Source: Candidatus Saccharimonadales bacterium
GTDB lineage: Bacteria; Patescibacteriota; Saccharimonadia; Saccharimonadales; UBA4665
Assembly: GCA_038236865.1 (NCBI GenBank)
Contig: JBBRZI010000001.1
Location: forward strand, 9,238-73,237
DNA length: 64,000 bases
Direction: 5' to 3'
Shown: piece after piece, positions 1-64,000 of the stretch
Layout of the letters: every line of letters starts with the position of its first letter
How positions within the stretch are numbered: position 1 is the first letter of the stretch
Program-made: the position numbers and the translations under genes
Notes under the pieces: model-generated
What the model was told of the DNA's origin: nothing
Seen by the model: the letters and a program-made list of their open reading frames with translations, nothing else
Databases searched by the model: none

Positions 1-77
1 TACCGCGATGTTCCAGCGTGGCGACCCCCAAATGATACGAATCAAATACAAAACTCTACCATCCGTTAGCGTTACAG

Positions 78-93
78 TGTAAACTGAAACACA
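78..93. promoter_or_regulatory. Weak CRP-like box (TGTAA-N6-ACACA) immediately upstream of the Crp-family gene
   Basis: tgtaaactgaaacaca matches 8 of 10 half-site positions of TGTGA-N6-TCACA. It abuts the ATG at 95. This is a weak match. Confidence 0.2.
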
Positions 94-94
94 C

Positions 95-781
95 ATGACA
101 GACACCACCGACCGCCAATTCGAGGAGTTTCTCTCAAAATATCCAAAACGCACATTTCGGAAGGGTGAGATTATCATTTTCCAGGGAGAGGCCCCGCGCA
201 GCGCCTACGTCGTGAAGTCCGGTACGGTCAAGGCTTATAACCTCAGCGTAAACGGTGACGAAAAGCCAGTCGCCTTTTATTCGGTATTTGCGACGTTCCC
301 GGGTAGCTGGGTGTACGGTAAAGTACCGAGCGCTATTTATTATTACGAAGCGTTCACCCCCGAAGTTACGCTCTATGTCGTCAATCGTGAGGACTACGTT
401 GCGTTCATTAAGGGTGACGCCGAATTACTCTACAGCGAGCTTCAACGCTACGTTGTCGATGAGCTTGGCAAATCGATGCGCCTCAATGCCTTGCAGCATT
501 CTCGGGCTAGCGACAAGCTGATCTATAGCTTGCACTATTTGGCGCTCAGTCATGGCCGCCCAGCTGGCCCGCAGCGAGTTGAAATTACGCTCGACCTTAC
601 CCATCAGGATTTTGCAAACTTGACTGGACTGACGCGCGAAACGGCCGCTACGGAGCTCAACAAGCTCAAGCATCAAGATGTTATCAGCTACAGCAAACAC
701 ACGCTCTACCAGCTCGATCTCGCCAAGTTGACCGCCTTACTCAATGATCAATATATCTCAGACGTTCAGATTAAGCTTTAG
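95..781 (+). CDS. Crp/Fnr family transcriptional regulator
   Basis: 228-aa ORF. It has a cNMP-binding-type N-terminus (FRKGEIIIFQGEAPRSAYVVKSGTVKAY) and a C-terminal HTH (THQDFANLTGLTRETAATELNKL). Confidence 0.8.
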   Translation: MTDTTDRQFEEFLSKYPKRTFRKGEIIIFQGEAPRSAYVVKSGTVKAYNLSVNGDEKPVAFYSVFATFPGSWVYGKVPSAIYYYEAFTPEVTLYVVNREDYVAFIKGDAELLYSELQRYVVDELGKSMRLNALQHSRASDKLIYSLHYLALSHGRPAGPQRVEITLDLTHQDFANLTGLTRETAATELNKLKHQDVISYSKHTLYQLDLAKLTALLNDQYISDVQIKL

Positions 782-1166
782 CTTTAGCAGTCGAAGCGGA
801 CTTTGATTCGAGGGCTTCGGTAATAACCCGGGCGAGATTGTGCGGGGCTGTCCATGATTTAATAATGCAACGGTGGGCACCTAGGTCGTAGGCCTCGTTG
901 ACCTCGGGCGAGTTCTCCATGTTAGTAAAGATCAGGACTTTGACACCGGGGTGTGCCTTGAGGTTGAACTGCTTCAGGAACTCTAAACCGCCCATGATAG
1001 GCATCAGCAAGTCGAGCAAAATGAGCTGGGGCTTAAACTTCGACAGCTTGTCGAGCGCTTCTTGGCCGTCGAAAGCCGACTCCACTTGGTAGCCTTCTTT
1101 GTTCAGGATGATCGTGTAAGCGTTGTTTAAGTCTTTGTCGTCTTCGACTATAAGTATATTGGCCAC
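771..1166 (-). CDS. Stand-alone response-regulator receiver protein (CheY-like, no output domain)
   Basis: 131 aa with MANILIVEDD...LILLDLLMPIMGG...IFTNM...IIKSW receiver pattern. Its 3' end overlaps the Crp-like gene by 11 nt (convergent). Confidence 0.85.
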   Translation of the reverse strand: MANILIVEDDKDLNNAYTIILNKEGYQVESAFDGQEALDKLSKFKPQLILLDLLMPIMGGLEFLKQFNLKAHPGVKVLIFTNMENSPEVNEAYDLGAHRCIIKSWTAPHNLARVITEALESKSASTAKAKA

Positions 1167-1237
1167 AGGCGCTCCTTGCTATTACTATCTCTATTTATAC
1201 CATAGTGGTACGTGAGCGGTATAAAATATCTAACATA

Positions 1238-2383
1238 TTAGGCGCTATCTACCGTACTCTTTTTGGTTTTGTGTTTCGATGGATCCTTGGGTAGCGTAAA
1301 GTAGAAGGTTGTTCCCTTGCCTTCAACGCTTTCAAACCAGATGGTACCACCGAGCCGTTCCAGCAAGCCACGGACGAGGTAGAGGCCAAGGCCGGTGCCG
1401 GTTGTTTCGCGTTTAAGGATGTTAGTAGCTCGAAAGAACTTACTGAAAACTTGATCGTGCGCATGGCTAGGGATTCCCCAGCCATTGTCGGCCACACTGA
1501 CCTGGACGTCGCGGCTACGTCCGCGGACTTCGACCACAATGGCGCCTGATTCAGAGGTGTACTTGATGGCGTTGGATATTAGATTGGAAATCACCTCTTT
1601 AATGATGGGGTTATCGGTTTTGACATTGGTGCTGACTTTGCCAATTTTTTTGAGGGTCAGACTGATTGATTTTTCGGAGGCAGCCAGGTTAAGTTCTTTG
1701 ATGACTTCTTCGGCGGATTTTTCGAGATGGATGTTTTTGGGGACAATGGCAATCGTGCCGCTTTCGATGCGCGTAATGTTGAGCAGCGTGCTAATGAGCT
1801 CGTTCATGCGGTTGGTGGCGCCGATGATGGTGCGCAGCGACTTCTTCTGGGCGGGGGTGACATCGCCCATATAGCCGTCGGCTAGCATATGGGTGTAGGT
1901 TTTGATCGCCGACAGCGGTGTTCGCAATTGGTGGCTGGCCAGTGAAATGAATTCGCTCTTCATGCGGTCGACCTCTTCCTCGAGCGTAATATCGCGAAAA
2001 ACTTCGATAGCGCCGAGGGGCTTATCGGCCAATAGAATCGGCGAAACGCTGATTGATACCGGCAAGCGATGGCCGTCTTTGGTTTGGTAAAATGTCTTTT
2101 CGTTCACGGGTTTCCCGGTCAGAAATGCTCGAGTAATCGGCCGATCAATCAGACTGATCGGCTCCCCTTTTTTACTGATAGCGATAATCTTATTTGGAAA
2201 CCATTCGCCGATCAACTCGTTCGCTTCATAGCCGAGCAGTTTTGCCGCAATTGAATTGATGCGCGTAATCTTGCCGAATTCGTCAGTCGCAATGGCGCCA
2301 TCGCCCAAGCTGCTAAACAGAGCCTCGGCTTGGGCGCGCTCCTCTTTGAGGCGTATTGATGAGACATCAAGGGTTCGCTTCAT
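1238..2383 (-). CDS. Soluble PAS-domain sensor histidine kinase
   Basis: ORF 1238..2470 trimmed to the ATG at 2383 (GGAG 12 nt upstream, 19 nt after the upstream stop). It has a PAS-like N-terminus, H-box FISLASHQLRTPLSAI, and ATPase boxes NAIKYT, DNGWGIP and GTGLGL. No TM segment is present. Confidence 0.85.
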   Translation of the reverse strand: MKRTLDVSSIRLKEERAQAEALFSSLGDGAIATDEFGKITRINSIAAKLLGYEANELIGEWFPNKIIAISKKGEPISLIDRPITRAFLTGKPVNEKTFYQTKDGHRLPVSISVSPILLADKPLGAIEVFRDITLEEEVDRMKSEFISLASHQLRTPLSAIKTYTHMLADGYMGDVTPAQKKSLRTIIGATNRMNELISTLLNITRIESGTIAIVPKNIHLEKSAEEVIKELNLAASEKSISLTLKKIGKVSTNVKTDNPIIKEVISNLISNAIKYTSESGAIVVEVRGRSRDVQVSVADNGWGIPSHAHDQVFSKFFRATNILKRETTGTGLGLYLVRGLLERLGGTIWFESVEGKGTTFYFTLPKDPSKHKTKKSTVDSA

Positions 2384-2402
2384 GACGGTTAACGGCTCCG
2401 CA

Positions 2403-2678
2403 TTATGAGTCGCACCGTGGTTCTGTGACCAGGCTCTGCAGTTGATTCGTATATTCTTCGACCAGCTCACTGTCTTCTGTCAGGAGCGACACGGCGACGC
2501 GAATCCAATCGATAAGCATGCCGAGGTCTTTGGCTGACAGATCTCGGGGCTCTTTATGGAGGTGGTTTTGGACTTGGCGGAAGATAAAGCGCTCGGCGGC
2601 CGGGCCAAGATAGACGTGGGTGATACGGACGACGCGGTCATAGAGCAGTGTGCTGTCGTTAGGGTCTGGCGCAATCAT
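2403..2678 (-). CDS. Small hypothetical protein co-transcribed with the histidine kinase
   Basis: 91-aa ORF packed exactly between the membrane-protein stop (2681) and the kinase start (2383). No family recognised. Confidence 0.5.
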   Translation of the reverse strand: MIAPDPNDSTLLYDRVVRITHVYLGPAAERFIFRQVQNHLHKEPRDLSAKDLGMLIDWIRVAVSLLTEDSELVEEYTNQLQSLVTEPRCDS

Positions 2679-2680
2679 AC

Positions 2681-3598
2681 CTAAACTTCCTCGATCTTTC
2701 TCATGCGTAACGCGCCGCGGGCGATCAGGATGTACCCGGCAGCAGCTCCCAGTCGAATCGCGTACGTCGCAGCTAACGAGGAATTAAGCGAGAGGTGCTC
2801 GCCGCGCGGTACGGCGACTGATAGGTACTGCAGGGCGACTGAGCTGGCAATCACGATACCCAAACCGGAAGCGACTTGTTGCAGCGCATGGCGATACAGC
2901 ACGCCCCGGCTGAGCTTACTAAACAGCATGATCTCATAGGCTGCCAGTAAGCCAACGATCCACGTGTAAAGATAGGGAATAATGACTGAGAGTAGCAGTA
3001 GCCAAAGCGGTAACGAGTAGGGATTATTGGTTGAACCGATGCTACTACCCGCTAATTGCCGGAACGTCAAGAAGCAGTACATGACGCCAAGCAACGCAAA
3101 AACCATGATTAGTAGCTTCAAATTCAGCGCTGACAGCCGCTTATTAGTCCGTGTCAGTAAGCCGTGGGCACCGCTATTAATGAGGCCGAAGGCCACCAGC
3201 GCCACGATCAAGTTTACATAGTTAGAAATAATCAGTGAGGCAGCAGCAAAACCGGGGTTCACGTCTGCAATCGAACTCAGGATGATGGTAATGAGCGATG
3301 GAATCAATATTCCCCACGCTAACCATTTACAGCCCCTGGCCAGCAGGTTAAAGTCTTTGCCTTCAGGGGTTTGCTTGATGGAGTCCGCGTAATTCTGCAG
3401 CTTGGCATAGCCGTAGAAAGCGCTAAAAGCCAGTAGCATTAACGGAAGAATCACTAAAAATTGTAATACATGATATTGGGCGCCGGAGAGGTGATGGATT
3501 TGGCTGATTTGGGTATTTACCGGTAGGGCGGCAGCCAACAACAAGTAGATAATACTCAATAAAATATAATAACCTATCGCGTGAGTAGGTCGTCTCAT
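2681..3598 (-). CDS. Polytopic membrane protein (about 8 TM), first gene of the kinase operon
   Basis: 305 aa, almost entirely hydrophobic helices. No family recognised. Confidence 0.6.
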   Translation of the reverse strand: MRRPTHAIGYYILLSIIYLLLAAALPVNTQISQIHHLSGAQYHVLQFLVILPLMLLAFSAFYGYAKLQNYADSIKQTPEGKDFNLLARGCKWLAWGILIPSLITIILSSIADVNPGFAAASLIISNYVNLIVALVAFGLINSGAHGLLTRTNKRLSALNLKLLIMVFALLGVMYCFLTFRQLAGSSIGSTNNPYSLPLWLLLLSVIIPYLYTWIVGLLAAYEIMLFSKLSRGVLYRHALQQVASGLGIVIASSVALQYLSVAVPRGEHLSLNSSLAATYAIRLGAAAGYILIARGALRMRKIEEV

Positions 3599-3899
3599 TC
3601 TTGGCCTTTCGGTGGTTTATGGCTGGTGCTCTGCATATCTGTGACAAGTATACGGGAACTAATTGTAAGTGAATACCTTGCAGCTAGCTGTAAGATATGT
3701 GACTCTACGCTTACGCTTATCCTCTGTCGCTAGCTCAAAGCGGTCATTATACACCTTGCTGGAATCCAGTACAGTCGACTAATCGACCGTAGCCGATTTG
3801 GCTGGTCCCAGAACCGGCCATTGTATCGCACTGGCAGGCATTATATACTTAGTGAGTACCCAAAAAAACAAAAATGTTATAAAAAGATAAATAAGCTTA

Positions 3900-4865
3900 A
3901 TGTCACGCTATTCACCCTATTATAATTATGCGCAGTCGCTGCCGTCTCAGGCCGCACCACAACGGTCAAATGGCGCCGGTCGTCGACCTATAACGGGTAG
4001 GGGGCGCCAACCAGTCGCCACCCCATCACGGGCGATCCCCTGGACGGGTTTGCGAATCGGGCTGATTGGGCTGGTTTTGGTGGGTTTTGGGGCGCACCTC
4101 GGCTGGACAAAACATGTTTCGGCTCAAGCTGTGGCGGCCCAACAGGCCCAGACGGCAGTGACCGCCGCCGCCGCCAAGAAGTCGACCATTTTTAAAACGC
4201 AAGTCGCTGCGTTGCAAGCTGCCAACCCATCTATCGATCTTAGCGTCGCCGTCAGTAGCCAGACGCTTGGCCTGCAACAGTTCGGGGATAGTCAATCATA
4301 CAGAGCAGCCAGTATCGGTAAACTCGTAACGGCAGCGGCGTATCTGCACCTTGTTGATGAGCACAAAGCTAGCTTGGATCAACACTTGAGCGGTAAAACC
4401 GCCCGGTATTGGTTGAACACTATGCTTGTTAGCAGCGATGATGATGCCTGGCAACTGCTGAACGCCCAATTGACGCACCGGACACTCTCTGCCTACGCCA
4501 CGAGTATTGGGTTGACTCGCTACGACGTTGAAACCGATAGTTTCCCGGCAGCTGATGCGGCAATCCTTTTGCAAAAATTACAAAATGGCTCACTGTTGAG
4601 CGTTGTTAATCAGCAATTGATGCTTAACTGGTTGGCGCGGGCCAATTATCGGAGTTACCTGGTCCCGGCCGTGCCAGTCGGCGTACAGGTCTTTCACAAA
4701 GCCGGTTTTGATGCTGACAACTTGCACGATGCGGCCATTATTAAGCGGGGTGATACTGGTTTTGTGTTGGTTATATTCACCAACGGCCACGGTAACTATG
4801 ACTGGGATGGCCGGGCCCGTCTAATGCAGGAGATTACGCGTGATGCCGCAGCGGCCTACCTCTAA
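3900..4865 (+). CDS. Membrane-anchored class-A beta-lactamase-related serine hydrolase
   Basis: 321 aa. It has a disordered basic N-terminus and one TM. The catalytic-type motifs are SIGK (SxxK), SSDDD (SDN-like) and HKAGF (KTG-like). Confidence 0.65.
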   Translation: MSRYSPYYNYAQSLPSQAAPQRSNGAGRRPITGRGRQPVATPSRAIPWTGLRIGLIGLVLVGFGAHLGWTKHVSAQAVAAQQAQTAVTAAAAKKSTIFKTQVAALQAANPSIDLSVAVSSQTLGLQQFGDSQSYRAASIGKLVTAAAYLHLVDEHKASLDQHLSGKTARYWLNTMLVSSDDDAWQLLNAQLTHRTLSAYATSIGLTRYDVETDSFPAADAAILLQKLQNGSLLSVVNQQLMLNWLARANYRSYLVPAVPVGVQVFHKAGFDADNLHDAAIIKRGDTGFVLVIFTNGHGNYDWDGRARLMQEITRDAAAAYL

Positions 4866-5826
4866 CCCGCGCCCGACGACTGCGCGGCCCGCTTCTGGCC
4901 GGCGGACTCGCGGCTACAAGCAGTTTATCTATCTGGCAATCTGTGTCATTGCCCTTTATGTTGTGCTGCCCCAGCTCAGTCTGTTTCACCACAGCCTGGG
5001 GCTGGTGCGGGAGGCTCAGCCGCGTTACGTCGTGCTCGCACTCGGTTGCAATCTGCTCAGCTATCTGTTGGCTGCGCTGACATACTACTGCTTAGCTATC
5101 AAGCCGTTGCGCTACCGGTCAACGCTACTCGTACAGGTCGCCAGCATGTTTACCAATCGCCTGCTGCCGGCCGGGCTCGGCGGCATGGGCGCGAACTTCG
5201 TATATTTGCGGCGCCAACGCCACAGCTCGGTCCAAGCTCTCAGTGTTGTCGGCCTTAATAACGTACTCGGCTTTGTGGGCCATGGCTTGCTGATAGGCGG
5301 GCTGTTACTGTTCGTGGCTGATGCGCGGCGCCAGGTACCGGCTCTGCATATTTCGGCTGGCACGTTGGCGGTAGCCGGCGGTTTGCTGGTCTGTCTGCTA
5401 CTGGGCGCGCTGGTGGCTACTTCGCTCCGTCGTAAACTCATTAGCGGTGTGATTAATATTCTCCAAAACTTATTGGATTATCGGCAGCGTCCGGGTCGCC
5501 TGCTCGCGGCGCTTGGCTCATCAATGTCGTTGACGCTCACCAATCTGGTATGTCTGTGGCTGAGCCTATTGGCCGTTGGCGGTCAGCTGGGTCTCGTACC
5601 CGTGCTACTGGTGTTTACTTTCGGAGTGGCCCTTGGTGCGATTGCGCCGACGCCTGGTGGTATTGGTGGCGTCGAGGCGGGGCTGGTGGCGGGCTTTATT
5701 GCCTACCAAGTGCCCGCCAATCAAGCACTGGCGGCGGTGCTGGTCTTTCGGCTGATTAATTATTGGTTCTCACTTATCTTGGGCGCGGCCGGGTTTGTGG
5801 CTGCCCAACGGCGGGGCTACTTATAG
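4843..5826 (+). CDS. UPF0104 / lysyl-phosphatidylglycerol-synthase transmembrane-region (flippase-like) membrane protein
   Basis: About 327 aa and polytopic, with a Gly-rich C-terminal helix (APTPGGIGGVEAG) typical of this family. GTG at 4840 or ATG at 4843. Overlaps the upstream gene by about 23 nt. Confidence 0.6.
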   Translation: MPQRPTSNPRPTTARPASGRRTRGYKQFIYLAICVIALYVVLPQLSLFHHSLGLVREAQPRYVVLALGCNLLSYLLAALTYYCLAIKPLRYRSTLLVQVASMFTNRLLPAGLGGMGANFVYLRRQRHSSVQALSVVGLNNVLGFVGHGLLIGGLLLFVADARRQVPALHISAGTLAVAGGLLVCLLLGALVATSLRRKLISGVINILQNLLDYRQRPGRLLAALGSSMSLTLTNLVCLWLSLLAVGGQLGLVPVLLVFTFGVALGAIAPTPGGIGGVEAGLVAGFIAYQVPANQALAAVLVFRLINYWFSLILGAAGFVAAQRRGYL

Positions 5827-5981
5827 TCAATCGAGTCAACGCCGGGTTGTAGTGATGTATTTAGATGCGTCGACTACCTGCCCGCCTCAAGTTAGACTCA
5901 GGCCCGCAGCTGTAAGTTTGCTTACTGCTTGTCTGTGCTAGAGCGGCTACTATGCGACTAATGGTAAACGGAAGGAGCGTC

Positions 5982-7187
5982 ATGAAACGAGCAAAATTAT
6001 TTCTAGTAGGGCTGCTAGTCGCGTTGCCGCTCTTCGGCTGGGCGGCTATTGCCCAGGCTCAAAGTTTTCAATCCGGAACTAACCTAACCCTTCCAGCTAA
6101 CCAGACGCTAAACAGTAGCTTGTTTGCCTCTGGCCGGACAATCGACATCGCCGGCACGGTCAACGGCGACGTATTTTGTGCCGGTTTAAATGTCACGATC
6201 AACGGCACGGTCAACGGCGATGTCGTCTGCGCTGGGCAGACGGTCACCATTGCCGGCACGGTACGCGGTGATGTTCGCGTCGCGGCCCAAAATGCATCAA
6301 TTGGTGGGGCAATCGGCGGCAATCTTACGGCGGCTGCGCAAAGTTTTACGTTGCAGTCAAATGGCCGCGTGGCCGGAGACGCCACCGTTGCCAGCCAGGA
6401 CGCCACATTCAATGGCGGGATTGGGCGTGATGTGGCCAGTTCCTCGGCCACGGTTATTATTAACGGTCAGGTCGAACGAAACGTCCAAACCAATGTCGGC
6501 CAGCTCACGCTTGGCAATAATGCCCGCGTCGCCGGCAGTCTTACCTACGCCAGCACCGACAATATTGTGCAGGCTCCATCGGCTGTCGTGGGGGGCAAAA
6601 TTACTCATACTTCCCCGTCAACAGCGAACCATACTCAAGCCGGCTCATTGGGTGCCTTCGCGTGGGCTTCGGCCATCTATCTGTTCTTTGCGCTGTTGTT
6701 ACTGGCGCTCATCTTAGTGTTGCTGGTGCCGCGCCTGTTCCACTCATCAACCGACTATGCACTGCAACACCTTGGTAGAACTGTCCTGGTCGGCTTCCTG
6801 GCCAGCATCATTGCTCCGATCGCGCTCACCGCACTGTACATTACCGTCATCGGCATCCCGCTGGCAATCCTAGCCAGTCTTGTTTGGCTGGTTATTGTCA
6901 TTATGGCCTGGCCGTTCGCCGCCTACCTGACGGCACGACTGCTGCTGCGGCATAGCCAGAACGCCATCCAGCTCATGTTACTCGGTGCAGCCGGGTTGCT
7001 GGTAGTAGGGAGTGTACCGTTCTTAGGCGTTTTGGTCTGGTTCGTCGCGTTGTGGTTCGGCCTCGGCATAATAATACTGCGGCTAAGCCACCTGCCGCGG
7101 CCCCGCTATGACATGGCAACCACCACGACGTCGGGTGGTCAAGCGGATATTCAATCAAGCGGCCATAAACGTCTGAAAGTTGACTAA
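5982..7187 (+). CDS. Secreted bactofilin-like (polymer-forming cytoskeletal repeat) protein with C-terminal multi-TM anchor
   Basis: Start set at the ATG at 5982 (GGAG 6 nt upstream). It has a signal-peptide-like MKRAKLFLVGLLVALPLFGWAAIAQA. Repeats include GTVNGDVFCAG / GTVNGDVVCAG / GTVRGDVRVAA. About 4 TM helices lie at the C-terminus. Confidence 0.6.
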   Translation: MKRAKLFLVGLLVALPLFGWAAIAQAQSFQSGTNLTLPANQTLNSSLFASGRTIDIAGTVNGDVFCAGLNVTINGTVNGDVVCAGQTVTIAGTVRGDVRVAAQNASIGGAIGGNLTAAAQSFTLQSNGRVAGDATVASQDATFNGGIGRDVASSSATVIINGQVERNVQTNVGQLTLGNNARVAGSLTYASTDNIVQAPSAVVGGKITHTSPSTANHTQAGSLGAFAWASAIYLFFALLLLALILVLLVPRLFHSSTDYALQHLGRTVLVGFLASIIAPIALTALYITVIGIPLAILASLVWLVIVIMAWPFAAYLTARLLLRHSQNAIQLMLLGAAGLLVVGSVPFLGVLVWFVALWFGLGIIILRLSHLPRPRYDMATTTTSGGQADIQSSGHKRLKVD

Positions 7188-7402
7188 GCGACAACGACGT
7201 CGCACCTACGGCCGACAAGCAATCTGTTGCTGGAGCTGCGTCGAGCGCGTTGACGTGCTATAATAGAGGATAGCAATTGGTTTCTATAACCTCTCCGTCA
7301 TCGTATTTCGTTCTCGCGGCCTACTATAATCACGGTTAGAAGATACTGAGTTCGTGTAGTTAATCAATCAAAAATAAGCACTGGGTACAAACCAGTAGAT
7401 AG

Positions 7403-8449
7403 TTGTGTGCCGTGAAATTAAACATACATATCGAAATTGTCAGCTCTACCGATACTAGTCTAAGCTCTATGAGCGAGCGGTCGCGTACTGCGATTCAGGC
7501 GACGTTGACCAAGCACTATAAATATGTGAGCGTCACGATAGTGAATAGTTTAGCCGATCTCGAAGCGCTGGTGTTGCGCCAGCCCGATCTCGTTTTCTTG
7601 GGCATGAAATTCATACCAGGAGACCGGCTACTCGGCTGGAATGATCCTACTAAGATCTGGCTGTCGCAGTATTTTGACGAACACGATATCGCCTATACTG
7701 GCTCAAGCCGGTTGGCTCACGAATTAGAGCTAAACAAGCAAGCGGCCAAGCAACGAGTCATCGAGGCTGGCCTTAGCACCTCACCCTATGAGGTTGTCGC
7801 CCAAGGGCACCTCCCGGCGCTAACCGATGCAAACCTGACGTACCCGCTGTTCGTTAAGCCGGTTGATCGCGGCGGTGGACTTGGGATTGATGAGCAGTCA
7901 CTGGTGCATGACTACGACGAACTCTGTCGCAAGCTAGCATCAATTTCGTCCCGGCATCATTCCGACTCGCTTCTAGAAAAATACTTGCCGGGTCGTGAAT
8001 TTAGCGTCGCTATTTTAAAAGATGATTTCAGCACTGAGTACTGTGCCATGCCAATAGAATTGGTGGCCGCACCGAACGAAAATGGTTCTTGCGTGTTAAG
8101 CCAAAGTATCAAAGCCGCAAATACTGAGGTGGTCACGGCGATTGACGATGCAGCTACGAAAGCAAAAGTATGTCGCTTAGCTATGGATGTTTTTCTGGCG
8201 CTGGGCGCCCGTGATTACGGTCGGATCGATATCCGTATGGATCAGTTTGACGTACCCTACTTTCTGGAAGCAAATCTAGTACCAAGTTTGATCGCTGGCT
8301 ATGGTTCCTTCCCGAAGGCTTGCGCCATCAACGCAAATCTCGGCTATGAAGCAATGATCCTAGCGATTGTCAGCCTCGCGCTGAGCCGTCAGATTGATAT
8401 TTTTGCGGTGGAACCGCAAGCTCAGCGTATTTTGGCCACCGCTGTCTAA
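7403..8449 (+). CDS. D-alanine--D-alanine ligase family ATP-grasp enzyme
   Basis: Contains YPLFVKPVDRGGGLGI, GREFSVAIL and FLEANLVPSL ATP-grasp motifs. The start is uncertain (TTG 7403, GTG 7412 or ATG 7469). Confidence 0.7.
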   Translation: MCAVKLNIHIEIVSSTDTSLSSMSERSRTAIQATLTKHYKYVSVTIVNSLADLEALVLRQPDLVFLGMKFIPGDRLLGWNDPTKIWLSQYFDEHDIAYTGSSRLAHELELNKQAAKQRVIEAGLSTSPYEVVAQGHLPALTDANLTYPLFVKPVDRGGGLGIDEQSLVHDYDELCRKLASISSRHHSDSLLEKYLPGREFSVAILKDDFSTEYCAMPIELVAAPNENGSCVLSQSIKAANTEVVTAIDDAATKAKVCRLAMDVFLALGARDYGRIDIRMDQFDVPYFLEANLVPSLIAGYGSFPKACAINANLGYEAMILAIVSLALSRQIDIFAVEPQAQRILATAV

Positions 8450-8500
8450 GCTGCGCCCGCTTACCCGTGCGGGTAGTATTTTGGACAATAACAGGGGTGG

Positions 8501-9043
8501 ATGGTATACTATACATATATGGACGAAACTATGAACGATGAGGTGTCTAGCCTCACGTCTGAAATGGGGTACAAGCAAGCGATTGCTCAAGTGTCGGACA
8601 GCGCTATATTTTTACTGGACGTGAAGTGCCGGATTACCAGTTGGAATAGTGGTGGCGAAATCCTCAAAGGCTACACCTCCGAAGAAGTCATTGGCCAGCC
8701 GTTCTTCAAGCTGTACTCAGAGCACGACCAAACAGAAGGTAAACCCCTCGACATCCTGCGTGACGCCGTCCGGCACGGATCAGCAACCGAAGAGGGCTGG
8801 CGCACCCGTAAAGACGGTACCGAGTTTTGGGCCCACACTGTCACGACGGCTCTGTACGACGAAAGGAAGAAAGTTATTGGATTTATCAAGATTGTCCATG
8901 ACTATAGCACTCACAAACGGCTGGATAATCAACGCATCTCGCTCCTCCAATCTATTCAGACCCTCAAGAAAACAATCGCCACCCAAAAATCCGACATCAA
9001 GATATTAGAGAAGAAACTTCTCAGGGCCTCAAAAAAGAAGTAA
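8501..9043 (+). CDS. PAS-domain protein with C-terminal coiled coil
   Basis: 180 aa with PAS S-box-like ITSWNSGGEILKGYTSEEVIGQPFFKLY...RKDGTEFW. No kinase domain. Confidence 0.7.
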   Translation: MVYYTYMDETMNDEVSSLTSEMGYKQAIAQVSDSAIFLLDVKCRITSWNSGGEILKGYTSEEVIGQPFFKLYSEHDQTEGKPLDILRDAVRHGSATEEGWRTRKDGTEFWAHTVTTALYDERKKVIGFIKIVHDYSTHKRLDNQRISLLQSIQTLKKTIATQKSDIKILEKKLLRASKKK

Positions 9044-9242
9044 TCGCCTCTGCCTTGAGCAATTTGAGCGAGGCTAACCAGTCCACTCGGGTGTAATTGC
9101 CCAGCGCAGCACCATCATTAAAGTAGGTACGCTGTAGTTCACGACACTGCATAATATTTCGCTCGCAGGCTGCTGCTGAAGCTCATACAGCAGACAATGA
9201 GCTCACCACCCACCTAGGCGTTTACGGCGGCTCGGAGAGGCC

Positions 9243-9968
9243 TTAGAGGTGAGCTAAGCCAGCCAGGCTGAGCCAGCCGTTTATGAGTAGCGCACTTCCC
9301 AGGAACAGGCTGATTCCAATAACGGCCTGATTGGCGTAGAGAGTCAGTAAGCGGTGCACCCTAGCCAACGTGAGCAGCTTTTGTTTGGGCGGAGTCAGCC
9401 AGTAGGCTCCGACAACCGCCAGTTGCAACAGCAAGGCGGCAATAGCATAAGTGGTTACGGCCGTCAGTAATGTCGGCGTGGGTAGATGGAGCTGCCCAAT
9501 ATGAATCATTGCAATCACAAACACGACGTCTATCATTGATTGAACGGTAACAAGGACGGAGCCGAGTATACATAAGTGCCAACGGTTCAACTGTAGTCGG
9601 CGCATGAGGCTATCGGAGGGTTCTGTGGTTAGCCGCCCCAGTTTCATCAGCCAGAGGAGCCGAGCGGCTAGTATGAGTAGTATTATGCCGGCCAGAACCT
9701 CGCTACTAGGGACAAGCCAGATGTGGGCAGTTTCGAAGTGCAGTACCTTTGCGCCAAACCCAACCGCAAAGAGTAGCCCCGCCACTACCAGCGCAACAAA
9801 ACTACCGCTTAAGAACACAAAGCTTCGGCCATACGGGTTCTTCTGGGAGAGCAGTATGGGCATAACGGCGATCCCGATTGGATCGATTGCGAGCAAGCCA
9901 AGAACGGCGAGTGGAGTGAGTAAACCAAGCATGCTAGCAGTATGCCCTAATTGCCGGCTGCGGTACAT
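9243..9968 (-). CDS. Polytopic membrane protein (possibly GAP/Sap-like family)
   Basis: 241-aa hydrophobic ORF with an N-terminal AIDPIGIAV motif. An alternative start is at 9932. The family call is tentative. Confidence 0.45.
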   Translation of the reverse strand: MYRSRQLGHTASMLGLLTPLAVLGLLAIDPIGIAVMPILLSQKNPYGRSFVFLSGSFVALVVAGLLFAVGFGAKVLHFETAHIWLVPSSEVLAGIILLILAARLLWLMKLGRLTTEPSDSLMRRLQLNRWHLCILGSVLVTVQSMIDVVFVIAMIHIGQLHLPTPTLLTAVTTYAIAALLLQLAVVGAYWLTPPKQKLLTLARVHRLLTLYANQAVIGISLFLGSALLINGWLSLAGLAHL

Positions 9969-10036
9969 TGGTGAACTGCTGCGCCCCGCGCGGCGGCTGC
10001 TGCTGGTGGCGTTGGGCGGTCACGACGCTCTAGGAG

Positions 10037-11434
10037 TTACTTCTTCTCGCGCCAGATTAGTTTGTAGGCCTTGAGCTTGTCAGGGATCTGATTTACATAG
10101 GGGATGAATGGAAAAGCGAGCATGGTGAGTAGCAATGAGCCAAAGATGATGCCGGCATCGCGGTCACCGTTGTCGTCACCGGAAAGCACCGTGTGGTTGA
10201 GCACACCGATTGGAACGAGCCACCAGGCTCCCGGCGTGCGCCCGGTTTCTTCGCGGACCATGCCGTACTGGTCGGTCGTGATGTTGAGCGCCGTGGCCTT
10301 TTGCTCAAGGACACCCGTATCAAACAAGAAACGGGTCGTGTAAGTTGATTCGTCAGCGTGTCCACCACCACTGTTGGCGGCGGTCAGCGACGGCTCATAC
10401 AGGCCGGCAGCGGCCATAAGGGTCAGGGACTGGACGACTGACATGATTGGACTAATCGGTGGCTTGCTGGCGCCTGGTGTCTCTTGGTCAAAGTACGCGT
10501 TGGCTGATTTTAGCTGCTCAGCTTGAACGGCGGGTGTCTGTTGGTCAAAAAGCCGTAAATCGTCTTTCGACTTTACCTGAGTGGCGTGGTACTGCGCGTA
10601 CGGAGCTGTAATGTAGACCGCGCGGGTATTGTACGTATAGGGATCGATATTGTCTAGATACACTGCGGTTTCTGAGGTGCTACCGTATTCCGCCATCAGG
10701 GTCTTGCCCATCAGAAATGAGTCTTGTTGGGCGATCGATTGGATAGTTGTCGGCTTAATGTAGGGTGAAGGCAGCACCACTGCGAGAGCCAGGATTAAGG
10801 CTATCAGCCCGCCGCCGCGTATGAACAGTTTAGTGTGGTTGGCGGGGACCGTCTTGACGGTTACGTCGCTGCGGTAGGGCCGGGCTATGCCAAGTACCCG
10901 GACGAGTAGATAGTGCAAACCCAATAAGCCGAGCAGTACGAGCGGGACCACGACGATGTGGATACCATAGATCTGTTTGTAGTTGAGTGGGTTCAGTAAC
11001 CCCCCGAGGCCACTGCCGTTATAGAAGTCAGCGCCTTGGAGTGACCGCCATTGCGATGAAAAATCACCACGCAGCGCGTAGCCAAATTCGGTCTCGGCTA
11101 GGACGACAAACAGCATCAGTACCCCGAGTAGCCAAGTCAGTCGGCGCGGTTTTTTAAATCCAGAGGTAAAGAACACGACCAGTAAGTGCAGAATAATAAA
11201 CAATACGAATGCTTGCGTAGCCCACAAGTGCACGCTACGCACGTAGCCACCAAGGCCGCTCGTCAGCCACCAGGTCGGTCCGTAGAACGTCATAATAAGG
11301 CCAGTGATAAGCAGTACGACAAACGAGATCATCGACAAAAATCCGAGCGAATAGAAAAACTTATTTCCGTAGCTCGGTACGTCCTGAATCATGCTACTTT
11401 TAAGGGCTTTGACAAGAGGGTGCGAAACGGCCAT
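10037..11434 (-). CDS. Cytochrome b N-terminal-domain-like membrane protein with large extracytoplasmic C-terminal region
   Basis: 465 aa. Helix B has HLWATQAFVLFIILH (H-x13-H) and helix D has HIVVVPLVLLGLLGLH (H-x14-H). This is the b6/Firmicute-type bis-heme spacing. Confidence 0.7.
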   Translation of the reverse strand: MAVSHPLVKALKSSMIQDVPSYGNKFFYSLGFLSMISFVVLLITGLIMTFYGPTWWLTSGLGGYVRSVHLWATQAFVLFIILHLLVVFFTSGFKKPRRLTWLLGVLMLFVVLAETEFGYALRGDFSSQWRSLQGADFYNGSGLGGLLNPLNYKQIYGIHIVVVPLVLLGLLGLHYLLVRVLGIARPYRSDVTVKTVPANHTKLFIRGGGLIALILALAVVLPSPYIKPTTIQSIAQQDSFLMGKTLMAEYGSTSETAVYLDNIDPYTYNTRAVYITAPYAQYHATQVKSKDDLRLFDQQTPAVQAEQLKSANAYFDQETPGASKPPISPIMSVVQSLTLMAAAGLYEPSLTAANSGGGHADESTYTTRFLFDTGVLEQKATALNITTDQYGMVREETGRTPGAWWLVPIGVLNHTVLSGDDNGDRDAGIIFGSLLLTMLAFPFIPYVNQIPDKLKAYKLIWREKK

Positions 11435-11529
11435 GATGGTGTCCTAGCTGTATTGAATTAATTTGTTAATTTCACGCTTATGCTTTTTATAGCTATTAGT
11501 ATAGCCTCCAGTCAAGGAGTTGACAATAC

Positions 11530-11545
11530 TGTGATCTCGATCACA
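11530..11545. promoter_or_regulatory. Perfect CRP-type palindrome TGTGATCTCGATCACA in the divergent cyt-b-like / ackA-xfp intergenic region
   Basis: Exact TGTGA-N6-TCACA with 7-bp arms. It starts 4 nt after a TTGACA hexamer (11520-11525). Confidence 0.6.
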
Positions 11546-11652
11546 CATATCTCGTAACAATCAGGCAGGCGATGAGTCGGCTGAGGCTGCTCGGGGCGAC
11601 TGCGTGACTGGCTGTGTCGGGGGCGGCTATACACTCATCGTGAGGTCGACTG

Positions 11653-11668
11653 TGTGATCGAAATCAAT
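11653..11668. promoter_or_regulatory. Second, imperfect CRP-like box (TGTGA-N6-TCAAT)
   Basis: tgtgatcgaaatcaat, 48-78 nt upstream of the candidate ackA starts. Confidence 0.3.
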
Positions 11669-11745
11669 GATAGCGTGCCTACTTAAAGCGACAAAGTGCC
11701 CCATTACTTATTCATTTGCACCCCAAAATAAGCTATACTTCGCTT

Positions 11746-12978
11746 ATGCTTGGGCTATTCCGCCGATATAAACATGCACCTGAATATGTATTGGCGGTTA
11801 ACGCCGGCTCTTCGAGCATTAAAGCGGTGGTCTACGAGGTCGGCGCGCAACTGGAGGTTGTTTGCCAGAGCACGATTGAGAATATCGGTCAGGCGGGCGC
11901 GCTATTCGACACCCAAACTGGTTCTAACCACGACGGCACTTCCCTACCGGTTGATATCAGGACGCACACGGCGGCAATTGTCATGATCATGGGCTGGATC
12001 GATCAACAGATTAACACTGCTAATTTGCTGGCAATTGGACACCGTATCGTCCATGGCGGCCCGCAATATTACCAGCCACAGGTCATCACCGATCACCTGC
12101 TCGGGGACTTGCAGGCGTTTAGTAGCTATGACCCCGACCACTTGCCAGCTTCAATTCAACTGATCAAAAAGCTAACTAGCCTGTTTCCGAACTTACCGCA
12201 AGTGGCTTGTTTTGATACAGCGTTTTCGCATAATCTGCCCAGGGTTGCCCAGATTTTGCCGATTCCCCGCAAATATGAGCGGGAGGGCCTACGCCGTTAT
12301 GGTTTTCATGGCTTATCCTATACGTATTTATTATCGAAGCTACGCGAATTGGATGCCGAAGCCGCCAATGGCCGAGTTATCTTTGCCCATTTAGGCAGTG
12401 GCGCCAGCCTCACGGCGATTCAGAATGGCCAACCACTGGACGTTACGATGGGGTTGACGCCCGCTTCCGGTATACCGATGAGCACGCGCTCCGGTGACCT
12501 CGACCCGGGCATCGCCTGGTACTTACACCACAAAGCTGGCGTCAGTACCATTCAGTTCAACAATATGGTCAATCACCAGTCCGGTTTGTTGGGTGTTTCC
12601 GAGACTTCTGCCGACATGAAAACGCTTTTGCAAAACGAAAGTAGCGACGAACGCGCCGCTGAAGCCGTGGATCTATTCTGCTATCAAGCTAAAAAAGCGA
12701 TCGGCTCGATGGCAGCAGTGTTGGGCGGCGTCGAGACGCTGGTGTTTTCGGGTGGTATTGGCGAAAAGGCGCCGCTGATACGCGCCCGCATCTGTGCCGG
12801 TTTGGAGTTTCTGGGCCTTGAACTTGATGAGGCCAGGAATAACAGCAATGAAGCAGAGATTTCGGTGCATGATAGCCGGGTACGCGTCCGGGTGATTCAC
12901 ACGGACGAGGAAAGCGTTATTGCTCAGCAGATAGTTGGAGTCATTACTAATAGTTCACTAAATAAAAGAGGTTCATAA
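11746..12978 (+). CDS. ackA: Acetate kinase
   Basis: Contains [30 protein letters not shown]-like [10 protein letters not shown] and FHGLSY. ATG at 11746 is preferred over TTG at 11716. The stop overlaps the xfp start (TAATG). Confidence 0.9.
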
Positions 12979-15347
12979 TGGGTTTGACACAGGCACCCCT
13001 GTCAATAGAAATGCTAAGCAAAATTAATGCCTACTGGCGGGCGGCTAATTATTTATCGGTCGGTCAGATTTACCTGCGCGATAACCCATTGCTGCGGCGG
13101 CCACTGCAATACGCTGATGTGAAGCAATTACTGCTCGGGCATTGGGGGACGACTCCGGGCCAGAACTTTATTTATGTGCACTTGAACCGAGTTATCAAAA
13201 ATACTGGCTCGAGCATGATCTATATTTCCGGCCCAGGCCACGGCGGGCCGGCCATCGTCGGTAACGTCTATTTGGAAGGCACGTTCAGCGAGTTTTATCC
13301 GGAAGTTACGCAGGACGAAGCCGGGCTCAAAGAACTCTTCCGTAGCTTTTCATTCCCTGGCGGGTTGTCTAGCCACGTTTCGCCGCAGGTGCCTGGGTCG
13401 ATTCACGAAGGTGGAGAATTGGGTTATTCCTTGAGTCACGCCTTCGGCGCGGTCTTTGATAACCCGGGGTTGATTGCAGCCTGTGTAGTTGGTGATGGTG
13501 AAGCCGAAACGGGGCCGCTCGCCACCGCTTGGCACTCCAATAAATTCCTCAATCCCGCCACCGACGGTGTGGTGCTGCCGATCCTCCACCTCAATGGTTA
13601 CAAAATATCCAACCCGACAGTGTTGGCTCGGATTGAGCGCGAAGAGCTCGAACAATTATTCCGCGGCTATGGTTGGACACCTTATTTTGTGGAGGGTGAT
13701 GATCCGGAGACGATGCACCAGCTGATGGCGGCAACGCTCGACACGGTGATGGAAAAAATTAAAAGTATCCAGGCCAATGCCCGCGAAAATAACGACATGA
13801 CCCGTCCGCGCTGGCCGATGATCATCCTGCAATCACCCAAAGGCTGGACCGGACCGAAAGTACTCGATGGTCAGGTTATCGAGGGTAACTTCCGGTCGCA
13901 CCAGGTGCCGATCACGATTGACGCCGATCACCAGTCGAACGTTACCCTACTCGAAGATTGGATGAAAAGCTATAAACCGGAAGAGCTGTTTGATGCTGAG
14001 GGCCGCTTGATGCCCGAACTGGCCGAGCTAGCGCCCCACGGCGGTCTGCGCATGGGTGCGAATGACCACGCGAACGGTGGTAACCTGTTACGTGAACTCA
14101 ACCTGCCGGACTTCCGAGATTACGCAATTGATTTGCCCGTCCACGGCGTCGGTGGCGTCGGAAATGTACACGCAATTGGCCCGTACCTGCGTGACGTCAT
14201 TAATCTAAATAAAATGCATCATAACTTCAGAATTTTTGGTCCGGATGAAACGCTTTCAAACCGGCTCGACGCCGTATTCGAAGCTACTGACCGCCAATGG
14301 TTAGCCCGCACTAAAGAGCACGATCAATTCTTGGCACCAAGTGGCGCCGTGCTTGACTCGATGCTGAGCGAACACCAGTCAGAAGGTTGGCTGGAAGGTT
14401 ATTTGTTGACCGGCCGACACGGTATTCTTAACAGCTACGAGGCCTTTATCCGCATCGTTGACTCGATGGTCAACCAGCACGCTAAATGGCTCAAAATGTC
14501 GTCAGAGCTACCGTGGCGTAAAGATATTGCCTCGCTGAACTACCTGCTGACTTCTCACGTTTGGCGCCAAGATCATAACGGTTTTACCCACCAGGATCCG
14601 GGGTTTATTGACCACTTACTCAATAAAAAATCGGCGATGATCCGGGTGTACTTGCCGCCGGACGCGAACTGTCTGCTGTCGGTTACCGCCCACTGTTTGC
14701 GCAGCCGTAACTACATTAACCTGACTATTTGCGGGAAGCACGACGCCCCCCAGTGGCTCAACATGGAAGATGCCGTCGAGCACTGCAGCACCGGTATTGG
14801 GGTGTGGAACTGGGCCAGTAACGATCAAGGTGGTGAGCCCGACGTCGTGATGGCATGTGCCGGCGACGTCCCGACCATCGAAACCCTGGCCGCCGTGTCG
14901 ATCCTGCGCGAACATTTGCCTGATTTAAAAATACGCGTCATCAACGTCGTCGATCTCATGAAGCTCGAACCCGACACCGAGCACCCGCACGGTTTGAGCG
15001 ATATGGACTTTAATGAGATGTTCACGACGGACAAACACATTGTCTTTGCCTTTCATGGCTACCCGTGGTTGATCCACCGACTGACCTACCGCCGCACCAA
15101 CCGAAATTTGCACGTCAGAGGCTATAAAGAAGAGGGCACAATTACGACGGCTTTCGACATGACCGTCTTAAACGAAATGGATCGGTTCCATTTAGTCATG
15201 GACGTGATTGACCGCACGCCTGGAACGAGCGAAGCCGGCGCCAACCTGAAAGAACTGATGGAGAAAAAGCTAATCGAGCACTCGAACTACATTGCGGTTC
15301 ATGGTGTCGACATGCCCGAAGTCCGCGACTGGACGTGGGCAAAGTAA
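12978..15347 (+). CDS. xfp: Xylulose-5-phosphate/fructose-6-phosphate phosphoketolase
   Basis: 789 aa with characteristic [37 protein letters not shown] and [15 protein letters not shown] motifs. Confidence 0.95.
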
Positions 15348-15383
15348 GTCACCAGCCTGACGTCGAGCCACGAAGTTTAAGTC

Positions 15384-15404
15384 AACGGCGAACGGCGAAC
15401 GGCG
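15384..15404. repeat. 3 x 7-bp tandem repeat (AACGGCG)
   Basis: aacggcgaacggcgaacggcg, read directly. It lies in the convergent intergenic region. Confidence 0.8.
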
Positions 15405-15533
15405 AGTTTTCAGATCAGCGTAACTGACAATCTTGGCATCCTGGTCTTCGTCGCTGATATTATGTGGGTCCTGAGCTAACAGCTTACAACTATCTAACCG
15501 CCCGAATCGTCCACACTAAGCAACCGCAGTCAC

Positions 15534-16091
15534 TTAGTCGTCGCGCTCACTGTTCGGTGAAGTTACTGGCGGCAGGGTTTGCTGCGTGACTGGCGGAGTG
15601 CCAGCAACGACGTTGAAGTCGATGTATGGCAAACCGTTATAGTTGTCGATGACGGCGACCAGTCGATAGGTGCCCGGAGAATCAAACAGTTTTGGCCATG
15701 ATGCAAAACTGCCAGTCACGCTACTGTTGGCGGGTGTCTCTATTTGGCGCTGCTCGTTCTGGCAACGCTGGGCATCGGTAGTATCAGTCACGCGCTGCCA
15801 CTTGTGGTTCACAAACTTATAGACATCCAGCGGTTCAGTCGGGCACTCATTGGTGGCGTAGATGGAAGTATTGAGATTGTTCTGGACGGTAAAAACGACC
15901 GGTTCGCCGACAATATATTGGGACTGAGAAACGCTGACGTTAATCGTGCCAACGGGTAGCGTGTGGGTTCGGAATTGATCACCAACCCAGTAAAGCAGCC
16001 CGACCATTAGTCCAAACAGGACTAGGTAGCCCATCGCCCATATCGCCCGGCGGCGCCAACGGTGTCGCCAGTAATGGAGTTCGCTATTCAT
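15534..16091 (-). CDS. Cassette A gene 4: N-terminally anchored extracellular beta-rich (Ig-like) two-Cys protein
   Basis: Start set at the ATG at 16091, which forms an ATGA overlap with the upstream stop. It has one TM (AIWAMGYLVLFGLMVGLLYWV). It is a paralog of the N-terminal half of 27062..28003 (YIVGEPVVFTV / YLVGEPVSLTI; GTYRLVAV / GSYRIALH; LPYIDFNV / LPYVDFEV). Confidence 0.6.
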   Translation of the reverse strand: MNSELHYWRHRWRRRAIWAMGYLVLFGLMVGLLYWVGDQFRTHTLPVGTINVSVSQSQYIVGEPVVFTVQNNLNTSIYATNECPTEPLDVYKFVNHKWQRVTDTTDAQRCQNEQRQIETPANSSVTGSFASWPKLFDSPGTYRLVAVIDNYNGLPYIDFNVVAGTPPVTQQTLPPVTSPNSERDD

Positions 16092-16831
16092 ATCGTTTTG
16101 GCTCTCCATAGTCGATAGACGCCAGCCCCGGCAATGCCGATCGCTACGAGCATCCAGAGCAGGCGGAATGGACCGTCGGCTAAGTCGGTGCCCAAGTAAA
16201 GCGCGTGGACAAAGACGAACAGCATGATGATGTAGGACAGCAGGTGGATGAGTTTCCAAAGATAAGGCTTTTTCTCGACCCACAGCAGCGACGTGATGAT
16301 GACGATTGTGACGAGGTAAAAAGCCAGGACTCCGAGCGCCACGTAAAACGAACCGAGCTGTACGTTCCCGATGACCAAGGGTTTATAAGGTGATAGCCAG
16401 GGCACTAAAAGCTGCCAAATCGTAAACGGCACAAAATGATCAAACAGTAAGCTTACTAAATGGGCAACGACCGCCAGCCCGAAGGCGATACCGAGCGCCC
16501 GGTGCGTCGCCCAAGCCGTGATGGGGTCAAGGAATCTAAAGCTGTAGCCAGTCACCTGGCCAATGCCCGATAAGAGCAGTATAACGAGCGCGGCGGCGGC
16601 AACCAGACCCGAACCGCGGGCGACGTACCACGGCCACGAAGTCTTGGCCCGCTCCGTTAAGCGCTGGGCGACACTGGTGCCGGCGAGTGGTTGGGCTGTC
16701 GCCGCCTTTGAACTGCCCGACTCAGCCGCGGCTGAACCGACGCTGGCGACTGTGGCTAGGCTCGCGAAGATGGCGACCGCGCAGAGGCCATACACCGCCG
16801 CTTTAATTAGTTGTTTGAATGCCATTGCCAT
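16088..16831 (-). CDS. Cassette A gene 3: ferric-reductase/NOX-type (FRD, MsrQ-like) 6-TM heme-binding subunit
   Basis: Has HRALGIAFGLAVVAH (H-x13-H) and HLLSYIIMLFVFVH (H-x12-H). The N-terminus looks like a signal peptide or anchor. Confidence 0.75.
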   Translation of the reverse strand: MAMAFKQLIKAAVYGLCAVAIFASLATVASVGSAAAESGSSKAATAQPLAGTSVAQRLTERAKTSWPWYVARGSGLVAAAALVILLLSGIGQVTGYSFRFLDPITAWATHRALGIAFGLAVVAHLVSLLFDHFVPFTIWQLLVPWLSPYKPLVIGNVQLGSFYVALGVLAFYLVTIVIITSLLWVEKKPYLWKLIHLLSYIIMLFVFVHALYLGTDLADGPFRLLWMLVAIGIAGAGVYRLWRAKTI

Positions 16832-17747
16832 ACACTTTCGTTAGTATCTTACCATGCATCTCATACTGTAGTAGGAGCGCTAAGGCCCCTAACGGCTGAA
16901 TTGAGTTCCAGGCGGTCTTCAGGCCGAGCACGATCGAAACTTTTGCCAACACATCGGCTGTCATGGCAGTGGTACCATACACCGTCGCCAAACGGACGTT
17001 GCTGACGGCTGGGAGATTGGTACGGGGGTCAATGATATGATGCCAGTCAACGCCGTTATGTTGGCCGCGATGGTTCAGCACACTTGAGCTGGCCAGTCCA
17101 AAGCTTGATCCACCGGCAGCAAGTGAGTACGGACTATCGTGTTCGAGGTTAGCCGCGTCCTGGATAGCGACGTGCCACGGCTGGGACAGTTCGTTATAGC
17201 CGGCCGCCACGATGTCGCCGCCGAGCGATAGCCAATAGCCGCCGAGCGTAGCGGGTAGCGTCTGAGCCAGCTTGTCGGCCAAGTAGCCCTTACCAATGCC
17301 GCCCATATCTAAAGCCGTGCCATAGGGTATCTCTGCCCAGTCGTCGCCAATCGTCAAATTGTCTGCTGCTACCACCGTCTTTGCGCTGTGATCATCGAGC
17401 GGGTCATGTTCGTAACCAGGCACGTGCGAATGGCGGTAGCCGGCTGCTTGGAGGGCCGGTAGTATAAACGGGTTATATAGATTACCGGTTTGCAGGCTTA
17501 ACGTGCGCGCCGCCACCAGTAAATCATGAAACTCCGCTGTTACGGGCGTCCGAATGCCGGCTGCATTGTTGAATTTGGATAGTTCGCTGGCCGGTAGAAA
17601 ACGGCTAAACTGACGTTCGAAATTGAACGTCAGTTGCCAGAGTTTTTGAAAGATTTCAGTTGTGGTAGGGCTGGTTGCATCGCTGACGAGCACAAATGTT
17701 GTTTGGCTGCCGAGCGCTATAGCCGTTTGGCTGGAGCTTTTTAACAT
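16803..17747 (-). CDS. apbE: Cassette A gene 2: FAD:protein FMN transferase (ApbE family)
   Basis: Contains FERQFSRFLPASELSKFN, GTALDMGGIGKGYLADK and HHIIDPRT motifs. No N-terminal hydrophobic signal or lipobox. Confidence 0.85.
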   Translation of the reverse strand: MLKSSSQTAIALGSQTTFVLVSDATSPTTTEIFQKLWQLTFNFERQFSRFLPASELSKFNNAAGIRTPVTAEFHDLLVAARTLSLQTGNLYNPFILPALQAAGYRHSHVPGYEHDPLDDHSAKTVVAADNLTIGDDWAEIPYGTALDMGGIGKGYLADKLAQTLPATLGGYWLSLGGDIVAAGYNELSQPWHVAIQDAANLEHDSPYSLAAGGSSFGLASSSVLNHRGQHNGVDWHHIIDPRTNLPAVSNVRLATVYGTTAMTADVLAKVSIVLGLKTAWNSIQPLGALALLLQYEMHGKILTKVYGNGIQTTN

Positions 17748-18772
17748 GGTGCGGAACCGCAGGTCCGAGGTGTCGGCGTGGTAACTGGTGTGATAGGCGT
17801 GGCCGGCGCCGTCGCTGGCGCGGCAGACGTATTGGGCGGTAAACCATTAACCAGGCTATCGAGGTTAGCTTGACGGGTGCTATTTACCTGAGCGGCGGCG
17901 GCAGCTTGCGCTGAATTGGCTTTTAGAATCGGTGGTAGGGTTTTGAACAAGTCGCTGAGCATGATGATAAAGCTGCCTAGAACCACCCCAACTGCCGCCA
18001 AGGCGTACATGTTAAACGGCCAATCGCGTAGTTCGCCAGTTTGGCGGTTAGGCCCCTGGCTAAAGGCTTCCGTGACGATTTGTTGTTTGTCGACGCCACG
18101 ATGTGCCAGCAGTGCCCTCATCCCTTTCATAAACCCGGCCGGGCCACAAATAAAAAAGGTGTGTTCCGTAAAAGCCCCCTCAGTTACAGACTGCAATAGT
18201 TCCGGACTGATTCGGCCCGTGAACACCCTTGCCTGGTTTAAGCGGTTAATCGGGCCACTGCTGACCGTGAAGATCACTTGAAAGTTGGGATTAGCTTGCT
18301 CGAGTTTGAGTAGTTCAACAGCAAAGGGCATATCGAGTTGGTTCGGGCAACTATAGACCAGGGTAATGCGTGTCTCTGACCGGGTATACGCGGCGTGCCT
18401 GATCATGCTCATAAAGGGGGTAATACCGATTCCGCCAGCCAGCAGTACAATTTGCGGTTGGTGGGTAGGTTCAATCACGAAGCCACCGAAAGGCCCGCGT
18501 ACCGATACGCCGTCGCCTGGCTTAAGCCCAACGATGGCCCGCGTGAAACGGCCGCCGATGTGCATACTAAACTGCAGCGTACCGGTTTCCTCGGGTGCAG
18601 TCACAATCGAAAAGCAGCGGGCCGGCGTTGGGCGGTATTTTCGCCTAAAGCTGAGTGCAGCGTACTGGCCGGCCTCGTGCTGAAAACTGTCTGAGGGGGT
18701 CTTGGCTTGCAGCGTGAGCAACTGTGTCGTTGGCGTCAGTTTCTCGTTGGTCAGAACAGTATAGCGGCGCAT
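17741..18772 (-). CDS. Cassette A gene 1: FNR-type FAD/NAD(P)H oxidoreductase with C-terminal TM helix and Pro/Thr-rich tail
   Basis: Contains RCFS (RxYS), GPFGGF, LLAGGIGITPFMSM and FFICGPAGFM. These are followed by a TM helix (YALAAVGVVLGSFIIMLSDLF) and the tail ...PATAPATPITPVTTPTPRTCGSAPC. Confidence 0.8.
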   Translation of the reverse strand: MRRYTVLTNEKLTPTTQLLTLQAKTPSDSFQHEAGQYAALSFRRKYRPTPARCFSIVTAPEETGTLQFSMHIGGRFTRAIVGLKPGDGVSVRGPFGGFVIEPTHQPQIVLLAGGIGITPFMSMIRHAAYTRSETRITLVYSCPNQLDMPFAVELLKLEQANPNFQVIFTVSSGPINRLNQARVFTGRISPELLQSVTEGAFTEHTFFICGPAGFMKGMRALLAHRGVDKQQIVTEAFSQGPNRQTGELRDWPFNMYALAAVGVVLGSFIIMLSDLFKTLPPILKANSAQAAAAAQVNSTRQANLDSLVNGLPPNTSAAPATAPATPITPVTTPTPRTCGSAPC

Positions 18773-18906
18773 ATTCTAGGAGTATAGCACTTTTAATCTG
18801 ATGGTAAGCTGATTGGTATCACAGAGCAGTTGGTGCGGCTGCTGGCTCTGGCCTGGCCCACCCTAGCCGGGTTACTACCACCCAGCCGCGCTAGATTCGC
18901 CCTGAA

Positions 18907-19545
18907 TTATACTTTTTTTGCAAAGCAGTAGATCCAGTTAAGACGGCGTTTACTGTGGCCCCAGCGCTCGATCTCGTTCACGACGTAGATTGAAGTGATG
19001 GATAGTCCGCTCGCTGCAACTAGAGCGGCCGTAGATTCAATCGTTTGGTAATTAAAATACCAAACATTATCACCGCCCAATTCGGCCACGAACTGCTCTT
19101 CGCCCGAACCTTGTTTGAGTGATATGAACATACCGCCACCAGGTATCAAGACCCGCTGGAACTCGGCTAAGGCGGTCGCTATATCTGCGTCGTTCAGATG
19201 GAGCAGCGTTGCGTGACACCAGATACCGGCTATACTTTCGTCGCCAAATTTTAGTGTGCGGATATCCATGTTTTCAAAAGTTAACTCAGGGTGAAGCTGG
19301 TTGGCCCGACTGAGCAACTTTTCTGACAAATCTATGCCGACGACCTTTTGGCTGTGCTCAGCAAACTTTGCGGTATCACGACCGAAGGCACAACCAGCGT
19401 CTAACACGGGCAGATCCCCGCCCGGTAACATGGCGAGTAGGTTCGCCAGCTCTTCGCCCGGTGACACGTCGGCCGTGGCCAGTTCGTACTCGGCTGAGCT
19501 TGCATCGTATGCGGCGATTGTTTGGGTTAGATACTCACTAGCCAT
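18907..19545 (-). CDS. Class I SAM-dependent methyltransferase
   Basis: 212 aa with the VLDAGCAFGRD motif I. Confidence 0.8.
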   Translation of the reverse strand: MASEYLTQTIAAYDASSAEYELATADVSPGEELANLLAMLPGGDLPVLDAGCAFGRDTAKFAEHSQKVVGIDLSEKLLSRANQLHPELTFENMDIRTLKFGDESIAGIWCHATLLHLNDADIATALAEFQRVLIPGGGMFISLKQGSGEEQFVAELGGDNVWYFNYQTIESTAALVAASGLSITSIYVVNEIERWGHSKRRLNWIYCFAKKV

Positions 19546-19684
19546 GACTCTATCATAAACCTTTCCAACCAGGAAAGAAGGTTTCTAAGAAGTCTTCCCC
19601 GCAACAACGGGCGCTCTCCCAAGTGAACGGGCGCTGCTCACTGTCTGATACGTATTGTCAGCTACACTTTGAAAACGTAGGCAA

Positions 19685-20161
19685 TTAGCCGTTCAACGGC
19701 TTAAAGAGCGCGTCTACCAAGTGCTCGGCTTGTTTGTAAAAGCCCGGCCGCTGTTCTTTTTCGAGTTTGATGGTGGCGTGCAGTTTATGCATGGCTGGGT
19801 GGACTTCAAGCGTCGCGAGCAACTGTTTAAACTCGGTGTCGATGGCAGACAGCTCCCCATCCGTTAAGGATTCGAGACCAATAAAAGTATCACGAGCTTT
19901 TTTGTCGGCCGATATCAATTCGTTGAGCTTGAGCTGGATGGCTTTACTTTCACGATACTGGGTGTTCTGGATAGAAAACACCATGATAAAGATAATAACA
20001 TCGGTAATAACCGTGATGGTTATGAGCCAAGTGTTAGAAAAGTGATAATAGGGTCCCGTAAGGAGCCAGGCCAGCACGCCGGCAATCGACAGCATGAACG
20101 CATTGGTCGAGCTCGCTAAACGTGACACGGCAATAGAGAATTGTTGTAATGGTTTTTTCAT
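19685..20161 (-). CDS. Low-affinity iron permease (Fet4-like) family membrane protein
   Basis: 158 aa with two TM helices. NTWLITITVITDVIIFIMVFSIQNTQYRESKAIQLKLNELI resembles the bacterial low-affinity Fe permease family, recognised by eye. Confidence 0.55.
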   Translation of the reverse strand: MKKPLQQFSIAVSRLASSTNAFMLSIAGVLAWLLTGPYYHFSNTWLITITVITDVIIFIMVFSIQNTQYRESKAIQLKLNELISADKKARDTFIGLESLTDGELSAIDTEFKQLLATLEVHPAMHKLHATIKLEKEQRPGFYKQAEHLVDALFKPLNG

Positions 20162-20233
20162 ATTTACTTAGATACCTCAGCACCTAGTATAAGTCATATT
20201 GCTAGCGGTTGCTACGATGCTGGCCGATTATGG

Positions 20234-20761
20234 CTAGCGCAGCACCCAGCTTTTATCCGGTTGCACGGATAAAACTGCAAAATCTACCGACAGCACGTGC
20301 CCAAAGTAAGTTTGGTCGGCGTCTTCGGGTACTGGCAGACTGGCGGCATAGACTACCTCCAAAGGTTTGCCATCTGGCTGGGCTAGTTGGAGCGTTGCCC
20401 GTCTAAGATCTATTGCCGTCAGTATGCCCTGAGCTACGATTGATTTGTCTTGTGGATTTGTCAGCTGAAGCTCGAGGCTGGCGGCGACTAAGTTTTCAGC
20501 TGAGCTGGCTCGCCAGCTCAGCTTATTCTCCTGAATGGCTATTTCTGTAGTCAGATCCTGGTAGACTTCAAAGGCGTACACCGCACTTTTAGTGCTGCGG
20601 TCGGGTAGCTCGAGACGGTGTATATGCTCGGCTAAATCATCAACTTGCGCCTGCTTGCTGGCGGCGTGGCGCAGTATTTCACCGGCGATGCTGCCGAGCC
20701 AGGCTTGCTCGCGCGTTGAGGTGGCAAGTTTGCGTTCACTGTTGGATGTACATTTACTCAT
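20234..20761 (-). CDS. Hypothetical protein
   Basis: 175-aa ORF with no recognisable motif. Confidence 0.45.
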   Translation of the reverse strand: MSKCTSNSERKLATSTREQAWLGSIAGEILRHAASKQAQVDDLAEHIHRLELPDRSTKSAVYAFEVYQDLTTEIAIQENKLSWRASSAENLVAASLELQLTNPQDKSIVAQGILTAIDLRRATLQLAQPDGKPLEVVYAASLPVPEDADQTYFGHVLSVDFAVLSVQPDKSWVLR

Positions 20762-20915
20762 GAGTCAGTATTATACAACTATTCGCAAAAAAAGAAAGGT
20801 TTAGGCATTTTAATTCAATAGCGGCTGTGGCTACTGACGATAGTGCGCAGGCCAGAAGGCGCGCAAGCTAAGCTAGAGATTTTTTAGAGGGCTGCACACA
20901 GGGCTGGTGCAACAG

Positions 20916-21302
20916 CTATTTCTTCTTTTTGGCGGCTTGCTTGGCTTGATTTAGCGCTATGGCAGCCCGAATCAGAGCCTTTAACGATGCCTCGTGGATT
21001 GTATCGCCGGCCTGGAATTCGACGGCTCGCCGTTGGTTGCCCTTAAGTTCGGCGTTGAAAGTATTGTCCGGGTCTGGCAGACTAGCACCGTACAAAAAGC
21101 TTACGCTGACCTTGGTCTTAAAAGCGTTCCCAACTGCGAGCAGTCCCCCATCATAATACCAACAGGGCGATCCCATATACTTCCAGTCTTCTACTACCTC
21201 CGAGTCAGCCTCGTGAAACAGTTGGCGCAGCCGGGCTAGCGTTGGCCCGCGCCAGTCGGTGAGACCCGCTATGAAACGATCAATCTGCTCGGTTGGGGTC
21301 AT
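20916..21302 (-). CDS. DUF1801 (YdhG-like) domain protein
   Basis: 128 aa with the DWKYMGSPCWYYDGGLLAVGNAFKTKVSVSFLYGASLPDP pattern. Confidence 0.65.
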   Translation of the reverse strand: MTPTEQIDRFIAGLTDWRGPTLARLRQLFHEADSEVVEDWKYMGSPCWYYDGGLLAVGNAFKTKVSVSFLYGASLPDPDNTFNAELKGNQRRAVEFQAGDTIHEASLKALIRAAIALNQAKQAAKKKK

Positions 21303-21468
21303 AAAGTCACGTCTCCATACTCATCCAAATAGTATAGCAGCTAGACTTTAGCAGTTTCTACACATAATCAAATCTTGGATGTGTCTTGGAGGCGTGGTTT
21401 TGGCAGGCTACTACGGACTGTCGTAAAAAATACTTGCATCTGTGCGTCAAATACTACATACTAATTTC

Positions 21469-22467
21469 ATGGAAAACGCCACCGGACCTTTACCCTCCGA
21501 AGAATCGAGGCCTCAGCTCCAACCTACAGAGGCTAGAGCGTCACTATTTGATGCAGCAGCAGAAAACCAGGTTCTCAACCTAGAGCCAATGCTGCTTAGC
21601 CAACGGCCGACTGAAGCTGCAGCGACAGCACCGGACATCATTCCGCGTTACCGAATTGCGAGTGCGTACATCCAGGTAGCATTAGTCAAAGATAATTTTA
21701 CTAAAAAGGATGTTGTTGACTATCTACTTGAACGAGGCGTGAGCCGGCAGGATGCCAATGAAGGCCTACGGGCGCATGTGTATCTTGGCAATTATGCCCT
21801 ACGGGCTGCCCAAGCCGGGGATGCCGCCAGCCGAATTATTATGCCGCAACCTACCAAACGGCCCAAGTTCGACAGACAGGCAGTCACGCTACCGCCGCAA
21901 CGAGTCGTCACCCCAGCCGAGCGCCAGGCGGCTATTGCTGCGCAGCCAGCGATCGATGATCGCCACTGGTTTCCCGGCACCGTCATGGTTGGTTCGCAGG
22001 TGCCGCCCGAATTGCTGACGAACATGCAACGGGGCTTTATTGCCATGCTCGAGCCCAGTAGCCTGGCGTCTGCCCTCGTGCCGCTCGAGGATACCGCGTA
22101 CAGTGGCATCGTCTACCCCCATATCCGACATCAGCCGGGCCAACGCAACCTGCGCCACGATCTGAATATTCTAGCCGATGATACGGTGCGAGTCTGCGGC
22201 ATGAAAGACGTGGTGCTGGACGACGAAGAAACGCTGATCGTTAATATCCTGTTAACATTTGGCAAGTTCGGTCTTATGACCAGTGCTCTAAGCGAAGCGG
22301 GTATCAGCCAGCCTTGGCACGCCATGAAGGCGTTACGGCACAAAATGAATCGTAACGCGCACGGTGTTATCAACAAATATCTCCTCGGCACAGTCCCGGT
22401 AAATGTCTTAGGGCCCGCTCCAGCCCAGGTTCGGATAAAAGATATGCGCTCGCCGCTATCGGCTTAA
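21469..22467 (+). CDS. Hypothetical protein (possible C-terminal HTH)
   Basis: ORF starts at GTG 21442 or ATG 21469. The C-terminal ETLIVNILLTFGKFGLMTSALSEAGISQPWHAMKALRHKMN loosely resembles a LuxR-type HTH. Confidence 0.45.
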   Translation: MENATGPLPSEESRPQLQPTEARASLFDAAAENQVLNLEPMLLSQRPTEAAATAPDIIPRYRIASAYIQVALVKDNFTKKDVVDYLLERGVSRQDANEGLRAHVYLGNYALRAAQAGDAASRIIMPQPTKRPKFDRQAVTLPPQRVVTPAERQAAIAAQPAIDDRHWFPGTVMVGSQVPPELLTNMQRGFIAMLEPSSLASALVPLEDTAYSGIVYPHIRHQPGQRNLRHDLNILADDTVRVCGMKDVVLDDEETLIVNILLTFGKFGLMTSALSEAGISQPWHAMKALRHKMNRNAHGVINKYLLGTVPVNVLGPAPAQVRIKDMRSPLSA

Positions 22468-22614
22468 CCCTATTGGCCAGGCTTGTAGCAACTCTGGCTC
22501 AAACAATTGCATAGACACACCAAGAGGTATGTTATGGCTGGAGCTTGTGGATGTACTGCGCAACTTTAATTCAATAATAGTTGGGAAAAGTGGATGTGTT
22601 TCGGGATGAATATA

Positions 22615-22965
22615 TTAAGTCTGAACAATGGGAAATTTGCCTGTTTGCAACAGGCTATATGAATCAACCTGCACAACGGCGTCAATATTCAGCGGTCCAT
22701 ACAAATGAGGGAACGTATCATCGGGGTAAGTAGCTCGTTCATCCTTAACTTTAGCTTCTAGCTTTGCTGGATCGATAGTTAGCAATCGCAGGTCCAGTGT
22801 TTCACGATAGATTAAATCAGCAACAGTATTCACCTGATAGGCATACGCTAAGTGAATAAAGCCGTCTTTGTCAAAACTACGAGTCAGCGAGCTTACTTGG
22901 TACAATCCGGCTGCTTGTGCCTGTGCCCAATCCGTTGCTTTAGCAATATGGTAAAGATACTTCAT
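22615..22965 (-). CDS. DUF952 domain protein
   Basis: 116 aa with MKYLYHIAKATDW...GFIHLAYAYQV...FPHLYGPLNIDAV. Confidence 0.7.
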   Translation of the reverse strand: MKYLYHIAKATDWAQAQAAGLYQVSSLTRSFDKDGFIHLAYAYQVNTVADLIYRETLDLRLLTIDPAKLEAKVKDERATYPDDTFPHLYGPLNIDAVVQVDSYSLLQTGKFPIVQT

Positions 22966-23052
22966 GCACTCACTATAACAAAAAGACCTCTCGAGAGAAT
23001 GTCCTATGTGTAAGTCTTTGGCTAAGCCTAAAGGCTTATGCCGGGTTTCAGC

Positions 23053-23997
23053 TTAAAATGTAATCACAATTTTGCCAGGTGTATGGCCGGTTTGGCTCAG
23101 CTGGTGTGCTTGGCGTAAGCCCTTTTCTGAGAAAGGTAACGTTTCGGCGATCGTGACCGTCACCTTTCCGGTCCGAATCAGCTCAAATAACGCGGCGAGC
23201 TGTTCACCGTTGGGGCTCATCATGACGGGTTGCAACTGAATGTTATGGGTAGCTGCGTAACTTTGGGTATCGGGGTCGATTGATCCAAGCACGAGCATTG
23301 TGCGGGGGCCGTGCTCGCCAAAAACCTTTAGACTTTTACGTTGTGTTTCGCCGCCGACCGCGTCAATCACCAGATCAATGTCAGTGACTTGGGTCGAAAA
23401 ATCGTCATGTTCGTAATCGATGACTTCGTCGGCTCCTAGCTTGGTTAGGTAGTCGGCATTAGGCTTGCGGGCGGTGGTAATAACGTAAGCCCCAGCCAAT
23501 TTCGCAAATTGGATGGCAAACGAGCCAACACCACCAGTACCGGCATGAATTAATATCCGCTGACCCTGCTGTATGTCGGCAAAGTCATGCAGTGCTTGCC
23601 ATGCAGTTAAGCCGGCGAGCGGCGTGGCGGCGGCTTCTTTAAAGCTCATCTCTTCGGGGATGCGAGCGATATCGCTTTCGGCAACCTCAACGTACTCGGC
23701 GTACGTTCCCTGGGGTGTCGCAGCCCGTCGGCCGGCAACCCTATCACCCACCTTCCAGGCGGTAACTCCCTTGCCAATCTCTACCACGGTGCCGGCAAGA
23801 TCAAACCCGAGTACAATCGGAAAATCCCAACGTATCACGCTCTGTAAATAACCTTCTCGAATCTTCCAATCGATCGGGTTAATCGACGTGGCGGCCAGCT
23901 TGACGATCAGGTTATGTTCGGTCGGAGTTGGTGTGGGTGTTTCGATAGCCTGTAGGGTATCGGCTCCACCGTATGAGTTGATTGCAATTGCTTTCAA
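23053..23997 (-). CDS. NAD(P)H-dependent medium-chain (quinone oxidoreductase-like) dehydrogenase
   Basis: 314 aa with the MDR pattern PIDWKIREGY...GDRVAG...ILIHAGTGGVGSFAIQFAKLAGA. Confidence 0.85.
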   Translation of the reverse strand: MKAIAINSYGGADTLQAIETPTPTPTEHNLIVKLAATSINPIDWKIREGYLQSVIRWDFPIVLGFDLAGTVVEIGKGVTAWKVGDRVAGRRAATPQGTYAEYVEVAESDIARIPEEMSFKEAAATPLAGLTAWQALHDFADIQQGQRILIHAGTGGVGSFAIQFAKLAGAYVITTARKPNADYLTKLGADEVIDYEHDDFSTQVTDIDLVIDAVGGETQRKSLKVFGEHGPRTMLVLGSIDPDTQSYAATHNIQLQPVMMSPNGEQLAALFELIRTGKVTVTIAETLPFSEKGLRQAHQLSQTGHTPGKIVITF

Positions 23998-24026
23998 GTT
24001 TTATCCTTTGTCGTTTTACTTTACTT

Positions 24027-24042
24027 TGTATAGTATATCACA
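24027..24042. promoter_or_regulatory. CRP-like box (TGTAT-N6-TCACA) upstream of cassette B
   Basis: tgtatagtatatcaca matches 9 of 10 half-site positions. It lies 126 nt upstream of the ATG at 24168. Confidence 0.3.
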
Positions 24043-24167
24043 TGCCATTGCCTATCGAAATGACCACACTTAACAGGGGTACAATTGCTGGAACGGACGT
24101 CCGATCAGTACTATTCTTGGACTAATGCTCATGTTATACTGACTAGACTTTTAGTATAAGGTGGCAC

Positions 24168-25403
24168 ATGGGTAACTATAAGGTAATAGCAAGTCAAGCG
24201 ATTACCCCTTCTACACAACTTCTGACATTGCAATACGTTCAGGGTGAACGTATGGTGTTCCGGCCGGGCCAGTACGCAGCCATTAATGGCTACAAGGGGC
24301 ACCGGGCGATGCCGATTCGCTGTTTTTCATTTGTTACCTCGCCGACTGATGCGGAATTGCTCCAATTCGCGATGCGCGTCAAAGGTCACTTTACGAAAGC
24401 TGTGGCCAATTTGCCCGTCGGCGAACAGGTACATGTGCAGGGCCCCTACGGTGGCTTCGTCATGAATGGTCACGAGGAAGCCAAAGTTGTCTTTTTGGCC
24501 GGCGGAATCGGCATTACGCCGTTCATGAGTATGATCCGATTTGCCACGATTACCCATGCTGCGACTGATATGCGACTGGTCTACGCTGCCCAATCCCAGG
24601 ATGACATTCCGTTTCTAAATGAACTGAAATGGCACAGAGGAAAGAACCTTAACTTCACCCCAACATTCGTCGTCTCCAAAGGGCCACGAAACAGCTTAGA
24701 GGGCTATCAGTCGACCGAGGGCCGGATTACGAGCGAAGTACTGGAATCGATTGTTGGCGTGACATATGCCGATACAGCCACGACTTTTTATATCTGTGGT
24801 CCGCCGCCGTTTATGAATGGCATGCTACAGCTACTGCTGAGCAAAGGCATCAGCCGATCGCGTATTAATACCGAGGCCTTCAGCCAGGGCAAGAACCGCC
24901 AGACCGGTTTGGTGCGGGATTGGCCATTCAGTATGTATGGCCTGTCCGCGCTCGCTACCGCTGCGGCGCTGCTGGCGATTACGACGGGTGATTTTATCCG
25001 GACAGTACCCAGATTGACGACGACCAAACATTCACTTTCCCTCGGCGACAATGGTACGGTCAATCAGCGCCAATCCGACATTGATGCGCTCATCAACTCC
25101 TTACCGGCGAGCAGTACTAGTGGTCAGTCTTCACCAGCCGTCCAGTCCGCCGTGGCCGCGGCGACGCCGCCGGCCCCGGCCGTCAACCCGTCAACCAGCG
25201 TGGCCATACTGCCCTTTAATCATCTGACCACTCCAGTCGCGAAGGCGCCAGCTTCCGGAACGGCAACATCAACGTCGACCCCAACGTCGACCTCAACGTC
25301 GACCCCGGCACCGACCCCCACTCCCACTCCAGCACCGACCCCAAAGCCAACCCCTGCTCCGGTATGTACGACCAGTCAAAGTGGGGTAACGACGTGCAAA
25401 TAG
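24168..25403 (+). CDS. Cassette B gene 1: FNR-type FAD/NAD(P)H oxidoreductase with C-terminal TM helix and long Pro/Thr/Ser-rich tail
   Basis: Contains RCFS, GPYGGF, FLAGGIGITPFMSM and FYICGPPPFM. These are followed by a TM helix (YGLSALATAAALLAITTGDF) and a tail ending ...PTPAPVCTTSQSGVTTCK. Confidence 0.8.
   Translation: MGNYKVIASQAITPSTQLLTLQYVQGERMVFRPGQYAAINGYKGHRAMPIRCFSFVTSPTDAELLQFAMRVKGHFTKAVANLPVGEQVHVQGPYGGFVMNGHEEAKVVFLAGGIGITPFMSMIRFATITHAATDMRLVYAAQSQDDIPFLNELKWHRGKNLNFTPTFVVSKGPRNSLEGYQSTEGRITSEVLESIVGVTYADTATTFYICGPPPFMNGMLQLLLSKGISRSRINTEAFSQGKNRQTGLVRDWPFSMYGLSALATAAALLAITTGDFIRTVPRLTTTKHSLSLGDNGTVNQRQSDIDALINSLPASSTSGQSSPAVQSAVAAATPPAPAVNPSTSVAILPFNHLTTPVAKAPASGTATSTSTPTSTSTSTPAPTPTPTPAPTPKPTPAPVCTTSQSGVTTCK
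25270..25305. repeat. 3 x 12-bp in-frame tandem repeat (CAACGTCGACCY) inside the B1 tail
   Basis: caacgtcgaccc / caacgtcgacct / caacgtcgaccc, read directly. It encodes part of TSTSTPTSTSTSTP. Confidence 0.85.
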
Positions 25404-26353
25404 TTCTCCGGCACGATACCAAGCAGGCGCTTGGAGGCGACGTGACAGTTGTGCTGGCCGTCGATGCTCGACGCATTGTCGAACCGGTATTTCGGCGTAT
25501 TTGGGAACAAGTCTTTGGATTTGAACGGCAATTTAGTCGATTTTTACCGGACAGTGAGCTGTCGCAGTTCAATCGTGGCGCCGGAGTGCGCCAGGATATT
25601 TCGGAAGCATTTGCTACATTGTTGACCGCATCCCAAGCGATGAGCCAGGCTACCGACGGCCTGCATAACCCGTTCATCTTGCCAGCGGTCCAGCGGGCGG
25701 GCTATCTCGATTCGGCGGTCGCCGGCTATCGTGCTGACAAGTCAGATGATTTTCGTGATCGGGCCGTCGTTTCGGCTGATCATTTGCAGCTCGAAACCAA
25801 CCGACAGGCCACCATCCCCTATGGTACCGCCCTTGACCTGGGCGGTTGCGGCAAGGGCTACCTGGCCGATGCCATTGCCGATGAACTTGATCGAGCTGAC
25901 CTGGTGGGGTATTGGGTGTCGCTCAGTGGTGATATGGTCACCTGTGGCTTTGACGAACAGGGCCAACCGTGGGAAACAGGTATTGTTTCGGCCCGCACGC
26001 CACAAGCCGAATCACCAGCATATGTGGCTGGGAACGGTGAGCGATTGCATATCGCAACCTCCGGCACGTTCCTTCGGCCTGGGCAGGCCAAACTGCGGGG
26101 GCATCACCTGATCGATCCCCGAACCGGCCAAGCGGCGCAAACCGATATTAAGCTGGCGACCGTTATCGCGCCTTCGGCTATTTTGGCCGATGTATTGGCC
26201 TCAGCGGCGACTATCATTGGCAACCAGCAAGCGATACCGTATCTGAAGTCTCGGGGTGCGCTCGGAGCGGTTATACAGACGGCCCGACGTGATTATACAT
26301 ACGGTACGCACGTCCAGACGCGTGCATCAAGGCAGGTAGCGCATGTCAGCTAG
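25364..26353 (+). CDS. apbE: Cassette B gene 2: FAD:protein FMN transferase (ApbE family)
   Basis: Contains FERQFSRFLPDSELSQFN, GTALDLGGCGKGYLADA and HHLIDPRT. Start is ATG 25364 or GTG 25394. No signal peptide or lipobox. Confidence 0.85.
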   Translation: MYDQSKWGNDVQIVLRHDTKQALGGDVTVVLAVDARRIVEPVFRRIWEQVFGFERQFSRFLPDSELSQFNRGAGVRQDISEAFATLLTASQAMSQATDGLHNPFILPAVQRAGYLDSAVAGYRADKSDDFRDRAVVSADHLQLETNRQATIPYGTALDLGGCGKGYLADAIADELDRADLVGYWVSLSGDMVTCGFDEQGQPWETGIVSARTPQAESPAYVAGNGERLHIATSGTFLRPGQAKLRGHHLIDPRTGQAAQTDIKLATVIAPSAILADVLASAATIIGNQQAIPYLKSRGALGAVIQTARRDYTYGTHVQTRASRQVAHVS

Positions 26354-27065
26354 AGTAGTCTCGCTGGTGTTAGCCCTCGTTGTGGCCGTTGGTGTCGGTA
26401 GTGTTTTGTTGACACCCGGTCACGTATTCGCAGCTGAGAACTCCGGCAATGTAACGGTCCAGGTCGTACCTGGCGAAAAGCTCAGCAGTCGTTTGCAAGG
26501 GCAGCTCAAAGTGTCATGGCCCTGGTACGTGACCAGAGCATCGGGTATCGTGGCGGCCGCGACTCTGATGATCCTGCTCTTGTCGGGAATCGGTCAGATT
26601 ACGGGGCGGACTTTCCGCCTACTCGATCCGTTAACAGCTTGGGCGTCGCACCGCGCTCTGGGCATCGTCTTTTCAGGAGCGGTGTTTATTCATATTTCCA
26701 GCCTATTATTCGATCATTTTATTACCTTTAATGTCTGGCAACTACTGGTGCCTTGGCTGTCCGGCTACCGCTCAACTCACTGGCTGGGTTTGAACGTCGG
26801 TTCTATATATGTTGCGATGGGTATCATCGCTATGTATATGACGGCCGCAATTGTCATCACTTCGCTCGTCTGGGTAGAGAAAAAGCCGGCGTTGTGGAAG
26901 CTGGTGCACTACTTATCCTATGTAACGATATTTTTGGTGTTCGTGCACGCTTTATACATTGGGACTGATATGGCGCACGGCTTTTGGCGCTGGTTATGGG
27001 TTGGACTGAATGCTCTGATATTCTTGGCGGTGGTGGCGCGGCTATGGCGAGTGAGAACCATATGA
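26343..27065 (+). CDS. Cassette B gene 3: ferric-reductase/NOX-type 6-TM heme-binding subunit
   Basis: Has HRALGIVFSGAVFIH (H-x13-H) and HYLSYVTIFLVFVH (H-x12-H). It overlaps the end of ApbE by 11 nt. Confidence 0.75.
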   Translation: MSARVVSLVLALVVAVGVGSVLLTPGHVFAAENSGNVTVQVVPGEKLSSRLQGQLKVSWPWYVTRASGIVAAATLMILLLSGIGQITGRTFRLLDPLTAWASHRALGIVFSGAVFIHISSLLFDHFITFNVWQLLVPWLSGYRSTHWLGLNVGSIYVAMGIIAMYMTAAIVITSLVWVEKKPALWKLVHYLSYVTIFLVFVHALYIGTDMAHGFWRWLWVGLNALIFLAVVARLWRVRTI

Positions 27066-28003
27066 GAGTCAGTGAACTTATCCATGTCGAAGATCCTTGG
27101 CACAGCCGACTGCGCTGGCTGGCGGTGTTCGTCGTATTGTTCGTGGGCATCGTGTTCGCTTCGTTCGTGGCCCTCGATCGTATTCGGACCTACTCGCTGC
27201 CCACGGGCGGTATCCAGCTCAGCACGCGGTATACGCAGTACTTAGTCGGAGAACCGGTCAGCCTCACAATCAAAAACGGTTTTAATAGCCCGATATCGAT
27301 CATTACCAGCTGTCCATCCGGACCATTCGCGGTCTATCGATCGGTAAATAATAAATGGGTACGTATTCATGACACGATTTCGGCGACAAATTGCTCCGCT
27401 CTGCCGGGAACGTTGCAGCTACCGGCCGCCGGATCGTCAACGCTGTCGTTAAGCGATTGGTCGCAGCTGTTTGCGACTGCCGGCAGTTACCGGATCGCGT
27501 TACACGTCCAGTATACCAATGCCTTACCGTATGTTGATTTTGAGGTCATGACGCCACCAGCGCCTTACGTCGCTAAAGCGCCTGTACCAACCCCTGTTCA
27601 GTCGCCGCAGATAGCAAGTACTCCCAGGAGCGGCACTACGACGCAGTCAACTCCGCTACCGACCAGCCCAAGCTCGACACCGACACCGGCATCGACCCCG
27701 ACACCCTCCACGTCAAGACCGCCGCAGACAATCACGCTGTACGTCAATTCGGCTGGTAATTATTTGACCACAAACATCAGCATGTACGTTGGGGACACGC
27801 TTAAGATTATGTACCAAGCACCGTACGGTGATGAAGTAATTACCAGTTTTAGCCCGATCGCCGGTACGACCACGACCATCGGCTCGATGAAAGTGGATTC
27901 GGAATTCAGGAGTACCAGCCGCGTCTTATCGTCAGCCGGGCATTGGACCTTCAAGGCCGTTGACCATAATGGGAATAGCGGTAGCCTGGTAGTATTACCC
28001 TAG
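27062..28003 (+). CDS. Cassette B gene 4: anchored extracellular Ig-like two-Cys protein with Pro/Thr linker and extra C-terminal beta domain
   Basis: Start set at the ATG at 27062 (ATGA overlap with the upstream stop, the same geometry as cassette A). It has one TM, a paralogous beta domain, a PT-rich linker and a roughly 90-aa C-terminal domain. Confidence 0.6.
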   Translation: MRVSELIHVEDPWHSRLRWLAVFVVLFVGIVFASFVALDRIRTYSLPTGGIQLSTRYTQYLVGEPVSLTIKNGFNSPISIITSCPSGPFAVYRSVNNKWVRIHDTISATNCSALPGTLQLPAAGSSTLSLSDWSQLFATAGSYRIALHVQYTNALPYVDFEVMTPPAPYVAKAPVPTPVQSPQIASTPRSGTTTQSTPLPTSPSSTPTPASTPTPSTSRPPQTITLYVNSAGNYLTTNISMYVGDTLKIMYQAPYGDEVITSFSPIAGTTTTIGSMKVDSEFRSTSRVLSSAGHWTFKAVDHNGNSGSLVVLP

Positions 28004-28018
28004 CCAGCGTTTTGTGAG

Positions 28019-28972
28019 CTAAGTCACCTGTTTTTGTAGGGCGTGACGGTAGAGCTCATCAATCCAATTTGAATGCAGGGCTCGAGCGTCGTTGGCCCAG
28101 GACAATGCTGGCGTTTCGGAATCAGGAGCGTAGTAGCCGACGGGAGCAGTCTGACCGGTCGCTTTATCGCGTTGATATTCTTTGTCGAGATCTGGCCGGT
28201 TGTATTCGGGGTGGCCCTGGATGTACAGGTAAGCGCCGCCGGTACCGTTCGGACTGCTAGCCAGTAGCCAGCCTGCCCGATCGCTGACGGCCAGTAATTC
28301 GAGTGCGGCACCGCCCATTGCCTTAACTGGTATGTCGCCCCAGCGTGAGTGAGGTGATTTTAGGGAGTCGTCTAGCCCGGCAAGTATAGGATTGTTACTG
28401 GATCTATCGACGGTGTGTTCAAATACGCCAAATATTTTGCTTTCTCCAAGCTGGCGTTCAAGCCCGAATAGATGATTGAGAACGAAATGGCCCGCCAAAC
28501 AGGAGTAAATAGTGGAGCGCACATTACCCCTTGCCCAATCGATGACTGCCGCTAATTGGGCGGCATATTTGATGTCGTCCAGTGGCAGAAGCTCTGGCGT
28601 AGTGTTGCTGGCTGCTCCTCGAAGTTCCAAGTTGTCACCGGTCACAATGAACCCGTCGAGTCCTTGTTCGGCCACCTCCGAAAAAGCGGTATAACGGCCA
28701 AGCACCGCACTGCGGCTGGCGCCGTCAGTTTCTCTATAATCATCATCGAATTTAACGAGTACCGGTTCGATTTGCAAAACTGTTCGGCTCATATAGCGAA
28801 GCCACTGAACTTCGGTTGTTTCCATGGCAGCAGCCGGCATAAGATTTAAAATACCAATCCGAGCCGGGCGAATATCTTGGTGGCTGGCTGCTTCTTCGGT
28901 TAGAACAGCAGCGCCACTTTCTTGCAGCCGGTGGTAGAGGTAGCTATCCCCTTCAGGAACGATTATTGGCAT
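28019..28972 (-). CDS. metA: Homoserine O-acyltransferase (MetA family)
   Basis: ORF 28019..29248 trimmed to the ATG at 28972. Contains IRPARIGILNLMP...ETTEVQWLR and later HPEY motifs typical of MetA. Confidence 0.85.
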   Translation of the reverse strand: MPIIVPEGDSYLYHRLQESGAAVLTEEAASHQDIRPARIGILNLMPAAAMETTEVQWLRYMSRTVLQIEPVLVKFDDDYRETDGASRSAVLGRYTAFSEVAEQGLDGFIVTGDNLELRGAASNTTPELLPLDDIKYAAQLAAVIDWARGNVRSTIYSCLAGHFVLNHLFGLERQLGESKIFGVFEHTVDRSSNNPILAGLDDSLKSPHSRWGDIPVKAMGGAALELLAVSDRAGWLLASSPNGTGGAYLYIQGHPEYNRPDLDKEYQRDKATGQTAPVGYYAPDSETPALSWANDARALHSNWIDELYRHALQKQVT

Positions 28973-29167
28973 AAATACTATTTTACGATATTTACCGTAA
29001 TCTGTAAATGGGTGGGCGAGAACTGCCGGGCGGCAGTCGGCAGGGCCAGAAACCTGCTGCGATGTATCGTGCCTGTTGAGGCGGGCTCGCGAAATCTGCC
29101 AACTGCGCATATTTGAAATTTTCCATATTAAAAGATGACCCATTCGAGACATTTTCAGTGTACGTAG

Positions 29168-29185
29168 TGGCTGGGGCGGAGGGAT
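29168..29185. repeat. 18-nt perfect direct copy of the tRNA-Gln 3' end (tggctggggcggagggat)
   Basis: Identical to 29416..29433 (CCA, discriminator base, acceptor 3' strand and the start of the T stem). Read directly. Confidence 0.85.
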
Positions 29186-29383
29186 GCGCTTCGCTTTTCC
29201 ACTGCGGCGTGCTCGAAGCAAGCTCCTGCGCGCGTCATATAGCTTCAAGCCGGGAAAACTATAATTCTATAAGCAGGTTTTCTCTGTTTCGGCATATACT
29301 TCTGCTGATCGCAGAATTATCGCTCCACCGCACCCCAATGCCGTTGGCATGGGGTTCTAGTAGCCCACAGCCGCTAGCCAAAT

Positions 29384-29412
29384 AAAAATACCTAGGCAAG
29401 CTAGGTATTTTT
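29384..29412 (-). terminator. Rho-independent terminator downstream of tRNA-Gln
   Basis: The minus strand reads AAAAATACCTAG-CTTGC-CTAGGTATTTTTATTT. Confidence 0.6.
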
Positions 29413-29415
29413 ATA

Positions 29416-29491
29416 TGGCTGGGGCGGAGGGATTCGAACCCCCGAAATGCCAGTACCAAAAACTGGTGCCTTACCACTTGGCCACGCCCCA
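29416..29491 (-). tRNA. tRNA-Gln (anticodon UUG), CCA encoded
   Basis: Hand-folded cloverleaf. The acceptor is TGGGGCG/CGCCCCA (U1-A72). The anticodon stem is CCAGT/ACTGG with loop TTTTGGT. The T arm is GGGGG-TTCGAAT-CCCTC. It ends GCCA. Confidence 0.9.
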
Positions 29492-29557
29492 TTGATTAGA
29501 AGATCGTCACGGACTGTAACGAACTCGAGGCATTATAGCGAAAATTAGCTAGTAGGG

Positions 29558-30331
29558 CTAGTAGCTCTCACCACCCGAGACGTTAAAAAACTCCTCGAGG
29601 GTGCTGACGCCCTTGGTGTGCATTTCTTGACTCAGCTCGGTGCCGACGTAGCGAACGTGCCAGGGTTCGTAGGTGTAGCCGGTTACTGTTTGCTTGTCGA
29701 TCGGGTAGCGAACAATGAAGCCGAAGCGGTAGCTATTGCTAGCGAGCCACTGGCCTTCCAAGGTTGCTGCGTAGCACTGCTCGATGTCGCAGCGCGGGTT
29801 ACTAGTGCCGCCGAGGTCAACTGCCAGGCCAGTCTGGTGTTCGCTATAGCCCGGACGGGCACTCTGGGAGTCGGCGACGGCTTGGCCCTGCTGAGTAACG
29901 TATCGATTGTAGAGGCTCCCCTGGTAGCTGTAGGAACGATAGCCACTTTGCAGGTTTAGGTTAATTCCTACAACTTTGGCGTCTGCAATCATAGTTTGCA
30001 AGGCTGTGGCCATATCACTCCGGACGTACTTTTCGGAGCTGGTGATATTGGCACGTAACGGGATAGTTGGCACTACCAGATTGCTCGGAGCGTAGTTGGT
30101 GGGGCTTAATGCGTGCTGCTTGTTGGTGATCACCCACAGACTGGCTGGGTCGCTTGTTGAGTAGAGGGCGGCGTTAAAGCTGACTGGTATAGTGGGCGCT
30201 GGTTGCGGTGACACCTTAACGGGAGACGGCAAACTTGGTTTGGGGGCGCTGACACGACTAGGGTGGCCGAAGAGGTAGGCGCCGATCAGAATACTTGCAA
30301 CCAAGCTGATGACTAGTAGATATTTTTTCAT
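29558..30331 (-). CDS. VanY-type D-alanyl-D-alanine carboxypeptidase (peptidase M15B)
   Basis: Start trimmed to MKKYLLVISLVASIL (30331). Contains SGYRSYSYQ, SARPGYSEHQTGLAVDL and EPWHVRYVG motifs. Confidence 0.8.
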   Translation of the reverse strand: MKKYLLVISLVASILIGAYLFGHPSRVSAPKPSLPSPVKVSPQPAPTIPVSFNAALYSTSDPASLWVITNKQHALSPTNYAPSNLVVPTIPLRANITSSEKYVRSDMATALQTMIADAKVVGINLNLQSGYRSYSYQGSLYNRYVTQQGQAVADSQSARPGYSEHQTGLAVDLGGTSNPRCDIEQCYAATLEGQWLASNSYRFGFIVRYPIDKQTVTGYTYEPWHVRYVGTELSQEMHTKGVSTLEEFFNVSGGESY

Positions 30332-30416
30332 AATTACAGCTCTCATTGTACAGCATACCAGCGCCGATAACTGGCTAAAGCTGTCAAAATTTGGTACAGT
30401 TTCAAGTAACTTTGGT

Positions 30417-31349
30417 ATGAGTAAAGCAATTGTAACTAGTCTGGCCGAGTACGTCGCGCCCTTAAACATTAACGGCTTAGAAGGTCGTGTGTTGCGCTTG
30501 CCGGCGCCCAAAAATCGAAAACGTGAAATCCTGTTGCTGTACGGCAGTCACGCGAACCTTGAACGCATGTTTGGTCTGGCCGAGGAATTTAATAAGTTTG
30601 GGGCTGTTACCCTGCCCGATCTGCCTGGCTTTGGTGGCATGGACAGCCTGTACAGTATTGGCCGTAAGCCCGATATTGATACCATGGCTGATTATCTAGC
30701 GTCATTCGTGAAGATGCGCTACAAGCGCCGCCGGTTTACGATTATCGGCATGTCGTATGGCTTCATTGTGGCTACCCGCATGCTGCAGCGCTACCCCGCC
30801 CTCGCTAAAAACGTCGAATTTATCGTCAGTATTGTCGGATTTGCGCATAAAGATGATTTTAAAATTCCCAAGCGTACTTTCTTTTGGATGAAGTTTGGCA
30901 CGTCTATCTTGCAGCATCGACTGCCGTGTCTTGTCGCTCAAGTAGCTCTCAAGGGGCCAACGATTCGCGCCGCCTATAACCTCGTGGCCGACCGTCACGC
31001 CAAAATGAAAGATGCCGATGAGCTAGAGCGTCAGCGCCGGATCGACTTTGAGATCGTGCTTTGGAAGTGCAATGATCTACGGACGTATTTTTACACGGCC
31101 CATAGCATGTTCCACCTGGATTTATGCGACAAACAAGCAACGGTGCCGGTCTATCATGTCGCCGTATCGAGTGACCAGTATTTCGATAATACAATTGTTG
31201 AGCAGCACCTCGCCATTATCTATCCGATCGTGCACGTCATCCCGGTGACATTGACGGCTCATATGCCGACTATCGTTGCTACTGCCAAAGACGCCGCGCC
31301 GTTTATCCCCCGTAAACTACGCACAATCTTAGCTCGGGCGGTGAAATGA
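30417..31349 (+). CDS. Alpha/beta-fold hydrolase
   Basis: Start trimmed to the ATG at 30417. Has the nucleophile elbow GMSYG and an LLLYGSHAN oxyanion-region pattern. Confidence 0.6.
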   Translation: MSKAIVTSLAEYVAPLNINGLEGRVLRLPAPKNRKREILLLYGSHANLERMFGLAEEFNKFGAVTLPDLPGFGGMDSLYSIGRKPDIDTMADYLASFVKMRYKRRRFTIIGMSYGFIVATRMLQRYPALAKNVEFIVSIVGFAHKDDFKIPKRTFFWMKFGTSILQHRLPCLVAQVALKGPTIRAAYNLVADRHAKMKDADELERQRRIDFEIVLWKCNDLRTYFYTAHSMFHLDLCDKQATVPVYHVAVSSDQYFDNTIVEQHLAIIYPIVHVIPVTLTAHMPTIVATAKDAAPFIPRKLRTILARAVK

Positions 31350-31356
31350 TATACTT

Positions 31357-32508
31357 ATGGGAATGAAAATTGGAATCGTCTGTCCGTACAACATCCTCAA
31401 AGACGGAGGTGTCCAGGAACACGTCAAGGCGTTGCTGGCTGAATTACTGGCGCGCGGTTACGAAGCCAAGATCATCACACCGCTGCCCCGCGACTTTCGT
31501 GAAGTGCCGGATTTACCCAATACCATCTTTGTTGGTACCTCGACTGATTTTCATTCACCAACCCACACCAGTGCGCAAGTTTCGGCGATCGCTGATACTG
31601 ACACCATCGATAAGGTTCTGACGGACGAACAGTTTGATATTTTGCACTTTCACGAACCGTGGATACCGATGTTAAGCCGGCAGATTCTGCAACGGTCCAC
31701 CAGTATTAATGTGGCCACCTTCCACGCGAAGATCCCCGAGACGCTGATGAGTCGAACGGTTATTCGTGTGGTTACGCCCTATATGAAATCGTGCCTCAAA
31801 TACATTCACGAATATACGGCTGTTTCGAGCTCGGCGGCCGAATACGTCGGCGGCCTCACCGATGAACCAATCACCATTATTCCCAATGGTATAGACCTCG
31901 ACCACTACAAGTTTCATAAGAAGGCCGCCTTGCCCGACGATCAAGCCAAAATGATTCTGTTCATTGGGCGCCTGGAGCGCCGCAAGGGCGTCAAGTACTT
32001 GCTCCACGCGTACCAAGTGCTGACTCGGGAGAATCCTAATCTTAAATTAGTTATTGCCGGCGATGGACCGGATCGCGAAAAGCTGATGCTGCTGGCCGAA
32101 GACCTTAGATTGCCGAATGTTACATTTTTGGGCTATATTTCTGATGAACTCAAGATGCAACTACTGCACGACGCCTCTGTATTTTGCTCGCCCGCCATCT
32201 TTGGTGAGAGTTTTGGCATCGTGTTGTTAGAAGCAATGGCGACCGGCACTGTCGTTGTGGCCGGTAACAATTCGGGTTACACCGATGTCATGCAAGGCGT
32301 CGGGGCTGTATCGATTATTAATCCACACGACAGCGTGGAATTTGCCCGCCGCCTCGAAACGCTGCTGTACGAACCTGCTCTATGTACGCTCTGGCAAAAA
32401 TGGGCGACCAAGTACGTCAAACAATTTAGTTATGCGAATATCGTCGATCGCTATGAAGAGCTGTATGCCGACGCCTTGAGCCGCGATCATGACGTATCAG
32501 CCGACTAA
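31357..32508 (+). CDS. Glycosyltransferase family 4
   Basis: 383 aa with MKIGIVCPY..., FIGRLERRKGV and the FCSPAIFGESFGIVLLEAMATG E-x7-E region. Confidence 0.85.
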   Translation: MGMKIGIVCPYNILKDGGVQEHVKALLAELLARGYEAKIITPLPRDFREVPDLPNTIFVGTSTDFHSPTHTSAQVSAIADTDTIDKVLTDEQFDILHFHEPWIPMLSRQILQRSTSINVATFHAKIPETLMSRTVIRVVTPYMKSCLKYIHEYTAVSSSAAEYVGGLTDEPITIIPNGIDLDHYKFHKKAALPDDQAKMILFIGRLERRKGVKYLLHAYQVLTRENPNLKLVIAGDGPDREKLMLLAEDLRLPNVTFLGYISDELKMQLLHDASVFCSPAIFGESFGIVLLEAMATGTVVVAGNNSGYTDVMQGVGAVSIINPHDSVEFARRLETLLYEPALCTLWQKWATKYVKQFSYANIVDRYEELYADALSRDHDVSAD

Positions 32509-33643
32509 TCTCAAAATTGGCTTAGTGCTCGACGATTCGCTCGATAAGCCCGATGGTGTACAACAGTATGTGCTTGGTATCGGCGCTTGGCTCAGCGCCC
32601 AGGGCCACGAAGTGCACTATTTGGTCGGTCAAACTGCCCGTCAGGACATTCCGCACGTTCATAGCCTGAGCCGTAACCTCAAGGTTACGTTTAACGGCAA
32701 TCGCCTGTCCATCCCCTTGCCGGCTAGCCGCCGCCGCCTCAAAGCCTTGTTGGACCGTGAGCAATACGATGTATTACATATCCAAACCCCCTACAGTCCC
32801 TGGCTGGCCCACCGCTTAATACTCGCCGCCGGGCCGCGCACGGCCGTTTTTGGAACATTTCACATCGTGGCGTATTCCAGGTTCGTCCAGCTGGCGACGC
32901 GGGTCTTAGCTGTCTGGACCCGGCGCTCCAGTCGGCGGTTTGACACAATGTTCAGCGTCTCGAGCGCCGCCCAAGCTTACGCCCAAGCCACCTATGGCCT
33001 GTCGAGTACGGTGCTACCCAATGTAGTTGATTATGCTCGCTTTCATACAGCCGCGCCGCTCCAGCCGGGCCGGGCTGGGCTGCAGATCTTGTTTTTGGGC
33101 CGGCTGGTGCCGCGCAAGGGTTGCCAGGTGCTGTTAGCAGCGATTGCGGAGTTAGTGGCGACGCGGCCAACGCTACCGGCCTTTAACGTCATGATCTGCG
33201 GTAAGGGCCCGCTCCTAGCCAGTCTGAAAGACTATGCGCGCACGTCGGGGATAGCTGACCGAGTTGAATTCGTCGGTTTTGTCAGCGAAGCCGCTAAGCC
33301 AAGCTACTATGCATCAGCCGATATCGCGGTGTTCCCCAGTTCGGGCGGTGAAAGCTTTGGCATCGTGCTGATAGAGGCCATGGCCAGCGGTCAGGCAGCC
33401 GTGTTGGCCGGCGACAACAGCGGCTACCGCTCGGTGATGTCTGACCAGCCCGAGCTATTGTTTAATCCTAAAGATGTCCACGCCCTGGCCACTAAGTTAG
33501 AAAGCTATATGACCAAAGCACCGCTGCGGCAAGCCGCGGCCGCCTGGGGTGAACACTATAGCCAGCAGTTTGATACGACCGTCGTCGGCACGCAATTGGT
33601 AGCCAGCTACACATTGGCATTGCAGAAACGGCGCACTCCATAG
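32489..33643 (+). CDS. Glycosyltransferase family 4
   Basis: 384 aa with LKIGLVLDDS..., FLGRLVPRKG and FPSSGGESFGIVLIEAMASG. Overlaps the previous GT4 gene by 20 nt. Confidence 0.85.
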   Translation: MTYQPTNLKIGLVLDDSLDKPDGVQQYVLGIGAWLSAQGHEVHYLVGQTARQDIPHVHSLSRNLKVTFNGNRLSIPLPASRRRLKALLDREQYDVLHIQTPYSPWLAHRLILAAGPRTAVFGTFHIVAYSRFVQLATRVLAVWTRRSSRRFDTMFSVSSAAQAYAQATYGLSSTVLPNVVDYARFHTAAPLQPGRAGLQILFLGRLVPRKGCQVLLAAIAELVATRPTLPAFNVMICGKGPLLASLKDYARTSGIADRVEFVGFVSEAAKPSYYASADIAVFPSSGGESFGIVLIEAMASGQAAVLAGDNSGYRSVMSDQPELLFNPKDVHALATKLESYMTKAPLRQAAAAWGEHYSQQFDTTVVGTQLVASYTLALQKRRTP

Positions 33644-33654
33644 ATAATAGGGGT

Positions 33655-34785
33655 ATGTTCCGCATTACCCGTCCTTCCGACCCCTCCGAAGTCGCCATTA
33701 CCATATCCGTTAAAACCTTCGCCAAAGTTATTGCTATGGTCGTAGGTACCATCGTGCTCCTACTGGCAGTGAAGCGCGCCTCACACGCCTTGCTGTTGAT
33801 ATTCTTTGCCTTTTTTCTAGCCCTCGCCCTGAACGCCCCTGTGAATTGGGTCAGTCAAAGACTGCCTGGCAAACGACGCGGCAGCCGCGCGCTGGCCACC
33901 TCATTGTCGTTCTTGCTAGTAGTGGTGCTACTCGGTGCCTTTTTAGGCAGTTTAGTACCGCCGCTGGCCCGTCAAACCCAAAGCCTCATCAGCGCCGCTC
34001 CCCATCTGGTGCAGGACTTCGGCAACCAAGACAGTCAAGCTGGTCGGCTTGTCCGCCGCTACCACCTGCAGAACGAGATCACGAGCGTTTCAGATCAATT
34101 GTCGGCCCGACTCAAGAGCGCCGGCGGCAGCGCTTTTTCGACAGTCCAAAAAATCAGTGGTAGCGTCTTTGCTTTAGTCACCATTTTGGTCCTGACATTT
34201 ATGATGTTGGTGGAAGGTCCGGCTTGGTTGCTGTTTCTGCGTGACCTCATTCCGGATCGCCGCCACCGACTGGCCGACCGATTGGCCCACGATATGTATG
34301 ATGTCATCAAAGGCTTCGTCAATGGTCAAGTCACGCTGGCGGCTTTGGCGGCCGTCTTAATCTCACCGGCTTTGTTCATCTTGCACGTCAGCTACCCGGT
34401 GGCCTTGATCGTCATCATCTTTATCTGTGGATTGATTCCGATGGTTGGTCACACGATCGGCGCTATCATCGTGACCTTCGTGGCGATGTTTCATTCGACC
34501 AGTGCGGCCCTCATCATCCTGGCCTACTATATTCTCTACCAACAAATCGAGAACTACACGATTCAGCCCCGTATCCAAGCTAACTCAACCAACATGTCGC
34601 CGTTACTCGTCTTCGTGGCGGTCGTTATCGGTGTCAGTTTTGGCGGCCTGTTCGGCGCCCTGATTGCTATCCCGTTTGCCGGCTGCGTGCGCATCGTGGT
34701 GCTAGAGTACTTACGCAATCAAAAGACCATCGATGGTCCTTACATTCGCGAAGCCATCAAAGAAGCTACAATCGATACCAAATAG
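33655..34785 (+). CDS. AI-2E family transporter (PerM-like)
   Basis: 376 aa and polytopic, with GFVNGQVTLAALAAV and GLIPMVGHTIGAI patterns. Confidence 0.8.
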   Translation: MFRITRPSDPSEVAITISVKTFAKVIAMVVGTIVLLLAVKRASHALLLIFFAFFLALALNAPVNWVSQRLPGKRRGSRALATSLSFLLVVVLLGAFLGSLVPPLARQTQSLISAAPHLVQDFGNQDSQAGRLVRRYHLQNEITSVSDQLSARLKSAGGSAFSTVQKISGSVFALVTILVLTFMMLVEGPAWLLFLRDLIPDRRHRLADRLAHDMYDVIKGFVNGQVTLAALAAVLISPALFILHVSYPVALIVIIFICGLIPMVGHTIGAIIVTFVAMFHSTSAALIILAYYILYQQIENYTIQPRIQANSTNMSPLLVFVAVVIGVSFGGLFGALIAIPFAGCVRIVVLEYLRNQKTIDGPYIREAIKEATIDTK

Positions 34786-36169
34786 GTCCAACCGGCAGGT
34801 CACGGATGCCAATGCCCTGCTCGGCCAAACTGGCTCGGAGAGTATCAGACAGAGCCCAATCGCTCGCTGCACGGGCGGCTTGACGCTCGGCAAGTAGTCG
34901 GGTCTGTTCGTCGCTCAGTGGCAGCGCGTGCACGTCAATACCGAGCACAGCACGCAAATAGTCCAAGAATTCGTTAAAAACTGGGGCGGATTGTTCAGTG
35001 AGTAGCTGAACTTCCAGCTCGGAGAATAGCTCGTCGATCAGCTTGAGGGCCCGCGGTGTATTAAGGTCGTTTTGCAACTGCAAGGCGATGGCTTTTTGGG
35101 CCGTCTTAATGAGCGAGCGTATCGGTTCAGAGTTTTCCAGCGACTGGGTTTGCCAGAGCAGTGCCCCGACTGTCTGCCAGTGGCGTAGCCGATTTTGGGC
35201 GGCCACCAGGCTATCCCAGCTGAATTTAGCCTGCGAGCGATAGTGCGACTCGTGGACGTGCAATCGAATGGCGTCGGCTGAAATGCCTTTCGCGGTTATT
35301 TCTTGCAAGCGAATGCCGTTACCGAGGCTTTTAGATATCTTCTCGCCGTCGACCATGACGTGGTTGCTGTGAAACCAAAGGTTAGCAAATCGCTTGCCGG
35401 TAGCGGCTTCACTTTGGGCGATTTCGTTGGTATGGTGCACGGGGATATGGTCGATGCCGCCGGTATGGATATCGAGGGTTTCGCCAAGATACTTCATGCT
35501 CATGGCCGAACATTCAATGTGCCAGCCGGGGAAACCTTTGCCCCACGGGCTATCCCATTCCATATCACGGGCCGCGCCGGCCGGCGAAAACTTCCAGACG
35601 GCAAAATCGGATGGATTACGTTTTTGGGGGTTAACTATGACGCGGCCGCTGGCTTGCTGCTCGTCGAGGTCAAGCCGAGCAAATGCGGCGTAGCCTTCGA
35701 ACTGGCTAGTGTCGTAGTAGACGCCGTCGTCGATTACGTAGGTGTAGCCTTTGGTTTGCAGGGTTTTGATAAGCTCAATTTGTTCGGCGATGTGATCAGT
35801 TGCTTTCACCAGTTGGTCGGGCGTGAGCATATGTAGCTGGTGCATGCCAGCCACGAAATCCTGGGTGTAGAACTCGGCGACTTCCCAAGCGGTTTTGCCT
35901 TCGCGCTTCGCCCCTTTTTCTAGCTTGTCTTCACCATCGTCGGCGTCGGACACTAAGTGCCCGACATCAGTAATGTTCATGACCCAGTTGGTTTCTAAGC
36001 CGGAAGCTTTCAGGACGCGGATTAACGTGTCCATACGCACATAGTTAAACCAGTGACCGATGTGGGCATAATCGTAGACAGTCGGGCCACAGGTGTAGAC
36101 GGTGATGGCGGGCGGATTAAGCGGACTGACTTCGTCAATTTGTTTGGTGAGGGTGTTGTACAGTTTCAT
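34766..36169 (-). CDS. cysS: Cysteine--tRNA ligase
   Basis: Contains MKLYNTLTKQ..., CGPTVYDYAHIGH (HIGH) and KISKSLGN (KMSKS). Confidence 0.95.
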   Translation of the reverse strand: MKLYNTLTKQIDEVSPLNPPAITVYTCGPTVYDYAHIGHWFNYVRMDTLIRVLKASGLETNWVMNITDVGHLVSDADDGEDKLEKGAKREGKTAWEVAEFYTQDFVAGMHQLHMLTPDQLVKATDHIAEQIELIKTLQTKGYTYVIDDGVYYDTSQFEGYAAFARLDLDEQQASGRVIVNPQKRNPSDFAVWKFSPAGAARDMEWDSPWGKGFPGWHIECSAMSMKYLGETLDIHTGGIDHIPVHHTNEIAQSEAATGKRFANLWFHSNHVMVDGEKISKSLGNGIRLQEITAKGISADAIRLHVHESHYRSQAKFSWDSLVAAQNRLRHWQTVGALLWQTQSLENSEPIRSLIKTAQKAIALQLQNDLNTPRALKLIDELFSELEVQLLTEQSAPVFNEFLDYLRAVLGIDVHALPLSDEQTRLLAERQAARAASDWALSDTLRASLAEQGIGIRDLPVGPIWYRL

Positions 36170-36181
36170 GCTGGATTGTTC

Positions 36182-37189
36182 CTATTCAAGTTTGCTAAGT
36201 AGATCATCGGTGTAGCGTAGACATTCGGCACGGACATCTTCAAAGGGTTTGCCCCCAATGACTTTAAAGCCGCTGGCAAACTTGTGGCCGCCGCCGCCAA
36301 AGTGTTCGGCCAGATCGGCGCCCACGCCGGCACCCGGGTTACACCGAATGGCAGCCGTCACTTTGCCGTCGGTGTAATGCTTAAAGACGATAGCGACACG
36401 TACGCCGATGGTCTGCAGCATATCGCCGTGGATGAGCGGTGCGGGGTTATAGAGCGGACTGTACAGGTTGATCTCGTTCTGAGGGATAGCGACGCTCACC
36501 ACCGCTCCCTGGCTGCTGAACTGGGCCCGAGAAATCAGCAGAGCTTTGTATCTGAAGATAGCAACCGGCATTTTGGAATATTCGCGCCTGAGCTCCTCGA
36601 GTTTTGAGCGATCAACCCCGGCGTCGACGAGGCTGCCCATGATGCGGTAGGTGTCGGCGCTGGTGAGCTGGTTGGTCAGTCCCTGGGTGTCGCCGAGAAT
36701 CGAACTCATAATAAACTCTTGGGCCGCCACTGGTAGCGGCCAGGCAAGCTGACTGGCGATCATGAAGATCAGCTCTCCAGCCGAGGCCCGCTGGCCGTCG
36801 GTGATCTCGACCGTCGCAAATAGAATTGGGTTATCGACGCTCTGGTGGTGGTCGAGCACAATGCAGGGTTTGGCCGCCAGCCAGTTGATCTGGCCGGTTT
36901 GCTCTAATTTTTCGAGTAACGTCATGGTTGAAGCGTCAACGATAATACTGGCGTCAAACTGTTTGGGCATATCTTTTTCGACCCGATCCCAGCCGGGCAG
37001 ATAGTGGAGGTAGCCGGGCATGTCGACGCCACAGTACAGGGTGGTTTGCTTGCCCATCTCGCCTAAAATTTCTTCGAGCGCCAGCGCACTACCGAGTGAA
37101 TCGGCGTCGGGGTTATCGGCTTGGACGATGACGATGTGCTGGGCGGCTTGTAAAATGTCTTGGATGTGGCTGGCTGTGGGGTAGTGCAT
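36182..37189 (-). CDS. DHH/DHHA1 family phosphoesterase (NrnA-like)
   Basis: 335 aa with NPDADSLGSALAL, IIVDAS, LDHH and GGGGHKFASG motifs. Confidence 0.8.
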   Translation of the reverse strand: MHYPTASHIQDILQAAQHIVIVQADNPDADSLGSALALEEILGEMGKQTTLYCGVDMPGYLHYLPGWDRVEKDMPKQFDASIIVDASTMTLLEKLEQTGQINWLAAKPCIVLDHHQSVDNPILFATVEITDGQRASAGELIFMIASQLAWPLPVAAQEFIMSSILGDTQGLTNQLTSADTYRIMGSLVDAGVDRSKLEELRREYSKMPVAIFRYKALLISRAQFSSQGAVVSVAIPQNEINLYSPLYNPAPLIHGDMLQTIGVRVAIVFKHYTDGKVTAAIRCNPGAGVGADLAEHFGGGGHKFASGFKVIGGKPFEDVRAECLRYTDDLLSKLE

Positions 37190-37270
37190 ACCTAACAGTA
37201 TATGTCACTCGTCGCTCTAGGCTAGCTTTTTACTAAAAATTAGCCACGATGGGAAGGCTACTCGGGGATT

Positions 37271-37609
37271 TTACATACTGGGTAGCGGCAGCATCTCAAA
37301 GACATCGATCGAAGCGCCGGCTGTCTTTAGGTGCGGGTGCGTTTGCAACAAGGCCATAATAGCCGTTTTGGACTCGCCTTCTAACATGGAGTAGCCAGAT
37401 GCTGGGTTATTGCTGTTGGTGACGCCGTCGGGTGTCACCCGCCCGACGGCTTGCAGCGGTAAACCGAAATCAACGGCAGCCGACTTGCTGGCGACTTCGC
37501 GCCAGGCCATCCACTCGGCCATACTTGCCTGACTATCGTTGGAACTGGCAGTAGCCATCGGTGGTTGCGCGTGCACAAACGTGTTGTATATAATCAAATA
37601 CTTTGCCAT
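37271..37609 (-). CDS. Hypothetical protein
   Basis: 112-aa ORF with no confident family. Confidence 0.45.
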   Translation of the reverse strand: MAKYLIIYNTFVHAQPPMATASSNDSQASMAEWMAWREVASKSAAVDFGLPLQAVGRVTPDGVTNSNNPASGYSMLEGESKTAIMALLQTHPHLKTAGASIDVFEMLPLPSM

Positions 37610-37670
37610 GGTTTGTCTCCTGCTGTTACGTAAATCCCATTGTAGTCCCGCCCGTAATTATTTTGCAATG

Positions 37671-37693
37671 AAAAAACCCGAGCTTTGCTCGGG
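37671..37693 (-). terminator. Rho-independent terminator after recR
   Basis: The minus strand reads CCCGAGC-AAA-GCTCGGG-TTTTTT, 56 nt after the recR stop. Confidence 0.6.
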
Positions 37694-37748
37694 GCCTGGG
37701 GCGGGCGTTTAAAGGGCAAATGAGTTGGAATTGCAGCTAGACTTTTGA

Positions 37749-38354
37749 CTAGAGGGTTTGGCGACCTTCGAGGGCGCGACCAAGTGAGATTTGGTCGGCG
37801 TATTCGAGGTCGACACCAACGGACAGACCACGGGCCAACCGGCTGATTTTGACACTGCGGTCGCCGAGCTCTCGCTGGATGTAGAGGGCGGTCGATTCGC
37901 CTTCGACGCTGGCGTTGGTGGCGAGGATTATCTCCTGGACGTTATCTTCGTCAATGCGGGCGATAAGTTCTTTGATGTGGAGCTGTTCGGGGCTGATGCC
38001 GTCGATCGGTGAAACCAAGCCGCCCAATACGTGATAGGTGCCATGGAACTGATTGGTTTTTTCGATGGCGACGAGGTCGAACGGTTCGGCGACAACCGCA
38101 ATTGTTTGTTTATCCCGCCGCGGGTCGGTGTAGAGGTCTGAGTATTCCTGGTCGGCCGGAATCAGCGCAAAGGTCTTTTTGCAGTAGCCAATGCCGCCGT
38201 GCAAATTCTGCAGGCCAGCCGCCAGTTGATTGGCGGTACTGGCATCACGGCGGACAAGGTAATAGGCATAGCGTTCGGCGGTCCGTGGGCCGACGCCCGG
38301 CAATAACCCAAAGGCATCAATCAGATCACGGAGCGCCGGTGGCAGGATTTGCAT
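37749..38354 (-). CDS. recR: Recombination protein RecR (degenerate zinc finger)
   Basis: Has the LPGVGPRTAERYAYYL HhH motif and a Toprim region (ATNASVEGESTALYI). Only one of the four canonical Zn-finger Cys residues is present. Confidence 0.9.
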   Translation of the reverse strand: MQILPPALRDLIDAFGLLPGVGPRTAERYAYYLVRRDASTANQLAAGLQNLHGGIGYCKKTFALIPADQEYSDLYTDPRRDKQTIAVVAEPFDLVAIEKTNQFHGTYHVLGGLVSPIDGISPEQLHIKELIARIDEDNVQEIILATNASVEGESTALYIQRELGDRSVKISRLARGLSVGVDLEYADQISLGRALEGRQTL

Positions 38355-38363
38355 TGAGCGCTG

Positions 38364-38657
38364 CTATAGTCCCAGGCTGCCAAGTGCACCCATCATGGGC
38401 TGCATTTTTTCGGCGGCAATGCGCTGGCTTTCGCCAATCGCTTCTTTGACAGCGTCTTCAACCCAGTGCTCAAGCTGGCCGATATCAGCCAGATCGACAT
38501 ATTCCGGATCGATCGTAATCTTCTTGAGCTTCTGCTCGCCGGTGAACTCAACGCGCACGGCGCCGTCACCTTTCTCGACACTAATAATTTGTTTTTGTAG
38601 TTCTTTTTGGATTTTCTTGACGCGCATGAGCATCTTAGCTTGGTCAAAACGGTTCAT
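38364..38657 (-). CDS. YbaB/EbfC family nucleoid-associated protein
   Basis: 97 aa with the MLMRVKKIQKELQK...GDGAVRVEFTGEQKLKKITIDPE pattern. Confidence 0.9.
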   Translation of the reverse strand: MNRFDQAKMLMRVKKIQKELQKQIISVEKGDGAVRVEFTGEQKLKKITIDPEYVDLADIGQLEHWVEDAVKEAIGESQRIAAEKMQPMMGALGSLGL

Positions 38658-38688
38658 AAGTCTTTCCTCCTGGTCTTATTGTAGCAAT

Positions 38689-39879
38689 CTAACGGCGGTA
38701 GTGGAAGACAGCCTGCGTGGTGGCATTATGCGGCCAGGCCACAAAGTAGGCGCGCAGGTTGTACATACAGCTGAACGCCACGGCAATTGTTAACAAGCCG
38801 ATACCAAGACTGCGGGCGATTGGGTTATATGGAAAGACGCGCAGCCAGCTTTTGAGCAGTGAGTTTAAGCCAGCCGCGGCAATCAAAAAGACGACTGGTA
38901 CCAGAACACTCAAGCCAACCGGACCACCCAAACCAACCAACACCATACCGATGAGTAGCACCAGGGCGAACTGGCGGGCCCGCCGGGCCCGCCAGTGGCG
39001 GAGGTAGAAGAAGCTGCCAGTAATTATGAAAGCCAGTGTCACGATGTCGAAAATAGGCAGTCGACCCAGCCATAGTTCGGGATAGGCCGGTCCACGAATT
39101 AACAGATGTGCCGGCACCGCCAACAGTTGTTTACCGAACAGCGCGGCCGTGGGCAGTATAGCGGGCAATCCCAGCCACAGCCGCCAGTCGGCGCTGGAGC
39201 GGATAAGTGTCGGTAGTAGAAGGGGCAACCAGAGCAGGCCTAGACCGGTGTAGACCAGCCGTTGCCACCAGCTGTGGTATTCAGCCCAACCATCTTGGAT
39301 ATCGCGCCACGACAAGGCGATCATCAGCAGAACCAACCAAACAAGTCCTGGTATGAACAGCAGCACACTGTACGACAGCATCGAACCATAAAAAACCAGG
39401 GCCGACTGCGGATAGCGCTGGCGGAGCGTGTAACCGAGCAGCAACAGCAGCACCGCCCAAAGGTAGAGCACATCGTAGCTGGCCAGTCGACTGACGTGCA
39501 GCACCCAGCTGGAGGTGGCAAACAAAGCGACCGCTAAGCTAGTAGTTCGGGTGCCGTGAAAGCTCCGGACGAGCGTCGCAAACGTCACCACGCTCAGTAA
39601 CCCAAATAGGGTATTGGCTAGGCGCGTGACCAACTGCCCATGATCGGAGACTAAGTAAAAGAGCACTGACTGGACAAACTTGAGGGGCAGATAGAGTGGG
39701 TGGGCATAAAGCCCGTGCCAACCGAGCGGTGCACCGGCCACGGCGACCTCTCCAGTGCTCAGGCCGTCGGTCAGCGAACCGAGCCGGTAGATCAGTAGGC
39801 CGGCACTGGCGGCCAATCCGAGTCCGAGCATGAGTATCAGACGCCAATGCGTCGTGAGTGTGGAGCGAACGTTTTTCAT
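38689..39879 (-). CDS. Polytopic membrane protein (possible GT-C-type glycosyltransferase)
   Basis: 396 aa with more than 10 TM helices. The family call is tentative. Confidence 0.45.
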   Translation of the reverse strand: MKNVRSTLTTHWRLILMLGLGLAASAGLLIYRLGSLTDGLSTGEVAVAGAPLGWHGLYAHPLYLPLKFVQSVLFYLVSDHGQLVTRLANTLFGLLSVVTFATLVRSFHGTRTTSLAVALFATSSWVLHVSRLASYDVLYLWAVLLLLLGYTLRQRYPQSALVFYGSMLSYSVLLFIPGLVWLVLLMIALSWRDIQDGWAEYHSWWQRLVYTGLGLLWLPLLLPTLIRSSADWRLWLGLPAILPTAALFGKQLLAVPAHLLIRGPAYPELWLGRLPIFDIVTLAFIITGSFFYLRHWRARRARQFALVLLIGMVLVGLGGPVGLSVLVPVVFLIAAAGLNSLLKSWLRVFPYNPIARSLGIGLLTIAVAFSCMYNLRAYFVAWPHNATTQAVFHYRR

Positions 39880-39909
39880 TGTTGCCGTAATTATAGCAGT
39901 ATCGAGGCT

Positions 39910-41277
39910 TTATTCATTGCCGGCGAACGGGTCGCCGTGGGCAGTATCGAGTGAACGAAAGCGTTGTTTTTCATTATCAAAGTAGAGCTCGACGCCGCCC
40001 GTCGGACCATTACGGTGTTTTTTGATGAAGATGTCGGTAATCTTTTTGCGATCAGTTTCGGGATTGTAATACTCTTCGCGGTAAATAAAGGCGACGACGT
40101 CGGCGTCCTGCTCGATGGAGCCTGATTCACGCAAATCGGACAGTTGGGGGATTTGCGGCGAGCGGTTCTCGACCGACCGACTGAGCTGGCTGAGCGCCAA
40201 GACAGGAACGTTAAGCTCACGAGCGACGCCTTTGAGGCCCCGTGATATTTCGGAGATTTCCTGGACGCGGTTACCTTCCCCGCCAAACCGGCCGACGCCG
40301 CTCATCAGTTGTAGGTAATCAACAATAATCAGACCCAGCGGGTGTTGGTGGTTCTCGCGGCGGGCCTTAGTACGGAGGTCACTGATCGTAATACTAGGGG
40401 TGTCGTCGATGAACATTTGCGCTTCGCTGAGAGTACCCATGGCCTGGCCGATTTTTTCAAAGTCGGCGTCGGTTAAGTTGCCGGTGCGCAGTGCCCAGGC
40501 ATCAACCCCGGATTCCATAGACAGCAGCCGGTCAACCAGCTGTTCTTTACTCATTTCTAAACTGAACATAAGGACCGCTTGCTTGGATTGGACGGCGACG
40601 TTGTGAGCGAAGTTGAGGGCCAAGGCCGTCTTGCCCATTGACGGGCGGGCGGCCAGAATCACCAGGTCGGAGCGCTGAAAGCCGGCCAGGACTTTATCGA
40701 GATCGCGAAAACCGGTCGGCACACCGCGAATTTTCTGCTTATCTTTATGCAGGTCATCGAGACGGTCGAAACTCTCGGCTAAAATTGTTTCGAGGGAGAC
40801 GACGCTTTGCTTGATATGTTGCTGGCTAACTTCGAACAGACGCATTTCGGCTTCTTCGATCAGTTCACGCAGTTCTTTGCTTTCATCGTAGCCGAGACCG
40901 ATAATATCCTGGGAAGCGGCAATCAGGCGGCGGCGCAAGGCTTTTTGGGCGACGATGGCGGCATATTGCTCGACATGGGCAGCCGTCGGGACGAAGTTAG
41001 TCAGTTCCGTTAAATAAGCCGGCCCGCCGATCATATCGAGGTAGCCGTTATTTTTAAGAGCGTTGGCCAGCGTGAGTACATCGATGGCGTCGCGCCGTTC
41101 GTAGAGCTGGTTTACGGCTTCATAGATGCGTTGGTGGCGAACCTCAAAGAAATCGGCCGCCGACAAACTGTCGGCAATCTTCACAATCGCGTCGCTATCA
41201 ATCAGGATGGCGCCAAGTAGTGAGCTCTCGGCTTCGCTGTTTTGGGGTGGTGGCGGGTTGGTAGTAGTGGCTTTCAT
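39910..41277 (-). CDS. dnaB: Replicative DNA helicase DnaB
   Basis: Contains AESSLLGAILID, GLGYDE..., Walker A ARPSMGKTALALN, and the LIIVDYLQLM and SQLSRSVE motifs. Confidence 0.95.
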   Translation of the reverse strand: MKATTTNPPPPQNSEAESSLLGAILIDSDAIVKIADSLSAADFFEVRHQRIYEAVNQLYERRDAIDVLTLANALKNNGYLDMIGGPAYLTELTNFVPTAAHVEQYAAIVAQKALRRRLIAASQDIIGLGYDESKELRELIEEAEMRLFEVSQQHIKQSVVSLETILAESFDRLDDLHKDKQKIRGVPTGFRDLDKVLAGFQRSDLVILAARPSMGKTALALNFAHNVAVQSKQAVLMFSLEMSKEQLVDRLLSMESGVDAWALRTGNLTDADFEKIGQAMGTLSEAQMFIDDTPSITISDLRTKARRENHQHPLGLIIVDYLQLMSGVGRFGGEGNRVQEISEISRGLKGVARELNVPVLALSQLSRSVENRSPQIPQLSDLRESGSIEQDADVVAFIYREEYYNPETDRKKITDIFIKKHRNGPTGGVELYFDNEKQRFRSLDTAHGDPFAGNE

Positions 41278-41299
41278 GATAACGATCCTCGGGGTATAC

Positions 41300-42823
41300 C
41301 TATGAGTCTAACAGTTCTCCGCCGCCAAATATACTATTTATTTGACTCATGTCGGTTGGGGTTGTCTGATTGGGCAAACCAACGATGGCCGTGGGCGGTA
41401 GATTTGGCTTGTCGCCGGGCTTGAGCAGTATGCATGAAATTACAATCGTGCGGCCGCTAACACCTTCTATAATGTCCATAATTATCTTCTTATTTTTAGC
41501 GTCACTGATGCGTTTTTGGTGAAAAGTGAACGTGAAGCCTAGTTGTAGGTTGTCGCCATCAAAGGTCGGCTGGGCCATCCGTACGACGCCGTAGAGGGTG
41601 TTGTGCTTGAGCTTAAGCGCGGCGAGTATCAGTGGCCACAGTGTGGCGTCATCTGGGTTCACGACGACAGGGGAAGCGGTGAGGGCTTTGGGTGGTTGGG
41701 CTGGTATAGGTTCGGCTACCGCGCTTGGTGCGGGTGATGGTATCGGCTCGGCTGTGGCTTGGTCCGGTTTTGCGGCTGGCTCGACGACGACGGCCTTGGG
41801 GCTAGGAGTCGCCACTGATGGTTGGGCCGGAACTACCGCGGCGGCCGGTGCAAGCTTGAGGCTCAATACATCAAGTAGTACGATTTCAAGGTAGCGCTCG
41901 GGGTTGTGTGACGTCGGCACATCGATCAGGCGACCGAGCAAATCGAGCGTTGCTTGAGTAATGGGGGCTCGGCTGTGCAGGAGGTGCGCCCGTAGTTTTT
42001 GGCCGAGCTGCTTAGCAATCGCCGCGGCTTGGAAGCCTTGGTCATACATATTGCCTAACTGCTGGAGCGCCGACTCGGCGCTTTGCGGTGTGAGTGGTGA
42101 TTCAATCAGCTCGCATAACGCCTCGACAGCCGTTTCCGGGGGGATGCCGAGCAAGGTTTGGATGTCGGCTAGCTCAAGCGCCTGGCCGTTGCTACTGGCT
42201 TGATCGAGTAAACTAATGCTGTCGCGAAAGCTACCTTCACCATGGACGGCCAGTAACTCGAGAGCGGCCTGGCTGATACTGATCTTTTCGGCGGCGGCGA
42301 TGAAACTGAGGTGTTTAACGACCTTGGCCGGTTCGACCGGTTTAAAGGTGTAGCGCTGGGTACGACTGACAATTGTTTCGGGCAGCTTGTGGGCGTCGGT
42401 CGTCGCCAGAATGAAGACGACGTGGGCTGGTGGCTCTTCGAGGGTTTTGAGCAGCGCGTTGAAGGCTTCTTTGGTCAGCATATGGACTTCGTCGATTATG
42501 TAGACTTTGTATTTTGAGCTGGTGGGTGCGATGTGGACTTTGTCGCGCAGCTCGCGAATCTCATCGATACGGCGGTTACTGGCGGCGTCAATTTCGATGA
42601 TGTCGATATCCATGCGGTCGTCGACATACGGCAGACCATTAATCTCGTGGGCGAGAATGCGGGCGATACTCGTCTTGCCGACACCGCGCGGGCCCGTAAA
42701 CAGATAGGCGTGGCTGATCCGGCCAGCCTTGATGGCCTTACCGAGTGTTTGGGTGATGTGTTCTTGCCCTATAATCTCGCCCAAGTTTTTAGAACGGTAT
42801 TTTCGATATAATGCTTGCCCCAT
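41300..42823 (-). CDS. dnaX: DNA polymerase III subunit gamma/tau
   Basis: Start trimmed to MGQALYRKYRSKNLGEIIGQEHI. Contains GPRGVGKTS, IIDEVHML and SRTQRY motifs. Confidence 0.9.
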   Translation of the reverse strand: MGQALYRKYRSKNLGEIIGQEHITQTLGKAIKAGRISHAYLFTGPRGVGKTSIARILAHEINGLPYVDDRMDIDIIEIDAASNRRIDEIRELRDKVHIAPTSSKYKVYIIDEVHMLTKEAFNALLKTLEEPPAHVVFILATTDAHKLPETIVSRTQRYTFKPVEPAKVVKHLSFIAAAEKISISQAALELLAVHGEGSFRDSISLLDQASSNGQALELADIQTLLGIPPETAVEALCELIESPLTPQSAESALQQLGNMYDQGFQAAAIAKQLGQKLRAHLLHSRAPITQATLDLLGRLIDVPTSHNPERYLEIVLLDVLSLKLAPAAAVVPAQPSVATPSPKAVVVEPAAKPDQATAEPIPSPAPSAVAEPIPAQPPKALTASPVVVNPDDATLWPLILAALKLKHNTLYGVVRMAQPTFDGDNLQLGFTFTFHQKRISDAKNKKIIMDIIEGVSGRTIVISCILLKPGDKPNLPPTAIVGLPNQTTPTDMSQINSIFGGGELLDS

Positions 42824-42876
42824 AGACACTTCTATTATAACCGACAACGCCTCAGATGGGTTGTTGTGTAATTCAA

Positions 42877-42970
42877 GTAGTTGGATAGTAGGATAGTAAA
42901 ATAGTAGGATAGTTAGCTGGAGCTCACTAGCCTACTATCCAATTAGTACACTGTCTAACTATCCTACTAT
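42877..42970. repeat. Octamer array 1: five in-phase ATAGNNGG-type octamers, a 14-bp spacer, then five octamers in inverted orientation
   Basis: The left arm is GTAGTTGG ATAGTAGG ATAGTAAA ATAGTAGG ATAGTTAG. The spacer is ctggagctcactag. The right arm is CCTACTAT CCAATTAG TACACTGT CTAACTAT CCTACTAT. It includes a perfect 16-bp inverted repeat (42901-42916 / 42955-42970). Confidence 0.85.
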
Positions 42971-43476
42971 AGAGCGGCTTCGAGAGCGGCCCACTCGGCG
43001 CCGGCGTCGTCCTCAGGGACATTGACACTAACTTGGTCACCTGGCTTGGCTTTGAAGTAGGTTACGCTGGCGAGCAAAACGCGGAAGTTGCGGCCATTCA
43101 CGTCGACGAAGTAGTGGCCGTTTTCGAGCTTGAGAGCGCCGATAACTTGTTTGCGGGGGATTGGACCGATCTGCTTATACAGAAAGGCACCCTCTTCAGT
43201 AATCGTCAATTTGAGAATATCGCCTTGAACCAGCTTGGATTTGCTGGCGTAGTTGGCGGGTACGGGATAAGTTTTGCTGTCGGAACCAACCATATTTTGA
43301 CCGTCAAAAACGCCTTCGATAATTTTACCGAGGGTTTCTTCGCGGACAATTGCGACGGTGTTTTCGTCATCACCAACAAGGCTAATCAGCAGTTCGTTGG
43401 CGGCTGCAAGATTGGTCTCGGCTTCTTGAATAAGGGCTCGTAAGCGCTTGATTTGTTTTTCTGGTACTTCAGGCAT
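42967..43476 (-). CDS. Hypothetical protein
   Basis: 169-aa ORF between rplL and dnaX with no recognised family. Confidence 0.55.
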   Translation of the reverse strand: MPEVPEKQIKRLRALIQEAETNLAAANELLISLVGDDENTVAIVREETLGKIIEGVFDGQNMVGSDSKTYPVPANYASKSKLVQGDILKLTITEEGAFLYKQIGPIPRKQVIGALKLENGHYFVDVNGRNFRVLLASVTYFKAKPGDQVSVNVPEDDAGAEWAALEAAL

Positions 43477-43573
43477 TTAGTCTTGTCTCTCGTGTAAGTA
43501 TTTATTAGTACACTTACCCATAAAAATATCATAATTCTATAGGCAAGTCAAAGCCAATCAGTGGGCTGTGGAT

Positions 43574-43609
43574 AAAACTGTCGCCCCATCTGTCAGACAG
43601 GGCGACAGT
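43574..43609 (-). terminator. Probable terminator after rplL
   Basis: The minus strand has the 10-bp stem ACTGTCGCCC / GGGCGACAGT followed by TTTATCC. The T-tail is short. Confidence 0.5.
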
Positions 43610-43623
43610 TCGGGTCAAATTCG

Positions 43624-43998
43624 TTAGACGAGTTCGACAGTTGCGCCAGCGGCTTCGAGGGCTTTTTTGGCCTTCTCAGCATCGTCTTTGGCAGCTTTTT
43701 CGAGGATCGTCTTTGGCACGCCATCGACTAAGGCTTTAGCTTCACCAAGACCAAGACCGGTGATGTCTTTAACGGCCTTAATAACGGCAACCTTAGCGGC
43801 ACCAGCGTCCTTCAGGACGACATCGTATTCACTCTTGGCGTCTTCAGCGGGAGCGGCGTCACCAGGAGCAGCAGCAACAGCAACGGCTGCGGCGGCTGGT
43901 TCGATACCGTATTCGTCTTTGAGGATAGTGCCGAGTTCGTTCACTTCCAGTACGGTCAGCCCAACGAGCTGTTCTGCAATTTTCTTTAAATCTGCCAT
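43624..43998 (-). CDS. rplL: 50S ribosomal protein L7/L12
   Basis: 124 aa. Has [22 protein letters not shown], an Ala-rich hinge and C-terminal ...[12 protein letters not shown]...[11 protein letters not shown]. Confidence 0.95.
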
Positions 43999-44069
43999 GT
44001 TAATTTCTCCTTGAAATCTATGTAGTTACTAGTTTGTAGTGGTCTAATTATGGGTGTAACCCCGAAAAG

Positions 44070-44594
44070 CTAATTAGCAGCTTTGGCTTCGAGCCCTTTG
44101 AGTAAGCCGTGCAAATTACCGGACAAACTGCTCATGACGCCATTGATTGGGCCGTTGAGGGTGTTAATGAGTCCAGCAATTAGCGCGTCCTTGCTTGGAA
44201 GGGTCGCGAGCACTTTGACGTTGGCGGCATCGATAAACGTGCCGTCGGGGGTAATACCGCCGACAAATTGTAGTGTCGGGTTGGCTTTGGCAAACGTGTG
44301 CAGGGTTTGGGCCGAAGCAACTTCGTCCTCGGCATTGAAGGCGTACAATAGCATACCTTCGAGCGCACCCGTTTCAACACTTTTTAAGGCGTCAGACTGC
44401 TGCAAGGCTTTAATGACCAAGCGGTTTTTGACGACTTTAACTTTCGTGCCGTTAGCCCGAGCATCGCGGCGTAAACTCTGGAGAGCTTTGACCGTGGTGC
44501 CTTCGAACTTAGCGACGACTGTCAGCTTAGAAGCGCTCAGTAGAGCGGCAACTTCAGCGACGATGACGTCTTTTTCTTGTTTTGTCAGTGCCAT
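44070..44594 (-). CDS. rplJ: 50S ribosomal protein L10
   Basis: Start trimmed to MALTKQEKDVIVAEVAALL (ATG 44594), with AGGAG upstream. It is adjacent to rplL. Confidence 0.9.
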   Translation of the reverse strand: MALTKQEKDVIVAEVAALLSASKLTVVAKFEGTTVKALQSLRRDARANGTKVKVVKNRLVIKALQQSDALKSVETGALEGMLLYAFNAEDEVASAQTLHTFAKANPTLQFVGGITPDGTFIDAANVKVLATLPSKDALIAGLINTLNGPINGVMSSLSGNLHGLLKGLEAKAAN

Positions 44595-44793
44595 AAGGAA
44601 GTATCTCCTGCTTATGTTGTTGGTGCATAGTGATCGACCACAGCTATGCGTTAGCTTGTTTCGTTGCCAAACAAAAACGTCTTTAAACGGTTGGTTCAAA
44701 GACGTTCAAACACTCTTTGCAGAGTTTGTTTGTACCTCGGCGACATAATTAAGGCCTAAGCCCGTCGCTGTCTCTGGCAACTTACTGGGTATT
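44595..44793 (-). promoter_or_regulatory. Structured rplJ leader with terminator-like hairpin (candidate L10-type autoregulatory leader)
   Basis: The minus strand has AACGTCTTT-(13 nt)-AAAGACGTT-TTTGTTTGG (44667-44706) and a second hairpin CAAACAAACTCT-GCAA-AGAGTGTTTG upstream. Function is inferred only. Confidence 0.3.
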
Positions 44794-46104
44794 CTACACT
44801 ACTGCAGGCTGTCGGTCAATCTGTTGGGCCGCCGCCAGGTCGTATAAATAATCCAGTTTTGAGCCATCGATATTTTTACCGGTCCGCAAAACGGCAAATC
44901 TGCCGACCGGTCCATGCTGACGAACGTACTGCCACAGGCCAGCCAGCGCAACTGCGCCGGTCGCTTCGGTCGGAAGCCCATTCTGGTGGAGCTCGACAAC
45001 CGCCCGAGCGATGGATTGGTCGGTGACGTTAACCATAGCCACCGCCGGCGTTAGGTTTTGAAGAATATTGAATGTCTGGTGACCGGGTTGGACGGCAGCC
45101 CCCTCGACGACGGTTTTGAGGTCGGGCGATTCAGTGTATTCTCCGGCCCGCAGCGAACGCGTCATACCATTGGCCCCCACCGGCTCGACCCCAACGACCT
45201 GAATGTCCGGTCGAACTTCGCCGAGGTACCGGGCAATACCGGCCAGTAACCCACCACCGCCAACCGGCACGACTAGATGGGTGAAATCGGCGTTCTGCTG
45301 CAGCAGCTCGGCGGCCAGTGTCGCCTGCCCTATCATGATCTGTTCGTCGTCATAAGGCGCAATAACCGTTAACTCCGGACGATCATGTAGTAATTGGCGG
45401 CAATAGCGGCTGGCGGCCTCGAACGTCGTACCGGCTAGCACCACGTGCGCACCGTACGCTTCCACACCGGTAACTTTTACGCGTGGCGTATTGACGGGCA
45501 TGACTAGCGTGGCGGCCGTGCCGAGCAGTTGGGCACTATGGGCGACGCCTTGGGCGTGGTTGCCGGCACTGACGGCAATAACCCCACCAGCTCGTTGCTC
45601 GGCGGACAATTGTCGCAGGCTGTTGTAGGCGCCACGTATTTTAAAGGCCCCGACTGTTTGATCGGCATCGTGTTTCATCTGCATGGTAAGACGACTACCA
45701 TCCGACGTCGAGGTATAAGAGCTGAAGTTCGTACGAATCACGACAGTGGCCATCGCTTGTTGGGCCCGCAGCACCTCGAGCGCGTAGGGTCCAAGTGTCT
45801 CGACGCCGGCTACACCCAAGCGTTGCGCGGCTTTTTCGATGGCCAGTATGTCGCGCCGGGCCGGCGAATCATAGCCGTAGCCGAACATCGGGTCACCCGG
45901 CTCGTCTTGGTGGAGTCGCTGCCAGTCAGCTGGCAAAACGGCGTAGTCGACTCGACTGACGAGATCATCCGGTATATCCGGGAACCCAGCGACCTCTGCA
46001 GCCGCGGCGAGGTGTAATGTCGATGGCAGTTGGCGAAACTGGCGCGGCACCCGTTGGTGATAGGGCTGAAGTTCGTTATAGAGCGCGGGGCTGAGTTCTG
46101 GCAT
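44794..46104 (-). CDS. PLP-dependent threonine/serine dehydratase with N-terminal extension
   Basis: Has the PLP-lysine motif GAFKIRGAYN, GNHAQG and a GGGGL glycine loop. ATG at 46104 is preceded by GGAGG (5-nt spacing). The TTG at 46119 in the ORF track lies inside the upstream terminator tail. Confidence 0.8.
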   Translation of the reverse strand: MPELSPALYNELQPYHQRVPRQFRQLPSTLHLAAAAEVAGFPDIPDDLVSRVDYAVLPADWQRLHQDEPGDPMFGYGYDSPARRDILAIEKAAQRLGVAGVETLGPYALEVLRAQQAMATVVIRTNFSSYTSTSDGSRLTMQMKHDADQTVGAFKIRGAYNSLRQLSAEQRAGGVIAVSAGNHAQGVAHSAQLLGTAATLVMPVNTPRVKVTGVEAYGAHVVLAGTTFEAASRYCRQLLHDRPELTVIAPYDDEQIMIGQATLAAELLQQNADFTHLVVPVGGGGLLAGIARYLGEVRPDIQVVGVEPVGANGMTRSLRAGEYTESPDLKTVVEGAAVQPGHQTFNILQNLTPAVAMVNVTDQSIARAVVELHQNGLPTEATGAVALAGLWQYVRQHGPVGRFAVLRTGKNIDGSKLDYLYDLAAAQQIDRQPAVV

Positions 46105-46117
46105 GTTGTCCTCCAAC

Positions 46118-46144
46118 AAAAAAAGCTTCCGGGTGGAAGCTTTT
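46118..46144 (-). terminator. Rho-independent terminator abutting the dehydratase RBS
   Basis: The minus strand reads AAAAGCTTCC-ACCC-GGAAGCTTTT-TTTG, followed directly by TTGGAGGACAACATG. Confidence 0.6.
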
Positions 46145-46480
46145 GATTAATCTCTTATGTAATTATTTGTGTCTAGCTTCAACCCTAATCGGTGTCATCT
46201 CAATGATGCCGAACATAATTTGGAGGTTAATAATCAAGGCCGAAACCTTCGCTAGTTTTAACATGGTATCGACTTTACGCTTACGCCTGCCACCTGTCAA
46301 CCTCGCTTTGCGTCGCCGCACATACCAGGCGCAGCGGCCCGCTGCCACATCTATTGCTTTGGTTTTGAAGCTGCTAGCAGCAATCCCCGGCTCACCTACG
46401 GTAAAACACTGGTCGCCATGTCCGGCTGGACCACCGCCCGCGGGCTTTTCTGCCTAGAGCTAGTTACCCGTTAGCTTGGT

Positions 46481-46509
46481 TTGACATTGGTTGCGCTTCA
46501 AAATAGTAT
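46481..46509 (+). promoter_or_regulatory. Sigma-70-like promoter (TTGACA-17 nt-TAGTAT)
   Basis: TTGACA at 46481-46486, a 17-nt spacer, then TAGTAT at 46504-46509. Confidence 0.45.
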
Positions 46510-46667
46510 TGCTTTTTACATCAATATTGTGTATCTTAATAATCGTGACAACCTTTATTACCAACTATTCTCTGCCTGCCTGCAAGCACTTTATGGCTCG
46601 ATTGATGGTGTTGCCCGAATAACTGGAATCCGATTGTACTGATACACCAAATAACGAAACACACAAA

Positions 46668-46699
46668 AACGGATTCCAAAACTTAGGAATCCGTTTTTT
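46668..46699 (+). terminator. Rho-independent terminator/attenuator 14 nt before the ATG at 46714
   Basis: AACGGATTCC-AAAACTTA-GGAATCCGTT-TTTT. A second copy of GGAATCCG at 46625-46632 can pair with the same CGGATTCC (46670-46677). Confidence 0.6.
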
Positions 46700-46713
46700 A
46701 CTGAGCACGACAT

Positions 46714-47409
46714 ATGACCCACACCGACCAATTATTTAGACTACTACCGACGAGCACCGAAAGCCCGTATCTTCGCGGTAGCTTACACCACATCTTTCGA
46801 GAGCTGTTCAACGGATCGAACGCCGGCTTCAAGCCGAATGATTTTGTAACCGATAAAGATGTCTTTTTTGTCTGTCAGGCGGCCTTGGGCAACCAACATG
46901 TTCGCCAACGGCGTGAGCTGCTGGTCGCCGAGGTACAGACAGAGCGCTCAGCTCAAGCCGCGCAGAGAATAGCCAGTCTCAAGTTGGCCGAACAACAGAC
47001 CCACGCGACACGTATCAGCCTGCAAGCGTTGCATATTGCCAGCGGTGTAGCCCAGTTCGTCGAAGAACCGCGCACCCCGAAAGCCGTGAAGCATATATAT
47101 TTACCCCTCTGTAGCCAAGAGGCGGTTGATATTTATGATGGAGTCTGGCAGCACCTCGGTGCCTACGCGGCCGAGTTGAATTTACTAGCGGACGGGGCCG
47201 AGGGATCAGTTGCGGCTCGCTTTGATCATAACTTATCTGGGGCAGCTAGCCTCGAACTCGCCGCCGCGGCCGGCACGCCGGTGCAGCTCGCTCAATTGCA
47301 GGATGTCGGCATCTTTGGTGATTTACAAGGCACGATCAACACGCCGATCGGTATCGATTTAAGGCTTCAGCAGTTGCCAGTGGCGCGGCACCTACGGCTA
47401 CTCACTTAA
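46714..47409 (+). CDS. Hypothetical protein
   Basis: 231-aa ORF with ATG start and no competing ORF on the other strand. No family recognised. Confidence 0.5.
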   Translation: MTHTDQLFRLLPTSTESPYLRGSLHHIFRELFNGSNAGFKPNDFVTDKDVFFVCQAALGNQHVRQRRELLVAEVQTERSAQAAQRIASLKLAEQQTHATRISLQALHIASGVAQFVEEPRTPKAVKHIYLPLCSQEAVDIYDGVWQHLGAYAAELNLLADGAEGSVAARFDHNLSGAASLELAAAAGTPVQLAQLQDVGIFGDLQGTINTPIGIDLRLQQLPVARHLRLLT

Positions 47410-49746
47410 CTGTTCGAGCTTGTACTGGGTGTAGCGCTCGGCGGCGAGTCGGGTGAGCGCCTCATCTTCGTCACTATTGACGAAGCGCATTGCCGCTGCC
47501 ATCAAAGGATGAACAGTGGCTAGTTGCTCGTGCATCTGTAATACGAGTTTACGATAGCCGGGATGGCCCTGGGGGCTGGTACGGAGTTCATGCAGATGAA
47601 AGGCTTCGCGGGCGTTATAGGTGACTTTCCAGCGCATTTTGTGACCGAGTAGCGTGGCGTACTGGGCTTCCAGCTGATAGCCGGCTTGCTGAAGGACGCT
47701 ATAGAGTTTGAGGCTGAGCTCAAAACAAGTATCAAATTGGGCGCTCAGGCCGGCTTCGTCTATCAAACTCGGTGTTTCGTAGCCAAAACGGGGCGACAGC
47801 TGTTGCCAGGCCAGATCGTCGACCATGCGGTGGCGTTGTAAGTCGCGGAAAATGCCGTAATCACACACTAGATCCCAACTGTAGTGAGCTTTTTCGATAG
47901 CTCGGCCCGGGCGGTGGCGTCGGTTGAGCCGTTCGCCAGCGTAGGCCGTAAAGATTTCGACCTTTTTATCGTAGGGCATAGTAGCGACTTCGGCCTGGAT
48001 GTCTTTGAGCGGCAGGTTGCTATGTTCGTAGAGCATATCCGCCACCAGATTCAGTTCGTTCTTGGGCCAGTACTCATTGAGGCTGACGGCTCCAGCCGGC
48101 GCGGCGTAATTATCGGGTAGACACTCGGCGGCAAGCGCGGCCACCCGCTGGGCGGTGGTAGCCCGATAGGCGATGATAGCGCCGCCCCGTTCAGGCTTAT
48201 CGGCCCGTTCGAGTAGTACCGGGATAACCTTACGCGCTTCGGTCAGCATAGTTTGGCCGGTGGCGCGGGCTTCGGGCAGCGCATCGCTCAATAAGTGCAT
48301 AATCAGGCTCTCCAGCGCTTGGCCAGAGGCATAGATACCGACGGTTGAGGTGGTTGAAACGGGCAGCACTGACCGAACTGCGTCACAGGCTTGGGCGCGG
48401 GTTGCAGCTTGCCAGGCGCTATCTTGCTCGGCTGTGGGAACAGTTGACTTGGCCCGGACATACTCGGTCAGACGGCGCACCATGGCCGAATAGAGGTCAA
48501 AGATGGCGTCCATCGCGGCGCGGTACTGCTGGGCGACGGCCGGCGTGAATTCTGGCGGAACGAAGTAGCGGTAGTGCCCGGTGGCATCCTTTTGGTCAAA
48601 GTAGATATAACGCGTTGATTGTTCGAGGTACGACGCCAAGCGCCCCCACTCCAACTTTTTGGTCAAGATGTTGCTGGCGTTCTCGACGACCAGATGGATA
48701 CCGGCGAGCTGTTGCACCGAGTCGTCGCCATAGGCCGTGATGACGCGTCGCAGTAGGTTACCATCTTTACCGGCTTTGCCGGCAAATTCATCGAGCAGCG
48801 TAATGCGCATGTCGTCACCGCGCCGACTGAGGCGGGCCATAGCCGCCGCAATTGTGACGGGGCTGAGCTTGTCGTTAAAGGCGTAGACGTTGCCGTCAAC
48901 ATTACTAATCGCCGCCGCCAGGTAGTCGCGGCCGGCGCTGGTGATTGCGGTTCGGCCGCTGGCGTCCTTTTGAACAAGTGTTGCCGCCGCTGTTGGTTCA
49001 ACGCTCACGGCTGGGAGTGGCGTAATCTCTAAAGGTGGTTCATGCGGCGCAGGCAGCTCTTTTTGGGCAATGATGTCCTTAACCGAAACTGATGCGGCGC
49101 TAGCAGCGGGTACAGTTTTGCGATTGGCCAGCTCAACCGACACTAGTTTCCAAATCGCGTCGGCCACAGTTGCTTCGTCATCAGTTGCGAACACGACCGG
49201 TAGATTGCGCTGCTTGGCTTCCCATAGGTAACCGGCCCGGACGCGCTCTAAAAAGCCTTCGTCGAGGTTGTCGAAGCGCTCGGCGCTATAGCGGTTTTTG
49301 GCGCGAGCCTTGAGCATAGCCGCCGGAGCGTCGAGTACGATACAGAGGTCGGGTTCCATGTCGGCGACCGCAAAACTAATTATCGTATTGATGATTTGAT
49401 AATCAGGCACGTCACCGCGACCGTAGTACTGAATAGCGAGAGTCGTCAGGTAATTACGGTCAACGAGGCAGATGACTCCCTGCTCGACACTTTGTTTGAT
49501 GATTTGCAATGATTCCGAACGAGCGGCGTTGTAGAGCAACACTTCGGTGCGGGTATTCATCGGGTAGTGCGGATCTTGCGTCAATTGGCGAATTGCCCGA
49601 GCGGTCAGGTTACTCTGGCTATCTGGTTCACGCATGGTGCGCACCGGCAAACCGGCGGCTTGCAAGCGGCGAGCCAGTTCGAGTAGTTGGGTTGACTTGC
49701 CGACACCTTCCGGACCTTCGATGACGATGTATTTGCCTTTAATCAT
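47398..49746 (-). CDS. tmk/thyX: Fusion protein: dTMP kinase (N-terminal) + tandem ThyX-like FAD-dependent thymidylate synthase domains
   Basis: The N-terminus IVIEGPEGVGKSTQ...MREPD...LVDRNYLTTLAIQ is Tmk-like. A Pro/Ala linker follows. Two ThyX-like halves then carry GRLASYLEQSTRY and RHRMVDDLAWQQLSPRF (degenerate RHRxxS...SxRY signatures). Confidence 0.75.
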   Translation of the reverse strand: MIKGKYIVIEGPEGVGKSTQLLELARRLQAAGLPVRTMREPDSQSNLTARAIRQLTQDPHYPMNTRTEVLLYNAARSESLQIIKQSVEQGVICLVDRNYLTTLAIQYYGRGDVPDYQIINTIISFAVADMEPDLCIVLDAPAAMLKARAKNRYSAERFDNLDEGFLERVRAGYLWEAKQRNLPVVFATDDEATVADAIWKLVSVELANRKTVPAASAASVSVKDIIAQKELPAPHEPPLEITPLPAVSVEPTAAATLVQKDASGRTAITSAGRDYLAAAISNVDGNVYAFNDKLSPVTIAAAMARLSRRGDDMRITLLDEFAGKAGKDGNLLRRVITAYGDDSVQQLAGIHLVVENASNILTKKLEWGRLASYLEQSTRYIYFDQKDATGHYRYFVPPEFTPAVAQQYRAAMDAIFDLYSAMVRRLTEYVRAKSTVPTAEQDSAWQAATRAQACDAVRSVLPVSTTSTVGIYASGQALESLIMHLLSDALPEARATGQTMLTEARKVIPVLLERADKPERGGAIIAYRATTAQRVAALAAECLPDNYAAPAGAVSLNEYWPKNELNLVADMLYEHSNLPLKDIQAEVATMPYDKKVEIFTAYAGERLNRRHRPGRAIEKAHYSWDLVCDYGIFRDLQRHRMVDDLAWQQLSPRFGYETPSLIDEAGLSAQFDTCFELSLKLYSVLQQAGYQLEAQYATLLGHKMRWKVTYNAREAFHLHELRTSPQGHPGYRKLVLQMHEQLATVHPLMAAAMRFVNSDEDEALTRLAAERYTQYKLEQLSE

Positions 49747-50455
49747 AAAATAGCCCGTCGATTGGCTGGGGCAATGCGCGGCTGTCGCGGTAGGCTTTGG
49801 GGAGCATCATATCGGGCGACCAGGTTTTAATAATCGTCTCGATATCACTGCCCTGTTGGTATTTACCACTAAATTCGTCGTCGCGACCGGCGCCATAGTT
49901 ACCGTCGACGGGACCGGTTTCGTGAAAGACAATCTGCGCGAAGCGTTCGCCGACCGGCAGGAGCACCGTTTCACGGTCGTTGAGATTATAGATTTCGAGC
50001 GTCAGGCGGTTGATGTAGCCGGGATCGATCCAGCCGGCGTCAAAACAGACGGCAATACCGTTGCGGCCCCAGCTCGAGCGGCTGCGGACTTCGCAGGCAC
50101 CGGGTGGTCGAATGCCGAAGAACTCATGCGTGTGGGCCAATATACGTTCGCCCGGTTTGAGGCTAATGACCGGGTGATCGAGTGGGATATTGTTGACGGG
50201 CTTAAAACCGTTGAGGGCGCACCATTCACCGTGAGGCATGGCGTGATACGGCCCATCAAAGTAGCGCTCCACGTCTTCTTTGTCGAACGGGTTGTAGATT
50301 GTCCGGTCATTCATGCGCTCAATCCGGTAATAGTAATAGCCGAGCGTCACATCGAGGCTGGCGTGGCTGACATGCTTCGGATTGAATGGGTGGCATACAA
50401 TATGATCATCTGCGATCGCCTGACGTATCTGAATGTTACTGAATACCGACACCAT
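49739..50455 (-). CDS. dcd: dCTP deaminase family protein
   Basis: 238 aa with ...SLDVTLG... and GWIDPGYINRLTLEIYN (the G-x-IDPG...TLE signature). Its 3' end overlaps the tmk/thyX start by 8 nt. Confidence 0.8.
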   Translation of the reverse strand: MVSVFSNIQIRQAIADDHIVCHPFNPKHVSHASLDVTLGYYYYRIERMNDRTIYNPFDKEDVERYFDGPYHAMPHGEWCALNGFKPVNNIPLDHPVISLKPGERILAHTHEFFGIRPPGACEVRSRSSWGRNGIAVCFDAGWIDPGYINRLTLEIYNLNDRETVLLPVGERFAQIVFHETGPVDGNYGAGRDDEFSGKYQQGSDIETIIKTWSPDMMLPKAYRDSRALPQPIDGLFYD

Positions 50456-50594
50456 TAGCCTCCGTGTTTCGTTCTATTGTAGGTGACTACTCAGTAGTTA
50501 TGCAAGCACAATAATAATGTGATTTTTACGCAAATAGGTGTCGTGCCACTCATGCTTATTATAATAGTCGGTTTTCGGGTACAATGAGCGAGTC

Positions 50595-52295
50595 ATGGCA
50601 GTGCCTACTTATATCAAAAGTCAGTTACGGGTGCGCGAGCGTTTTGGGCTACAGCTCGTGGCTTTTGTCGTCGCGGCCCATGGTAGCTTTGTCCTGATCG
50701 TGACGCTGGTTGAATTGATCGCCACCCGGCACGCCGCCCATCTGTCGGGCACGACAATTAACGTCTCAATTATGATCGGCTTGAGCTTACTGTACTTGAG
50801 CGGCCTGTTGCACCGGCTCAAGCGCACCGCCTGGCTGGCCACGATTATGAGCTACGTTGTGTATCTTGGCGTGAACTTAAGCAGCCTAATTCGAAGTCTG
50901 GGGATGGATGACCTGTCGGCCGGGCGCGTCATCCGAGTAGTTATTCTGCCGGTTAGCATTCTAGCTTTACTGGTCATGCTCCGGTCCCACTACACCGTAA
51001 AAAGCGATATTCAAGGCTTTCGGACGGCCGTTCGGACGGCTGGGCTCGTCATTGTCGTGGCTTTTATGTACGGCCTCGCTGGCTTCAGCTTACTCGATAC
51101 CTCCGATTTTCATCAGGAAATATCAGTCGGCCGAGCCGCCCAATACACGGTTGACCGCTTCTACTTGACGACTAATAAACCGCTCGTGCCAGCGACGCGG
51201 CGGGCAAAACTATTCACTGATTCGCTCTCGGTCATCAGCATTGGGGCAGCCATCTACGCCGCCGCGGCTTTCTTCCAGCCTATCCGCTTGCGCCTGAGTG
51301 ATCAGACTCAAAACCGCCGCCGGCTGCTGGACCTGCTCAAGCAGGGCGGCGGCCGCAGTGAAGATTATTTTAAGCTGTGGCCCCACGACAAACAGTTCTT
51401 TTTTAACGACGCTGGCACGAGCGGACTCGCCTATCACGTCCGGCACGGTGTGGCCTTGTGCCTGGGGGACCCAGCCGGTCAGCCGCGGACGTACGCTACG
51501 CTAATTACGGCGTTCGGGGCCGTCTGTCAGAGCAACGACTGGTTACCGGCCTTCGTCCACATTGAGCCGACGCACCGCAAGCTGTACATCCGACACGGCT
51601 ATAGTCTGCAAAAGATTGGCCAGGAAGCCGTCGTCGATATTGCCCATTTCCAGGCCGACGTCGTCCGCAATAAATATTTTCGACATATCAATAACAAATT
51701 TACGAAACTCGGCTATATCTGCGAGCTGCTGGCGCCGCCCCATAACCCGGCAACAATGACACGGCTCAAAACTGTGTCCGATCAGTGGCTCAGCCAGGGC
51801 GGGCGGGCGGAACGAGGCTTTGTGATGGGTTACTTTAGCGATGCATATATGCAGCAGTGCTCGATTATGGTCGTGCGTGACTCGGCCGGAGAGGTGCAGG
51901 CCTTCTTGAACCAATTGCCGGCGGATTTTGATGAGCAAGAAGCCACCTATGATTTACTCCGCCACAGTGACGCCAGCCCCGGCAACATCAACGACTATCT
52001 CTTATTAAACTTCATTGCCTATTTGAGTACGCAGCCGCAGCAACGTCTGAATCTTGGTCTCTGCCCCCTCGCCGGGCTCGGTAAGGGCGACGACACCAAA
52101 TCTGTGGTTGATTCTATCCTGCGCTTTGTCTATGCCAATGGGGACCGGCTGTATTCCTTCAAGGGTTTGCTCCGGTTTAAGGCCAAATACGAACCAACCT
52201 GGCGTGATCGCTATGTCGCTTACCAAGGCGGGCTCCGTGGACTGACACGCACCACCAATGCGCTCGTCGGCGTGATGCGCGTCAAGCAACCCTAG
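50595..52295 (+). CDS. MprF-like aminoacyl-phosphatidylglycerol synthase (TM region + DUF2156 domain)
   Basis: 566 aa with about 6 N-terminal TM helices. The C-terminal YSFKGLLRFKAKYEPTWRDRYVAY is typical of the lysyl-PG synthase domain. Confidence 0.7.
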   Translation: MAVPTYIKSQLRVRERFGLQLVAFVVAAHGSFVLIVTLVELIATRHAAHLSGTTINVSIMIGLSLLYLSGLLHRLKRTAWLATIMSYVVYLGVNLSSLIRSLGMDDLSAGRVIRVVILPVSILALLVMLRSHYTVKSDIQGFRTAVRTAGLVIVVAFMYGLAGFSLLDTSDFHQEISVGRAAQYTVDRFYLTTNKPLVPATRRAKLFTDSLSVISIGAAIYAAAAFFQPIRLRLSDQTQNRRRLLDLLKQGGGRSEDYFKLWPHDKQFFFNDAGTSGLAYHVRHGVALCLGDPAGQPRTYATLITAFGAVCQSNDWLPAFVHIEPTHRKLYIRHGYSLQKIGQEAVVDIAHFQADVVRNKYFRHINNKFTKLGYICELLAPPHNPATMTRLKTVSDQWLSQGGRAERGFVMGYFSDAYMQQCSIMVVRDSAGEVQAFLNQLPADFDEQEATYDLLRHSDASPGNINDYLLLNFIAYLSTQPQQRLNLGLCPLAGLGKGDDTKSVVDSILRFVYANGDRLYSFKGLLRFKAKYEPTWRDRYVAYQGGLRGLTRTTNALVGVMRVKQP

Positions 52296-52480
52296 GCCGC
52301 GCCCAAGACAAGTGTCGGCCTAGCTGCGGCGGCGTAGACCTGCGTTCGTACATTTACGGGCCGTCAGGCTTGTGTATGACGGGGGAATTGAGATTAGGTC
52401 CAAGCCTACGGTCGCAAAACAGCGCCAGCGAGCAACATGAGGTGTTACCCGCCTGGCGCTGCAAGGTGTCGGTATCTGAC

Positions 52481-53497
52481 TTACTCAGTCGGGAAATTGG
52501 TGTTGACGCTAGCCAGGTCAACCATAACCGATGGGCCCATTGAAGTTGTCAGGTGCACTGCTTTGAAGTAGTTACCTTTGACACTGGTGGGCTTGTTGTT
52601 CTTGATGCTGGCGATGACGGCAGCGACGTTTTTGAGCAGCTGTGGCTCAGTAAAGCTTACTTTACCGACCAACAAGTGGACGATACCGGTGTTGTCGACG
52701 CGGTACTCAATCCGGCCGGCCTTGGCTTCGGCAACGGCTTTGTTGACGTTAGTGGTGACGGTGCCGCTCTTGGGGTTCGGCATCAGGCCGCGTGGACCGA
52801 GTGTCCGGGCGTACTTACCGAGCTTTGGCATCAAAGATGGGATGGCAATCAAAATGTCGAAGTTGAGGTTACCCTTATCGAGTTCGGCCAGAACTTCTTC
52901 GTTACCGGCGAGGTCGGCACCAGCTTTAAGAGCGGTCGCGGCGTCGTCAGTCAACACGATGATTCGAACCGTTTTACCGGTACCGGCAGGTAGGACAAGG
53001 TTGTCGCGAATGTTCTGGTCAGCGTGGCGCGGGTCAACGCTTAAGTTGACGTGTAATTCGACGCTGGCGTCGAATTTAACGTGGCTCGTCTGCTTGGCGA
53101 GGGCGATAGCCTCTTCCAGCGTGTAGGCCTTATCTTTTTCGATCAGTTCAGCACTCTTTTGGAACTTTTTGCCGCGGCGCTGCAGGTGGGTGCGTGTCGG
53201 GTTGCTGTGTTGCTTGGGCTTGACGTCTTCAAGCTCACCAGACGCTTTGCGCTCCTCTTTGGCTTCTTTGGCTTCCACTTCGGTTACCGCTTTGGCACTA
53301 CGCTTGCCGGCTTTAGCCTTAGCAGGAGCGATTATCTCAGGGACTTCTTGAATAGCGTCCATCTCAGGCAATGATTGGCTGGTGGCTTGAAAATCCTCAG
53401 CTTTTCGTTCGATGATGGTAGTTTCGACAATCAGCTCGGCGGCTTTGGTGGCCTTCTTGGCGATCGCTTTTTTAGCTGGTTTCTTGGCTTCTGCCAT
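52481..53497 (-). CDS. rplA: 50S ribosomal protein L1 with about 105-aa Lys/Ala/Glu-rich N-terminal extension
   Basis: Start set at the ATG at 53497 (GAAAGGA upstream). The L1 core starts at about RRGKKFQKSAELIEKDKAYTLEEAIALAK. Later motifs are LGPRGLMPNPKSGTVT and GRIEYRVD. Confidence 0.9.
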   Translation of the reverse strand: MAEAKKPAKKAIAKKATKAAELIVETTIIERKAEDFQATSQSLPEMDAIQEVPEIIAPAKAKAGKRSAKAVTEVEAKEAKEERKASGELEDVKPKQHSNPTRTHLQRRGKKFQKSAELIEKDKAYTLEEAIALAKQTSHVKFDASVELHVNLSVDPRHADQNIRDNLVLPAGTGKTVRIIVLTDDAATALKAGADLAGNEEVLAELDKGNLNFDILIAIPSLMPKLGKYARTLGPRGLMPNPKSGTVTTNVNKAVAEAKAGRIEYRVDNTGIVHLLVGKVSFTEPQLLKNVAAVIASIKNNKPTSVKGNYFKAVHLTTSMGPSVMVDLASVNTNFPTE

Positions 53498-53565
53498 AAT
53501 GATCTGATCCTTTCGTGGTGATAATGGCTTTCGAGGGCCTCCCACAAGTTAGTTAAATAGTGTGC

Positions 53566-53826
53566 CTAGCCATTTGGGTACAGGCTGGCGGTGTACTGTT
53601 TGCCGTAACCGACGTTGTTGCCGAACAACAATGCCAGTTGACCACAGACGGCGACGAACTTGACGGCGTCGTGCGTGGGATTATCGTGGTACCGATTGTA
53701 TTGCTCGTGTAGGTTGGCCCGTTCGGCGTCCCACGCTTCAAACGTATCATAGGCGTCTGGCTCACCACGAATCGATTCCTGGGCTAATACACCCAATTGG
53801 ACTAGCTCTGTTGCTATCTCTGACAT
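53566..53826 (-). CDS. Small acidic hypothetical protein inserted between rplK and rplA
   Basis: 86-aa ORF. Its ATG is 3 nt after the rplK stop. No family recognised. Confidence 0.5.
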   Translation of the reverse strand: MSEIATELVQLGVLAQESIRGEPDAYDTFEAWDAERANLHEQYNRYHDNPTHDAVKFVAVCGQLALLFGNNVGYGKQYTASLYPNG

Positions 53827-53829
53827 CGT

Positions 53830-54258
53830 TTAAGCCTGAACTTCGACGCCCATACTGCGGGCGGTGCCGGCAACCATTTTCATGATCGATTCGACAGACT
53901 CGGCGTTCATGTCTTTGGCTTTAGCTTCGGCGATGGCGCGCAGATCTTGCTGCGTCAGTTTCTTTTCGATCTTTTCGCTATTGGGGCGGCCCGAACCTTT
54001 TTTGATATCGAGCTTGGCGCGAATCAGGTCATCGGTGGGGGCGCCAACCACGCGAAAGGCCATCGAGCGGTCATCAAAGATCGTGATGTGGACGGTCACC
54101 ATCGTGCCCATCATGTCGCGCGTGGCATCGTTGAACGGATTAATAAAATCCATCATATTGACACCGTACTGGCCGAGCGTGCTACCGACTGGCGGTGCGG
54201 CGCTGGCTTGTCCGGCTTTGAGTTTCATTTTTAAATTGGCTTTGACGGCTTTCGCCAT
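53830..54258 (-). CDS. rplK: 50S ribosomal protein L11
   Basis: 142 aa with KLKAGQASAAPPVGSTLGQYGVNMMDFINPFN. Confidence 0.95.
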   Translation of the reverse strand: MAKAVKANLKMKLKAGQASAAPPVGSTLGQYGVNMMDFINPFNDATRDMMGTMVTVHITIFDDRSMAFRVVGAPTDDLIRAKLDIKKGSGRPNSEKIEKKLTQQDLRAIAEAKAKDMNAESVESIMKMVAGTARSMGVEVQA

Positions 54259-54368
54259 AGTTTGTCTCCTTATGTTTCGAACTGACCAACATGAAGCTGT
54301 TGTTTTAGTTCTCCTACCTTTTAGTAGTGCGTAACAGATTGGATTTTAGCACAAAACCAGATACAAGT

Positions 54369-54701
54369 CTAGGCGGCAACCTCGGTATTGACGATGAGTT
54401 CCGGTGTGCCTTGCAAAAGCGGTTCACCGGGGACAAGGCTGAGCTCTGGTCTTAGCGACATAATTCCGCCCGCGACTAGGGCGCTCGTGACTTGATCGGC
54501 AAGTTGTTGGTAGGCGACCGGGTGGCGCTCGGCAAACAAACGAACCGCTTCAGGGCTCGGTAGTGAACAAATGCCGCCTACCGTATTGCGCCCCGCCAAC
54601 TGGACGGCAATGTCGTGTTGCAGCCGCTCGGCGGGCGTCAGGGCGCTACGAACAGCCTCCGGTATAGATAAATCCCGAATACACACTGTTTCTTTAGACA
54701 T
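54369..54701 (-). CDS. Hypothetical protein between nusG and rplK
   Basis: 110-aa ORF with no recognised family. Confidence 0.45.
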   Translation of the reverse strand: MSKETVCIRDLSIPEAVRSALTPAERLQHDIAVQLAGRNTVGGICSLPSPEAVRLFAERHPVAYQQLADQVTSALVAGGIMSLRPELSLVPGEPLLQGTPELIVNTEVAA

Positions 54702-54859
54702 AATAGCCTTTTTATTTATGGTTGATACGTAACAGTATACGCTTATGTTTAGTTATAATCGCTCCGTCACGTAATAATGTCTGTCTACGGATCTCAGCGA
54801 GACTAAACTGGACTGCTAGGCTATCTGTAGGTGGCCTACATGTAGAACGGTTCGCCGGC

Positions 54860-55108
54860 CTAACTGACGGCGCCAGCCTGCTCAATAGTAGCGGCCGCCT
54901 CGTGCCTGACTTTAGACCCAAGCACAGCCCCGACAGCGAACACGCCATAGCAAAGCAGTTTGGCTGTGCTTGGCAGTTCACCCTGAGTGGCTTCGCCGTA
55001 GGCGAGTATCGCCGGCGCTCCAGCTGAAAAGACCAGCATGGTCGTCCCGAGCTGTTTCAGGTAGCTCGCTTCGGCCAGTACTTCAGCCGGTGTCTGGGTT
55101 TGTTCCAT
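54860..55108 (-). CDS. Small hypothetical membrane protein
   Basis: Only the non-overlapping 82-aa C-terminal part of ORF 54860..55387 is kept (MEQTQTPAEV..., two hydrophobic segments). It starts 17 nt after the nusG stop. The SD is weak. Confidence 0.35.
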   Translation of the reverse strand: MEQTQTPAEVLAEASYLKQLGTTMLVFSAGAPAILAYGEATQGELPSTAKLLCYGVFAVGAVLGSKVRHEAAATIEQAGAVS

Positions 55109-55124
55109 AGATTTAAAATTACCC

Positions 55125-55673
55125 TTAGACGCGTTTGACTTGTAGGCTATCAAGTTCAACCGGAGTTTCACGCCCGAACATGTTAACGAGGACTTTAAGT
55201 TTGCCCTTTTGTAAATCGATCTCATTGATGCTGCCATCGAAGCCTTTGAACGGACCGTCGATAATATTGACGATATCGCCCAAATTGAAGTCGATCTTGT
55301 GTTTTGGCTGTTCGAGGCCCATGCGCTTTTGGATCTTTTCGATTTCATCGGCTTCCAGTGGCGTCGGGTCGGCACCGCTGCCAACAAAGCCCGTGACGGA
55401 CGGTGTGTTGCGCACGATGTACCAGGCGTCTTCGGATAGTTTCATTTCAACTAGCACGTAGCCTTGGAAAATGCGCTTTTCGACGACCCGGCGTTTACCG
55501 TTTTTGATTTCGATCATCTTTTCCTTCGGTACGAGGACCTGAAAGATTTTGTCGGACATATCGAGAGAATCGGCGCGCTGGCGGATGCTTTCGGCAACTT
55601 TTTCTTCGTAGCCACTATAAGTATGAATGGCGTACCACTGTTTGGTTGTATCGTATCGTTTGCTACTATTCAT
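55125..55673 (-). CDS. nusG: Transcription termination/antitermination factor NusG
   Basis: 182 aa. The NGN domain has WYAIHTYSGYEEKV and the KOW motif is GDIVNIIDGPFKGFDGSINEID. Confidence 0.95.
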   Translation of the reverse strand: MNSSKRYDTTKQWYAIHTYSGYEEKVAESIRQRADSLDMSDKIFQVLVPKEKMIEIKNGKRRVVEKRIFQGYVLVEMKLSEDAWYIVRNTPSVTGFVGSGADPTPLEADEIEKIQKRMGLEQPKHKIDFNLGDIVNIIDGPFKGFDGSINEIDLQKGKLKVLVNMFGRETPVELDSLQVKRV

Positions 55674-56089
55674 TATTTCAATAACACCTGTTTAAATATT
55701 TTATCTAATCCATAATCTACGATGGAGACGAGTCCACCAAAAACGATTGCAAATATGAGCACAGCGACAGTTAAGCGGCGGCTTTCATACCAATCCGGCC
55801 ATGTAACGCGGCGCAGCTCCCGCCAACTGCCACGCAGGTATTCCGGGAACACGATTCGACCGATAAAGCGCAGAATTTTAGCGATGAATTTGAATGGCTG
55901 GTGCGCAAACAGACTCGCCAAAAGGCGGCCGATTGGGCGAATGACTTTGCGCAGTGGCCGAGCAACGCTGGTACGGAGCCGCGAAACGCGCTTTGGTTGT
56001 TCGTTTTGGACGGCGGTTTTGAGGGCCCGCTCGCGAAAGGTTTCTGGGTTCTTGACCAGACGCTTTTTCTTGGTCGGCTGTTCTGCCAC
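55673..56089 (-). CDS. secE: Preprotein translocase subunit SecE (long basic N-terminus)
   Basis: The C-terminus ELRRVTWPDWYESRRLTVAVLIFAIVFGGLVSIVDYGLDKIF is typical of SecE. It lies immediately upstream of nusG. Confidence 0.85.
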   Translation of the reverse strand: MAEQPTKKKRLVKNPETFRERALKTAVQNEQPKRVSRLRTSVARPLRKVIRPIGRLLASLFAHQPFKFIAKILRFIGRIVFPEYLRGSWRELRRVTWPDWYESRRLTVAVLIFAIVFGGLVSIVDYGLDKIFKQVLLK

Positions 56090-56118
56090 GTGTCACTCCC
56101 TGTTAAAGTTTGGCTACT

Positions 56119-56144
56119 AAAAAAGCCTACAACAACTTGTAGGC
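56119..56144 (-). terminator. Rho-independent terminator between octamer array 2 and secE
   Basis: The minus strand reads GCCTACAA-GTTG-TTGTAGGC-TTTTTT. Confidence 0.6.
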
Positions 56145-56188
56145 CAACCTGTCAAGATTAGCACGAGCGCGCCCCTGTCGTCAATCAT

Positions 56189-56268
56189 ATAGTTGGATAG
56201 TTGGATAGTGGGATAGCTTAATAGTGGGATAGTGGGATAGCTTGATAGGGGGATCGTTATATAGTGGT
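56189..56268. repeat. Octamer array 2: ten consecutive in-phase octamers of ATAGNNGG type
   Basis: ATAGTTGG ATAGTTGG ATAGTGGG ATAGCTTA ATAGTGGG ATAGTGGG ATAGCTTG ATAGGGGG ATCGTTAT ATAGTGGT, read directly. Confidence 0.9.
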
Positions 56269-56461
56269 AAAGTCTGACGTTTGCCAGGGCGTTGACACAG
56301 TGCCCAGAAACTAAGGTTGAGCGTTTAATGGCCATAGAGTAAAAAATAGGTAGCGCCGATCAGGCCGGCTGGACTGCTCCATAGATTCGGCCGTAGCTGT
56401 ACTAGCCTTTGATTGAGTATGGGATGACCACATACCCCCCGAGGTTTGCTATAGTAGCACT

Positions 56462-57970
56462 ATGATGGTTACGCTTATGAGCTTTGCACTCGGCTGCTTA
56501 CTTGAACTAAGCCTATGGCTGCCGCCAGCTTGGCGAATCCGGCAACCGCTCGCCTACCTGAGCATTGCCGTCACCATCATAACCACGGCCACGCTGCAAT
56601 ACCAGGTACCTCTCTTAGGTGGATTGGCCATCGCCGTACTGTCGATTTACCGCATTATTAATCTGGGGCGGATTATCGAGAACCGTATCCAGGCCGACTA
56701 TCTCTACTCGGTCGCCAGCCGCGCCAGCTACTATCTACTTGGCGCCCAGGGTCTGGTACTTGGCAGCAGCTTCGCTGGGTCACGCGGCGCGGTGTCGGGG
56801 GTGTCTTGGTACGGACTGCTCGTGATCGTCCAACTGGTGTGCGCCATCATACTGGTGTGGTCGACGCTGCGTAACCTCAAAAAAACTCAACCCCAAACGC
56901 TTACTACCATCTACAAAGACGCTGATTTGCCCACCCTAACGGTTGCTATCCCGGCCCGCAACGAAACGACTGACCTCGAAGCCTGTTTACAATCGCTCAT
57001 TACCAGTACCTACCCCAAGCTTGAAATTATTGTGCTCGACGATTGCTCCCCTAACAAACGCACTCCCGAAATCATTCGGGGCTTTGCCCACGACGGTGTC
57101 CGCTTTATGGCCGGCACCGAAACCCCACCGCGCTGGTTGGCCAAAAACTACGCCTATCACCAATTGGCCGCCGAGGCCAACGGCGAACTTATACTCTTTT
57201 GCGGCGTCGATACCCGCTTCGAACCAAACAGTCTGCGGGTGCTGGTGGCAACCTTATTGGAAAAGAAAAAAATGATGCTTAGTATCATCCCGAGCAACCC
57301 CCCGCCGCCCGCCAGGAGCCTGGAGTCGCTTTTGGTTCAGCCTAATCGCTATGCCTGGGAACTCGCTCTGCCCCGCCGCCTGTTCAATCGGCCGCCGGTG
57401 CTCAGTACCTGCTGGTTGATCACCGCGCCGGCGCTTGGGGCGTTCGGCGGGCTGGCGGCCGTCAGCCGGTCCATCAATGCCGAGCGGCACCTGGCCCAGT
57501 GGTGCGCCCGCCACGACGACGGCTATAGCTTTATGCAGAGTGACGCCGCCTGTGGCGTGGCTAGCGCCAAGTCCTTTGCTGAACAGCGCACGACGGCTAG
57601 CCGCGTCCGCTATCCGCAACTCCGCCGCCGCGTCGAACTGACCGCGCTGGTATCGGCGCTTGAATTTACCCTGTTGGTCGTGCCATTTGGCGGCCTGGTG
57701 GGGGCGATCCTGAGCGCAGCCTGGGGCTACGCTGTCCTCAGTGCCAGCACCTGTCTGCTATTGACTGTTATGTACGACCGGGTGGTGGCCCTGACGTACC
57801 GTCGCCAGTTGTTCCGCGGGCTGTGGTTGCTGCCGTACGCCACACTCTACGATATTGGCCTGCTCAACTACTCGCTCTGGAAGTACGAGTTCAGCGAAGT
57901 CGTCTGGAAGGGCCGCAACGTCTGCGTGCCAGTTATGCACGTCATCCGGCAGCTGCCGCAGGACTCATAA
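56462..57970 (+). CDS. Membrane-embedded glycosyltransferase family 2
   Basis: 502 aa with N- and C-terminal TM helices flanking LTVAIPARNETTDLEACLQSL...IIVLDDCS. Confidence 0.8.
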   Translation: MMVTLMSFALGCLLELSLWLPPAWRIRQPLAYLSIAVTIITTATLQYQVPLLGGLAIAVLSIYRIINLGRIIENRIQADYLYSVASRASYYLLGAQGLVLGSSFAGSRGAVSGVSWYGLLVIVQLVCAIILVWSTLRNLKKTQPQTLTTIYKDADLPTLTVAIPARNETTDLEACLQSLITSTYPKLEIIVLDDCSPNKRTPEIIRGFAHDGVRFMAGTETPPRWLAKNYAYHQLAAEANGELILFCGVDTRFEPNSLRVLVATLLEKKKMMLSIIPSNPPPPARSLESLLVQPNRYAWELALPRRLFNRPPVLSTCWLITAPALGAFGGLAAVSRSINAERHLAQWCARHDDGYSFMQSDAACGVASAKSFAEQRTTASRVRYPQLRRRVELTALVSALEFTLLVVPFGGLVGAILSAAWGYAVLSASTCLLLTVMYDRVVALTYRRQLFRGLWLLPYATLYDIGLLNYSLWKYEFSEVVWKGRNVCVPVMHVIRQLPQDS

Positions 57971-57997
57971 ACCTCAAAGCGTGGTATAACAGAGGGC

Positions 57998-58369
57998 ATG
58001 GAGCAGAATTATGTTACGTTCACGCAACGCACGGCGCGGCTCGGTCGCCTCGAACACTTTAGTGATCGCCTCACCTACGTTATGTCCGGCACCGCAGCCA
58101 TTGCGGCCCTCGGTAGTCTCGCCGCCACTGCATTTACTACTAACCGAGCCGCGACCGAAATGTTATTTAGCGCTAGCTTAACGGCAACCGTGCCGGCTTT
58201 TATTGGGTTAGTGGCGGCCGGCCATTTCGCCAAAGCCCATGATACAAGTATCGAGCAGTTCGAAGATTATGTCGACGACAGGTTCAGCGCTATAACGGCC
58301 GAGGCTAGCCTGGGTGATTTAGCCAATCGCTGGCCACTCGAAGCCGATCCGTCTACAGATTGGGAATAA
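57998..58369 (+). CDS. Hypothetical small membrane protein
   Basis: 123 aa with two hydrophobic segments. No family recognised. Confidence 0.45.
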   Translation: MEQNYVTFTQRTARLGRLEHFSDRLTYVMSGTAAIAALGSLAATAFTTNRAATEMLFSASLTATVPAFIGLVAAGHFAKAHDTSIEQFEDYVDDRFSAITAEASLGDLANRWPLEADPSTDWE

Positions 58370-59459
58370 AGATCGTAAAGGTCGAACCCTGGTTCAGCTC
58401 ACTCTTGAGCTTCACGTCGGCGTGGATCAAGCGGGTTAGCTTCATCGTGACGTACAAGCCGAGGCCGGTACCGGTGTTTTGGCGGGTACGGAAGTCTTCC
58501 GAACGGAAAAACTTGTCAAAGACGCGCTCCTGATCACTTTTACTGATGCCGATACCGGTGTCGGTGAGGCTGAATTCAACACCCCTGGGGACGCTGCGGG
58601 CGGCGATCACGACGTGGCCCTTTTCGGTGTACTTGATCGAATTGGTGATAAAGTTTTGCAAAATCTCGCGGACGTAGAGCTTGCTCGAACTCAGCAGCTC
58701 AAGTTGTGGGTCGAGATCGAGCTTGAGCTGTAAGTGCTTGGCTGTTGCCTGGGGCAGATAGTTGCTGAGCAGCTCCTGGCACAGATCGTGGACGTTGATA
58801 GCTTCAACAGTAACCTCGAGGGTACCGCGTTCGGCCCGACTCAGGGTCGACAGATCGTTGATCATATCGGCCAGAAATAACACTTGATTGTGAGCTTCGT
58901 TGAGGGCTTTTTTGATGGCTACTATATCGCCACTGCGCTCGGCGATGAATTGGGCGTTGCTGATGTTGCCCTCACTGATGGCGATGGGGGTGCGCAGTTC
59001 GTGACTGACAACGCTAATAAACTCATCGCGCTCTTCTTCAAGCGACTTTTCGCGCGTAATATCGCGCAGCAGCAGCACAAAGCCGCGTTGGCCGTGTTCG
59101 CCGTAGCCGAGGTGCACCGGCGCGATGCTCAAATACAGATTGATGGTGCTGCCGTCGGCATACTGCAGGCGCAAATCGCGTCGGGTGGTCGGTCGGGCGG
59201 CGGCAAGCACGGCCTGGGTGATATCGACGGCCTGATTATTATCATCGATGGGCTTGAACAGGCGGGTCAGCGAGCTCTGCAAACGGATGGTGTTGACGTC
59301 GAATAAGTTGAGGGCGGCGCCATTATATATAACAATCTTGGCCCGCTCGTCGACGGCAATAACGGCATCGGCCATGCTGTTGATTAAGCTCGTTAAACGC
59401 TGGTGCTCCAGCTCGGCATGAGCACGGCTGAATTTAATCGGTCTAAGGGTAAGCGCCAT
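58353..59459 (-). CDS. Soluble PAS-domain sensor histidine kinase (no adjacent response regulator)
   Basis: Has the H-box FISVVSHELRTPIAI, and NSIKYT, DTGIGIS and GTGLGL boxes. No TM segment. Confidence 0.85.
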   Translation of the reverse strand: MALTLRPIKFSRAHAELEHQRLTSLINSMADAVIAVDERAKIVIYNGAALNLFDVNTIRLQSSLTRLFKPIDDNNQAVDITQAVLAAARPTTRRDLRLQYADGSTINLYLSIAPVHLGYGEHGQRGFVLLLRDITREKSLEEERDEFISVVSHELRTPIAISEGNISNAQFIAERSGDIVAIKKALNEAHNQVLFLADMINDLSTLSRAERGTLEVTVEAINVHDLCQELLSNYLPQATAKHLQLKLDLDPQLELLSSSKLYVREILQNFITNSIKYTEKGHVVIAARSVPRGVEFSLTDTGIGISKSDQERVFDKFFRSEDFRTRQNTGTGLGLYVTMKLTRLIHADVKLKSELNQGSTFTIFIPNL

Positions 59460-59468
59460 TACTAGCTA

Positions 59469-60191
59469 TTATGCCACAACTTCGCCACCGAGCGCACTCA
59501 GAATTGGCTGGTAGGCCCGCATGGCTTTGCGCAAACGGGCGACGTCGGGCAGAACAACAGCCATAGCCGCCCAAAAGTCCGGCCCGTGGTGCAGTACTGT
59601 GGTGTGAGTAAGCTCGTGCAGCAGCACGTAGTCAATGTAGTCCCAGGGTAGTTGCATCAGGAACAGATTAAGCACGATATTATGGTGCTGATCACAGCTG
59701 CCCCAGCGGCTCTTGAGCTGCTTAATGCCGACGCTTTTATAGGTATGGCCGTGTTGGGCGGCGAGCGTCGCCAGGCGTTGGGGCAATAGGCTTTCAGCCT
59801 GTTTACGCAGCGCTCGCACACTAGCGGCCTTGACAGCCGCCTGAACCGCCGGGCTACTGGCGGTGAGGGTTGGTGGATAGCTGACGAGGACTTCTGTGCC
59901 CAGCACACGGCTACGTACCTTGGTACTGCCAGGGACGGCGTAAAGTCGTAAGCGGTGAGCTTTGCCGATATGCAGTCCGTCAGCCAGCGCCACAACCGGC
60001 TGGATCTGGGCGGCGATCCAATCCTGACGAGCTTGGGCAAACTCCAGCCCAACCGCGTAGGTGGCCCACAACGGTATGCTCACCCGCACTTCACCGGCGG
60101 CCGTGACGCTTAGGCGCAAGCTACGATTGGTGCGCCGCTTATAGATGTTGATGGGCTGCTGATTGGCCAGCTCGAAGCGCTTAAAAGCCAT
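59469..60191 (-). CDS. YgjP-like (DUF45/M48 superfamily) metal-dependent hydrolase
   Basis: 240 aa with RWGSC and the YVLLHELTHTTVLHHGPDFW (HExxH) motif. Confidence 0.75.
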   Translation of the reverse strand: MAFKRFELANQQPINIYKRRTNRSLRLSVTAAGEVRVSIPLWATYAVGLEFAQARQDWIAAQIQPVVALADGLHIGKAHRLRLYAVPGSTKVRSRVLGTEVLVSYPPTLTASSPAVQAAVKAASVRALRKQAESLLPQRLATLAAQHGHTYKSVGIKQLKSRWGSCDQHHNIVLNLFLMQLPWDYIDYVLLHELTHTTVLHHGPDFWAAMAVVLPDVARLRKAMRAYQPILSALGGEVVA

Positions 60192-60206
60192 TGGCTGCTC
60201 GCAATC

Positions 60207-60875
60207 TTAATGAATTCGAATATTGCGGCGGCTCATATCAACGCGACCGCCGCTGGCGTTGACGTTCGGAATGAGGTTAATCATGCCAGGTTTAACAACA
60301 TGGCTATTGGCATCGTCCAAGTTGAGGACACCCAAATCACGCAGTCGATTGACGACGGCGCTACGCTGGGTCGTGTAGAGGTGCTTGCCGCTGACAACAA
60401 CGTAGTCTTCACCGAGCTTCGGGTTTTGCATGTAGCCGCCGATTTTCTCGAAGGTCGGCCGATCCCACTGGGCGGCGTACTTGTCGTCGGCCCGGCGGCG
60501 ATCGCGCTTGAGCCCGCGGGCAAACGCAGTTTCGGGGTCGATCTGTAGCCAAATCAGGAGTGATTGGGCGTGGCAGCGACGGGCGGTCTCGCGCAACGCG
60601 TGGCGTTGGCTGGCGCGCAGGGAGTTGGTGTCGTAGACGACGCTCAGCCCGGCGCTCAAAAATTCTTCGGTCATATAGTCCATGAGCTGGGTGACGATAT
60701 CATTTTCTTGTTTGTCGTAGCGCGGGTTATCAAACAGGCCGGCGCGAATCCGATCACCTTGGACGTGGGCGGCTTGGATATCCTCGCACAGCTGACGTGA
60801 TAAATAGGTCTTGCCGGCACCCGGAAAACCATAGTGCATAATCAGGAATGGTTTAGTGGGTTGAACTTTTGCCAT
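60207..60875 (-). CDS. P-loop kinase-like ATP-binding protein (AAA_33/zeta-toxin-like fold)
   Basis: Start trimmed to MAKVQPTKPF. Walker A is GFPGAGKT. No further assignment. Confidence 0.6.
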   Translation of the reverse strand: MAKVQPTKPFLIMHYGFPGAGKTYLSRQLCEDIQAAHVQGDRIRAGLFDNPRYDKQENDIVTQLMDYMTEEFLSAGLSVVYDTNSLRASQRHALRETARRCHAQSLLIWLQIDPETAFARGLKRDRRRADDKYAAQWDRPTFEKIGGYMQNPKLGEDYVVVSGKHLYTTQRSAVVNRLRDLGVLNLDDANSHVVKPGMINLIPNVNASGGRVDMSRRNIRIH

Positions 60876-61114
60876 GGGTGTTACTAGGTATACCAAATTT
60901 TAGGCCTTTTGGGAAGCTAAATCTGTCGGACAGCGCCCTTTTTAACGGTGGTGCTTATGGTAATTTTGACTTTATTGTCGCCCAGCCATACACAACGCAA
61001 CATCTAACATTTTGATCACCCCTGTAATATTTGGTCGGCCAGCTGCACTCAAACCGTGACAAACCGCGCGCAATCCTCTATGATTAAGCGGTAAATCACG
61101 CACTGTTTAGCTAG

Positions 61115-61189
61115 AGGGGTATAGTACAGCGGTTAGTATAAAGGTCTCCAAAACCTTAGACCGTGGTTCGATTCCACGTACCCCTGCCA
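61115..61189 (+). tRNA. tRNA-Trp (anticodon CCA), CCA end encoded
   Basis: Hand-folded. The acceptor is AGGGGTA/TACCCCT. The anticodon stem is AAGGT/ACCTT with loop CTCCAAA. The T arm is GTGG-TTCGATT-CCAC. It ends GCCA. Confidence 0.9.
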
Positions 61190-61204
61190 AACCTAAGCTC
61201 TATT

Positions 61205-61227
61205 AAAACTTCTACGGAAGTTTTTTT
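61205..61227 (+). terminator. Rho-independent terminator after tRNA-Trp
   Basis: AAAACTTC-TACG-GAAGTTTT-TTT. Confidence 0.65.
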
Positions 61228-61241
61228 GCTATCATATGTAA

Positions 61242-61781
61242 ATGGTGACTATTGTATTTGAAGCCCACTCGACAACCACTGATAACAACGCAGGGCTCGC
61301 TTCAGGCTTCAACGATGTTGAGCTCGCTCCAGTAGGTCTCCAGCAGTCAAAGGAGCTCGGCGAGCGTTATTTAAAAGAACCTTTTGATGCGATTTTCTGC
61401 TCTGATTTACAGAGATCGTATAAAACAGCTGAAATAGCGTTTGACGATCGATACCCCATTATTCATGACTCCCGTCTGCGCGAGTGCGACTACGGAGATA
61501 TGACTTCAAAACCAAAAGAACTTGTTGATGCCCAAAAGCTGCAGCGTATCACTGTCCCATTCCCGAATGGAGAAAGTTATGAGCAGACCGCTGAGCGCAT
61601 GAGAGGCTTTCTTGAAGACCTGCTTAAAAATTACGCTGGGAAACGGGTGATAGTTATAGGCCACAGAGCGACTCAGTATGGCCTTGAACATTGGATTAAT
61701 AATATTCCACTCCCCCAGACAGTTATGTCGCCATGGAAATGGCAACCGGGCTGGGTATATTCATTGAAGTCCTTGTCTTAA
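61242..61781 (+). CDS. Histidine phosphatase (phosphoglycerate-mutase-like) family protein
   Basis: 179 aa. The pattern includes an N-terminal catalytic-His region (FEAHSTT), CSDLQRSYKTAEI and GHRATQ. Confidence 0.7.
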   Translation: MVTIVFEAHSTTTDNNAGLASGFNDVELAPVGLQQSKELGERYLKEPFDAIFCSDLQRSYKTAEIAFDDRYPIIHDSRLRECDYGDMTSKPKELVDAQKLQRITVPFPNGESYEQTAERMRGFLEDLLKNYAGKRVIVIGHRATQYGLEHWINNIPLPQTVMSPWKWQPGWVYSLKSLS

Positions 61782-61899
61782 AGTTGCGAAGTATGACCAC
61801 TAGGGGCTGCCGAGCGATTTCTGAAAGTCTACATACGTTATCCGTAGATCTTTTTAATATATAAAGGTTTGGGTGCCAATTTCTTGGTATGCTATATCT

Positions 61900-62421
61900 A
61901 TGAAGATAGTTCAATCCAATGCAATCTCCGTCAATGGCATGATAGCTCGTGAAAATGGCGATGAAGACTGGTTGCCTTCTGAGGGCTGGGATGAGTTTGT
62001 TGCGGATGTAGCGCAGTATGGCAACTTTATTATGGGGCGCGAAACGTACGAACTTGTTATGAAGCGCTACCCGAATTACAACTTTGATAATGTAGAGTGC
62101 AACTACAAAATTATAGTTACCAAAAGCCGCAACTTTATAAAACCTGATGGGTACGTTGTGGTTGGGTCGCCCGAAGCTGCCGTGGATATCCTTGAGCAAA
62201 AAGGTAACGAAATCGGGCTGCTTGTGGGTGGCGGAAGACTTAATAGTAGCTTTTACGCAGCGGGGCTTATTGACGAAGTATGGCTGACAGTTTGCCCGAC
62301 TATACTTGGAGAAGGCCGCTCTTTCATCGGTACCCAAGACCTTGAAGTGGATTTGAAACTTATTGATGCAATAAAACTCAGTAAAGACAGAGTTCAGCTG
62401 AAATATACAGTGATTAAGTAG
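61900..62421 (+). CDS. Dihydrofolate-reductase-family (RibD C-terminal domain) protein
   Basis: Start trimmed to MKIVQSNAISVNGMIA. Contains GRETYE and LLVGGGRLNSSFYAAGLIDEVWLTVCPTILGEGRSF. Confidence 0.75.
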   Translation: MKIVQSNAISVNGMIARENGDEDWLPSEGWDEFVADVAQYGNFIMGRETYELVMKRYPNYNFDNVECNYKIIVTKSRNFIKPDGYVVVGSPEAAVDILEQKGNEIGLLVGGGRLNSSFYAAGLIDEVWLTVCPTILGEGRSFIGTQDLEVDLKLIDAIKLSKDRVQLKYTVIK

Positions 62422-62567
62422 TGGTGTTTTCACTGTTGATCACAGTCTGATTTGAAATACCTATTACACCATAATAGGTTCGGTAATCGTCCTGGAGCCT
62501 CTGCCAAGACGTTCATGCTCGGATAGATCATATATACACGGTCTATTTGTTTGGTATGATTATAATA

Positions 62568-62840
62568 ATGAATAGTCAAAAAAATAAAAAACGTATCGAG
62601 TTATTCGCACTGGTTGCCGGCGTTATTCAACCACTCATTACTTTGCCGCAAATTATAACTATTTATGGCAATCACAGTGCGAATGATGTCTCGCTTTTAA
62701 CGTGGCTTGGCTATCTTCTTTTCGGAATTACTTTTCTTGTCTATGGAGTTGTCTTTAGGCTCAAACCAATTTGGATAGGACAGATTATATGGGTATTAAT
62801 GCAGACCATCATTGTTATTGGCATTTTTATGTATCAATAA
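62568..62840 (+). CDS. SemiSWEET / PQ-loop-type three-TM transporter
   Basis: About 90 aa with three TM helices and the PQ motif in TM1 (ITLPQIITIY). Confidence 0.55.
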   Translation: MNSQKNKKRIELFALVAGVIQPLITLPQIITIYGNHSANDVSLLTWLGYLLFGITFLVYGVVFRLKPIWIGQIIWVLMQTIIVIGIFMYQ

Positions 62841-62875
62841 AAGTTGCAAAGTGCATCCAGGAGCCCCTGCCACAT

Positions 62876-62908
62876 AAAATCGCTCAGATCCAAAATCTGA
62901 GCGATTTT
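62876..62908. terminator. Bidirectional terminator hairpin
   Basis: AAAATCGCTCAGAT-CCAAA-ATCTGAGCGATTTT lies between convergent genes, with T-runs on both strands. Confidence 0.6.
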
Positions 62909-62929
62909 ATTTCTAAACTGTCGGTTCTA

Positions 62930-63271
62930 TTATTCCCCCGTGTACGGCGCATATTCACTGATGGTGTTGCGCACTACTTCCCGAGGCGTGACTTGCCCTA
63001 TGTCCAGTAACACCAAGCACCCTATGAAGTTAACAACCCCTGCTTTTGAAGGGTCTAACGTAGCGCACTCACCCAGGAATGAAGTTGGATCTTTTTCGAT
63101 TGCTCGGACAACTTTGGGAGGTAATCCATACAGTATGACGGTCGAGCCCGTACGCTTCTCGGTATCAAAAGTGTCGGTTGTACAGTCAGCTACAAATATA
63201 TTATTCTTACTAGGTTTAACATAGACTGCTGAATCTGTCTTAGAAAGCCATGTCACTTTCTCTACATCCAT
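62930..63271 (-). CDS. Hypothetical protein
   Basis: 113-aa ORF in the AT-rich patch. No family recognised. Confidence 0.4.
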   Translation of the reverse strand: MDVEKVTWLSKTDSAVYVKPSKNNIFVADCTTDTFDTEKRTGSTVILYGLPPKVVRAIEKDPTSFLGECATLDPSKAGVVNFIGCLVLLDIGQVTPREVVRNTISEYAPYTGE

Positions 63272-63427
63272 ACTCTATCTCCCTGATATAAAATATGCCC
63301 ATACCATACTCTTTTATGCACAATTTGGCAAGGACCGGCGGTAAGGCAAAGCGGTTGGGTTGCGCCGCGGGGTAGAATCTAATAACCACTTATTGCTCTT
63401 CTGTACATACTATTCTATAGTTAGTGT

Positions 63428-63988
63428 ATGAATCAACCCTATGCGACTGGTCATTACCGCCAAGTCGACCAGTTTGAACAACCGGCCGGTCTGGGCGAGC
63501 GCTTCATTGCTTTTGTTGACCAGCAAATTCGGGCTGGCTACCGGCCCGAAGTCCGGGACGGGGCCAGCGTCGAAAGCTACAGCGCTCACAACTCGGATCC
63601 GGAAGTCCACTACCCGGCCAGCCACGGCAGCGTCGGGGCGCACTACTCGACGTTCAGCGACAGCCGCCGCGTCGACCTGCGGCACTATGTCCAAGATCTA
63701 ACTCATCCCGGCCGGTTGCGCCTCCGAATGCACAGTGCCTATCATTCAATCGGCGAGCTGCTACTGGTTGATGAGCTAATCGGCCAAACCTACGAACATG
63801 ACGCTGCGCACAACGTCAGACGTGAGCTACCCGGTGGCCCCCAAACCCTGGCCACCTTATTGGGCGTCCAAACCTTTGAAAGAGGCCTGATTGAAGACAA
63901 CCGGGGCATCAAAAACGTGCATTACGGCGCGATTGGCCAAGCTGAATTCAGTGCCTTAGGGCAGTTACTCGTCGGCCGAGAAATCTAA
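63428..63988 (+). CDS. Hypothetical protein
   Basis: 186-aa ORF where GC-rich composition resumes. No family recognised. Confidence 0.45.
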   Translation: MNQPYATGHYRQVDQFEQPAGLGERFIAFVDQQIRAGYRPEVRDGASVESYSAHNSDPEVHYPASHGSVGAHYSTFSDSRRVDLRHYVQDLTHPGRLRLRMHSAYHSIGELLLVDELIGQTYEHDAAHNVRRELPGGPQTLATLLGVQTFERGLIEDNRGIKNVHYGAIGQAEFSALGQLLVGREI

Positions 63989-64000
63989 CAACCTATTACG

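Follow-up and report, generated by a model that had tools for sequence, protein, structure and literature searches.

Small-genome Saccharibacteria (TM7) are commonly regarded as fermentative, and the question raised by this locus is whether four overlapping genes (A1 to A4, here cassette A) encode one membrane complex that passes cytosolic NAD(P)H electrons to the cell exterior. We consider this the best reading of the locus, with a probability of roughly 70%. All four ORFs in the window (the whole 64,000-nt stretch of DNA analyzed) were present on the minus strand as an earlier, sequence-only reading had described them, and the gene overlaps it had listed could be read in the sequence: ATGTTAA at 17741-17747, 29 nt between A2 and A3, and ATGA at 16088-16091. 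If A3 begins instead at its second ATG, a start that gives the 245-aa protein recorded in an NCBI-derived collection, its overlap with A2 shrinks to 23 nt. The same reading had described the surroundings as purely fermentative, which did not hold, as a cytochrome b/b6-like gene lies near the cassette. The features were as follows.

17741..18772, minus strand: A1, tail-anchored FNR-type FAD/NAD(P)H dehydrogenase subunit, 343 aa (Pfam, homology and synteny)
18479..18760, minus strand: A1 FAD-binding beta-barrel, residues 5-98, including RCFS and GPFGGF
18116..18445, minus strand: A1 NAD(P)H-binding domain, residues 110-219, including LLAGGIGITPF and ICGP
17945..18016, minus strand: A1 transmembrane helix, residues 253-276 (hydrophobic stretch in the sequence)
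17744..17944, minus strand: A1 extracytosolic Pro/Thr/Ala tail, 67 residues, ending ...PRTCGSAPC
16803..17747, minus strand: A2, ApbE-family FAD:protein FMN transferase without a signal peptide
16088..16831, minus strand: A3, six-helix ferric-reductase-domain (FRD) protein, predicted to be of the NOX-type two-heme form (PF01794, homologues and AF2 model)
16460..16504, minus strand: A3 His110-x13-His124, helix 3 equivalent, invariant
16205..16246, minus strand: A3 His196-x12-His209, helix 5 equivalent, invariant
15534..16091, minus strand: A4, N-terminal TM helix and extracytosolic Ig-like beta-sandwich (ATG at 16091; Cys83 and Cys110)
10037-11434: cytochrome b/b6-like gene, near cassette A

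Analyses of A1 indicated that it is an FNR-family dehydrogenase, as had been claimed. Three Pfam families scored above their cut-offs (NAD_binding_1, 3.4e-14; FAD_binding_6, 3.6e-9; NAD_binding_6, 31 bits against a cut-off of 22.2), and the expected motifs were all in place (RCFS at residues 52-55, GPFGGF at 93-98, LLAGGIGITPF at 110-120 and ICGP at 208-211), followed by the one hydrophobic helix and the Pro/Thr-rich tail. A1 was homologous to dehydrogenase domains fused to FRDs, with 32% identity to that of P0191 (E 4e-39) and 37% identity to P0136 over 293 residues (E 2e-59), and the best match among solved FNR structures reached only 57 bits. By these alignments, the FRD-fused dehydrogenases are closer kin of A1 than is any FNR of known structure. 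Its TM helix is the topological equivalent of the first helix of A3, and in the fusions P0128, P0136 and P0142 the equivalent helix links the FNR domain directly to the FRD.

The match of A3 to Pfam Ferric_reduct (PF01794) had an E-value of 5.3e-6 and, at 26.9 bits, fell about 1 bit below the 28-bit cut-off. However, 18 of 28 A3 orthologues matched this family, the paralogue B3 (see below) scored above the cut-off, and no other Pfam family was found, which placed A3 in the FRD family. The search for A3 homologues (n=475) also reached FRD-FNR fusions by profile, including P0189 and P0191, both of them above the PF01794 cut-off. The two histidine pairs, H-x13-H and H-x12-H, were found as claimed, in HRALGIAFGLAVVAH (residues 110-124) and HLLSYIIMLFVFVH (residues 196-209). 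H110, H124, H196 and H209 were invariant in the 28 orthologues and also across 10 relatives of split, FNR-TM-FRD and FRD-FNR architecture. Arg111 directly follows His110, as in NOX. MsrQ and STEAP have Arg at the position of His110 (PMC12525009), so judged by these residues the His110-Arg111 pair is of the NOX type and not of the MsrQ/STEAP type. From this pattern we infer that A3 binds two hemes. The AF2 model of A3 was of moderate confidence (pLDDT 72, pTM 0.51) with its helices visible, and the top Foldseek match was the NOX5 membrane domain (5O0T), which was not significant (E 0.33, TM 0.31-0.35) and was followed by NOX2, STEAP1 and STEAP4.

The assignment of A2 as an ApbE flavin transferase was confirmed by Pfam (PF02424, 1.2e-41, 143 bits) and by alignment to the solved FAD:protein FMN transferases 3PND, 4XDT and 6NXI, over its full length in the case of 3PND and 4XDT. 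The motifs DxGGxGKGY, ATSG, HHIIDPxT and ADxLA[ST], which we take to serve FAD/Mg binding and catalysis, were kept across the 76-member ApbE family and in B2. A2 departs from two of them, with ASSS for ATSG and ADVLAK for ADVLAS; lysine at the latter position was present in only two of the 76 sequences. In none of the 76 was there a signal peptide or N-terminal hydrophobic segment, the ApbE fold beginning no more than about 10 residues after the start codon.

The fourth gene had been described as an anchored extracellular beta protein with two cysteines, and the AF2 model of A4 agreed, with one TM helix and a beta-sandwich predicted confidently (pLDDT 85). Pfam gave only a weak Big_14 match, and Foldseek returned generic Ig/FnIII-like domains and no other matches. 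The invariant residues were G48, C83, P84, W98, C110, G140, Y142 and R143, both cysteines thus being among them.

The co-occurrence of the four genes extended well beyond this window. Together with the family placement of A3 and the constancy of its histidines, this decided the sequence-based checks set by the earlier reading in its favor, and each of its domain assignments was borne out. The order A1-A2-A3-A4 was found in 74 clusters from other genomes, nearly all Saccharibacteria, and the genes mostly overlapped. With the same order and overlaps in so many clusters, the arrangement is, as a matter of gene order, far beyond chance; the flanks were unrelated between loci. In addition, natural fusions of dehydrogenase and heme domains occur in both orders, FNR-TM-FRD (P0128, P0135, P0136 and P0142) and FRD-FAD-NAD (P0189, P0191, P0197 and P0206), indicating that the two parts function together.

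A second, paralogous cassette was identified in the same window at 24168-28003.

24168..25403, plus strand: B1, A1 paralogue (42% identity) whose full tail ends in PVCTTSQSGVTTCK
25364..26353, plus strand: B2, A2 paralogue (ApbE 4e-45, canonical motifs); the true start is likely the GTG at 25394
26343..27065, plus strand: B3, A3 paralogue, 57% identity (PF01794 31.5 bits, above the cut-off)
27062..28003, plus strand: B4, A4 paralogue, extended at its C-terminus by an extra beta domain of about 90 residues

No family match was obtained for the extra domain of B4. Compared with cassette B, which looks like a complete copy, cassette A looks like a reduced one, based on its short tail with a degenerate motif, its ApbE altered at two motif positions and its short A4. 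In the closest relative (L006), the ApbE has been lost from cassette A, which counts against the proposed complex. The window most likely holds two copies of a conserved four-gene electron-export module of Saccharibacteria that is built unlike the known versions.

Neither cassette contained an FMN_bind or DUF2271-type domain with [S/T]GA[S/T] by Pfam (A1-A4, B1-B4), and the sole recurrent flavinylation-like motif was at the C-terminus of the A1 tail. Among 76 A1 homologues, 36 ended in CTT[ST]xSGVTTCx and 15 in CQTTPSGRCI; a C-terminal Cys pair was present in 54, and about 20 of the 22 lacking it had a P[RK]T[TR]VS-type end. Within the last nine residues, [ST]G[AV][ST] occurred in 28 of 74 tails, where shuffling predicts 0.29. 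The canonical [S/T]GA[S/T] was missing from about half of the tails (CQTTPSGRCI and PRTTVS types) and from the window's own A1 tail (TCGSAPC), whose end is, judged by its residues, a degenerate version of the motif conserved at this C-terminus. In every context with a free TM-anchored tail (the 74 clusters, L090 and L094/L095), ApbE was encoded directly downstream; the L090 tail ends PAPRTAVS, and in L094/L095 a separate gene encodes the tail as a 100-aa protein with PQPRTILS at its end. Conversely, wherever ApbE occurred, such a membrane-anchored tail preceded it. ApbE was absent from the four FNR-TM-FRD fusion contexts, which have no free tail. The tail, with its terminal [S/T]-x-x-[S/T] encoded just upstream of ApbE, is the best candidate flavinylation site. 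As the ApbEs are without signal peptides and the tail must be outside, FMN attachment would have to precede export, for which we know of no precedent. Cytosolic ApbEs exist, a 7-residue motif is enough for flavinylation, and replacement of Ala by Val retains about 50% of it (PMC12052999).

We propose that A1, anchored to the membrane by its own C-terminal helix, would bind its FAD and NAD(P)H on the cytosolic side. From there electrons would reach an inner heme b of A3, ligated by His110/His196, and then an outer heme b, ligated by His124/His209. The path would be that of NADPH oxidases and yeast ferric reductases, with the halves on separate, translationally coupled polypeptides. A4, as a single-pass protein, may expose its Ig-like domain at the cell exterior, either to cap the complex structurally or to bind the acceptor. 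A2 would attach FMN to one component, probably at the [S/T]-x-x-[S/T] that ends the Pro/Thr tail of the dehydrogenase, and a tail flavinylated in this way would hold a tethered extracellular flavin at the end of the electron path. We consider the complex most likely to serve either in reducing extracellular Fe(III) for uptake or in unloading surplus reducing equivalents onto Fe(III) or O2. A hint at iron came from a gene for a Fet4-type iron permease 900 nt upstream on the same strand and from an Nramp gene after the cassette in L005, metal-transporter neighbors being found at only two of about 80 loci.

Several other functions were weighed against electron export of this kind. One possibility is that O2 is reduced at the outer heme of A3 itself, in the manner of SpNOX and eukaryotic NOX, with ApbE and the tail as accessories, and the superoxide might serve in signalling, attack on a host bacterium or indirect iron reduction. 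The two-heme histidine pattern and the His-Arg pair are NOX-type, NOX5 is the best, though weak, structural match of A3, and O2 reduction is possible for bacterial FRD-FNR proteins (PMC5676040). Nevertheless, we consider such an oxidase unlikely because NOX requires no ApbE, tethered tail or A4, yet all of these are conserved with the cassette, and because the invariant outer-face residues of A3 include two acidic ones (D131 and D216); the authors of the SpNOX study themselves warn that the physiological acceptor may be something other than O2 (PMC5676040). The least probable of the readings is that A3 feeds a secreted repair or reductase partner, as MsrQ feeds MsrP, with A4 as that partner or its dock. 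Several databases do label the homologues "methionine sulfoxide reductase heme-binding subunit" or YedZ, and the partner of MsrQ is likewise a separate FNR-type reductase, Fre. However, A3 has His at the position of MsrQ Arg77, which indicates a two-heme form and not a heme and FMN form, no MsrP or other molybdoenzyme gene was present in cassettes A and B or recurred in the flanks, and A4, a plain Ig-like sandwich, matched no redox enzyme.

The absence of signal peptides from the ApbEs also suits an enzyme acting at the cytosolic face, where its target might be the T-G-x-T of the A3 helix 2-3 loop or the FNR domain; a covalently bound FMN would then connect FAD with the inner heme, and the tail would have another role. 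A [TS]-G-x-[TS] motif was present on this loop in 77 of 83 A3 homologues, and MsrQ and STEAP hold flavin on that face. We believe this to be very unlikely, given that the motif also occurs in three of the four ApbE-less FNR-TM-FRD fusions (P0128, P0136 and P0142) and is missing from P0189, which adjoins ApbE. Furthermore, its central residue is Tyr or His and not Ala, and the inner site would be taken by the heme ligands His110 and His196. At least as hard to credit is an export of electrons to thiols, the Cys-x7-9-Cys loop that ends the A1 tail together with the A4 pair Cys83/Cys110, for disulfide reduction or isomerization in an organism without DsbD. While the C-terminal Cys pairs of most A1 homologues and the two invariant cysteines of A4 are consistent with it, 22 of the 76 tails and the stand-alone tail protein of L094 have no cysteine, transfer from heme to a disulfide is without precedent in the family, and ApbE would be left unexplained.

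Electron export by a flavinylated complex of this general kind is not a new idea. ApbE-linked PF01794 "MsrQ-like" clusters are known from Meheust et al. 2021, eLife (PMC8238504), ApbE-associated transmembrane electron-transfer systems also from Huang et al. 2024, mSystems (PMC11334425), and MsrQ with Fre is a published two-component NOX-like system (PMC5676040). What is new here is a predicted NOX-type two-heme FRD, a separate tail-anchored dehydrogenase, and the lack of both FMN_bind and an ApbE signal peptide. The cassette falls within the operational definition of the Meheust-type systems (a PF01794 gene in an apbE-containing cluster) and, like them, combines a predicted two-heme PF01794 protein with neighboring genes for ApbE and an NAD-binding FNR module; common to both is also a proposed NAD(P)H-driven electron export, possibly for iron reduction. 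However, those systems are mostly actinobacterial, whereas the cassette hosts are Saccharibacteria and other CPR bacteria, which as a group are strikingly poor in extracytosolic flavinylation (PMC8238504). Meheust-type systems contain an FMN_bind-domain protein, their NAD-binding domain is usually fused to the FRD C-terminus, and their ApbE and FMN-binding genes were selected for a signal peptide or lipobox. In the cassette, by comparison, the FNR is a separate tail-anchored subunit and there is an Ig-like fourth subunit.

With NOX/DUOX, yeast FRE, SpNOX and csNOX5 the cassette shares the six-helix FRD, the H-x13-H and H-x12-H spacings, the inner-site His-Arg pair and an FNR-family FAD and NAD(P)H dehydrogenase, that of A1 being 32% identical to its counterpart in a bacterial FRD-FAD-NAD protein. 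NOX/FRE proteins, however, are single polypeptides with the dehydrogenase C-terminal of the FRD and have no ApbE partner. The ORFs and overlaps bear out the earlier claim that the two halves are separate genes here, with apbE between them, and the closest fused relatives have the dehydrogenase at the N-terminus, the reverse of the NOX/FRE order. Separate polypeptides for the FRD protein and the FNR-type reductase are also found in MsrQ (YedZ) and Fre of E. coli, where fre is not adjacent to msrQ. In that system, Fre is soluble, in contrast to the tail-anchored A1; MsrQ carries one heme and a non-covalent FMN, with Arg77 for the inner His, and its acceptor is the molybdoenzyme MsrP. The Klebsiella pneumoniae fumarate reductase system and the trypanosomatid ApbE-fumarate reductase fusions likewise have ApbE without a signal peptide, but the substrates of cytosolic ApbEs are soluble cytosolic reductases with FMN_bind, none of which was present in or near the cassette. 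Listeria (FmnB/PplA/Ndh2/EetAB) is, like the cassette hosts, a monoderm fermenter, and sends NADH electrons out through an ApbE-flavinylated surface component, with long linkers that hold the flavin away from the membrane, as we propose for the cassette. It does so through a pool of quinones and without a heme protein; its ApbE (FmnB) is secreted, and its FMN_bind domains are in PplA. In the cassette, the membrane step would instead fall to a two-heme FRD, and a short C-terminal motif is the proposed carrier of the flavin.

Cassette A comprised four minus-strand open reading frames, and a second set of the same four genes, cassette B (B1-B4), was found on the plus strand.

17741-18772, minus strand: A1, dehydrogenase of the ferredoxin-NADP-reductase (FNR) family, 343 aa
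16803-17747, minus strand: A2, ApbE, 314 aa
16088-16831, minus strand: A3, putative ferric-reductase-domain (FRD) heme protein, 247 aa
15534-16091, minus strand: A4, Ig-like protein, 185 aa counted from the ATG at 16091
24168-28003, plus strand: cassette B, the same four genes

The sequence-only reading had taken cassette A for a split NOX/FRE-like enzyme with an ApbE, and our analyses bore this out with respect to domains, conservation and synteny. The motifs it had quoted were all found at the residues it gave, and its junctions were confirmed on reading the sequence: ATGTTAA at 17741-17747, a 29-nt overlap of A2 and A3 (23 nt if A3 starts at the second ATG, as in the 245-aa protein of an NCBI-derived collection), and ATGA at 16088-16091. 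Pfam searches assigned A1 to the FNR family (NAD_binding_1, 3.4e-14; FAD_binding_6, 3.6e-9; NAD_binding_6, 31 bits against a cut-off of 22.2 bits) and A2 to ApbE (1.2e-41), the latter aligning over its full length with the solved FAD:protein FMN transferases 3PND, 4XDT and 6NXI. A scan for promoters and terminators found nothing beyond the shuffled expectation.

The match of A3 to Ferric_reduct (PF01794; 5.3e-6, 26.9 bits) was one bit below the Pfam cut-off; that of B3 (31.5 bits) was above it. PF01794 was matched by 18 of 28 A3 orthologues and was the sole Pfam family matched by any, and the four histidines previously proposed as a bis-heme set (His110, His124, His196 and His209) were invariant in the alignment of these orthologues. 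The A3 model was of moderate confidence (pLDDT 72) and had the expected set of long helices. In Foldseek its top PDB matches were coherent in family, with the cyanobacterial NOX5 membrane domain first and NOX2, STEAP1 and STEAP4 behind it, but none was significant (E 0.33), and a profile search of A3 against PDB sequences likewise gave no significant match (STEAP4 at E 6.8). Since the structure matches were not significant, the placement of A3 in the FRD family rests on sequence evidence. For A4, a weak match to the Ig-like Big_14 was the only one in Pfam, and the confident AlphaFold2 model (pLDDT 85) consisted of one N-terminal membrane helix and a beta-sandwich whose sole PDB matches were generic Ig/FnIII-like domains.

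The best matches of A3 were in Candidatus Saccharibacteria (TM7, candidate phyla radiation, CPR); of the candidates that were scored, 475 clusters reached E ≤ 0.001. Scanning a single genome for each species yielded 80 loci, almost all of them labelled Saccharibacteria or Saccharimonadales, with a few labelled Parcubacteria, Paceibacterota, Nomurabacteria and Dormibacterota. When these loci were searched with the four window proteins, the expected co-occurrence was found, the order A1-A2-A3-A4 being present in 74 clusters, most with overlapping stop and start codons; the loci departing from it were largely cut by contig ends. No flanking genes were conserved across the loci. The commonest flanking family, named ABC-transporter-like from its sequence motifs, occurred at 13 loci, and every other family at four or fewer. 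The recurring order between unconserved flanks indicated that the four genes are a self-contained module.

Fused relatives of A3 indicated that the dehydrogenase and the heme protein belong to one system. Profile searching found 1732 relatives of A3 among 1.84 billion representative proteins. Among the closest (E 1e-61 to 1e-45) were four single-chain proteins, P0128, P0135, P0136 and P0142 (loci L086, L087, L092 and L093), in which an N-terminal FNR domain is followed by one membrane helix and the FRD, the reverse of the order in every characterised NOX/FRE enzyme; the helix after the FNR domain stands in for the first helix of A3. More distant relatives (P0189, P0191, P0197 and P0206) had the NOX order, FRD-FAD-NAD. 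A1 shared 37% identity with P0136 over 293 residues that take in the helix, and 32% with the P0191 dehydrogenase domain (E 4e-39); among solved members of the FNR family, no match exceeded 57 bits. The four histidines, candidate heme ligands, were invariant across the split form and both fused forms. Together, the two kinds of fusion fix the topology of A1 and A3: the FNR domain is predicted to be cytosolic and the A1 helix to run from inside to outside, which would place the Pro/Thr tail of A1 outside, with the His110/His196 pair of A3 predicted near the cytosol and the His124/His209 pair near the outside. As a separate observation, P0146, P0160, P0161, P0189, P0193 and P0197 carried bacterial TSP3 (thrombospondin type 3) repeats in an extracytosolic N-terminal extension before the FRD (e.g., L089, 835-1704).

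Some A3 homologues are named ‘MsrQ’ or ‘YedZ’ in databases. MsrQ and STEAP have a flavin in the inner site and an Arg in place of the first inner His (Arg77 in MsrQ), whereas NOX and DUOX have His at this position, followed by Arg (PMC12525009). A3 has His110-Arg111 and by this criterion is predicted to be a two-heme NOX-type FRD. The pairing of MsrQ with Fre has itself been termed a two-component arrangement mimicking NOX (PMC5676040). The cassette is of a kind already known, the ApbE-linked FRD clusters. Meheust et al. described 1797 ‘MsrQ-like’ flavinylation clusters, mostly actinobacterial, often with an NAD-binding domain fused to the FRD C-terminus, and proposed NAD(P)H as the donor and, for some clusters, iron reduction (PMC8238504); the CPR was strikingly under-represented in their survey (PMC8238504). 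The cassette differs from these clusters in five respects: its predicted two-heme NOX-type FRD, its operon-encoded, tail-anchored dehydrogenase, the lack of an FMN_bind domain, its signal-less ApbE, and its Ig-like fourth subunit. Among the texts open to our literature search we found no paper on this cassette in Saccharibacteria or the CPR, and the supplement of Meheust et al. may already list it; no paper found combined Saccharibacteria with ApbE, and the sole one on Saccharibacteria and ferric reductase was unrelated.

The family motifs were conserved among the 76 cassette ApbE homologues. Signal peptides, lipoboxes and membrane segments were absent from every one of the 76, with the ApbE fold starting within about 10 residues of the start codon. 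No FMN_bind-type domain was found in any cassette protein. A search for a conserved [S/T]-G-[A/V]-[S/T] pointed to two candidate sites, one of them a loop of A3 (see below) and the other the extreme C-terminus of the A1 tail. These tails are variable linkers rich in Pro, Thr, Ser and Ala, about 60-170 residues long, with ends conserved in three forms.

Conserved ends of the A1 tails
Type I: CTT[ST]xSGVTTCx, 36 of 76
Type II: CQTTPSGRCI, 15 of 76
Type III: P[RK]T[TR]VS-type, no cysteine, about 20 of the 22 lacking the Cys pair

Of 74 tails, 28 had the strict motif within their final nine residues, compared with 0.29 expected from composition-preserving shuffles, in a set of related sequences whose counts are not independent. 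Common to all three types was [S/T]-x-x-[S/T] at the spacing of the flavinylation motif. According to published work, the seven-residue D-x-x-[S/T]-G-A-[S/T] suffices for flavinylation, changing the Asp to Ala has a minor effect, and Ala to Val or Gly to Ala leaves about half (PMC12052999).

In relatives with rearranged genes, the tail behaved as a separable unit tied to ApbE. At L090, a distant relative whose FRD is 35% identical, an FNR-helix-tail protein ending PAPRTAVS precedes a signal-less ApbE and the FRD. At L094 and L095 the FRD and the dehydrogenase form a single chain in NOX order, and directly upstream of a signal-less ApbE lies a stand-alone 100-residue protein in which a single N-terminal helix leads into a Gln/Pro-rich linker with PQPRTILS at its end; the gene after the FRD codes for an A4 homologue of 173 residues.

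L094, 2764-5793 (GCA_016214005.1, JACRPK010000018.1): rearranged module of the 100-aa TM-tail protein, ApbE, FRD-FAD-NAD and A4 homologue

On the P0189 contig, similarly, a small gene precedes ApbE and the FRD fusion comes after it. The FNR-helix-FRD fusions, which have no free tail, had neither ApbE nor A4 nearby in four contexts. A membrane-anchored tail and ApbE thus co-occurred, adjacent to one another, however the other parts were distributed, with a small sample of four tail-less contexts for comparison, and this co-occurrence makes the A1-type tail the best candidate for the ApbE substrate. The functional parts (dehydrogenase, heme domain, tail, ApbE and Ig-like subunit) were divided among polypeptides in four or more arrangements, which makes the family a useful natural experiment in how NOX-type enzymes were put together.

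Other explanations for the site, and for the conservation of the tail end, fared less well. A T-G-x-T in a cytosolic loop of A3, present in 77 of 83 sequences, was rejected: three of the four fusions without ApbE also have it (P0128, P0136 and P0142), and it was missing from the ApbE-linked P0189. An ‘ESGSS’ that A3 has in its first outer loop was conserved in no orthologue and was likewise discarded. A4 was rejected as a new FMN-binding domain, having no conserved [S/T]G[A/V][S/T] and a generic Ig/FnIII-like fold. Fusion of the A1 tail to ApbE by frameshift or readthrough, which would export the ApbE, was rejected on the junction offsets, which fell in all three frame classes (including -40, -10, -7, -4, -1, +1, +3, +9 and +11). 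Conservation of the A1 C-terminus merely through an overlapping ApbE start was also rejected, as the A1-frame peptide looked, on reading the sequences, much better conserved than the ApbE-frame one. At 25364-25403 and homologous junctions with type I and type II tails, an ATG in the apbE frame coincides in part with the codon for the first Cys in the C-terminal loop of A1/B1 (apparent overlap 40 or 34 nt); the 11-12 extra apbE codons looked poorly conserved and are probably not translated. An extracellular tail and an apparently cytosolic ApbE leave three possibilities: flavinylation before the tail is exported, an unrecognised route for ApbE, or another target. Cytosolic ApbEs do exist (PMC12052999).

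These data support an electron-carrying complex reaching the outer face, for which the predicted cofactors and direction would give a path starting at NAD(P)H and running by way of FAD and two hemes. The flavinylation site and the terminal acceptor, like the cofactors and the direction of flow, are inferences. We speculate, at a probability of roughly one in four, that the dehydrogenase subunit bears a covalent FMN at the tip of a 60-170-residue extracellular Pro/Thr tether and delivers outer-heme electrons through the cell wall. Attachment, by the dedicated signal-less ApbE at the divergent [S/T]-x-x-[S/T] of the C-terminus, would take place while the tail is still cytosolic, with export following; once outside, the flavin would be reduced by the outer heme and pass its electrons on across the cell wall, to Fe(III), O2 or the surface of the host cell. 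In some relatives the tether would be borne by the stand-alone 100-residue membrane protein.

Saccharibacteria and other CPR bacteria are usually viewed as relying on fermentation alone, lacking an electron-transport chain and being nearly devoid of flavinylation outside the cytosol. If the tether exists, these supposedly fermentation-only bacteria could discharge electrons from NAD(P)H by a route that needs heme and flavin, and cytosolic modification of an export-bound protein would be a new mode of ApbE action; how an ApbE without a signal peptide comes to be paired with a substrate that seems to be exported is a concrete, testable question for flavinylation research. If real, a conserved, often duplicated conduit from NAD(P)H to the outside would depend on heme b and flavins, which to our knowledge these bacteria are usually unable to make, and models of CPR redox balance, iron supply and host dependence would change.

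Two neighbourhood hints pointed to iron as the acceptor. A Fet4-type low-affinity iron permease (PF04120, 2e-33; 19685-20161, minus strand) lies upstream of cassette A on the same strand, separated from it by a SAM methyltransferase (18907-19545), and an Nramp gene follows the cassette at L005. The permease linkage was found in the window and in none of the other 80 loci, and metal-transporter neighbours were not recurrent across loci. Oxygen may instead be reduced, as in NOX. The phosphoketolase and acetate kinase genes were confirmed to adjoin cassette A, and the recurrence of phosphoketolase near the cassette at four other loci fits a possible role in disposal of reducing equivalents.

The proteins of cassettes A and B were 42, 44, 57 and 38% identical (genes 1-4 in order). 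In a related genome, JBDTSH01, a single contig carries the two cassettes (L006 and L034), and the duplication is therefore older than the split of the two lineages. Cassette A looks like a reduced copy and cassette B the more complete one. The B1 tail is full-length, ending CTTSQSGVTTCK, and the ApbE motifs of B2 are canonical. The A1 tail in cassette A is short and ends TCGSAPC, not the family motif; A2 is off at two family motifs (ASSS for ATSG, ADVLAK for ADVLAS), with Lys at the latter position in two of 76 ApbE sequences. In the closest relative, cassette A (L006, 3903-6298 of JBDTSH010000016.1) has lost apbE, its A3 following 45 nt after A1, but retains the CTTSQSGVTTCR end of A1, and the L034 cassette on the same contig retains apbE. 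The window cassette A is the reverse of L006, its apbE being retained but altered and its tail motif gone. A4 also lacks the domain of roughly 90 residues that B4 and many A4 homologues have in addition at the C-terminus, behind a Pro/Thr linker (…YxxGDxLxIxY…DHxGNxGxLxV); this domain had no Pfam match and looked beta-rich by eye.

27680-28000, plus strand: extra C-terminal domain of B4
L004, 7240-7637: the same domain in an A4 homologue
L005, 7280-7679: the same domain in an A4 homologue

Two other genes of the window were observed near the cassettes. Adjoining the acetate kinase and phosphoketolase genes, 10037-11434 (minus strand) codes for a protein of 465 aa that has N-terminal domains of cytochrome b/b6 (PF13631, 4.9e-19; PF00033, 4.8e-12). 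This is a further b-type cytochrome in a genome presumed to be fermentative, and the adjacent genes included neither a Rieske nor a cytochrome c partner. Between cassettes A and B, 20234-20761 (minus strand) codes for a 175-aa protein with no family match, and the related genome encodes a homologue of it (67% identity) some 2 kb downstream of its cassette B (L034, 8668-9195).

Follow-up and report, generated by a model that had tools for sequence, protein, structure and literature searches.

The window analyzed here, a 64,000-nucleotide stretch of a Candidatus Saccharibacteria genome, contains two sets of redox genes arranged as mirror images around a central segment that encodes an iron permease-like protein. 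The original prediction read this 12.5-kb block either as a reductive iron-uptake island following the logic of fungal FRE plus FET4 or as an extracellular electron-transfer island. This raises the question of whether the block is a functional unit or whether the function resides in each set of genes.

Two paralogous cassettes in mirror orientation

Open reading frame (ORF) and Pfam calls confirmed the mirror arrangement, with two four-gene paralogous cassettes lying back to back, cassette A on the minus strand and cassette B on the plus strand, and seven unrelated genes between them. The four products of each cassette are a reductase of the FNR-like NAD/FAD type, a flavin transferase (ApbE), a di-haem membrane protein with a ferric-reductase domain (FRD), and an Ig-like protein anchored in the membrane. 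Cassette A comprises the reductase (17741-18772; Pfam FAD_binding_6, NAD_binding_1, and NAD_binding_6), ApbE (16803-17747; Pfam ApbE, E = 1.2e-41), the FRD protein (16088-16831), and the Ig-like protein (15534 to approximately 16109), which was recognized by AF2, Foldseek, and a weak Big_14 match. Their counterparts in cassette B are located at 24168-25403 (FAD_binding_6 and NAD_binding_1), 25364-26353 (Pfam ApbE, E = 4e-45), 26343-27065, and approximately 27044 to 28003. The predicted ferric-reductase-type membrane protein was recovered as Pfam Ferric_reduct (PF01794), for which cassette A scored just under the 28-bit cut-off (26.9 bits) and cassette B over it (31.5 bits). The listed ORFs of the fourth gene begin too far upstream in both cassettes; the start is likely at 16109 or 16091 in cassette A and at 27044 in cassette B, and in both cases the gene overlaps the stop codon of the one before it.

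Pairwise protein identities between the cassettes were 42% for FNR, 44% for ApbE, 57% for FRD, and 38% for the Ig-like domain, and these values, with E-values of 1e-86 to 3e-41 for the four proteins, identified the cassettes as true paralogues. At the DNA level, no inverted repeat was found between them, the longest arms being 30 nt with 70% complementarity. In a neighbor-joining tree of FNR, ApbE, and FRD, drawn without support values, cassette B grouped with loci L030, L071, L012, L028, and L032, and cassette A fell into another clade with L003 and L005, indicating that the duplication or acquisition is old.

Conservation of the cassette and turnover of the central genes

The complete cassette was found in the same order (FNR-ApbE-FRD-Ig-like) in 68 of 80 related loci, almost all from Candidatus Saccharibacteria, and nine of the remaining 12 were cut by contig ends. 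A tblastn survey of the 80 loci with the genes of the window as queries detected no other gene recurring beside the cassette, and our literature search found no published description of the module in Saccharibacteria.

Comparison with Pfam, NCBIfam, and PHROG bore out the gene list proposed for the central segment (18773-24167). The minus strand encodes a SAM-dependent methyltransferase (18907..19545; Pfam Methyltransf_25 and Methyltransf_11), a small protein of the PF04120 ("low affinity iron permease") family (19685..20161; 158 aa; Pfam E = 2.1e-33), a 175-aa protein (20234..20761), a DUF1801 protein (20916..21302; Pfam E = 2.7e-18), a DUF952 protein (22615..22965; Pfam E = 3.5e-24), and an MDR-family NAD(P)H quinone-oxidoreductase-like dehydrogenase (23053..23997; Pfam ADH_N and ADH_zinc_N_2), which scored 193 bits against the NCBIfam quinone_pig3 subfamily, under its 297-bit cut-off. 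The plus strand encodes a 341-aa protein (21442..22467) that, like the 175-aa protein, had no match in the three databases. The permease-like ORF matched PF04120 Iron_permease with 115 bits (cut-off, 25) and corresponded to phrog_3485, annotated "membrane protein"; by eye, its sequence has two apparent hydrophobic segments.

The cassettes were not linked to these genes. Only 2 of 79 contigs had a PF04120 gene within 10 kb of the cassette: one in a sister genome and one in L031, where it lay 5.4 kb upstream. Conversely, none of nine metagenomic PF04120 loci carried a cassette. The sister genome, which is syntenic with the window in the left flank, keeps the mirror layout around a center of approximately 11 kb with genes for a thiolase and an ABC transporter, among others. 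Of the seven central genes of the window, only PF04120 and DUF1801 occur there. The methyltransferase was absent from this center and gave only weak generic matches in 2 of the 80 loci, the 175-aa protein matched in one locus (its homologue in the sister genome sits downstream of cassette B), and the quinone oxidoreductase, DUF952, and 341-aa proteins matched in none. DUF1801 genes recurred beside PF04120 in L083, L084, and L086. The genes between the cassettes are fluid, unrelated passengers, and the back-to-back layout arose in a common ancestor of the source organism and the sister genome. Since PF04120 is kept between the cassettes in both mirror-layout genomes, a lineage-specific link is possible.

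Promoters of the cassettes

The proposal that the promoters of the cassettes face a shared segment held only geometrically, since the four central genes from DUF1801 to the methyltransferase share the strand of cassette A and are located upstream of it. Even so, an extended -10 box immediately precedes each cassette, and the sister genome retains both. The box of cassette A, TGCTATACT (18781..18789, minus strand), is located 8 nt upstream of the start codon, is kept as TGGTATACT in the sister genome, and probably serves as promoter for a transcript with a short leader or none. The box of cassette B, TGTTATACT (24132..24140, plus strand), is identical in the sister genome and is followed by the Shine-Dalgarno-like sequence AAGGTGG (24158-24164, plus strand). 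Among 72 cassettes, 34 had an extended -10 pattern within 40 nt of the FNR start, compared with 0.5% of random windows, and 28 of these 34 boxes were positioned 6-15 nt upstream of the start codon. Each cassette is thus predicted to be its own transcription unit.

Structural features of the cassette proteins

The RxFS, GGIGITPF, and CGP motifs were conserved among 72 FNR orthologues, and matches to PDB sequences included NqrF, benzoate dioxygenase reductase, and the dehydrogenase domain of SpNOX. In this subunit, the reductase domains are followed by a transmembrane helix, a Pro/Thr-rich external tether, and a terminal Cys loop. The loop is degenerate in cassette A (TCGSAPC), whereas cassette B has a long Pro/Thr/Ser-rich tail ending in the canonical loop CTTSQSGVTTCK. 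A C-x(4-10)-C loop terminates 50 of the 72 tails, and the other 22 have no Cys loop.

ApbE matched its Pfam family over the full length and retained the family motifs. At many orthologous loci, the open frame extends just a few codons ahead of the ApbE start, too few to encode a signal peptide. The module contains no substrate gene of the FMN_bind, DUF2271, or DUF3570 type, and none of the FRD, Ig-like, and ApbE proteins has a conserved [ST]GA[ST]-like site. A single recurrent site emerged, SG[VI]T in the FNR tail (24/72). It is found in the terminal Cys loop of the external tether and is the best candidate for flavinylation; this site should lie outside the cell, whereas ApbE appears cytoplasmic.

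Four His residues of the FRD protein (H110, H124, H196, and H209) were invariant among 32 homologues and were kept in cassette B. Their offsets of 14 and 13 residues are the same as those of the haem-ligand pairs His101/115 and His209/222 of NOX2 (PMC3591440). The position equivalent to His-119 of NOX2 is an invariant Leu (L128), and the absence of this NOX-specific signature weakly favors an acceptor other than O2. The AF2 model of the cassette A protein (pLDDT 73) showed six long helices; Foldseek placed SpNOX (8qt6/8qq7) at the top and STEAP lower, at an E-value of 0.3 that is not significant, and a profile search of PDB sequences gave no match.

The AF2 model of the fourth protein of cassette A (pLDDT 87) showed a helix at residues 4-39 followed by a beta-sandwich, for which Foldseek returned Fn3/MG/arrestin-like domains, and 49 of 64 members matched Big_14 (PF20251) at E <= 1. 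The invariant residues were G48, N71, C83, P84, W98, C110, F136, G140, and R143. The protein is accordingly modeled as an N-terminal transmembrane anchor with an extracytoplasmic Ig-like beta-sandwich carrying two invariant Cys residues. The cassette B protein has an additional C-terminal domain of approximately 100 aa, common to the long forms of its clade, with no Pfam match.

Proposed function and comparison with known systems

From these features, we infer that the module uses NAD(P)H to export electrons to an external acceptor. Cytoplasmic NAD(P)H would reduce FAD on the FNR-like subunit, tethered to the membrane by its own C-terminal helix, and electrons would traverse the membrane via two b-type haems of the FRD subunit, liganded by His110/His196 toward the cytoplasm and by His124/His209 toward the outside, to reach an extracytoplasmic acceptor. 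ApbE, without a signal peptide, would attach FMN covalently to one of the module's components, and the Ig-like protein would be an extracytoplasmic docking or adaptor subunit. The assembly of these proteins into a complex, the direction of electron flow, the flavinylation target, and the identity of the acceptor are likewise predicted from sequence.

A related organization is found in the "MsrQ-like" flavinylation-associated clusters, composed of PF01794, apbE, and an NAD-binding domain, for which electron export was proposed and, for a subset, iron reduction serving assimilation (Meheust et al., 2021, eLife, PMC8238504). That survey kept only components bearing signal peptides and reported candidate phyla radiation (CPR) bacteria as under-represented. 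The cassette shares with these clusters the PF01794 di-haem membrane protein encoded together with apbE and an NAD-binding (PF00175) module as the cytosolic electron donor. It differs in several respects: the NAD/FAD module stands alone as a polypeptide that carries a transmembrane helix and a long external tail; FMN_bind, DUF2271, and DUF3570 substrate genes are lacking; ApbE is without a signal peptide; an additional Ig-like (Big_14-like) membrane protein is invariably encoded; and the lineage is Saccharibacteria/CPR rather than Actinobacteria. With bacterial and eukaryotic NADPH oxidases (NOX) and ferric reductases (SpNOX, PDB 8QQ7/8QT6; NOX2; FRE1), the cassette shares a six-helix FRD having four His residues at NOX2-like spacing and an FNR-type FAD/NAD(P)H dehydrogenase module with RxYS-like, GGxGxxP, and CGP motifs. 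Unlike in those enzymes, the module is split over two genes, the reductase subunit has an extracytoplasmic tether, and ApbE and Ig-like subunits are present; the NOX His-119 signature is missing.

Alternative explanations

Two further readings treat the block as a unit. Reductive iron uptake, in which Fe(III) outside the cell would be reduced by the cassettes and the resulting Fe(II) taken up through the PF04120 protein, draws on the strong PF04120 match, the presence in the source genome of an FRD-type reductase gene within 1-4 kb of it (a combination recalling fungal FRE plus Fet4), the position of PF04120 in the sister genome and L031, the iron transporter VIT1 in some published MsrQ-like clusters (PMC8238504), and the lack of the His-119 signature, as expected for metal reductases. 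We nevertheless regard it as quite improbable, because 77 of 79 cassette contigs lack PF04120 within 10 kb, the PF04120 loci lack the cassette, the cassettes have their own promoters, and the other central genes are not conserved nearby. Fet4 has about 550 aa and multiple transmembrane helices, whereas the fragment-sized 158-aa protein, with its two apparent hydrophobic segments, lacks the architecture of a full-length permease. The literature searched contained no demonstration of bacterial transport by PF04120; the one paper in it that cites the family deals with a different subject, orfX-p47 toxin gene clusters. The inverted cassettes could also be arms of a composite mobile element with the central genes as cargo, as the mirror geometry and the differing centers of the two genomes would suggest, but this was effectively refuted: the arms lack inverted repeats, are only 38-57% identical at the protein level, and belong to different clades, no ORF has a transposase or integrase domain, the GC content is unremarkable, and synteny with the sister genome holds across the left flank.

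The other readings concern the destination of the electrons. The cassettes could be split NADPH oxidases with O2 as acceptor, forming superoxide or H2O2 to detoxify oxygen, regenerate NAD+, or attack the host; the exact NOX2 spacing of the four His residues, S. pneumoniae NOX as the top structural match, and the resemblance of FNR to its dehydrogenase domain make this conceivable, yet the Foldseek E-values were not significant, L128 replaces His-119, and no known NOX makes use of ApbE or of an Ig-like subunit, so that we consider it unlikely. A DsbD-like relay would pass reducing power to extracytoplasmic Cys pairs (the FNR-tail loop and C83/C110), with a covalent flavin converting one-electron into two-electron transfer. 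The Cys loop of 50 tails, the invariant Cys pair, the flavin implied by ApbE, and the existence of flavinylation-associated systems of the DsbD type (PMC8238504) fit this scheme, but 22 tails lack the loop, C83 and C110 may just form a structural disulfide, and the cassette showed no evident thioredoxin-fold gene; it seems improbable. Finally, the FRD protein could hand electrons to a periplasmic repair reductase encoded elsewhere, as MsrQ (YedZ) does to MsrP. Homologues are named "sulfoxide reductase heme-binding subunit YedZ" in several database sources, and E. coli MsrQ is likewise reduced by a separate FNR-family flavin reductase, Fre (as cited in PMC8238504). Unlike Fre, the cassette reductase is membrane-anchored and encoded in the same operon; the YedZ/STEAP signature, in which Arg replaces the first haem His, is absent, with His110 invariant and all four His residues present; no MsrP-like gene was noticed beside the cassette; and the tblastn survey with the genes of the window revealed no recurrent neighbor. 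This reading is very unlikely.

Taken as a whole, the 12.5-kb block does not appear to form a functional island; the idea of extracellular electron transfer fits each cassette on its own. The two cassettes are old paralogues of a module conserved across Candidatus Saccharibacteria and a few other CPR lineages, and each is probably a split transmembrane electron exporter of the ferric-reductase/NADPH-oxidase-like type, with ferric iron or a different metal, O2, and a disulfide as candidate acceptors.

Gene content and arrangement of the two cassettes

An ORF listing and Pfam searches bore out the original prediction of gene content for nearly every gene. Cassette A, on the minus strand, encodes an FNR-like reductase (17741-18772; FAD_binding_6 and NAD_binding_1 in Pfam), ApbE (16803-17747; Pfam), a membrane protein with a ferric reductase domain (FRD; Ferric_reduct in Pfam; 16088-16831), and a fourth protein from the ORF listing assigned to no family (15534 to approximately 16109). 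Cassette B encodes the same set on the plus strand, with the FNR-like reductase at 24168-25403, ApbE at 25364-26353, and FRD at 26343-27065 (all Pfam), and a fourth protein, likewise from the ORF listing and of no assigned family, at approximately 27044 to 28003. Gene order was the same on the opposite strands, and the protein identities between A and B were 42% for FNR, 44% for ApbE, 57% for FRD, and 38% for the fourth protein. Adjoining genes overlapped or abutted inside both cassettes, suggesting translational coupling.

The centre (18773-24167) contained seven genes, encoding a SAM methyltransferase, a 158-aa PF04120 protein, a DUF1801 protein, a DUF952 protein, an MDR quinone-oxidoreductase-like dehydrogenase, and two proteins without any match in Pfam, NCBIfam, or PHROG. 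To the left of the block lay genes for phosphoketolase and acetate kinase; those to its right encoded homoserine O-succinyltransferase and a VanY peptidase. A search for an inverted repeat at the DNA level over the whole block returned only short chance matches (best arms of 30 nt with 70% complementarity), Pfam detected no transposase or integrase domains in the ORFs of the block, and GC content was unremarkable. A genomic island or composite transposon was therefore rejected, as the block had neither long terminal inverted repeats nor mobility genes. Elsewhere in the window, a 782-aa ORF (47398-49746, minus strand) fused an N-terminal thymidylate kinase to two ThyX (Thy1) stretches, and an MprF-like lysyl-phosphatidylglycerol synthase was split into LPG_synthase_TM (4840-5826) and LPG_synthase_C (50595-52295), both on the plus strand and 45 kb apart.

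Conservation of the cassette in Saccharibacteria

FRD homologues were annotated almost only in metagenome-assembled genomes of Candidatus Saccharibacteria or Saccharimonadales, with a few in Nomurabacteria, Paceibacterota, or Parcubacteria. An exact look-up of the window FRD protein recovered an identical sequence only on a 3.1-kb duplicate contig. We scanned one genome per species for the cassette, which yielded 80 loci with 10-kb flanks, and mapped all window proteins onto them by tblastn. The FNR, ApbE, FRD, and fourth genes occurred in the same order and orientation at 68 of the 80 loci, indicating that the cassette is a conserved lineage-wide module. Among the other 12, nine were truncated by contig ends, two had no detectable fourth gene, and one, the A-type copy of the sister genome JBDTSH010000016.1, lacked ApbE. 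The cassette was normally present as a single copy within 20 kb. The Saccharibacteria locus L036 carried a second, more divergent cassette (14044-20201; FRD 42% identical) convergent to the first, as well as a further distant ApbE/FNR-like pair, and looks like a redox-gene hot spot.

Origin of the mirror layout

Back-to-back cassettes were found in only one other genome among the 80 loci, namely the sister genome. Its cassette proteins were about 69-86% identical to those of the window, and its left flank was syntenic with the corresponding part of the window, sharing among others the genes for phosphoketolase, acetate kinase, and a cytochrome b-like protein. Its centre, of approximately 11 kb, differed in content and encoded an ABC ATPase, an FtsX/MacB permease, a 500-aa unknown protein, PF04120, a thiolase, a His_Phos-like protein, a Lipoprotein_15 protein, and DUF1801; only PF04120 and DUF1801 were common to the two centres, and the sister homologue of a 175-aa protein lay outside the centre.

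In a neighbour-joining tree of concatenated FNR, ApbE, and FRD sequences, computed without support values, the B copy clustered with the sister B-type copy (L030) and with L071, L012, L028, and L032, and the A copy clustered with L003 and L005 in another clade. This separation indicates that A and B are old paralogues, or that one was laterally acquired, rather than products of a recent inverted duplication. We conclude that the mirror layout arose by accident within this lineage, the history of the genome having happened to leave A and B back to back.

The A-type cassette of the sister genome (L002, 8903-10744) had only a 45-nt gap in place of ApbE between FNR and FRD, and the B-type cassette retained ApbE; thus, a single ApbE may serve both modules in that genome. 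Left of cassette A in the window, the acetate kinase and phosphoketolase genes abutted (11716-15347, plus strand), the stop of one overlapping the start of the other at 12978, an arrangement consistent with a phosphoketolase fermentation route. The sister genome likewise had this pair beside the cassette, and L014 and L015 had phosphoketolase alone in that position.

PF04120 and the iron-uptake reading

The original prediction proposed, from gene proximity, a reductive iron-uptake island following FRE plus FET4 logic, with a Fet4-like permease next to a ferric reductase. The family assignment of the permease stood, since the 158-aa protein (19685-20161) matched PF04120 with 115.3 bits against a cut-off of 25 (E = 2.1e-33; profile positions 2-122 of 128), but its co-location with the cassette was not conserved. 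PF04120 occurred near the cassette on 2 of 79 contigs (the sister genome and L031) and DUF1801 on two contigs (80 loci, tblastn); the quinone oxidoreductase, DUF952, and a 341-aa protein were detected by tblastn near the cassette at none of the 80 loci. Conversely, the cassette was present at none of nine metagenomic loci with PF04120 relatives (56-79% identity), a weak test alone as five of the nine were shorter than 6 kb. A DUF1801 gene lay beside the PF04120 gene in three of these nine loci, as in the window, and any linkage of PF04120 may be with DUF1801 instead of with the cassettes. The positions of these neighbours were 3907-8006 in L083, 577-1402 in L084, 4150-5036 in L086, and 19685-21302 in the window.

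Because the central genes were rare or absent near cassettes in relatives and the sister centre differed, we consider them passengers. Relatives carried the cassettes without the central genes, an outcome that the original prediction itself had named as refuting it, and the iron-uptake island was not supported beyond bare family matches, which spares follow-up on the central genes. A gene for a 465-aa cytochrome b-like membrane protein (10037-11434, minus strand; Cytochrom_B_N_2/Cytochrome_B) lay 4 kb from cassette A. Its homologues directly adjoined the cassette in L051 (71%) and L008 (61%), and those of L071 and the sister genome lay no more than 10 kb away, making this gene a commoner neighbour of the cassette than PF04120.

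Transcription of the cassettes

A consensus promoter and terminator scan of 15300-28300 gave counts equal to the shuffled expectation; it missed extended -10 boxes because these have no -35 element. Promoters were then assessed by direct reading and a family-wide regex test. Cassette A carried TGCTATACT 8 nt upstream of the start codon (18781-18789, minus strand), and cassette B carried TGTTATACT 27 nt upstream (24132-24140, plus strand), followed by AAGGTGG; both boxes were kept in the sister genome. Across the family, 34 of 72 cassettes had the extended -10 box TGnTAWAMT no more than 40 nt from the FNR start, compared with 0.5% of random 40-nt windows, and 54 of 72 had a plain -10-like hexamer, compared with 4.8%. 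These boxes upstream of FNR starts indicate that each cassette is its own transcription unit. Of the 34 cassettes with an extended box, 28 had it 6-15 nt before the start codon; leaderless or short-leader transcripts may therefore be a family-wide feature.

The FRD subunit

The B copy of FRD scored 31.5 bits against PF01794, above the 28-bit gathering cut-off, and the A copy scored 26.9 bits, just below it; many FRD homologues had a precomputed match to the same family. Four His residues (H110, H124, H196, and H209) were invariant in 32 homologues, and their offsets of 14 and 13 residues equalled those of the NOX2 bis-haem ligands His101/115 and His209/222 (PMC3591440). Most bacterial "short" FRDs, including YedZ/MsrQ, are missing the inner haem ligands, the YedZ/MsrQ-STEAP subgroup has a conserved Arg in place of the first canonical haem His, and the few four-His short FRDs cluster with long FRE/NOX-like forms (PMC3591440). 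Unlike YedZ/MsrQ, the cassette FRD retained the first haem His; its invariant His110 excluded a YedZ/MsrQ-STEAP identity, and its four invariant His residues likewise indicate that it is not of the YedZ type. ROS-generating NOX proteins are marked by a His-119 equivalent four residues after the second His of TM3 (PMC3591440). Despite the His spacing of NOX2, the cassette FRD had an invariant Leu at the corresponding position 128 and was not assigned to this group.

The AF2 model of FRD comprised six long helices (pLDDT 73). Foldseek ranked SpNOX (S. pneumoniae NOX) first, with a probability of 0.95, a TM score of 0.37, and a non-significant E-value of 0.3; STEAP2 (TM 0.47) and STEAP1 (TM 0.43) also had non-significant E-values. 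A profile search of FRD against PDB sequences returned no match.

The FNR subunit and its C-terminal tail

FAD_binding_6, NAD_binding_1, and the conserved RxFS, GGIGITPF, and CGP motifs placed the FNR subunit in the FNR-like ferredoxin/flavin reductase family, and its sequence matches in the PDB included NqrF, benzoate dioxygenase reductase, cytochrome b5 reductase, and the dehydrogenase domain of SpNOX. The reductase domain was followed by a conserved hydrophobic helix (WPxNxYALGAxGxxLGSxxVMxSDLLKxLPP), a short conserved RQxxLDxLVN, and a Pro/Thr/Ser/Ala-rich linker of variable length. A terminal Cys loop was present in 50 of 72 orthologues, mostly as C-T-T-[ST]-x-S-G-V-T-T-C or C-Q-T-T-P-S-G-R-C, and contained SG in 48 of these 50; the remaining 22 ended in ..[RK]TTVS, ..PPP, or related tails. 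In the window, the tail of B (25200-25403) bore a canonical loop and that of A (17741-17900) a degenerate TCGSAPC; a frameshift check revealed no canonical loop hidden in the latter. The terminal loop partly resembled the ApbE target motif.

ApbE and flavinylation

Both ApbE copies matched PF02424 over nearly its full length (A, E = 1.2e-41, profile positions 15-256 of 266; B, E = 4e-45, positions 15-264). DxGGxGKGYLAD, LSLGGD, and WHHIIDPRT, which we take to be typical motifs of the ApbE family, were conserved in 72 orthologues. The N-termini of ApbE were hydrophilic, and in many loci the reading frame began just after the FNR stop and no more than 1-10 codons ahead of the ApbE start, leaving no room for a signal peptide. 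The presence of ApbE implies that FMN would be covalently bound somewhere in the system.

An extracytosolic flavinylation system is defined by a signal peptide or lipobox on ApbE and/or its substrate, together with clustered FMN_bind, NqrB/RnfD, DUF2271, or DUF3570 with a conserved [S/T]GA[S/T] site (PMC8238504). Pfam detected none of these four substrate domains in the cassette, and ApbE had no signal peptide, so that the cassette did not fit this definition. Outside the FNR tail, none of the four cassette proteins had a conserved [ST]G[AVISGC][ST] site, and in the four, a [ST]G[AVI][ST]-like site recurred only as SG[VI]T in the FNR terminal loop (24/72). Unstructured C-terminal extensions can bear flavinylation sites (Huang et al. 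2024), and genomes with orphan apbE genes imply undiscovered substrates (Meheust et al. 2021, PMC8238504). The SG[VI]T site is expected outside the cell and ApbE inside. We also rejected a link between loss of ApbE and loss of the tail motif: the sister A cassette kept the motif without ApbE, and window cassette A kept ApbE and lost the motif.

The Ig-like fourth protein

The AF2 model of the fourth protein (pLDDT 87) showed an N-terminal transmembrane helix followed by a beta-sandwich. Foldseek matched this Ig-like protein to Fn3, macroglobulin, and arrestin-like domains, a generic beta-sandwich giving no functional clue, and a weak Big_14 match was found in 49 of 64 family members. Two Cys residues were among the invariant positions. 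A single-sequence search returned only four matches, requiring a profile from the locus translations; even so, the family was tiny, numbering 250 clusters (E <= 1e-3) in a set of 1.84 billion representatives. In a weaker tier of proteins of approximately 400-430 aa (about 30 proteins spanning 390-460 aa), the N-terminus matched the transmembrane anchor and Ig-like domain; the two members examined (P0184 and P0185) were CPR YidC/Oxa1 insertases, and the anchored Ig-like domain may represent a membrane-proximal module general to Patescibacteria. Long forms, among them the B type (window 27650-28003; L005-L076), ended in one of two unrelated C-terminal domains of approximately 100 aa, neither with a Pfam match. 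JGI labels one member (P0150) "plastocyanin", but no Cys/His/Met copper ligand set was conserved to back this label.

A proposed electron-export module of Saccharibacteria

We infer that the cassette encodes, as separate subunits, the parts of a ferric reductase or an NADPH oxidase. Electrons would pass from NAD(P)H to the FAD of the FNR subunit, which its own helix would anchor at the membrane, and then through the inner and outer haems of FRD to an external acceptor; the missing His-119 signature argues weakly against O2 as this acceptor. The FNR tail is Pro/Thr-rich, 60-150 residues long, and predicted to be extracytoplasmic, ending in the conserved C-T-T-S-x-S-G-V-T-T-C loop, and this architecture raises the idea, which we consider improbable, that the loop is a new type of ApbE substrate acting as an electron carrier, with a flavin or redox-active disulfide on a flexible tether. 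Such a loop would be loaded by ApbE in the cytoplasm before export of the tail, and could accept electrons from the outer haem and ferry them over tens of nanometres through the envelope, perhaps to the surface of the host cell on which Saccharibacteria live. If true, this mechanism would add a new form of extracellular electron transfer and give a first clue to how reduced-genome epibionts dispose of reducing equivalents.

Among described systems, the cassette is closest to the "MsrQ-like" flavinylation-associated system, in which PF01794 and apbE occur with an FMN-binding gene and often with a fused NAD-binding domain; that system is found mainly in Actinobacteria, and a subset includes the iron transporter VIT1 (Meheust et al. 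2021, PMC8238504). The cassette differs in its split architecture, apparently cytoplasmic orphan ApbE, obligatory Ig-like subunit, and tethered Cys-loop tail. That survey kept only components bearing signal peptides, and CPR were strikingly under-represented in it (PMC8238504); filtered in this way, flavinylation surveys would have missed the ApbE of the module. The literature searched contained no paper linking Saccharibacteria or Patescibacteria with ApbE or a ferric reductase. The block comprises two anciently diverged copies of an apparently undescribed, Saccharibacteria-wide module that would export electrons, and its interest lies in this module rather than in the mirror layout or the permease.

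Saccharibacteria and other CPR are regarded as mostly fermentative, having few if any components for electron transport, and the module bears on the question of how NAD(P)H is rebalanced in these bacteria. If the proposed function is correct, a four-gene, NAD(P)H-driven di-haem exporter under its own promoter, with an orphan ApbE that is apparently cytoplasmic and without a known substrate type, would be a core redox device of Saccharibacteria, conserved in most of the environmental genomes sampled and retained in two diverged copies in the lineage of the window.

Follow-up and report, generated by a model that had tools for sequence, protein, structure and literature searches.

A diverged second copy of a four-gene, putative split NOX-type reductase operon in Saccharibacteria

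The window (the whole 64,000-nucleotide stretch of Saccharibacteria DNA analysed here) carries two redox cassettes of four genes each, cassette A (18772-15534, minus strand) and cassette B (24168-28003, plus strand). Is the second an intact counterpart of the first, and what might the two do? We incline to the reading that B is intact and diverged long ago from its paralog A, each being a self-contained operon of overlapping genes for a split NOX-type transmembrane reductase that is specific to Saccharibacteria (CPR), with Fe(III) as the likeliest acceptor. The features are as follows.

B1, 24168..25403, plus strand: FNR/Fre-like NAD(P)H:flavin dehydrogenase with transmembrane (TM) helix and tail (Pfam, NCBIfam/PDB matches, hydropathy scan)
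B1 C-terminal Cys-bracketed loop CTTSQSGVTTC, aa 400-410, 25365..25397, plus strand (read from sequence)
B2, 25364..26353, plus strand: ApbE-family FAD:protein FMN transferase (Pfam, 3PND alignment)
B3, 26343..27065, plus strand: ferric-reductase-domain (FRD) membrane cytochrome (Pfam, hydropathy scan, conserved His)
B4, 27062..28003, plus strand: predicted type II anchored surface protein (AF2 models, Foldseek)
Fet4-like low-affinity iron permease, 19685..20161, minus strand (Pfam Iron_permease PF04120, E 2e-33)
A1, 17741..18772, minus strand: B1 paralog with shorter tail and degenerate terminal loop TCGSAPC
A2, 16803..17747, minus strand: B2 paralog, ApbE without signal peptide
A3, 16088..16831, minus strand: B3 paralog, bis-heme FRD
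A4, 15534..16091, minus strand: paralog of the N-terminal part of B4, TM helix and Ig-like domain only

The B1-B4 reading frames lie where an earlier, sequence-only reading had placed them, contain no internal stops and recur as gene calls in public collections (a 99,557-bp contig); a GTG at 25394 is a possible alternative to the ATG at 25364 as the start of B2. The ATGA coupling described in that reading occurs both at the B3/B4 junction (27062-27065) and at the A3/A4 junction, where the A4 ATG overlaps the A3 stop. The iron permease gene lies between the two cassettes, 0.9 kb upstream of cassette A and on the same strand.

The sequence-only reading had proposed that B repeats the gene order of A at roughly 40-50% protein identity, as judged by eye. 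Comparison by blastp bears this out: B1-B4 are collinear paralogs of A1-A4, with identities for subunits 1 to 4 of 41.8% (323 aa, E 1e-86), 43.6% (307 aa, E 6e-82), 57.0% (214 aa, E 5e-85) and 37.9% (177 aa, E 5e-41). Because the matches are collinear and near full length in all four genes, the similarity is far beyond chance and not just a matter of generic cofactor motifs. DNA similarity is confined to short stretches, as had been suggested (458 of 3,836 nt, in five short patches that are collinear), megablast finds no match between A and B, and the paralogs are saturated at synonymous sites (pS 0.75-0.81). The motifs previously picked out are all present in the translations: RCFS, FLAGGIGITPF and ICGP in B1; FERQFSRFLP, GKGYLAD and HHLIDPRT in B2; and HRALGIVFSGAVFIH (His-x13-His) and HYLSYVTIFLVFVH (His-x12-His) in B3. 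The fourth genes do open with M-x(1-2)-SEL, read as MNSEL and MRVSEL. Since A and B each retain every catalytic and cofactor motif intact, neither copy is a pseudo-cassette.

Orthologs of each copy occur in other Candidatus Saccharibacteria metagenome-assembled genomes (MAGs) at 70-83% identity, with dN/dS of 0.07-0.19. The B-type genes share 71-83% identity with those of locus L017 and 66-79% with those of L001, and the A-type genes 71-80% with those of L007. Together with the saturated synonymous sites and the absence of a DNA-level repeat, these values support an old duplication under purifying selection, as first supposed, rather than a recent repeat. Gene order is conserved in 14 further Saccharibacteria-type MAG loci (L001, L003-L006, L009-L012, L014-L017 and, without ApbE, L007); L008 and L013 are partial, at contig ends. 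Both cassettes are found on contig JBDTSH010000016.1, arranged as A(-) ... iron permease ... DUF1801 ... B(+), and on a 14.7-kb metagenomic contig. At 90% identity, the FRD and dehydrogenase subunits form at least 315 and at least 266 clusters, respectively, of which the named ones are mostly from CPR/Saccharibacteria.

Pfam detects FAD_binding_6 and NAD_binding_1 in both B1 and A1, and the NCBIfam and PDB matches of B1 are FNR-type reductases and the SpNOX dehydrogenase domain. B1 consists of a dehydrogenase part (aa 1-245) predicted to be cytoplasmic, a single C-terminal TM helix in the hydropathy scan (aa ~254-277, nt 24927-24998) and a 134-aa tail, rich in Thr, Ser, Ala and Pro, predicted to be extracellular. 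Across 120 homologs, the net charge of subunit 1 is +2.2 before the TM helix and +0.2 after it, an asymmetry that fits an N-in/C-out topology; following the positive-inside rule, subunits 1 and 4 are both predicted to be oriented in this way, and the paired invariant Cys in the external part of each agree with it.

The membrane cytochrome B3 exceeds the Pfam Ferric_reduct cut-off (31.5 against 28 bits); A3, at 26.9 bits, falls slightly below it, which counts against the assignment, as does a PDB sequence search with B3 that returned no significant match. The hydropathy scan gives B3 an N-terminal signal-like segment, with a site between VFA and AE, followed by five TM helices. Its heme ligands, H103/H117 (x13) and H189/H202 (x12), have spacings read directly from the sequence, and each of the four is at least 95% conserved among 121 FRD sequences. 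A 13/12 four-His arrangement is the bis-heme NOX pattern, whereas MsrQ and STEAP are single-heme (PMC12525009).

In B4, a TM helix (hydropathy peak aa 20-38, inside AF2 helix 12-43) precedes an Ig-like beta-sandwich (aa ~46-165) with two invariant Cys, which a disordered Pro/Thr/Ser linker (aa 176-217) connects to another beta-sandwich (aa 221-313). The AF2 pLDDT is ~80 for the N-domain and >90 for the C-domain, and the Foldseek matches are no more than generic sandwiches of the Fn3, MG and Ig-like types (TM 0.4-0.46). Pfam finds no family in B4 and a weak Big_14 match in A4 (E 0.009); the B4 family has 206 representatives among 1.84 billion proteins.

B2 and A2 match Pfam ApbE (E 4e-45 and 1e-41), and residues 30-299 of B2 align with 30-302 of the Salmonella ApbE structure 3PND, an alignment in which GKGYLAD and HHLIDPRTG are conserved. 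B2 has neither a signal peptide nor a lipobox nor a TM helix and is therefore predicted to be cytoplasmic, and a hydrophobic N-terminus is absent in all 12 ApbE family members examined. The A-type cassette of L007 has no ApbE gene and the B-type cassette ~10 kb away keeps its own, which suggests that ApbE acts in trans. But on what? No target can be recognized: Pfam finds no FMN-binding domain in the cassette, a point against the favoured reading, and its cytoplasmic parts contain no canonical FMN_bind domain or Dxx[ST]GA[ST] motif. One candidate, as an ApbE target or a docking peptide, is the Cys loop at the C terminus of subunit 1. Such a Cys-bracketed loop (CTTxQSGVTTC) is near-universal among the closest homologs of subunit 1, 119 of 120 having a Cys loop and 86 of 120 the [ST]G[AV][ST] motif, and across ~310 kb of window and loci ORFs it is confined to subunit 1; no other flavinylation-like [ST]G[AV][ST] motif recurs in the cassette family. 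Changing A to V in the flavinylation motif retains ~50% flavinylation, and flavinylation tags are most effective at termini (PMC12052999). Two points count against the loop as target: the motif is missing from A1, L010-L012 and L014, although all keep ApbE, and this sole canonical-like motif is predicted to be extracellular whereas ApbE is predicted to be cytoplasmic.

In the mechanism that we propose, NAD(P)H would be oxidized by the cytoplasmic FNR/Fre-like flavin domain of subunit 1, held at the membrane by its own TM helix, and electrons would cross subunit 3 from its inner to its outer heme b and leave the cell at the outer face. Subunit 4 would contribute its Ig-like ectodomain to this face, and subunit 1 its Pro/Thr stalk and Cys loop. 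ApbE would act as a maturation enzyme that places covalent FMN on some site within the complex, and the Fe(II) product would be taken up by the Fet4-like permease encoded nearby or, in relatives, by Nramp.

Because an iron permease lies beside cassette A and Nramp follows a B-type cassette in a relative, assimilatory Fe(III) reduction is the most likely role, with Cu(II) possibly an additional acceptor. The permease has an ortholog at the same position in L017 and L007, and in L001 and L002 Nramp immediately follows the B-type cassette and adjoins a Cu-ATPase and a fused NOX-like gene. A role in assimilatory iron reduction has been proposed for MsrQ-like clusters associated with ApbE (PMC8238504). 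Counting against an iron role, iron-transporter neighbours are limited to the source sub-lineage, with ~10 other loci having unrelated ones (MscL, SAM synthetase, sortase, GNAT, MFS, HAD-family hydrolase), and no Fur- or DtxR-like operator common to the regions upstream of A and B was found. The sequences are alike compatible with Fe(III), O2, Cu(II), flavins and quinones as acceptor.

Parts of this arrangement recur in known systems. ApbE-associated 'MsrQ-like' systems (Meheust et al. 2021, eLife, PMC8238504) also cluster a PF01794 FRD cytochrome with apbE and a NAD-binding module; they are proposed to move electrons from cytosolic NAD(P)H outward, and some are linked to Fe(II) transporters. 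These are mainly actinobacterial and usually have the NAD-binding domain and the cytochrome in one fused protein, whereas the Saccharibacteria cassette has a separate, C-terminally anchored protein, a predicted cytoplasmic ApbE and an additional conserved Ig-like fourth subunit, and lacks FMN_bind, DUF2271 and DUF3570. The flavinylation survey, in which CPR are strikingly under-represented, admitted a cluster only where ApbE or its substrates bore a signal peptide or a lipidation site (PMC8238504); as ApbE here has no signal peptide, the cassette would fall to that filter. In E. coli Fre-MsrQ (PMC12525009), a separate FNR-fold FAD_binding_6/NAD_binding_1 reductase likewise feeds a stand-alone FRD cytochrome. 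However, MsrQ has one heme and a non-covalent cytosolic FMN and feeds the molybdoenzyme MsrP, whereas the cassette here conserves all four heme His, encodes a membrane-tethered reductase within the same operon, includes ApbE and showed no MsrP-like partner.

Fused NOX/FRE enzymes (eukaryotic NOX/FRE; bacterial SpNOX, PDB 8QQ7) share an FRD with His-x13-His and His-x12-His, and our dehydrogenase resembles both the SpNOX dehydrogenase domain (E ~1e-9) and a fused NOX-like protein of L001 (23-31% identity), which lacks the loop-B motif LSGxGxxTGxT. NOX/FRE enzymes lack ApbE and are single polypeptides whose dehydrogenase domain follows on from TM6; in our cassette the dehydrogenase comes first, then a predicted in-to-out TM helix of its own, and the chain would continue outside. 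Like the cassette, Listeria EET (FmnB/PplA/Ndh2/EetAB) belongs to a monoderm envelope, has an ApbE-family enzyme encoded in its operon and, as is proposed here, reduces acceptors outside the cell, Fe(III) among them (PMC8238504, PMC9973259), but its quinone, PplA lipoprotein with FMN_bind domains, extracytosolic ApbE and FAD export are all missing here. The cytosolic ApbE of Klebsiella pneumoniae is similarly signal-less and flavinylates a soluble fumarate reductase, on a canonical FMN_bind domain with a Dxx[ST]GA[ST] motif of the kind absent here (PMC12052999).

The same machine might instead dispose of electrons or produce ROS, by flavin-assisted extracellular electron transfer or NOX-type O2 reduction, regenerating NAD(P)+ for a fermentative epibiont or making superoxide at the host interface. 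We regard this as rather unlikely. The NOX-type His pattern, the retention of the cassette in many loci without a nearby metal transporter, an ApbE association typical of Gram-positive flavin-based EET (PMC8238504) and the phosphoketolase gene that immediately adjoins cassette A, a marker of fermentative metabolism, are all in its favour, but two independent kinds of metal transporter (PF04120 and Nramp) lie next to cassettes, the loci showed no quinone, Ndh2, EetAB or PplA-like components, and O2 reduction cannot be read off sequence. That the electrons serve a repair or redox enzyme outside the cytoplasm (as from MsrQ to MsrP), or thiol/disulfide chemistry of the Cys pairs, in place of a small external acceptor, is improbable: none of the 17 loci contains MsrP, a molybdoenzyme or a thioredoxin-like partner, and the FRD has four His ligands where MsrQ has one heme plus FMN (PMC12525009), even though the split Fre-like reductase and FRD resemble E. 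coli Fre-MsrQ (PMC12525009), Cys pairs are invariant in the external parts of subunits 1 and 4, and a VKOR gene lies near the L016 cassette.

As to origin, a less likely but plausible alternative to duplication within this lineage is lateral transfer of one copy from another Saccharibacteria lineage, which would make A and B coexisting xenologs. A3 and B3 fall in separate clades, well apart and with many single-copy lineages in between, in a neighbour-joining tree of 132 FRD sequences that has a single outgroup and no support values. Best matches are mixed between A and B from gene to gene in L003 and L014, and L006 combines a B-like fourth gene with three A-like ones, which suggests exchange of parts. 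Nevertheless, both cassettes have the GC content of the surrounding sequence, and the syntenic L007/L017 pair on one contig, with the 14.7-kb contig, would make any transfer old. That B is decaying or non-functional, an assembly duplicate or a chance likeness of motifs is effectively refuted by its intact frames and full set of motifs, by dN/dS of 0.08-0.19 between B-type genes and their orthologs, by the absence of near-identical DNA between the copies and by the same gene calls in independent assemblies; the sole hints of it are the sub-threshold A3 score and a terminal loop lost in A1, not B1.

For A and B as anciently diverged paralogs, the differences lie chiefly on the outside, in the length of the stalk, in the terminal loop and in an additional C-terminal domain, and the two may therefore serve different extracellular acceptors or conditions. 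B1 has 411 aa against 343 in A1, and B4 has 313 against 185 in A4. The extra C-terminal domain that the sequence-only reading noted in B4 is present, as a beta-sandwich whose fold is modelled with confidence; its gain is not established, because the domain also occurs in fourth genes elsewhere, including that of L006, and loss or module swapping is equally possible.

Two copies, and only two, of a four-gene redox cassette lie in the window by tblastn: cassette B on the plus strand and its paralogue, cassette A, on the minus strand. The four open reading frames of cassette B have exactly the positions that a sequence-only reading had assigned to them, every motif quoted in that reading is present in the translations, and the ATGA stop/start overlaps can be read directly at 27062–27065 and at the A3/A4 junction.

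Genes of the two cassettes, with window coordinates, strand and Pfam assignment
B1, 24168–25403, plus strand: FNR/Fre-like dehydrogenase with membrane anchor (subunit 1); FAD_binding_6 and NAD_binding_1
B2, 25364–26353, plus strand: ApbE (subunit 2); ApbE family
B3, 26343–27065, plus strand: bis-heme ferric-reductase domain protein (FRD; subunit 3); Ferric_reduct, 31.5 bits
B4, 27062–28003, plus strand: anchored Ig-like protein (subunit 4); no Pfam family
A1, 18772–17741, minus strand: subunit 1; FAD_binding_6 and NAD_binding_1
A2, 17747–16803, minus strand: subunit 2; ApbE family
A3, 16831–16088, minus strand: subunit 3; Ferric_reduct, 26.9 bits, just below the 28-bit cut-off
A4, 16091–15534, minus strand: subunit 4; weak match to Big_14 alone

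The same reading took the two cassettes for an old duplication maintained by selection, an interpretation that is upheld here by saturated synonymous differences, by dN/dS against orthologues and by the lack of a recent repeat. Protein identity between the copies is moderate, as had been judged by eye (42, 44, 57 and 38% for subunits 1 to 4 by BLASTP; E values of 1e-41 to 1e-86), and the pairwise alignments are collinear in all four subunits. At the DNA level, similarity is as limited as claimed: five short collinear patches cover 458 of 3,836 nt, and megablast gives no match. Synonymous differences between the paralogues (pS 0.75–0.81) are saturated, so that dN/dS calculated between A and B is uninterpretable; against orthologues, dN/dS is 0.07–0.19 in every measurable gene, and both copies are under purifying selection. 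A recent repeat is ruled out by the absent megablast match together with the saturated pS, and a pseudo-cassette or a chance set of motifs by the collinear alignments, the intact motifs and the dN/dS values.

Homologues of all four proteins occur in Candidatus Saccharibacteria metagenome-assembled genomes (MAGs), and the window's own proteins are also found in a public contig of 99,557 bp. The order dehydrogenase–membrane anchor, ApbE, FRD and anchored Ig-like protein, with overlapping junctions, recurs in the homologous loci L001, L003–L006, L009–L012 and L014–L017, and L007 has the identical order minus ApbE; L008 and L013 are cut by a contig end. The FRD subunit family comprises at least 315 clusters at 90% identity and the dehydrogenase family at least 266, and the fourth subunit, with 206 representatives among 1.84 billion proteins, is a small, fast-evolving family. 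Because the flanking genes vary from locus to locus, we regard the four genes as a self-contained unit; across loci, no consistent functional neighbours were found beyond the iron and metal genes of close relatives.

Cassette B genes are 71–83% identical to those of L017 and 66–79% identical to those of L001, and cassette A genes are 71–80% identical to those of L007. In a neighbour-joining tree of 132 FRD subunits, calculated without support values, A3 and B3 fall in separate clades, each with orthologues from other MAGs. L007 and L017 both come from contig JBDTSH010000016.1, which is laid out as the window is, with cassette A on one strand, an iron permease, a DUF1801 gene and cassette B on the other strand. 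Because this two-cassette layout is common to both, and a metagenomic contig of 14.7 kb carries both cassettes too, we infer that these genomes split after the duplication, or after an old transfer from one Saccharibacteria lineage to another.

The FRD subunit has five transmembrane helices that bear four invariant histidines in NOX spacing; in B3 these are H103/H117 and H189/H202, with spacings of 13 and 12, and their conservation across 121 sequences is at least 95%. By eye, the N termini of the FRD proteins (B3, 26343–26440; A3, 16740–16831) consist of a hydrophobic segment followed by AxA-type sites (VFA↓AE and AAA↓ES), and such sites after the first hydrophobic segment occur in orthologues as well. 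This segment may be a cleaved signal peptide, which would leave the mature protein with five transmembrane helices and an external N terminus.

Subunit 1 is an FNR/Fre-type dehydrogenase with RCFS, GGIGITPF and CGP motifs; NAD_binding_6 is above its cut-off only in A1 (31.0 versus 22.2 bits), with B1 just below it at 21.4 bits. The dehydrogenase is followed by a conserved juxtamembrane stretch (EAFxQ...Q[TS]G....WP), one transmembrane helix and a Thr/Ser/Ala/Pro-rich tail with a mean length of 116 residues, which includes a conserved helix-like RQxDLDxLVNxL segment. Net charge across 120 homologues falls from +2.2 before the helix to +0.2 after it, which fits an N-in/C-out topology.

A Cys-bracketed loop, typically CTT[ST][QPA]SGV[T]TC and then zero or one residue, ends the tail in 119 of the 120 homologues; in B1 it reads CTTSQSGVTTCK. 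At the C terminus of A1 (window 17741–17770), a degenerate TCGSAPC replaces CTTxQSGVTTC, as it does in the close homologues P0213 and P0223, and the A-type orthologue in L007 retains the full loop. Two loci have a divergent sortase gene directly upstream of the cassette (L011:523–1215 and L012:3133–3780), and subunit 1 of their clade is without the terminal Cys loop. The start of the overlapping ApbE gene, B2, is ambiguous: ATG at 25364 gives an overlap of 40 nt with B1, and GTG at 25394 one of 10 nt. L001 and L003 have an ATG at the position matching this GTG, and the shorter form appears in one public gene call; with the ATG start, the Cys-loop codons of B1 are dual-coding with the ApbE N terminus (window 25364–25403). 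A programmed frameshift that would make one protein of ApbE and the external subunit 1 tail was considered and judged unlikely, because genes 1 and 2 meet variably, with anything from 40 nt of overlap to 28 nt of separation, and the stop codon that follows the Cys loop is conserved.

Subunit 4 begins with a short cytoplasmic N terminus and a transmembrane helix, followed by a beta-sandwich with two invariant cysteines. AlphaFold2 models this N-domain with a pLDDT of about 80, and Foldseek matches it to generic Fn3, MG and Ig domains only; A4 reaches 16.4 bits on Big_14 (PF20251; E 0.009; cut-off 27), and B4 has no match. A hidden FMN-binding domain is ruled out by the all-beta Ig-like sandwich of the model, the generic nature of the Foldseek matches (TM-scores of 0.4–0.46) and the lack of an invariant Ser or Thr. 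YidC (60KD_IMP) homologues (P0355, P0360 and P0366) carry a relative of the N-domain as an extracytoplasmic N-terminal fusion, and one of them reaches 26.4 bits on Big_14. A second beta-sandwich (pLDDT > 90) closes subunit 4 in B4, L001, L004 and L006; A4 and many other fourth subunits have nothing, or an acidic tail, after the first. Thus the extra C-terminal domain that had been ascribed to B4 is indeed present; because it occurs in several lineages and on other proteins, loss or module swapping is as possible as a gain. Relatives of this domain (27722–28000) include P0338, P0341, P0373, P0309, P0315 and P0321; it recurs at the C terminus of large proteins in which four or five cytochrome b5-like heme domains stand in tandem, and on fn3/DUF4215 surface proteins, and resembles a mobile surface module, at times joined to other heme proteins. 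The fourth genes of L005 (6633–7526) and L008 (1290–2123) carry a different small C-terminal module (GGSI.VEY...I.), and those of L003 and L014 have poly-acidic C-terminal tails. A Foldseek match of whole B4 to two-domain laccases (TM-score of about 0.2; r.m.s.d. of 14–17 Å) is taken here to be an artefact of two beta-sandwiches on a flexible linker; the C-domain lacks Cys for a type-1 copper site.

Together, these subunits would form a split NOX-type transmembrane path that would take electrons from NAD(P)H through the subunit 1 flavin, the inner heme and the outer heme to an acceptor outside the cell. Our best guess for this acceptor is Fe(III), on the basis of neighbouring genes and of published systems. 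On the strand of cassette A, 0.9 kb upstream, lies the gene for a Fet4-like low-affinity iron permease (PF04120; E 2e-33), a position kept in the relative that carries L007 and L017. In L001 and L002, an Nramp gene directly follows the B-type cassette; a gene for a copper P-type ATPase and one for a fused NOX-like protein lie beside it. In L001 (GCA_038207115.1; 11111–14120 and 1–3658), Nramp and then the fused gene (Ferric_reduct, FAD_binding_8 and NAD_binding_1) come after the B-type cassette, and HMA proteins and the copper-type P-type ATPase precede it; these genes make up a metal-homeostasis island. Published ApbE-associated MsrQ-like clusters have ties to Fe(II) transporters, and assimilatory iron reduction has been proposed for them (PMC8238504); a Bifidobacterium apbE transposon mutant, which bears only indirectly on the cassette, grows poorly with ferrous-iron chelators (PMC5449479).

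Three considerations weigh against Fe(III): the adjacency to iron transporters is limited to the window's sub-lineage; no Fur-, DtxR- or other palindromic operator is shared upstream of A and B, where promoter-like -10 elements conserved in the lineage are all that we found; and the identical machine would suit electron disposal or O2 reduction as well. The divergence between A and B is concentrated in their external parts, which makes a different acceptor for each copy plausible. A scan for promoters and terminators within cassette B stayed at chance level.

Judged from sequence, the cassette can be likened in function to ApbE-associated MsrQ-like systems, to the Fre–MsrQ pair and to fused NOX/FRE enzymes, and it is a plain member of none of them. 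The MsrQ-like systems of Meheust 2021 are defined by a PF01794 gene no more than five genes away from a gene for ApbE or an FMN-binding protein; here, B3 (31.5 bits) lies beside B2. The signal peptide or lipidation site that those systems have on at least one of ApbE, FMN_bind, DUF2271 or DUF3570 is absent here, however, as is the typical, although not obligatory, gene for an FMN-binding substrate, the fourth subunit being Ig-like instead; published ApbE-linked MsrQ-like systems typically encode an FMN_bind-domain protein too (PMC8238504). B3 has the two His pairs of NOX/FRE bis-heme FRDs, on two transmembrane helices with 13/12 spacing, but the dehydrogenase, which is a fused C-terminal FAD_binding_8/NAD_binding_6 module in NOX/FRE, is here encoded by a separate FAD_binding_6/NAD_binding_1 gene. 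With Fre–MsrQ, the cassette shares a stand-alone FNR-fold reductase and a stand-alone FRD cytochrome; it differs in that the FRD has four histidines rather than a single periplasmic-side heme with FMN for the inner heme, and no gene like that of the partner, MsrP, occurs in the 17 loci. What sets the cassette apart is its split NAD module, tethered by its own transmembrane helix, its bis-heme FRD, which is unlike MsrQ, the lack of an FMN-binding domain and an ApbE without an export signal. Two further parts are added, an Ig-like subunit specific to the lineage and a Cys loop that is conserved at the terminus.

The ApbE assignment is clear (PF02424; 154.9 bits for B2 and 143.4 bits for A2; cut-off 25.6), and GKGYLAD and HH[IL]IDPRT are conserved across the family members here; A2 has ASSS where most show A[TS]SG. 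Alignment of B2 with Salmonella ApbE (chain 3PND) begins at residue 30 in both. A check of N-terminal hydrophobicity and lipoboxes found no signal peptide, lipobox or transmembrane helix in A2, B2 or ten orthologues, and the cassette ApbE is predicted to be cytoplasmic. Pfam and NCBIfam scans of all eight A and B proteins revealed no FMN_bind, DUF2271 or DUF3570 domain, and canonical [ST]GA[ST] elsewhere in the window is confined to two incidental matches in unrelated ORFs.

It is possible, although on balance doubtful, that the cassette encodes an ApbE substrate of a new kind, either the terminal loop as a natural flavin tag or a TGxT motif in loop B of the FRD. The loop of subunit 1 (...QSGVT-TC) is the only recurring near-match to the ApbE motif Dxx[ST]GA[ST], with Val for Ala and no Asp, and 86 of 120 homologues have a loop with [ST]G[AV][ST]. 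A review of ApbE indicates that the Ala-to-Val change retains about half of flavinylation, that loss of Asp has a minor effect and that seven-residue flavin tags are most effective at protein termini (PMC12052999). The CTTxQSGVTTC loop would then sit as a flavin tag at the tip of a Pro/Thr stalk, perhaps a wall-spanning one; cytoplasmic ApbE would flavinylate it before export, and the tethered FMN would shuttle electrons from the outer heme to distant acceptors. Three features speak against flavinylation of the loop: its predicted position is extracellular; 33 of the 119 loop-bearing homologues deviate from the motif, with no Ser/Thr after SGx or neither Ala nor Val after SG; and it is degenerate in A1 and absent in L010–L012 and L014, all of which keep an intact ApbE. 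Alternatively, cytoplasmic ApbE would place covalent FMN on the invariant TGxT of the heme subunit, which would give a split NOX with covalent FMN. This cytoplasmic loop B (LSGxGx[IV][TS]Gx[TS][FY]) is universal, though non-canonical; T87 and T90 of B3 are Ser or Thr in at least 95% of 121 sequences, and the fused NOX-like protein of L001 lacks the motif. If true, either proposal would extend ApbE biology past FMN_bind-type domains and explain why CPR bacteria seemed devoid of flavinylation systems. The organism itself presumably depends on scavenged flavin.

In the A-type cassette of L007 (4792–6633), the ApbE gene is missing and just 45 bp separate genes 1 and 3; the B-type cassette about 10 kb away (L017:7167–10996) keeps its ApbE gene. 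This loss beside a retained copy on the same contig points to ApbE as a maturation factor that works in trans, and both complexes may share a single enzyme.

Saccharibacteria are ultrasmall epibionts with a very reduced redox metabolism, and their iron acquisition and disposal of reducing equivalents are poorly understood. In this setting, the cassette would be a lineage-specific module, often present and duplicated in the window's lineage, for self-contained electron transfer from NAD(P)H across the membrane, and the adjacency to Fe(II) importers offers a testable model for iron acquisition. It also presents an orphan ApbE: the enzyme has no signal peptide, no known substrate domain is present, and a terminal peptide similar to the engineered minimal flavin tag is strikingly conserved. 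The A/B pair, different mainly in external parts, is a natural experiment on acceptor or condition specificity. In the literature searched, no paper links Saccharibacteria with ferric reductase or ApbE and none describes the cassette, and the accessible part of the Meheust supplements holds no Saccharibacteria entries. The main published survey probably missed this family, because it dropped clusters without a signal peptide or lipidation site on ApbE or substrates and reported CPR as strikingly under-represented (PMC8238504).

Elsewhere in the window, two ORFs between the cassettes have no Pfam family (20234–20761, 175 amino acids; 21442–22467, 341 amino acids), and a phosphoketolase gene (XFP; 12978–15347) directly adjoins cassette A. 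The window also contains an L10 ribosomal-protein leader (44663–44795) and two tRNA genes (29419–29491 and 61115–61186).
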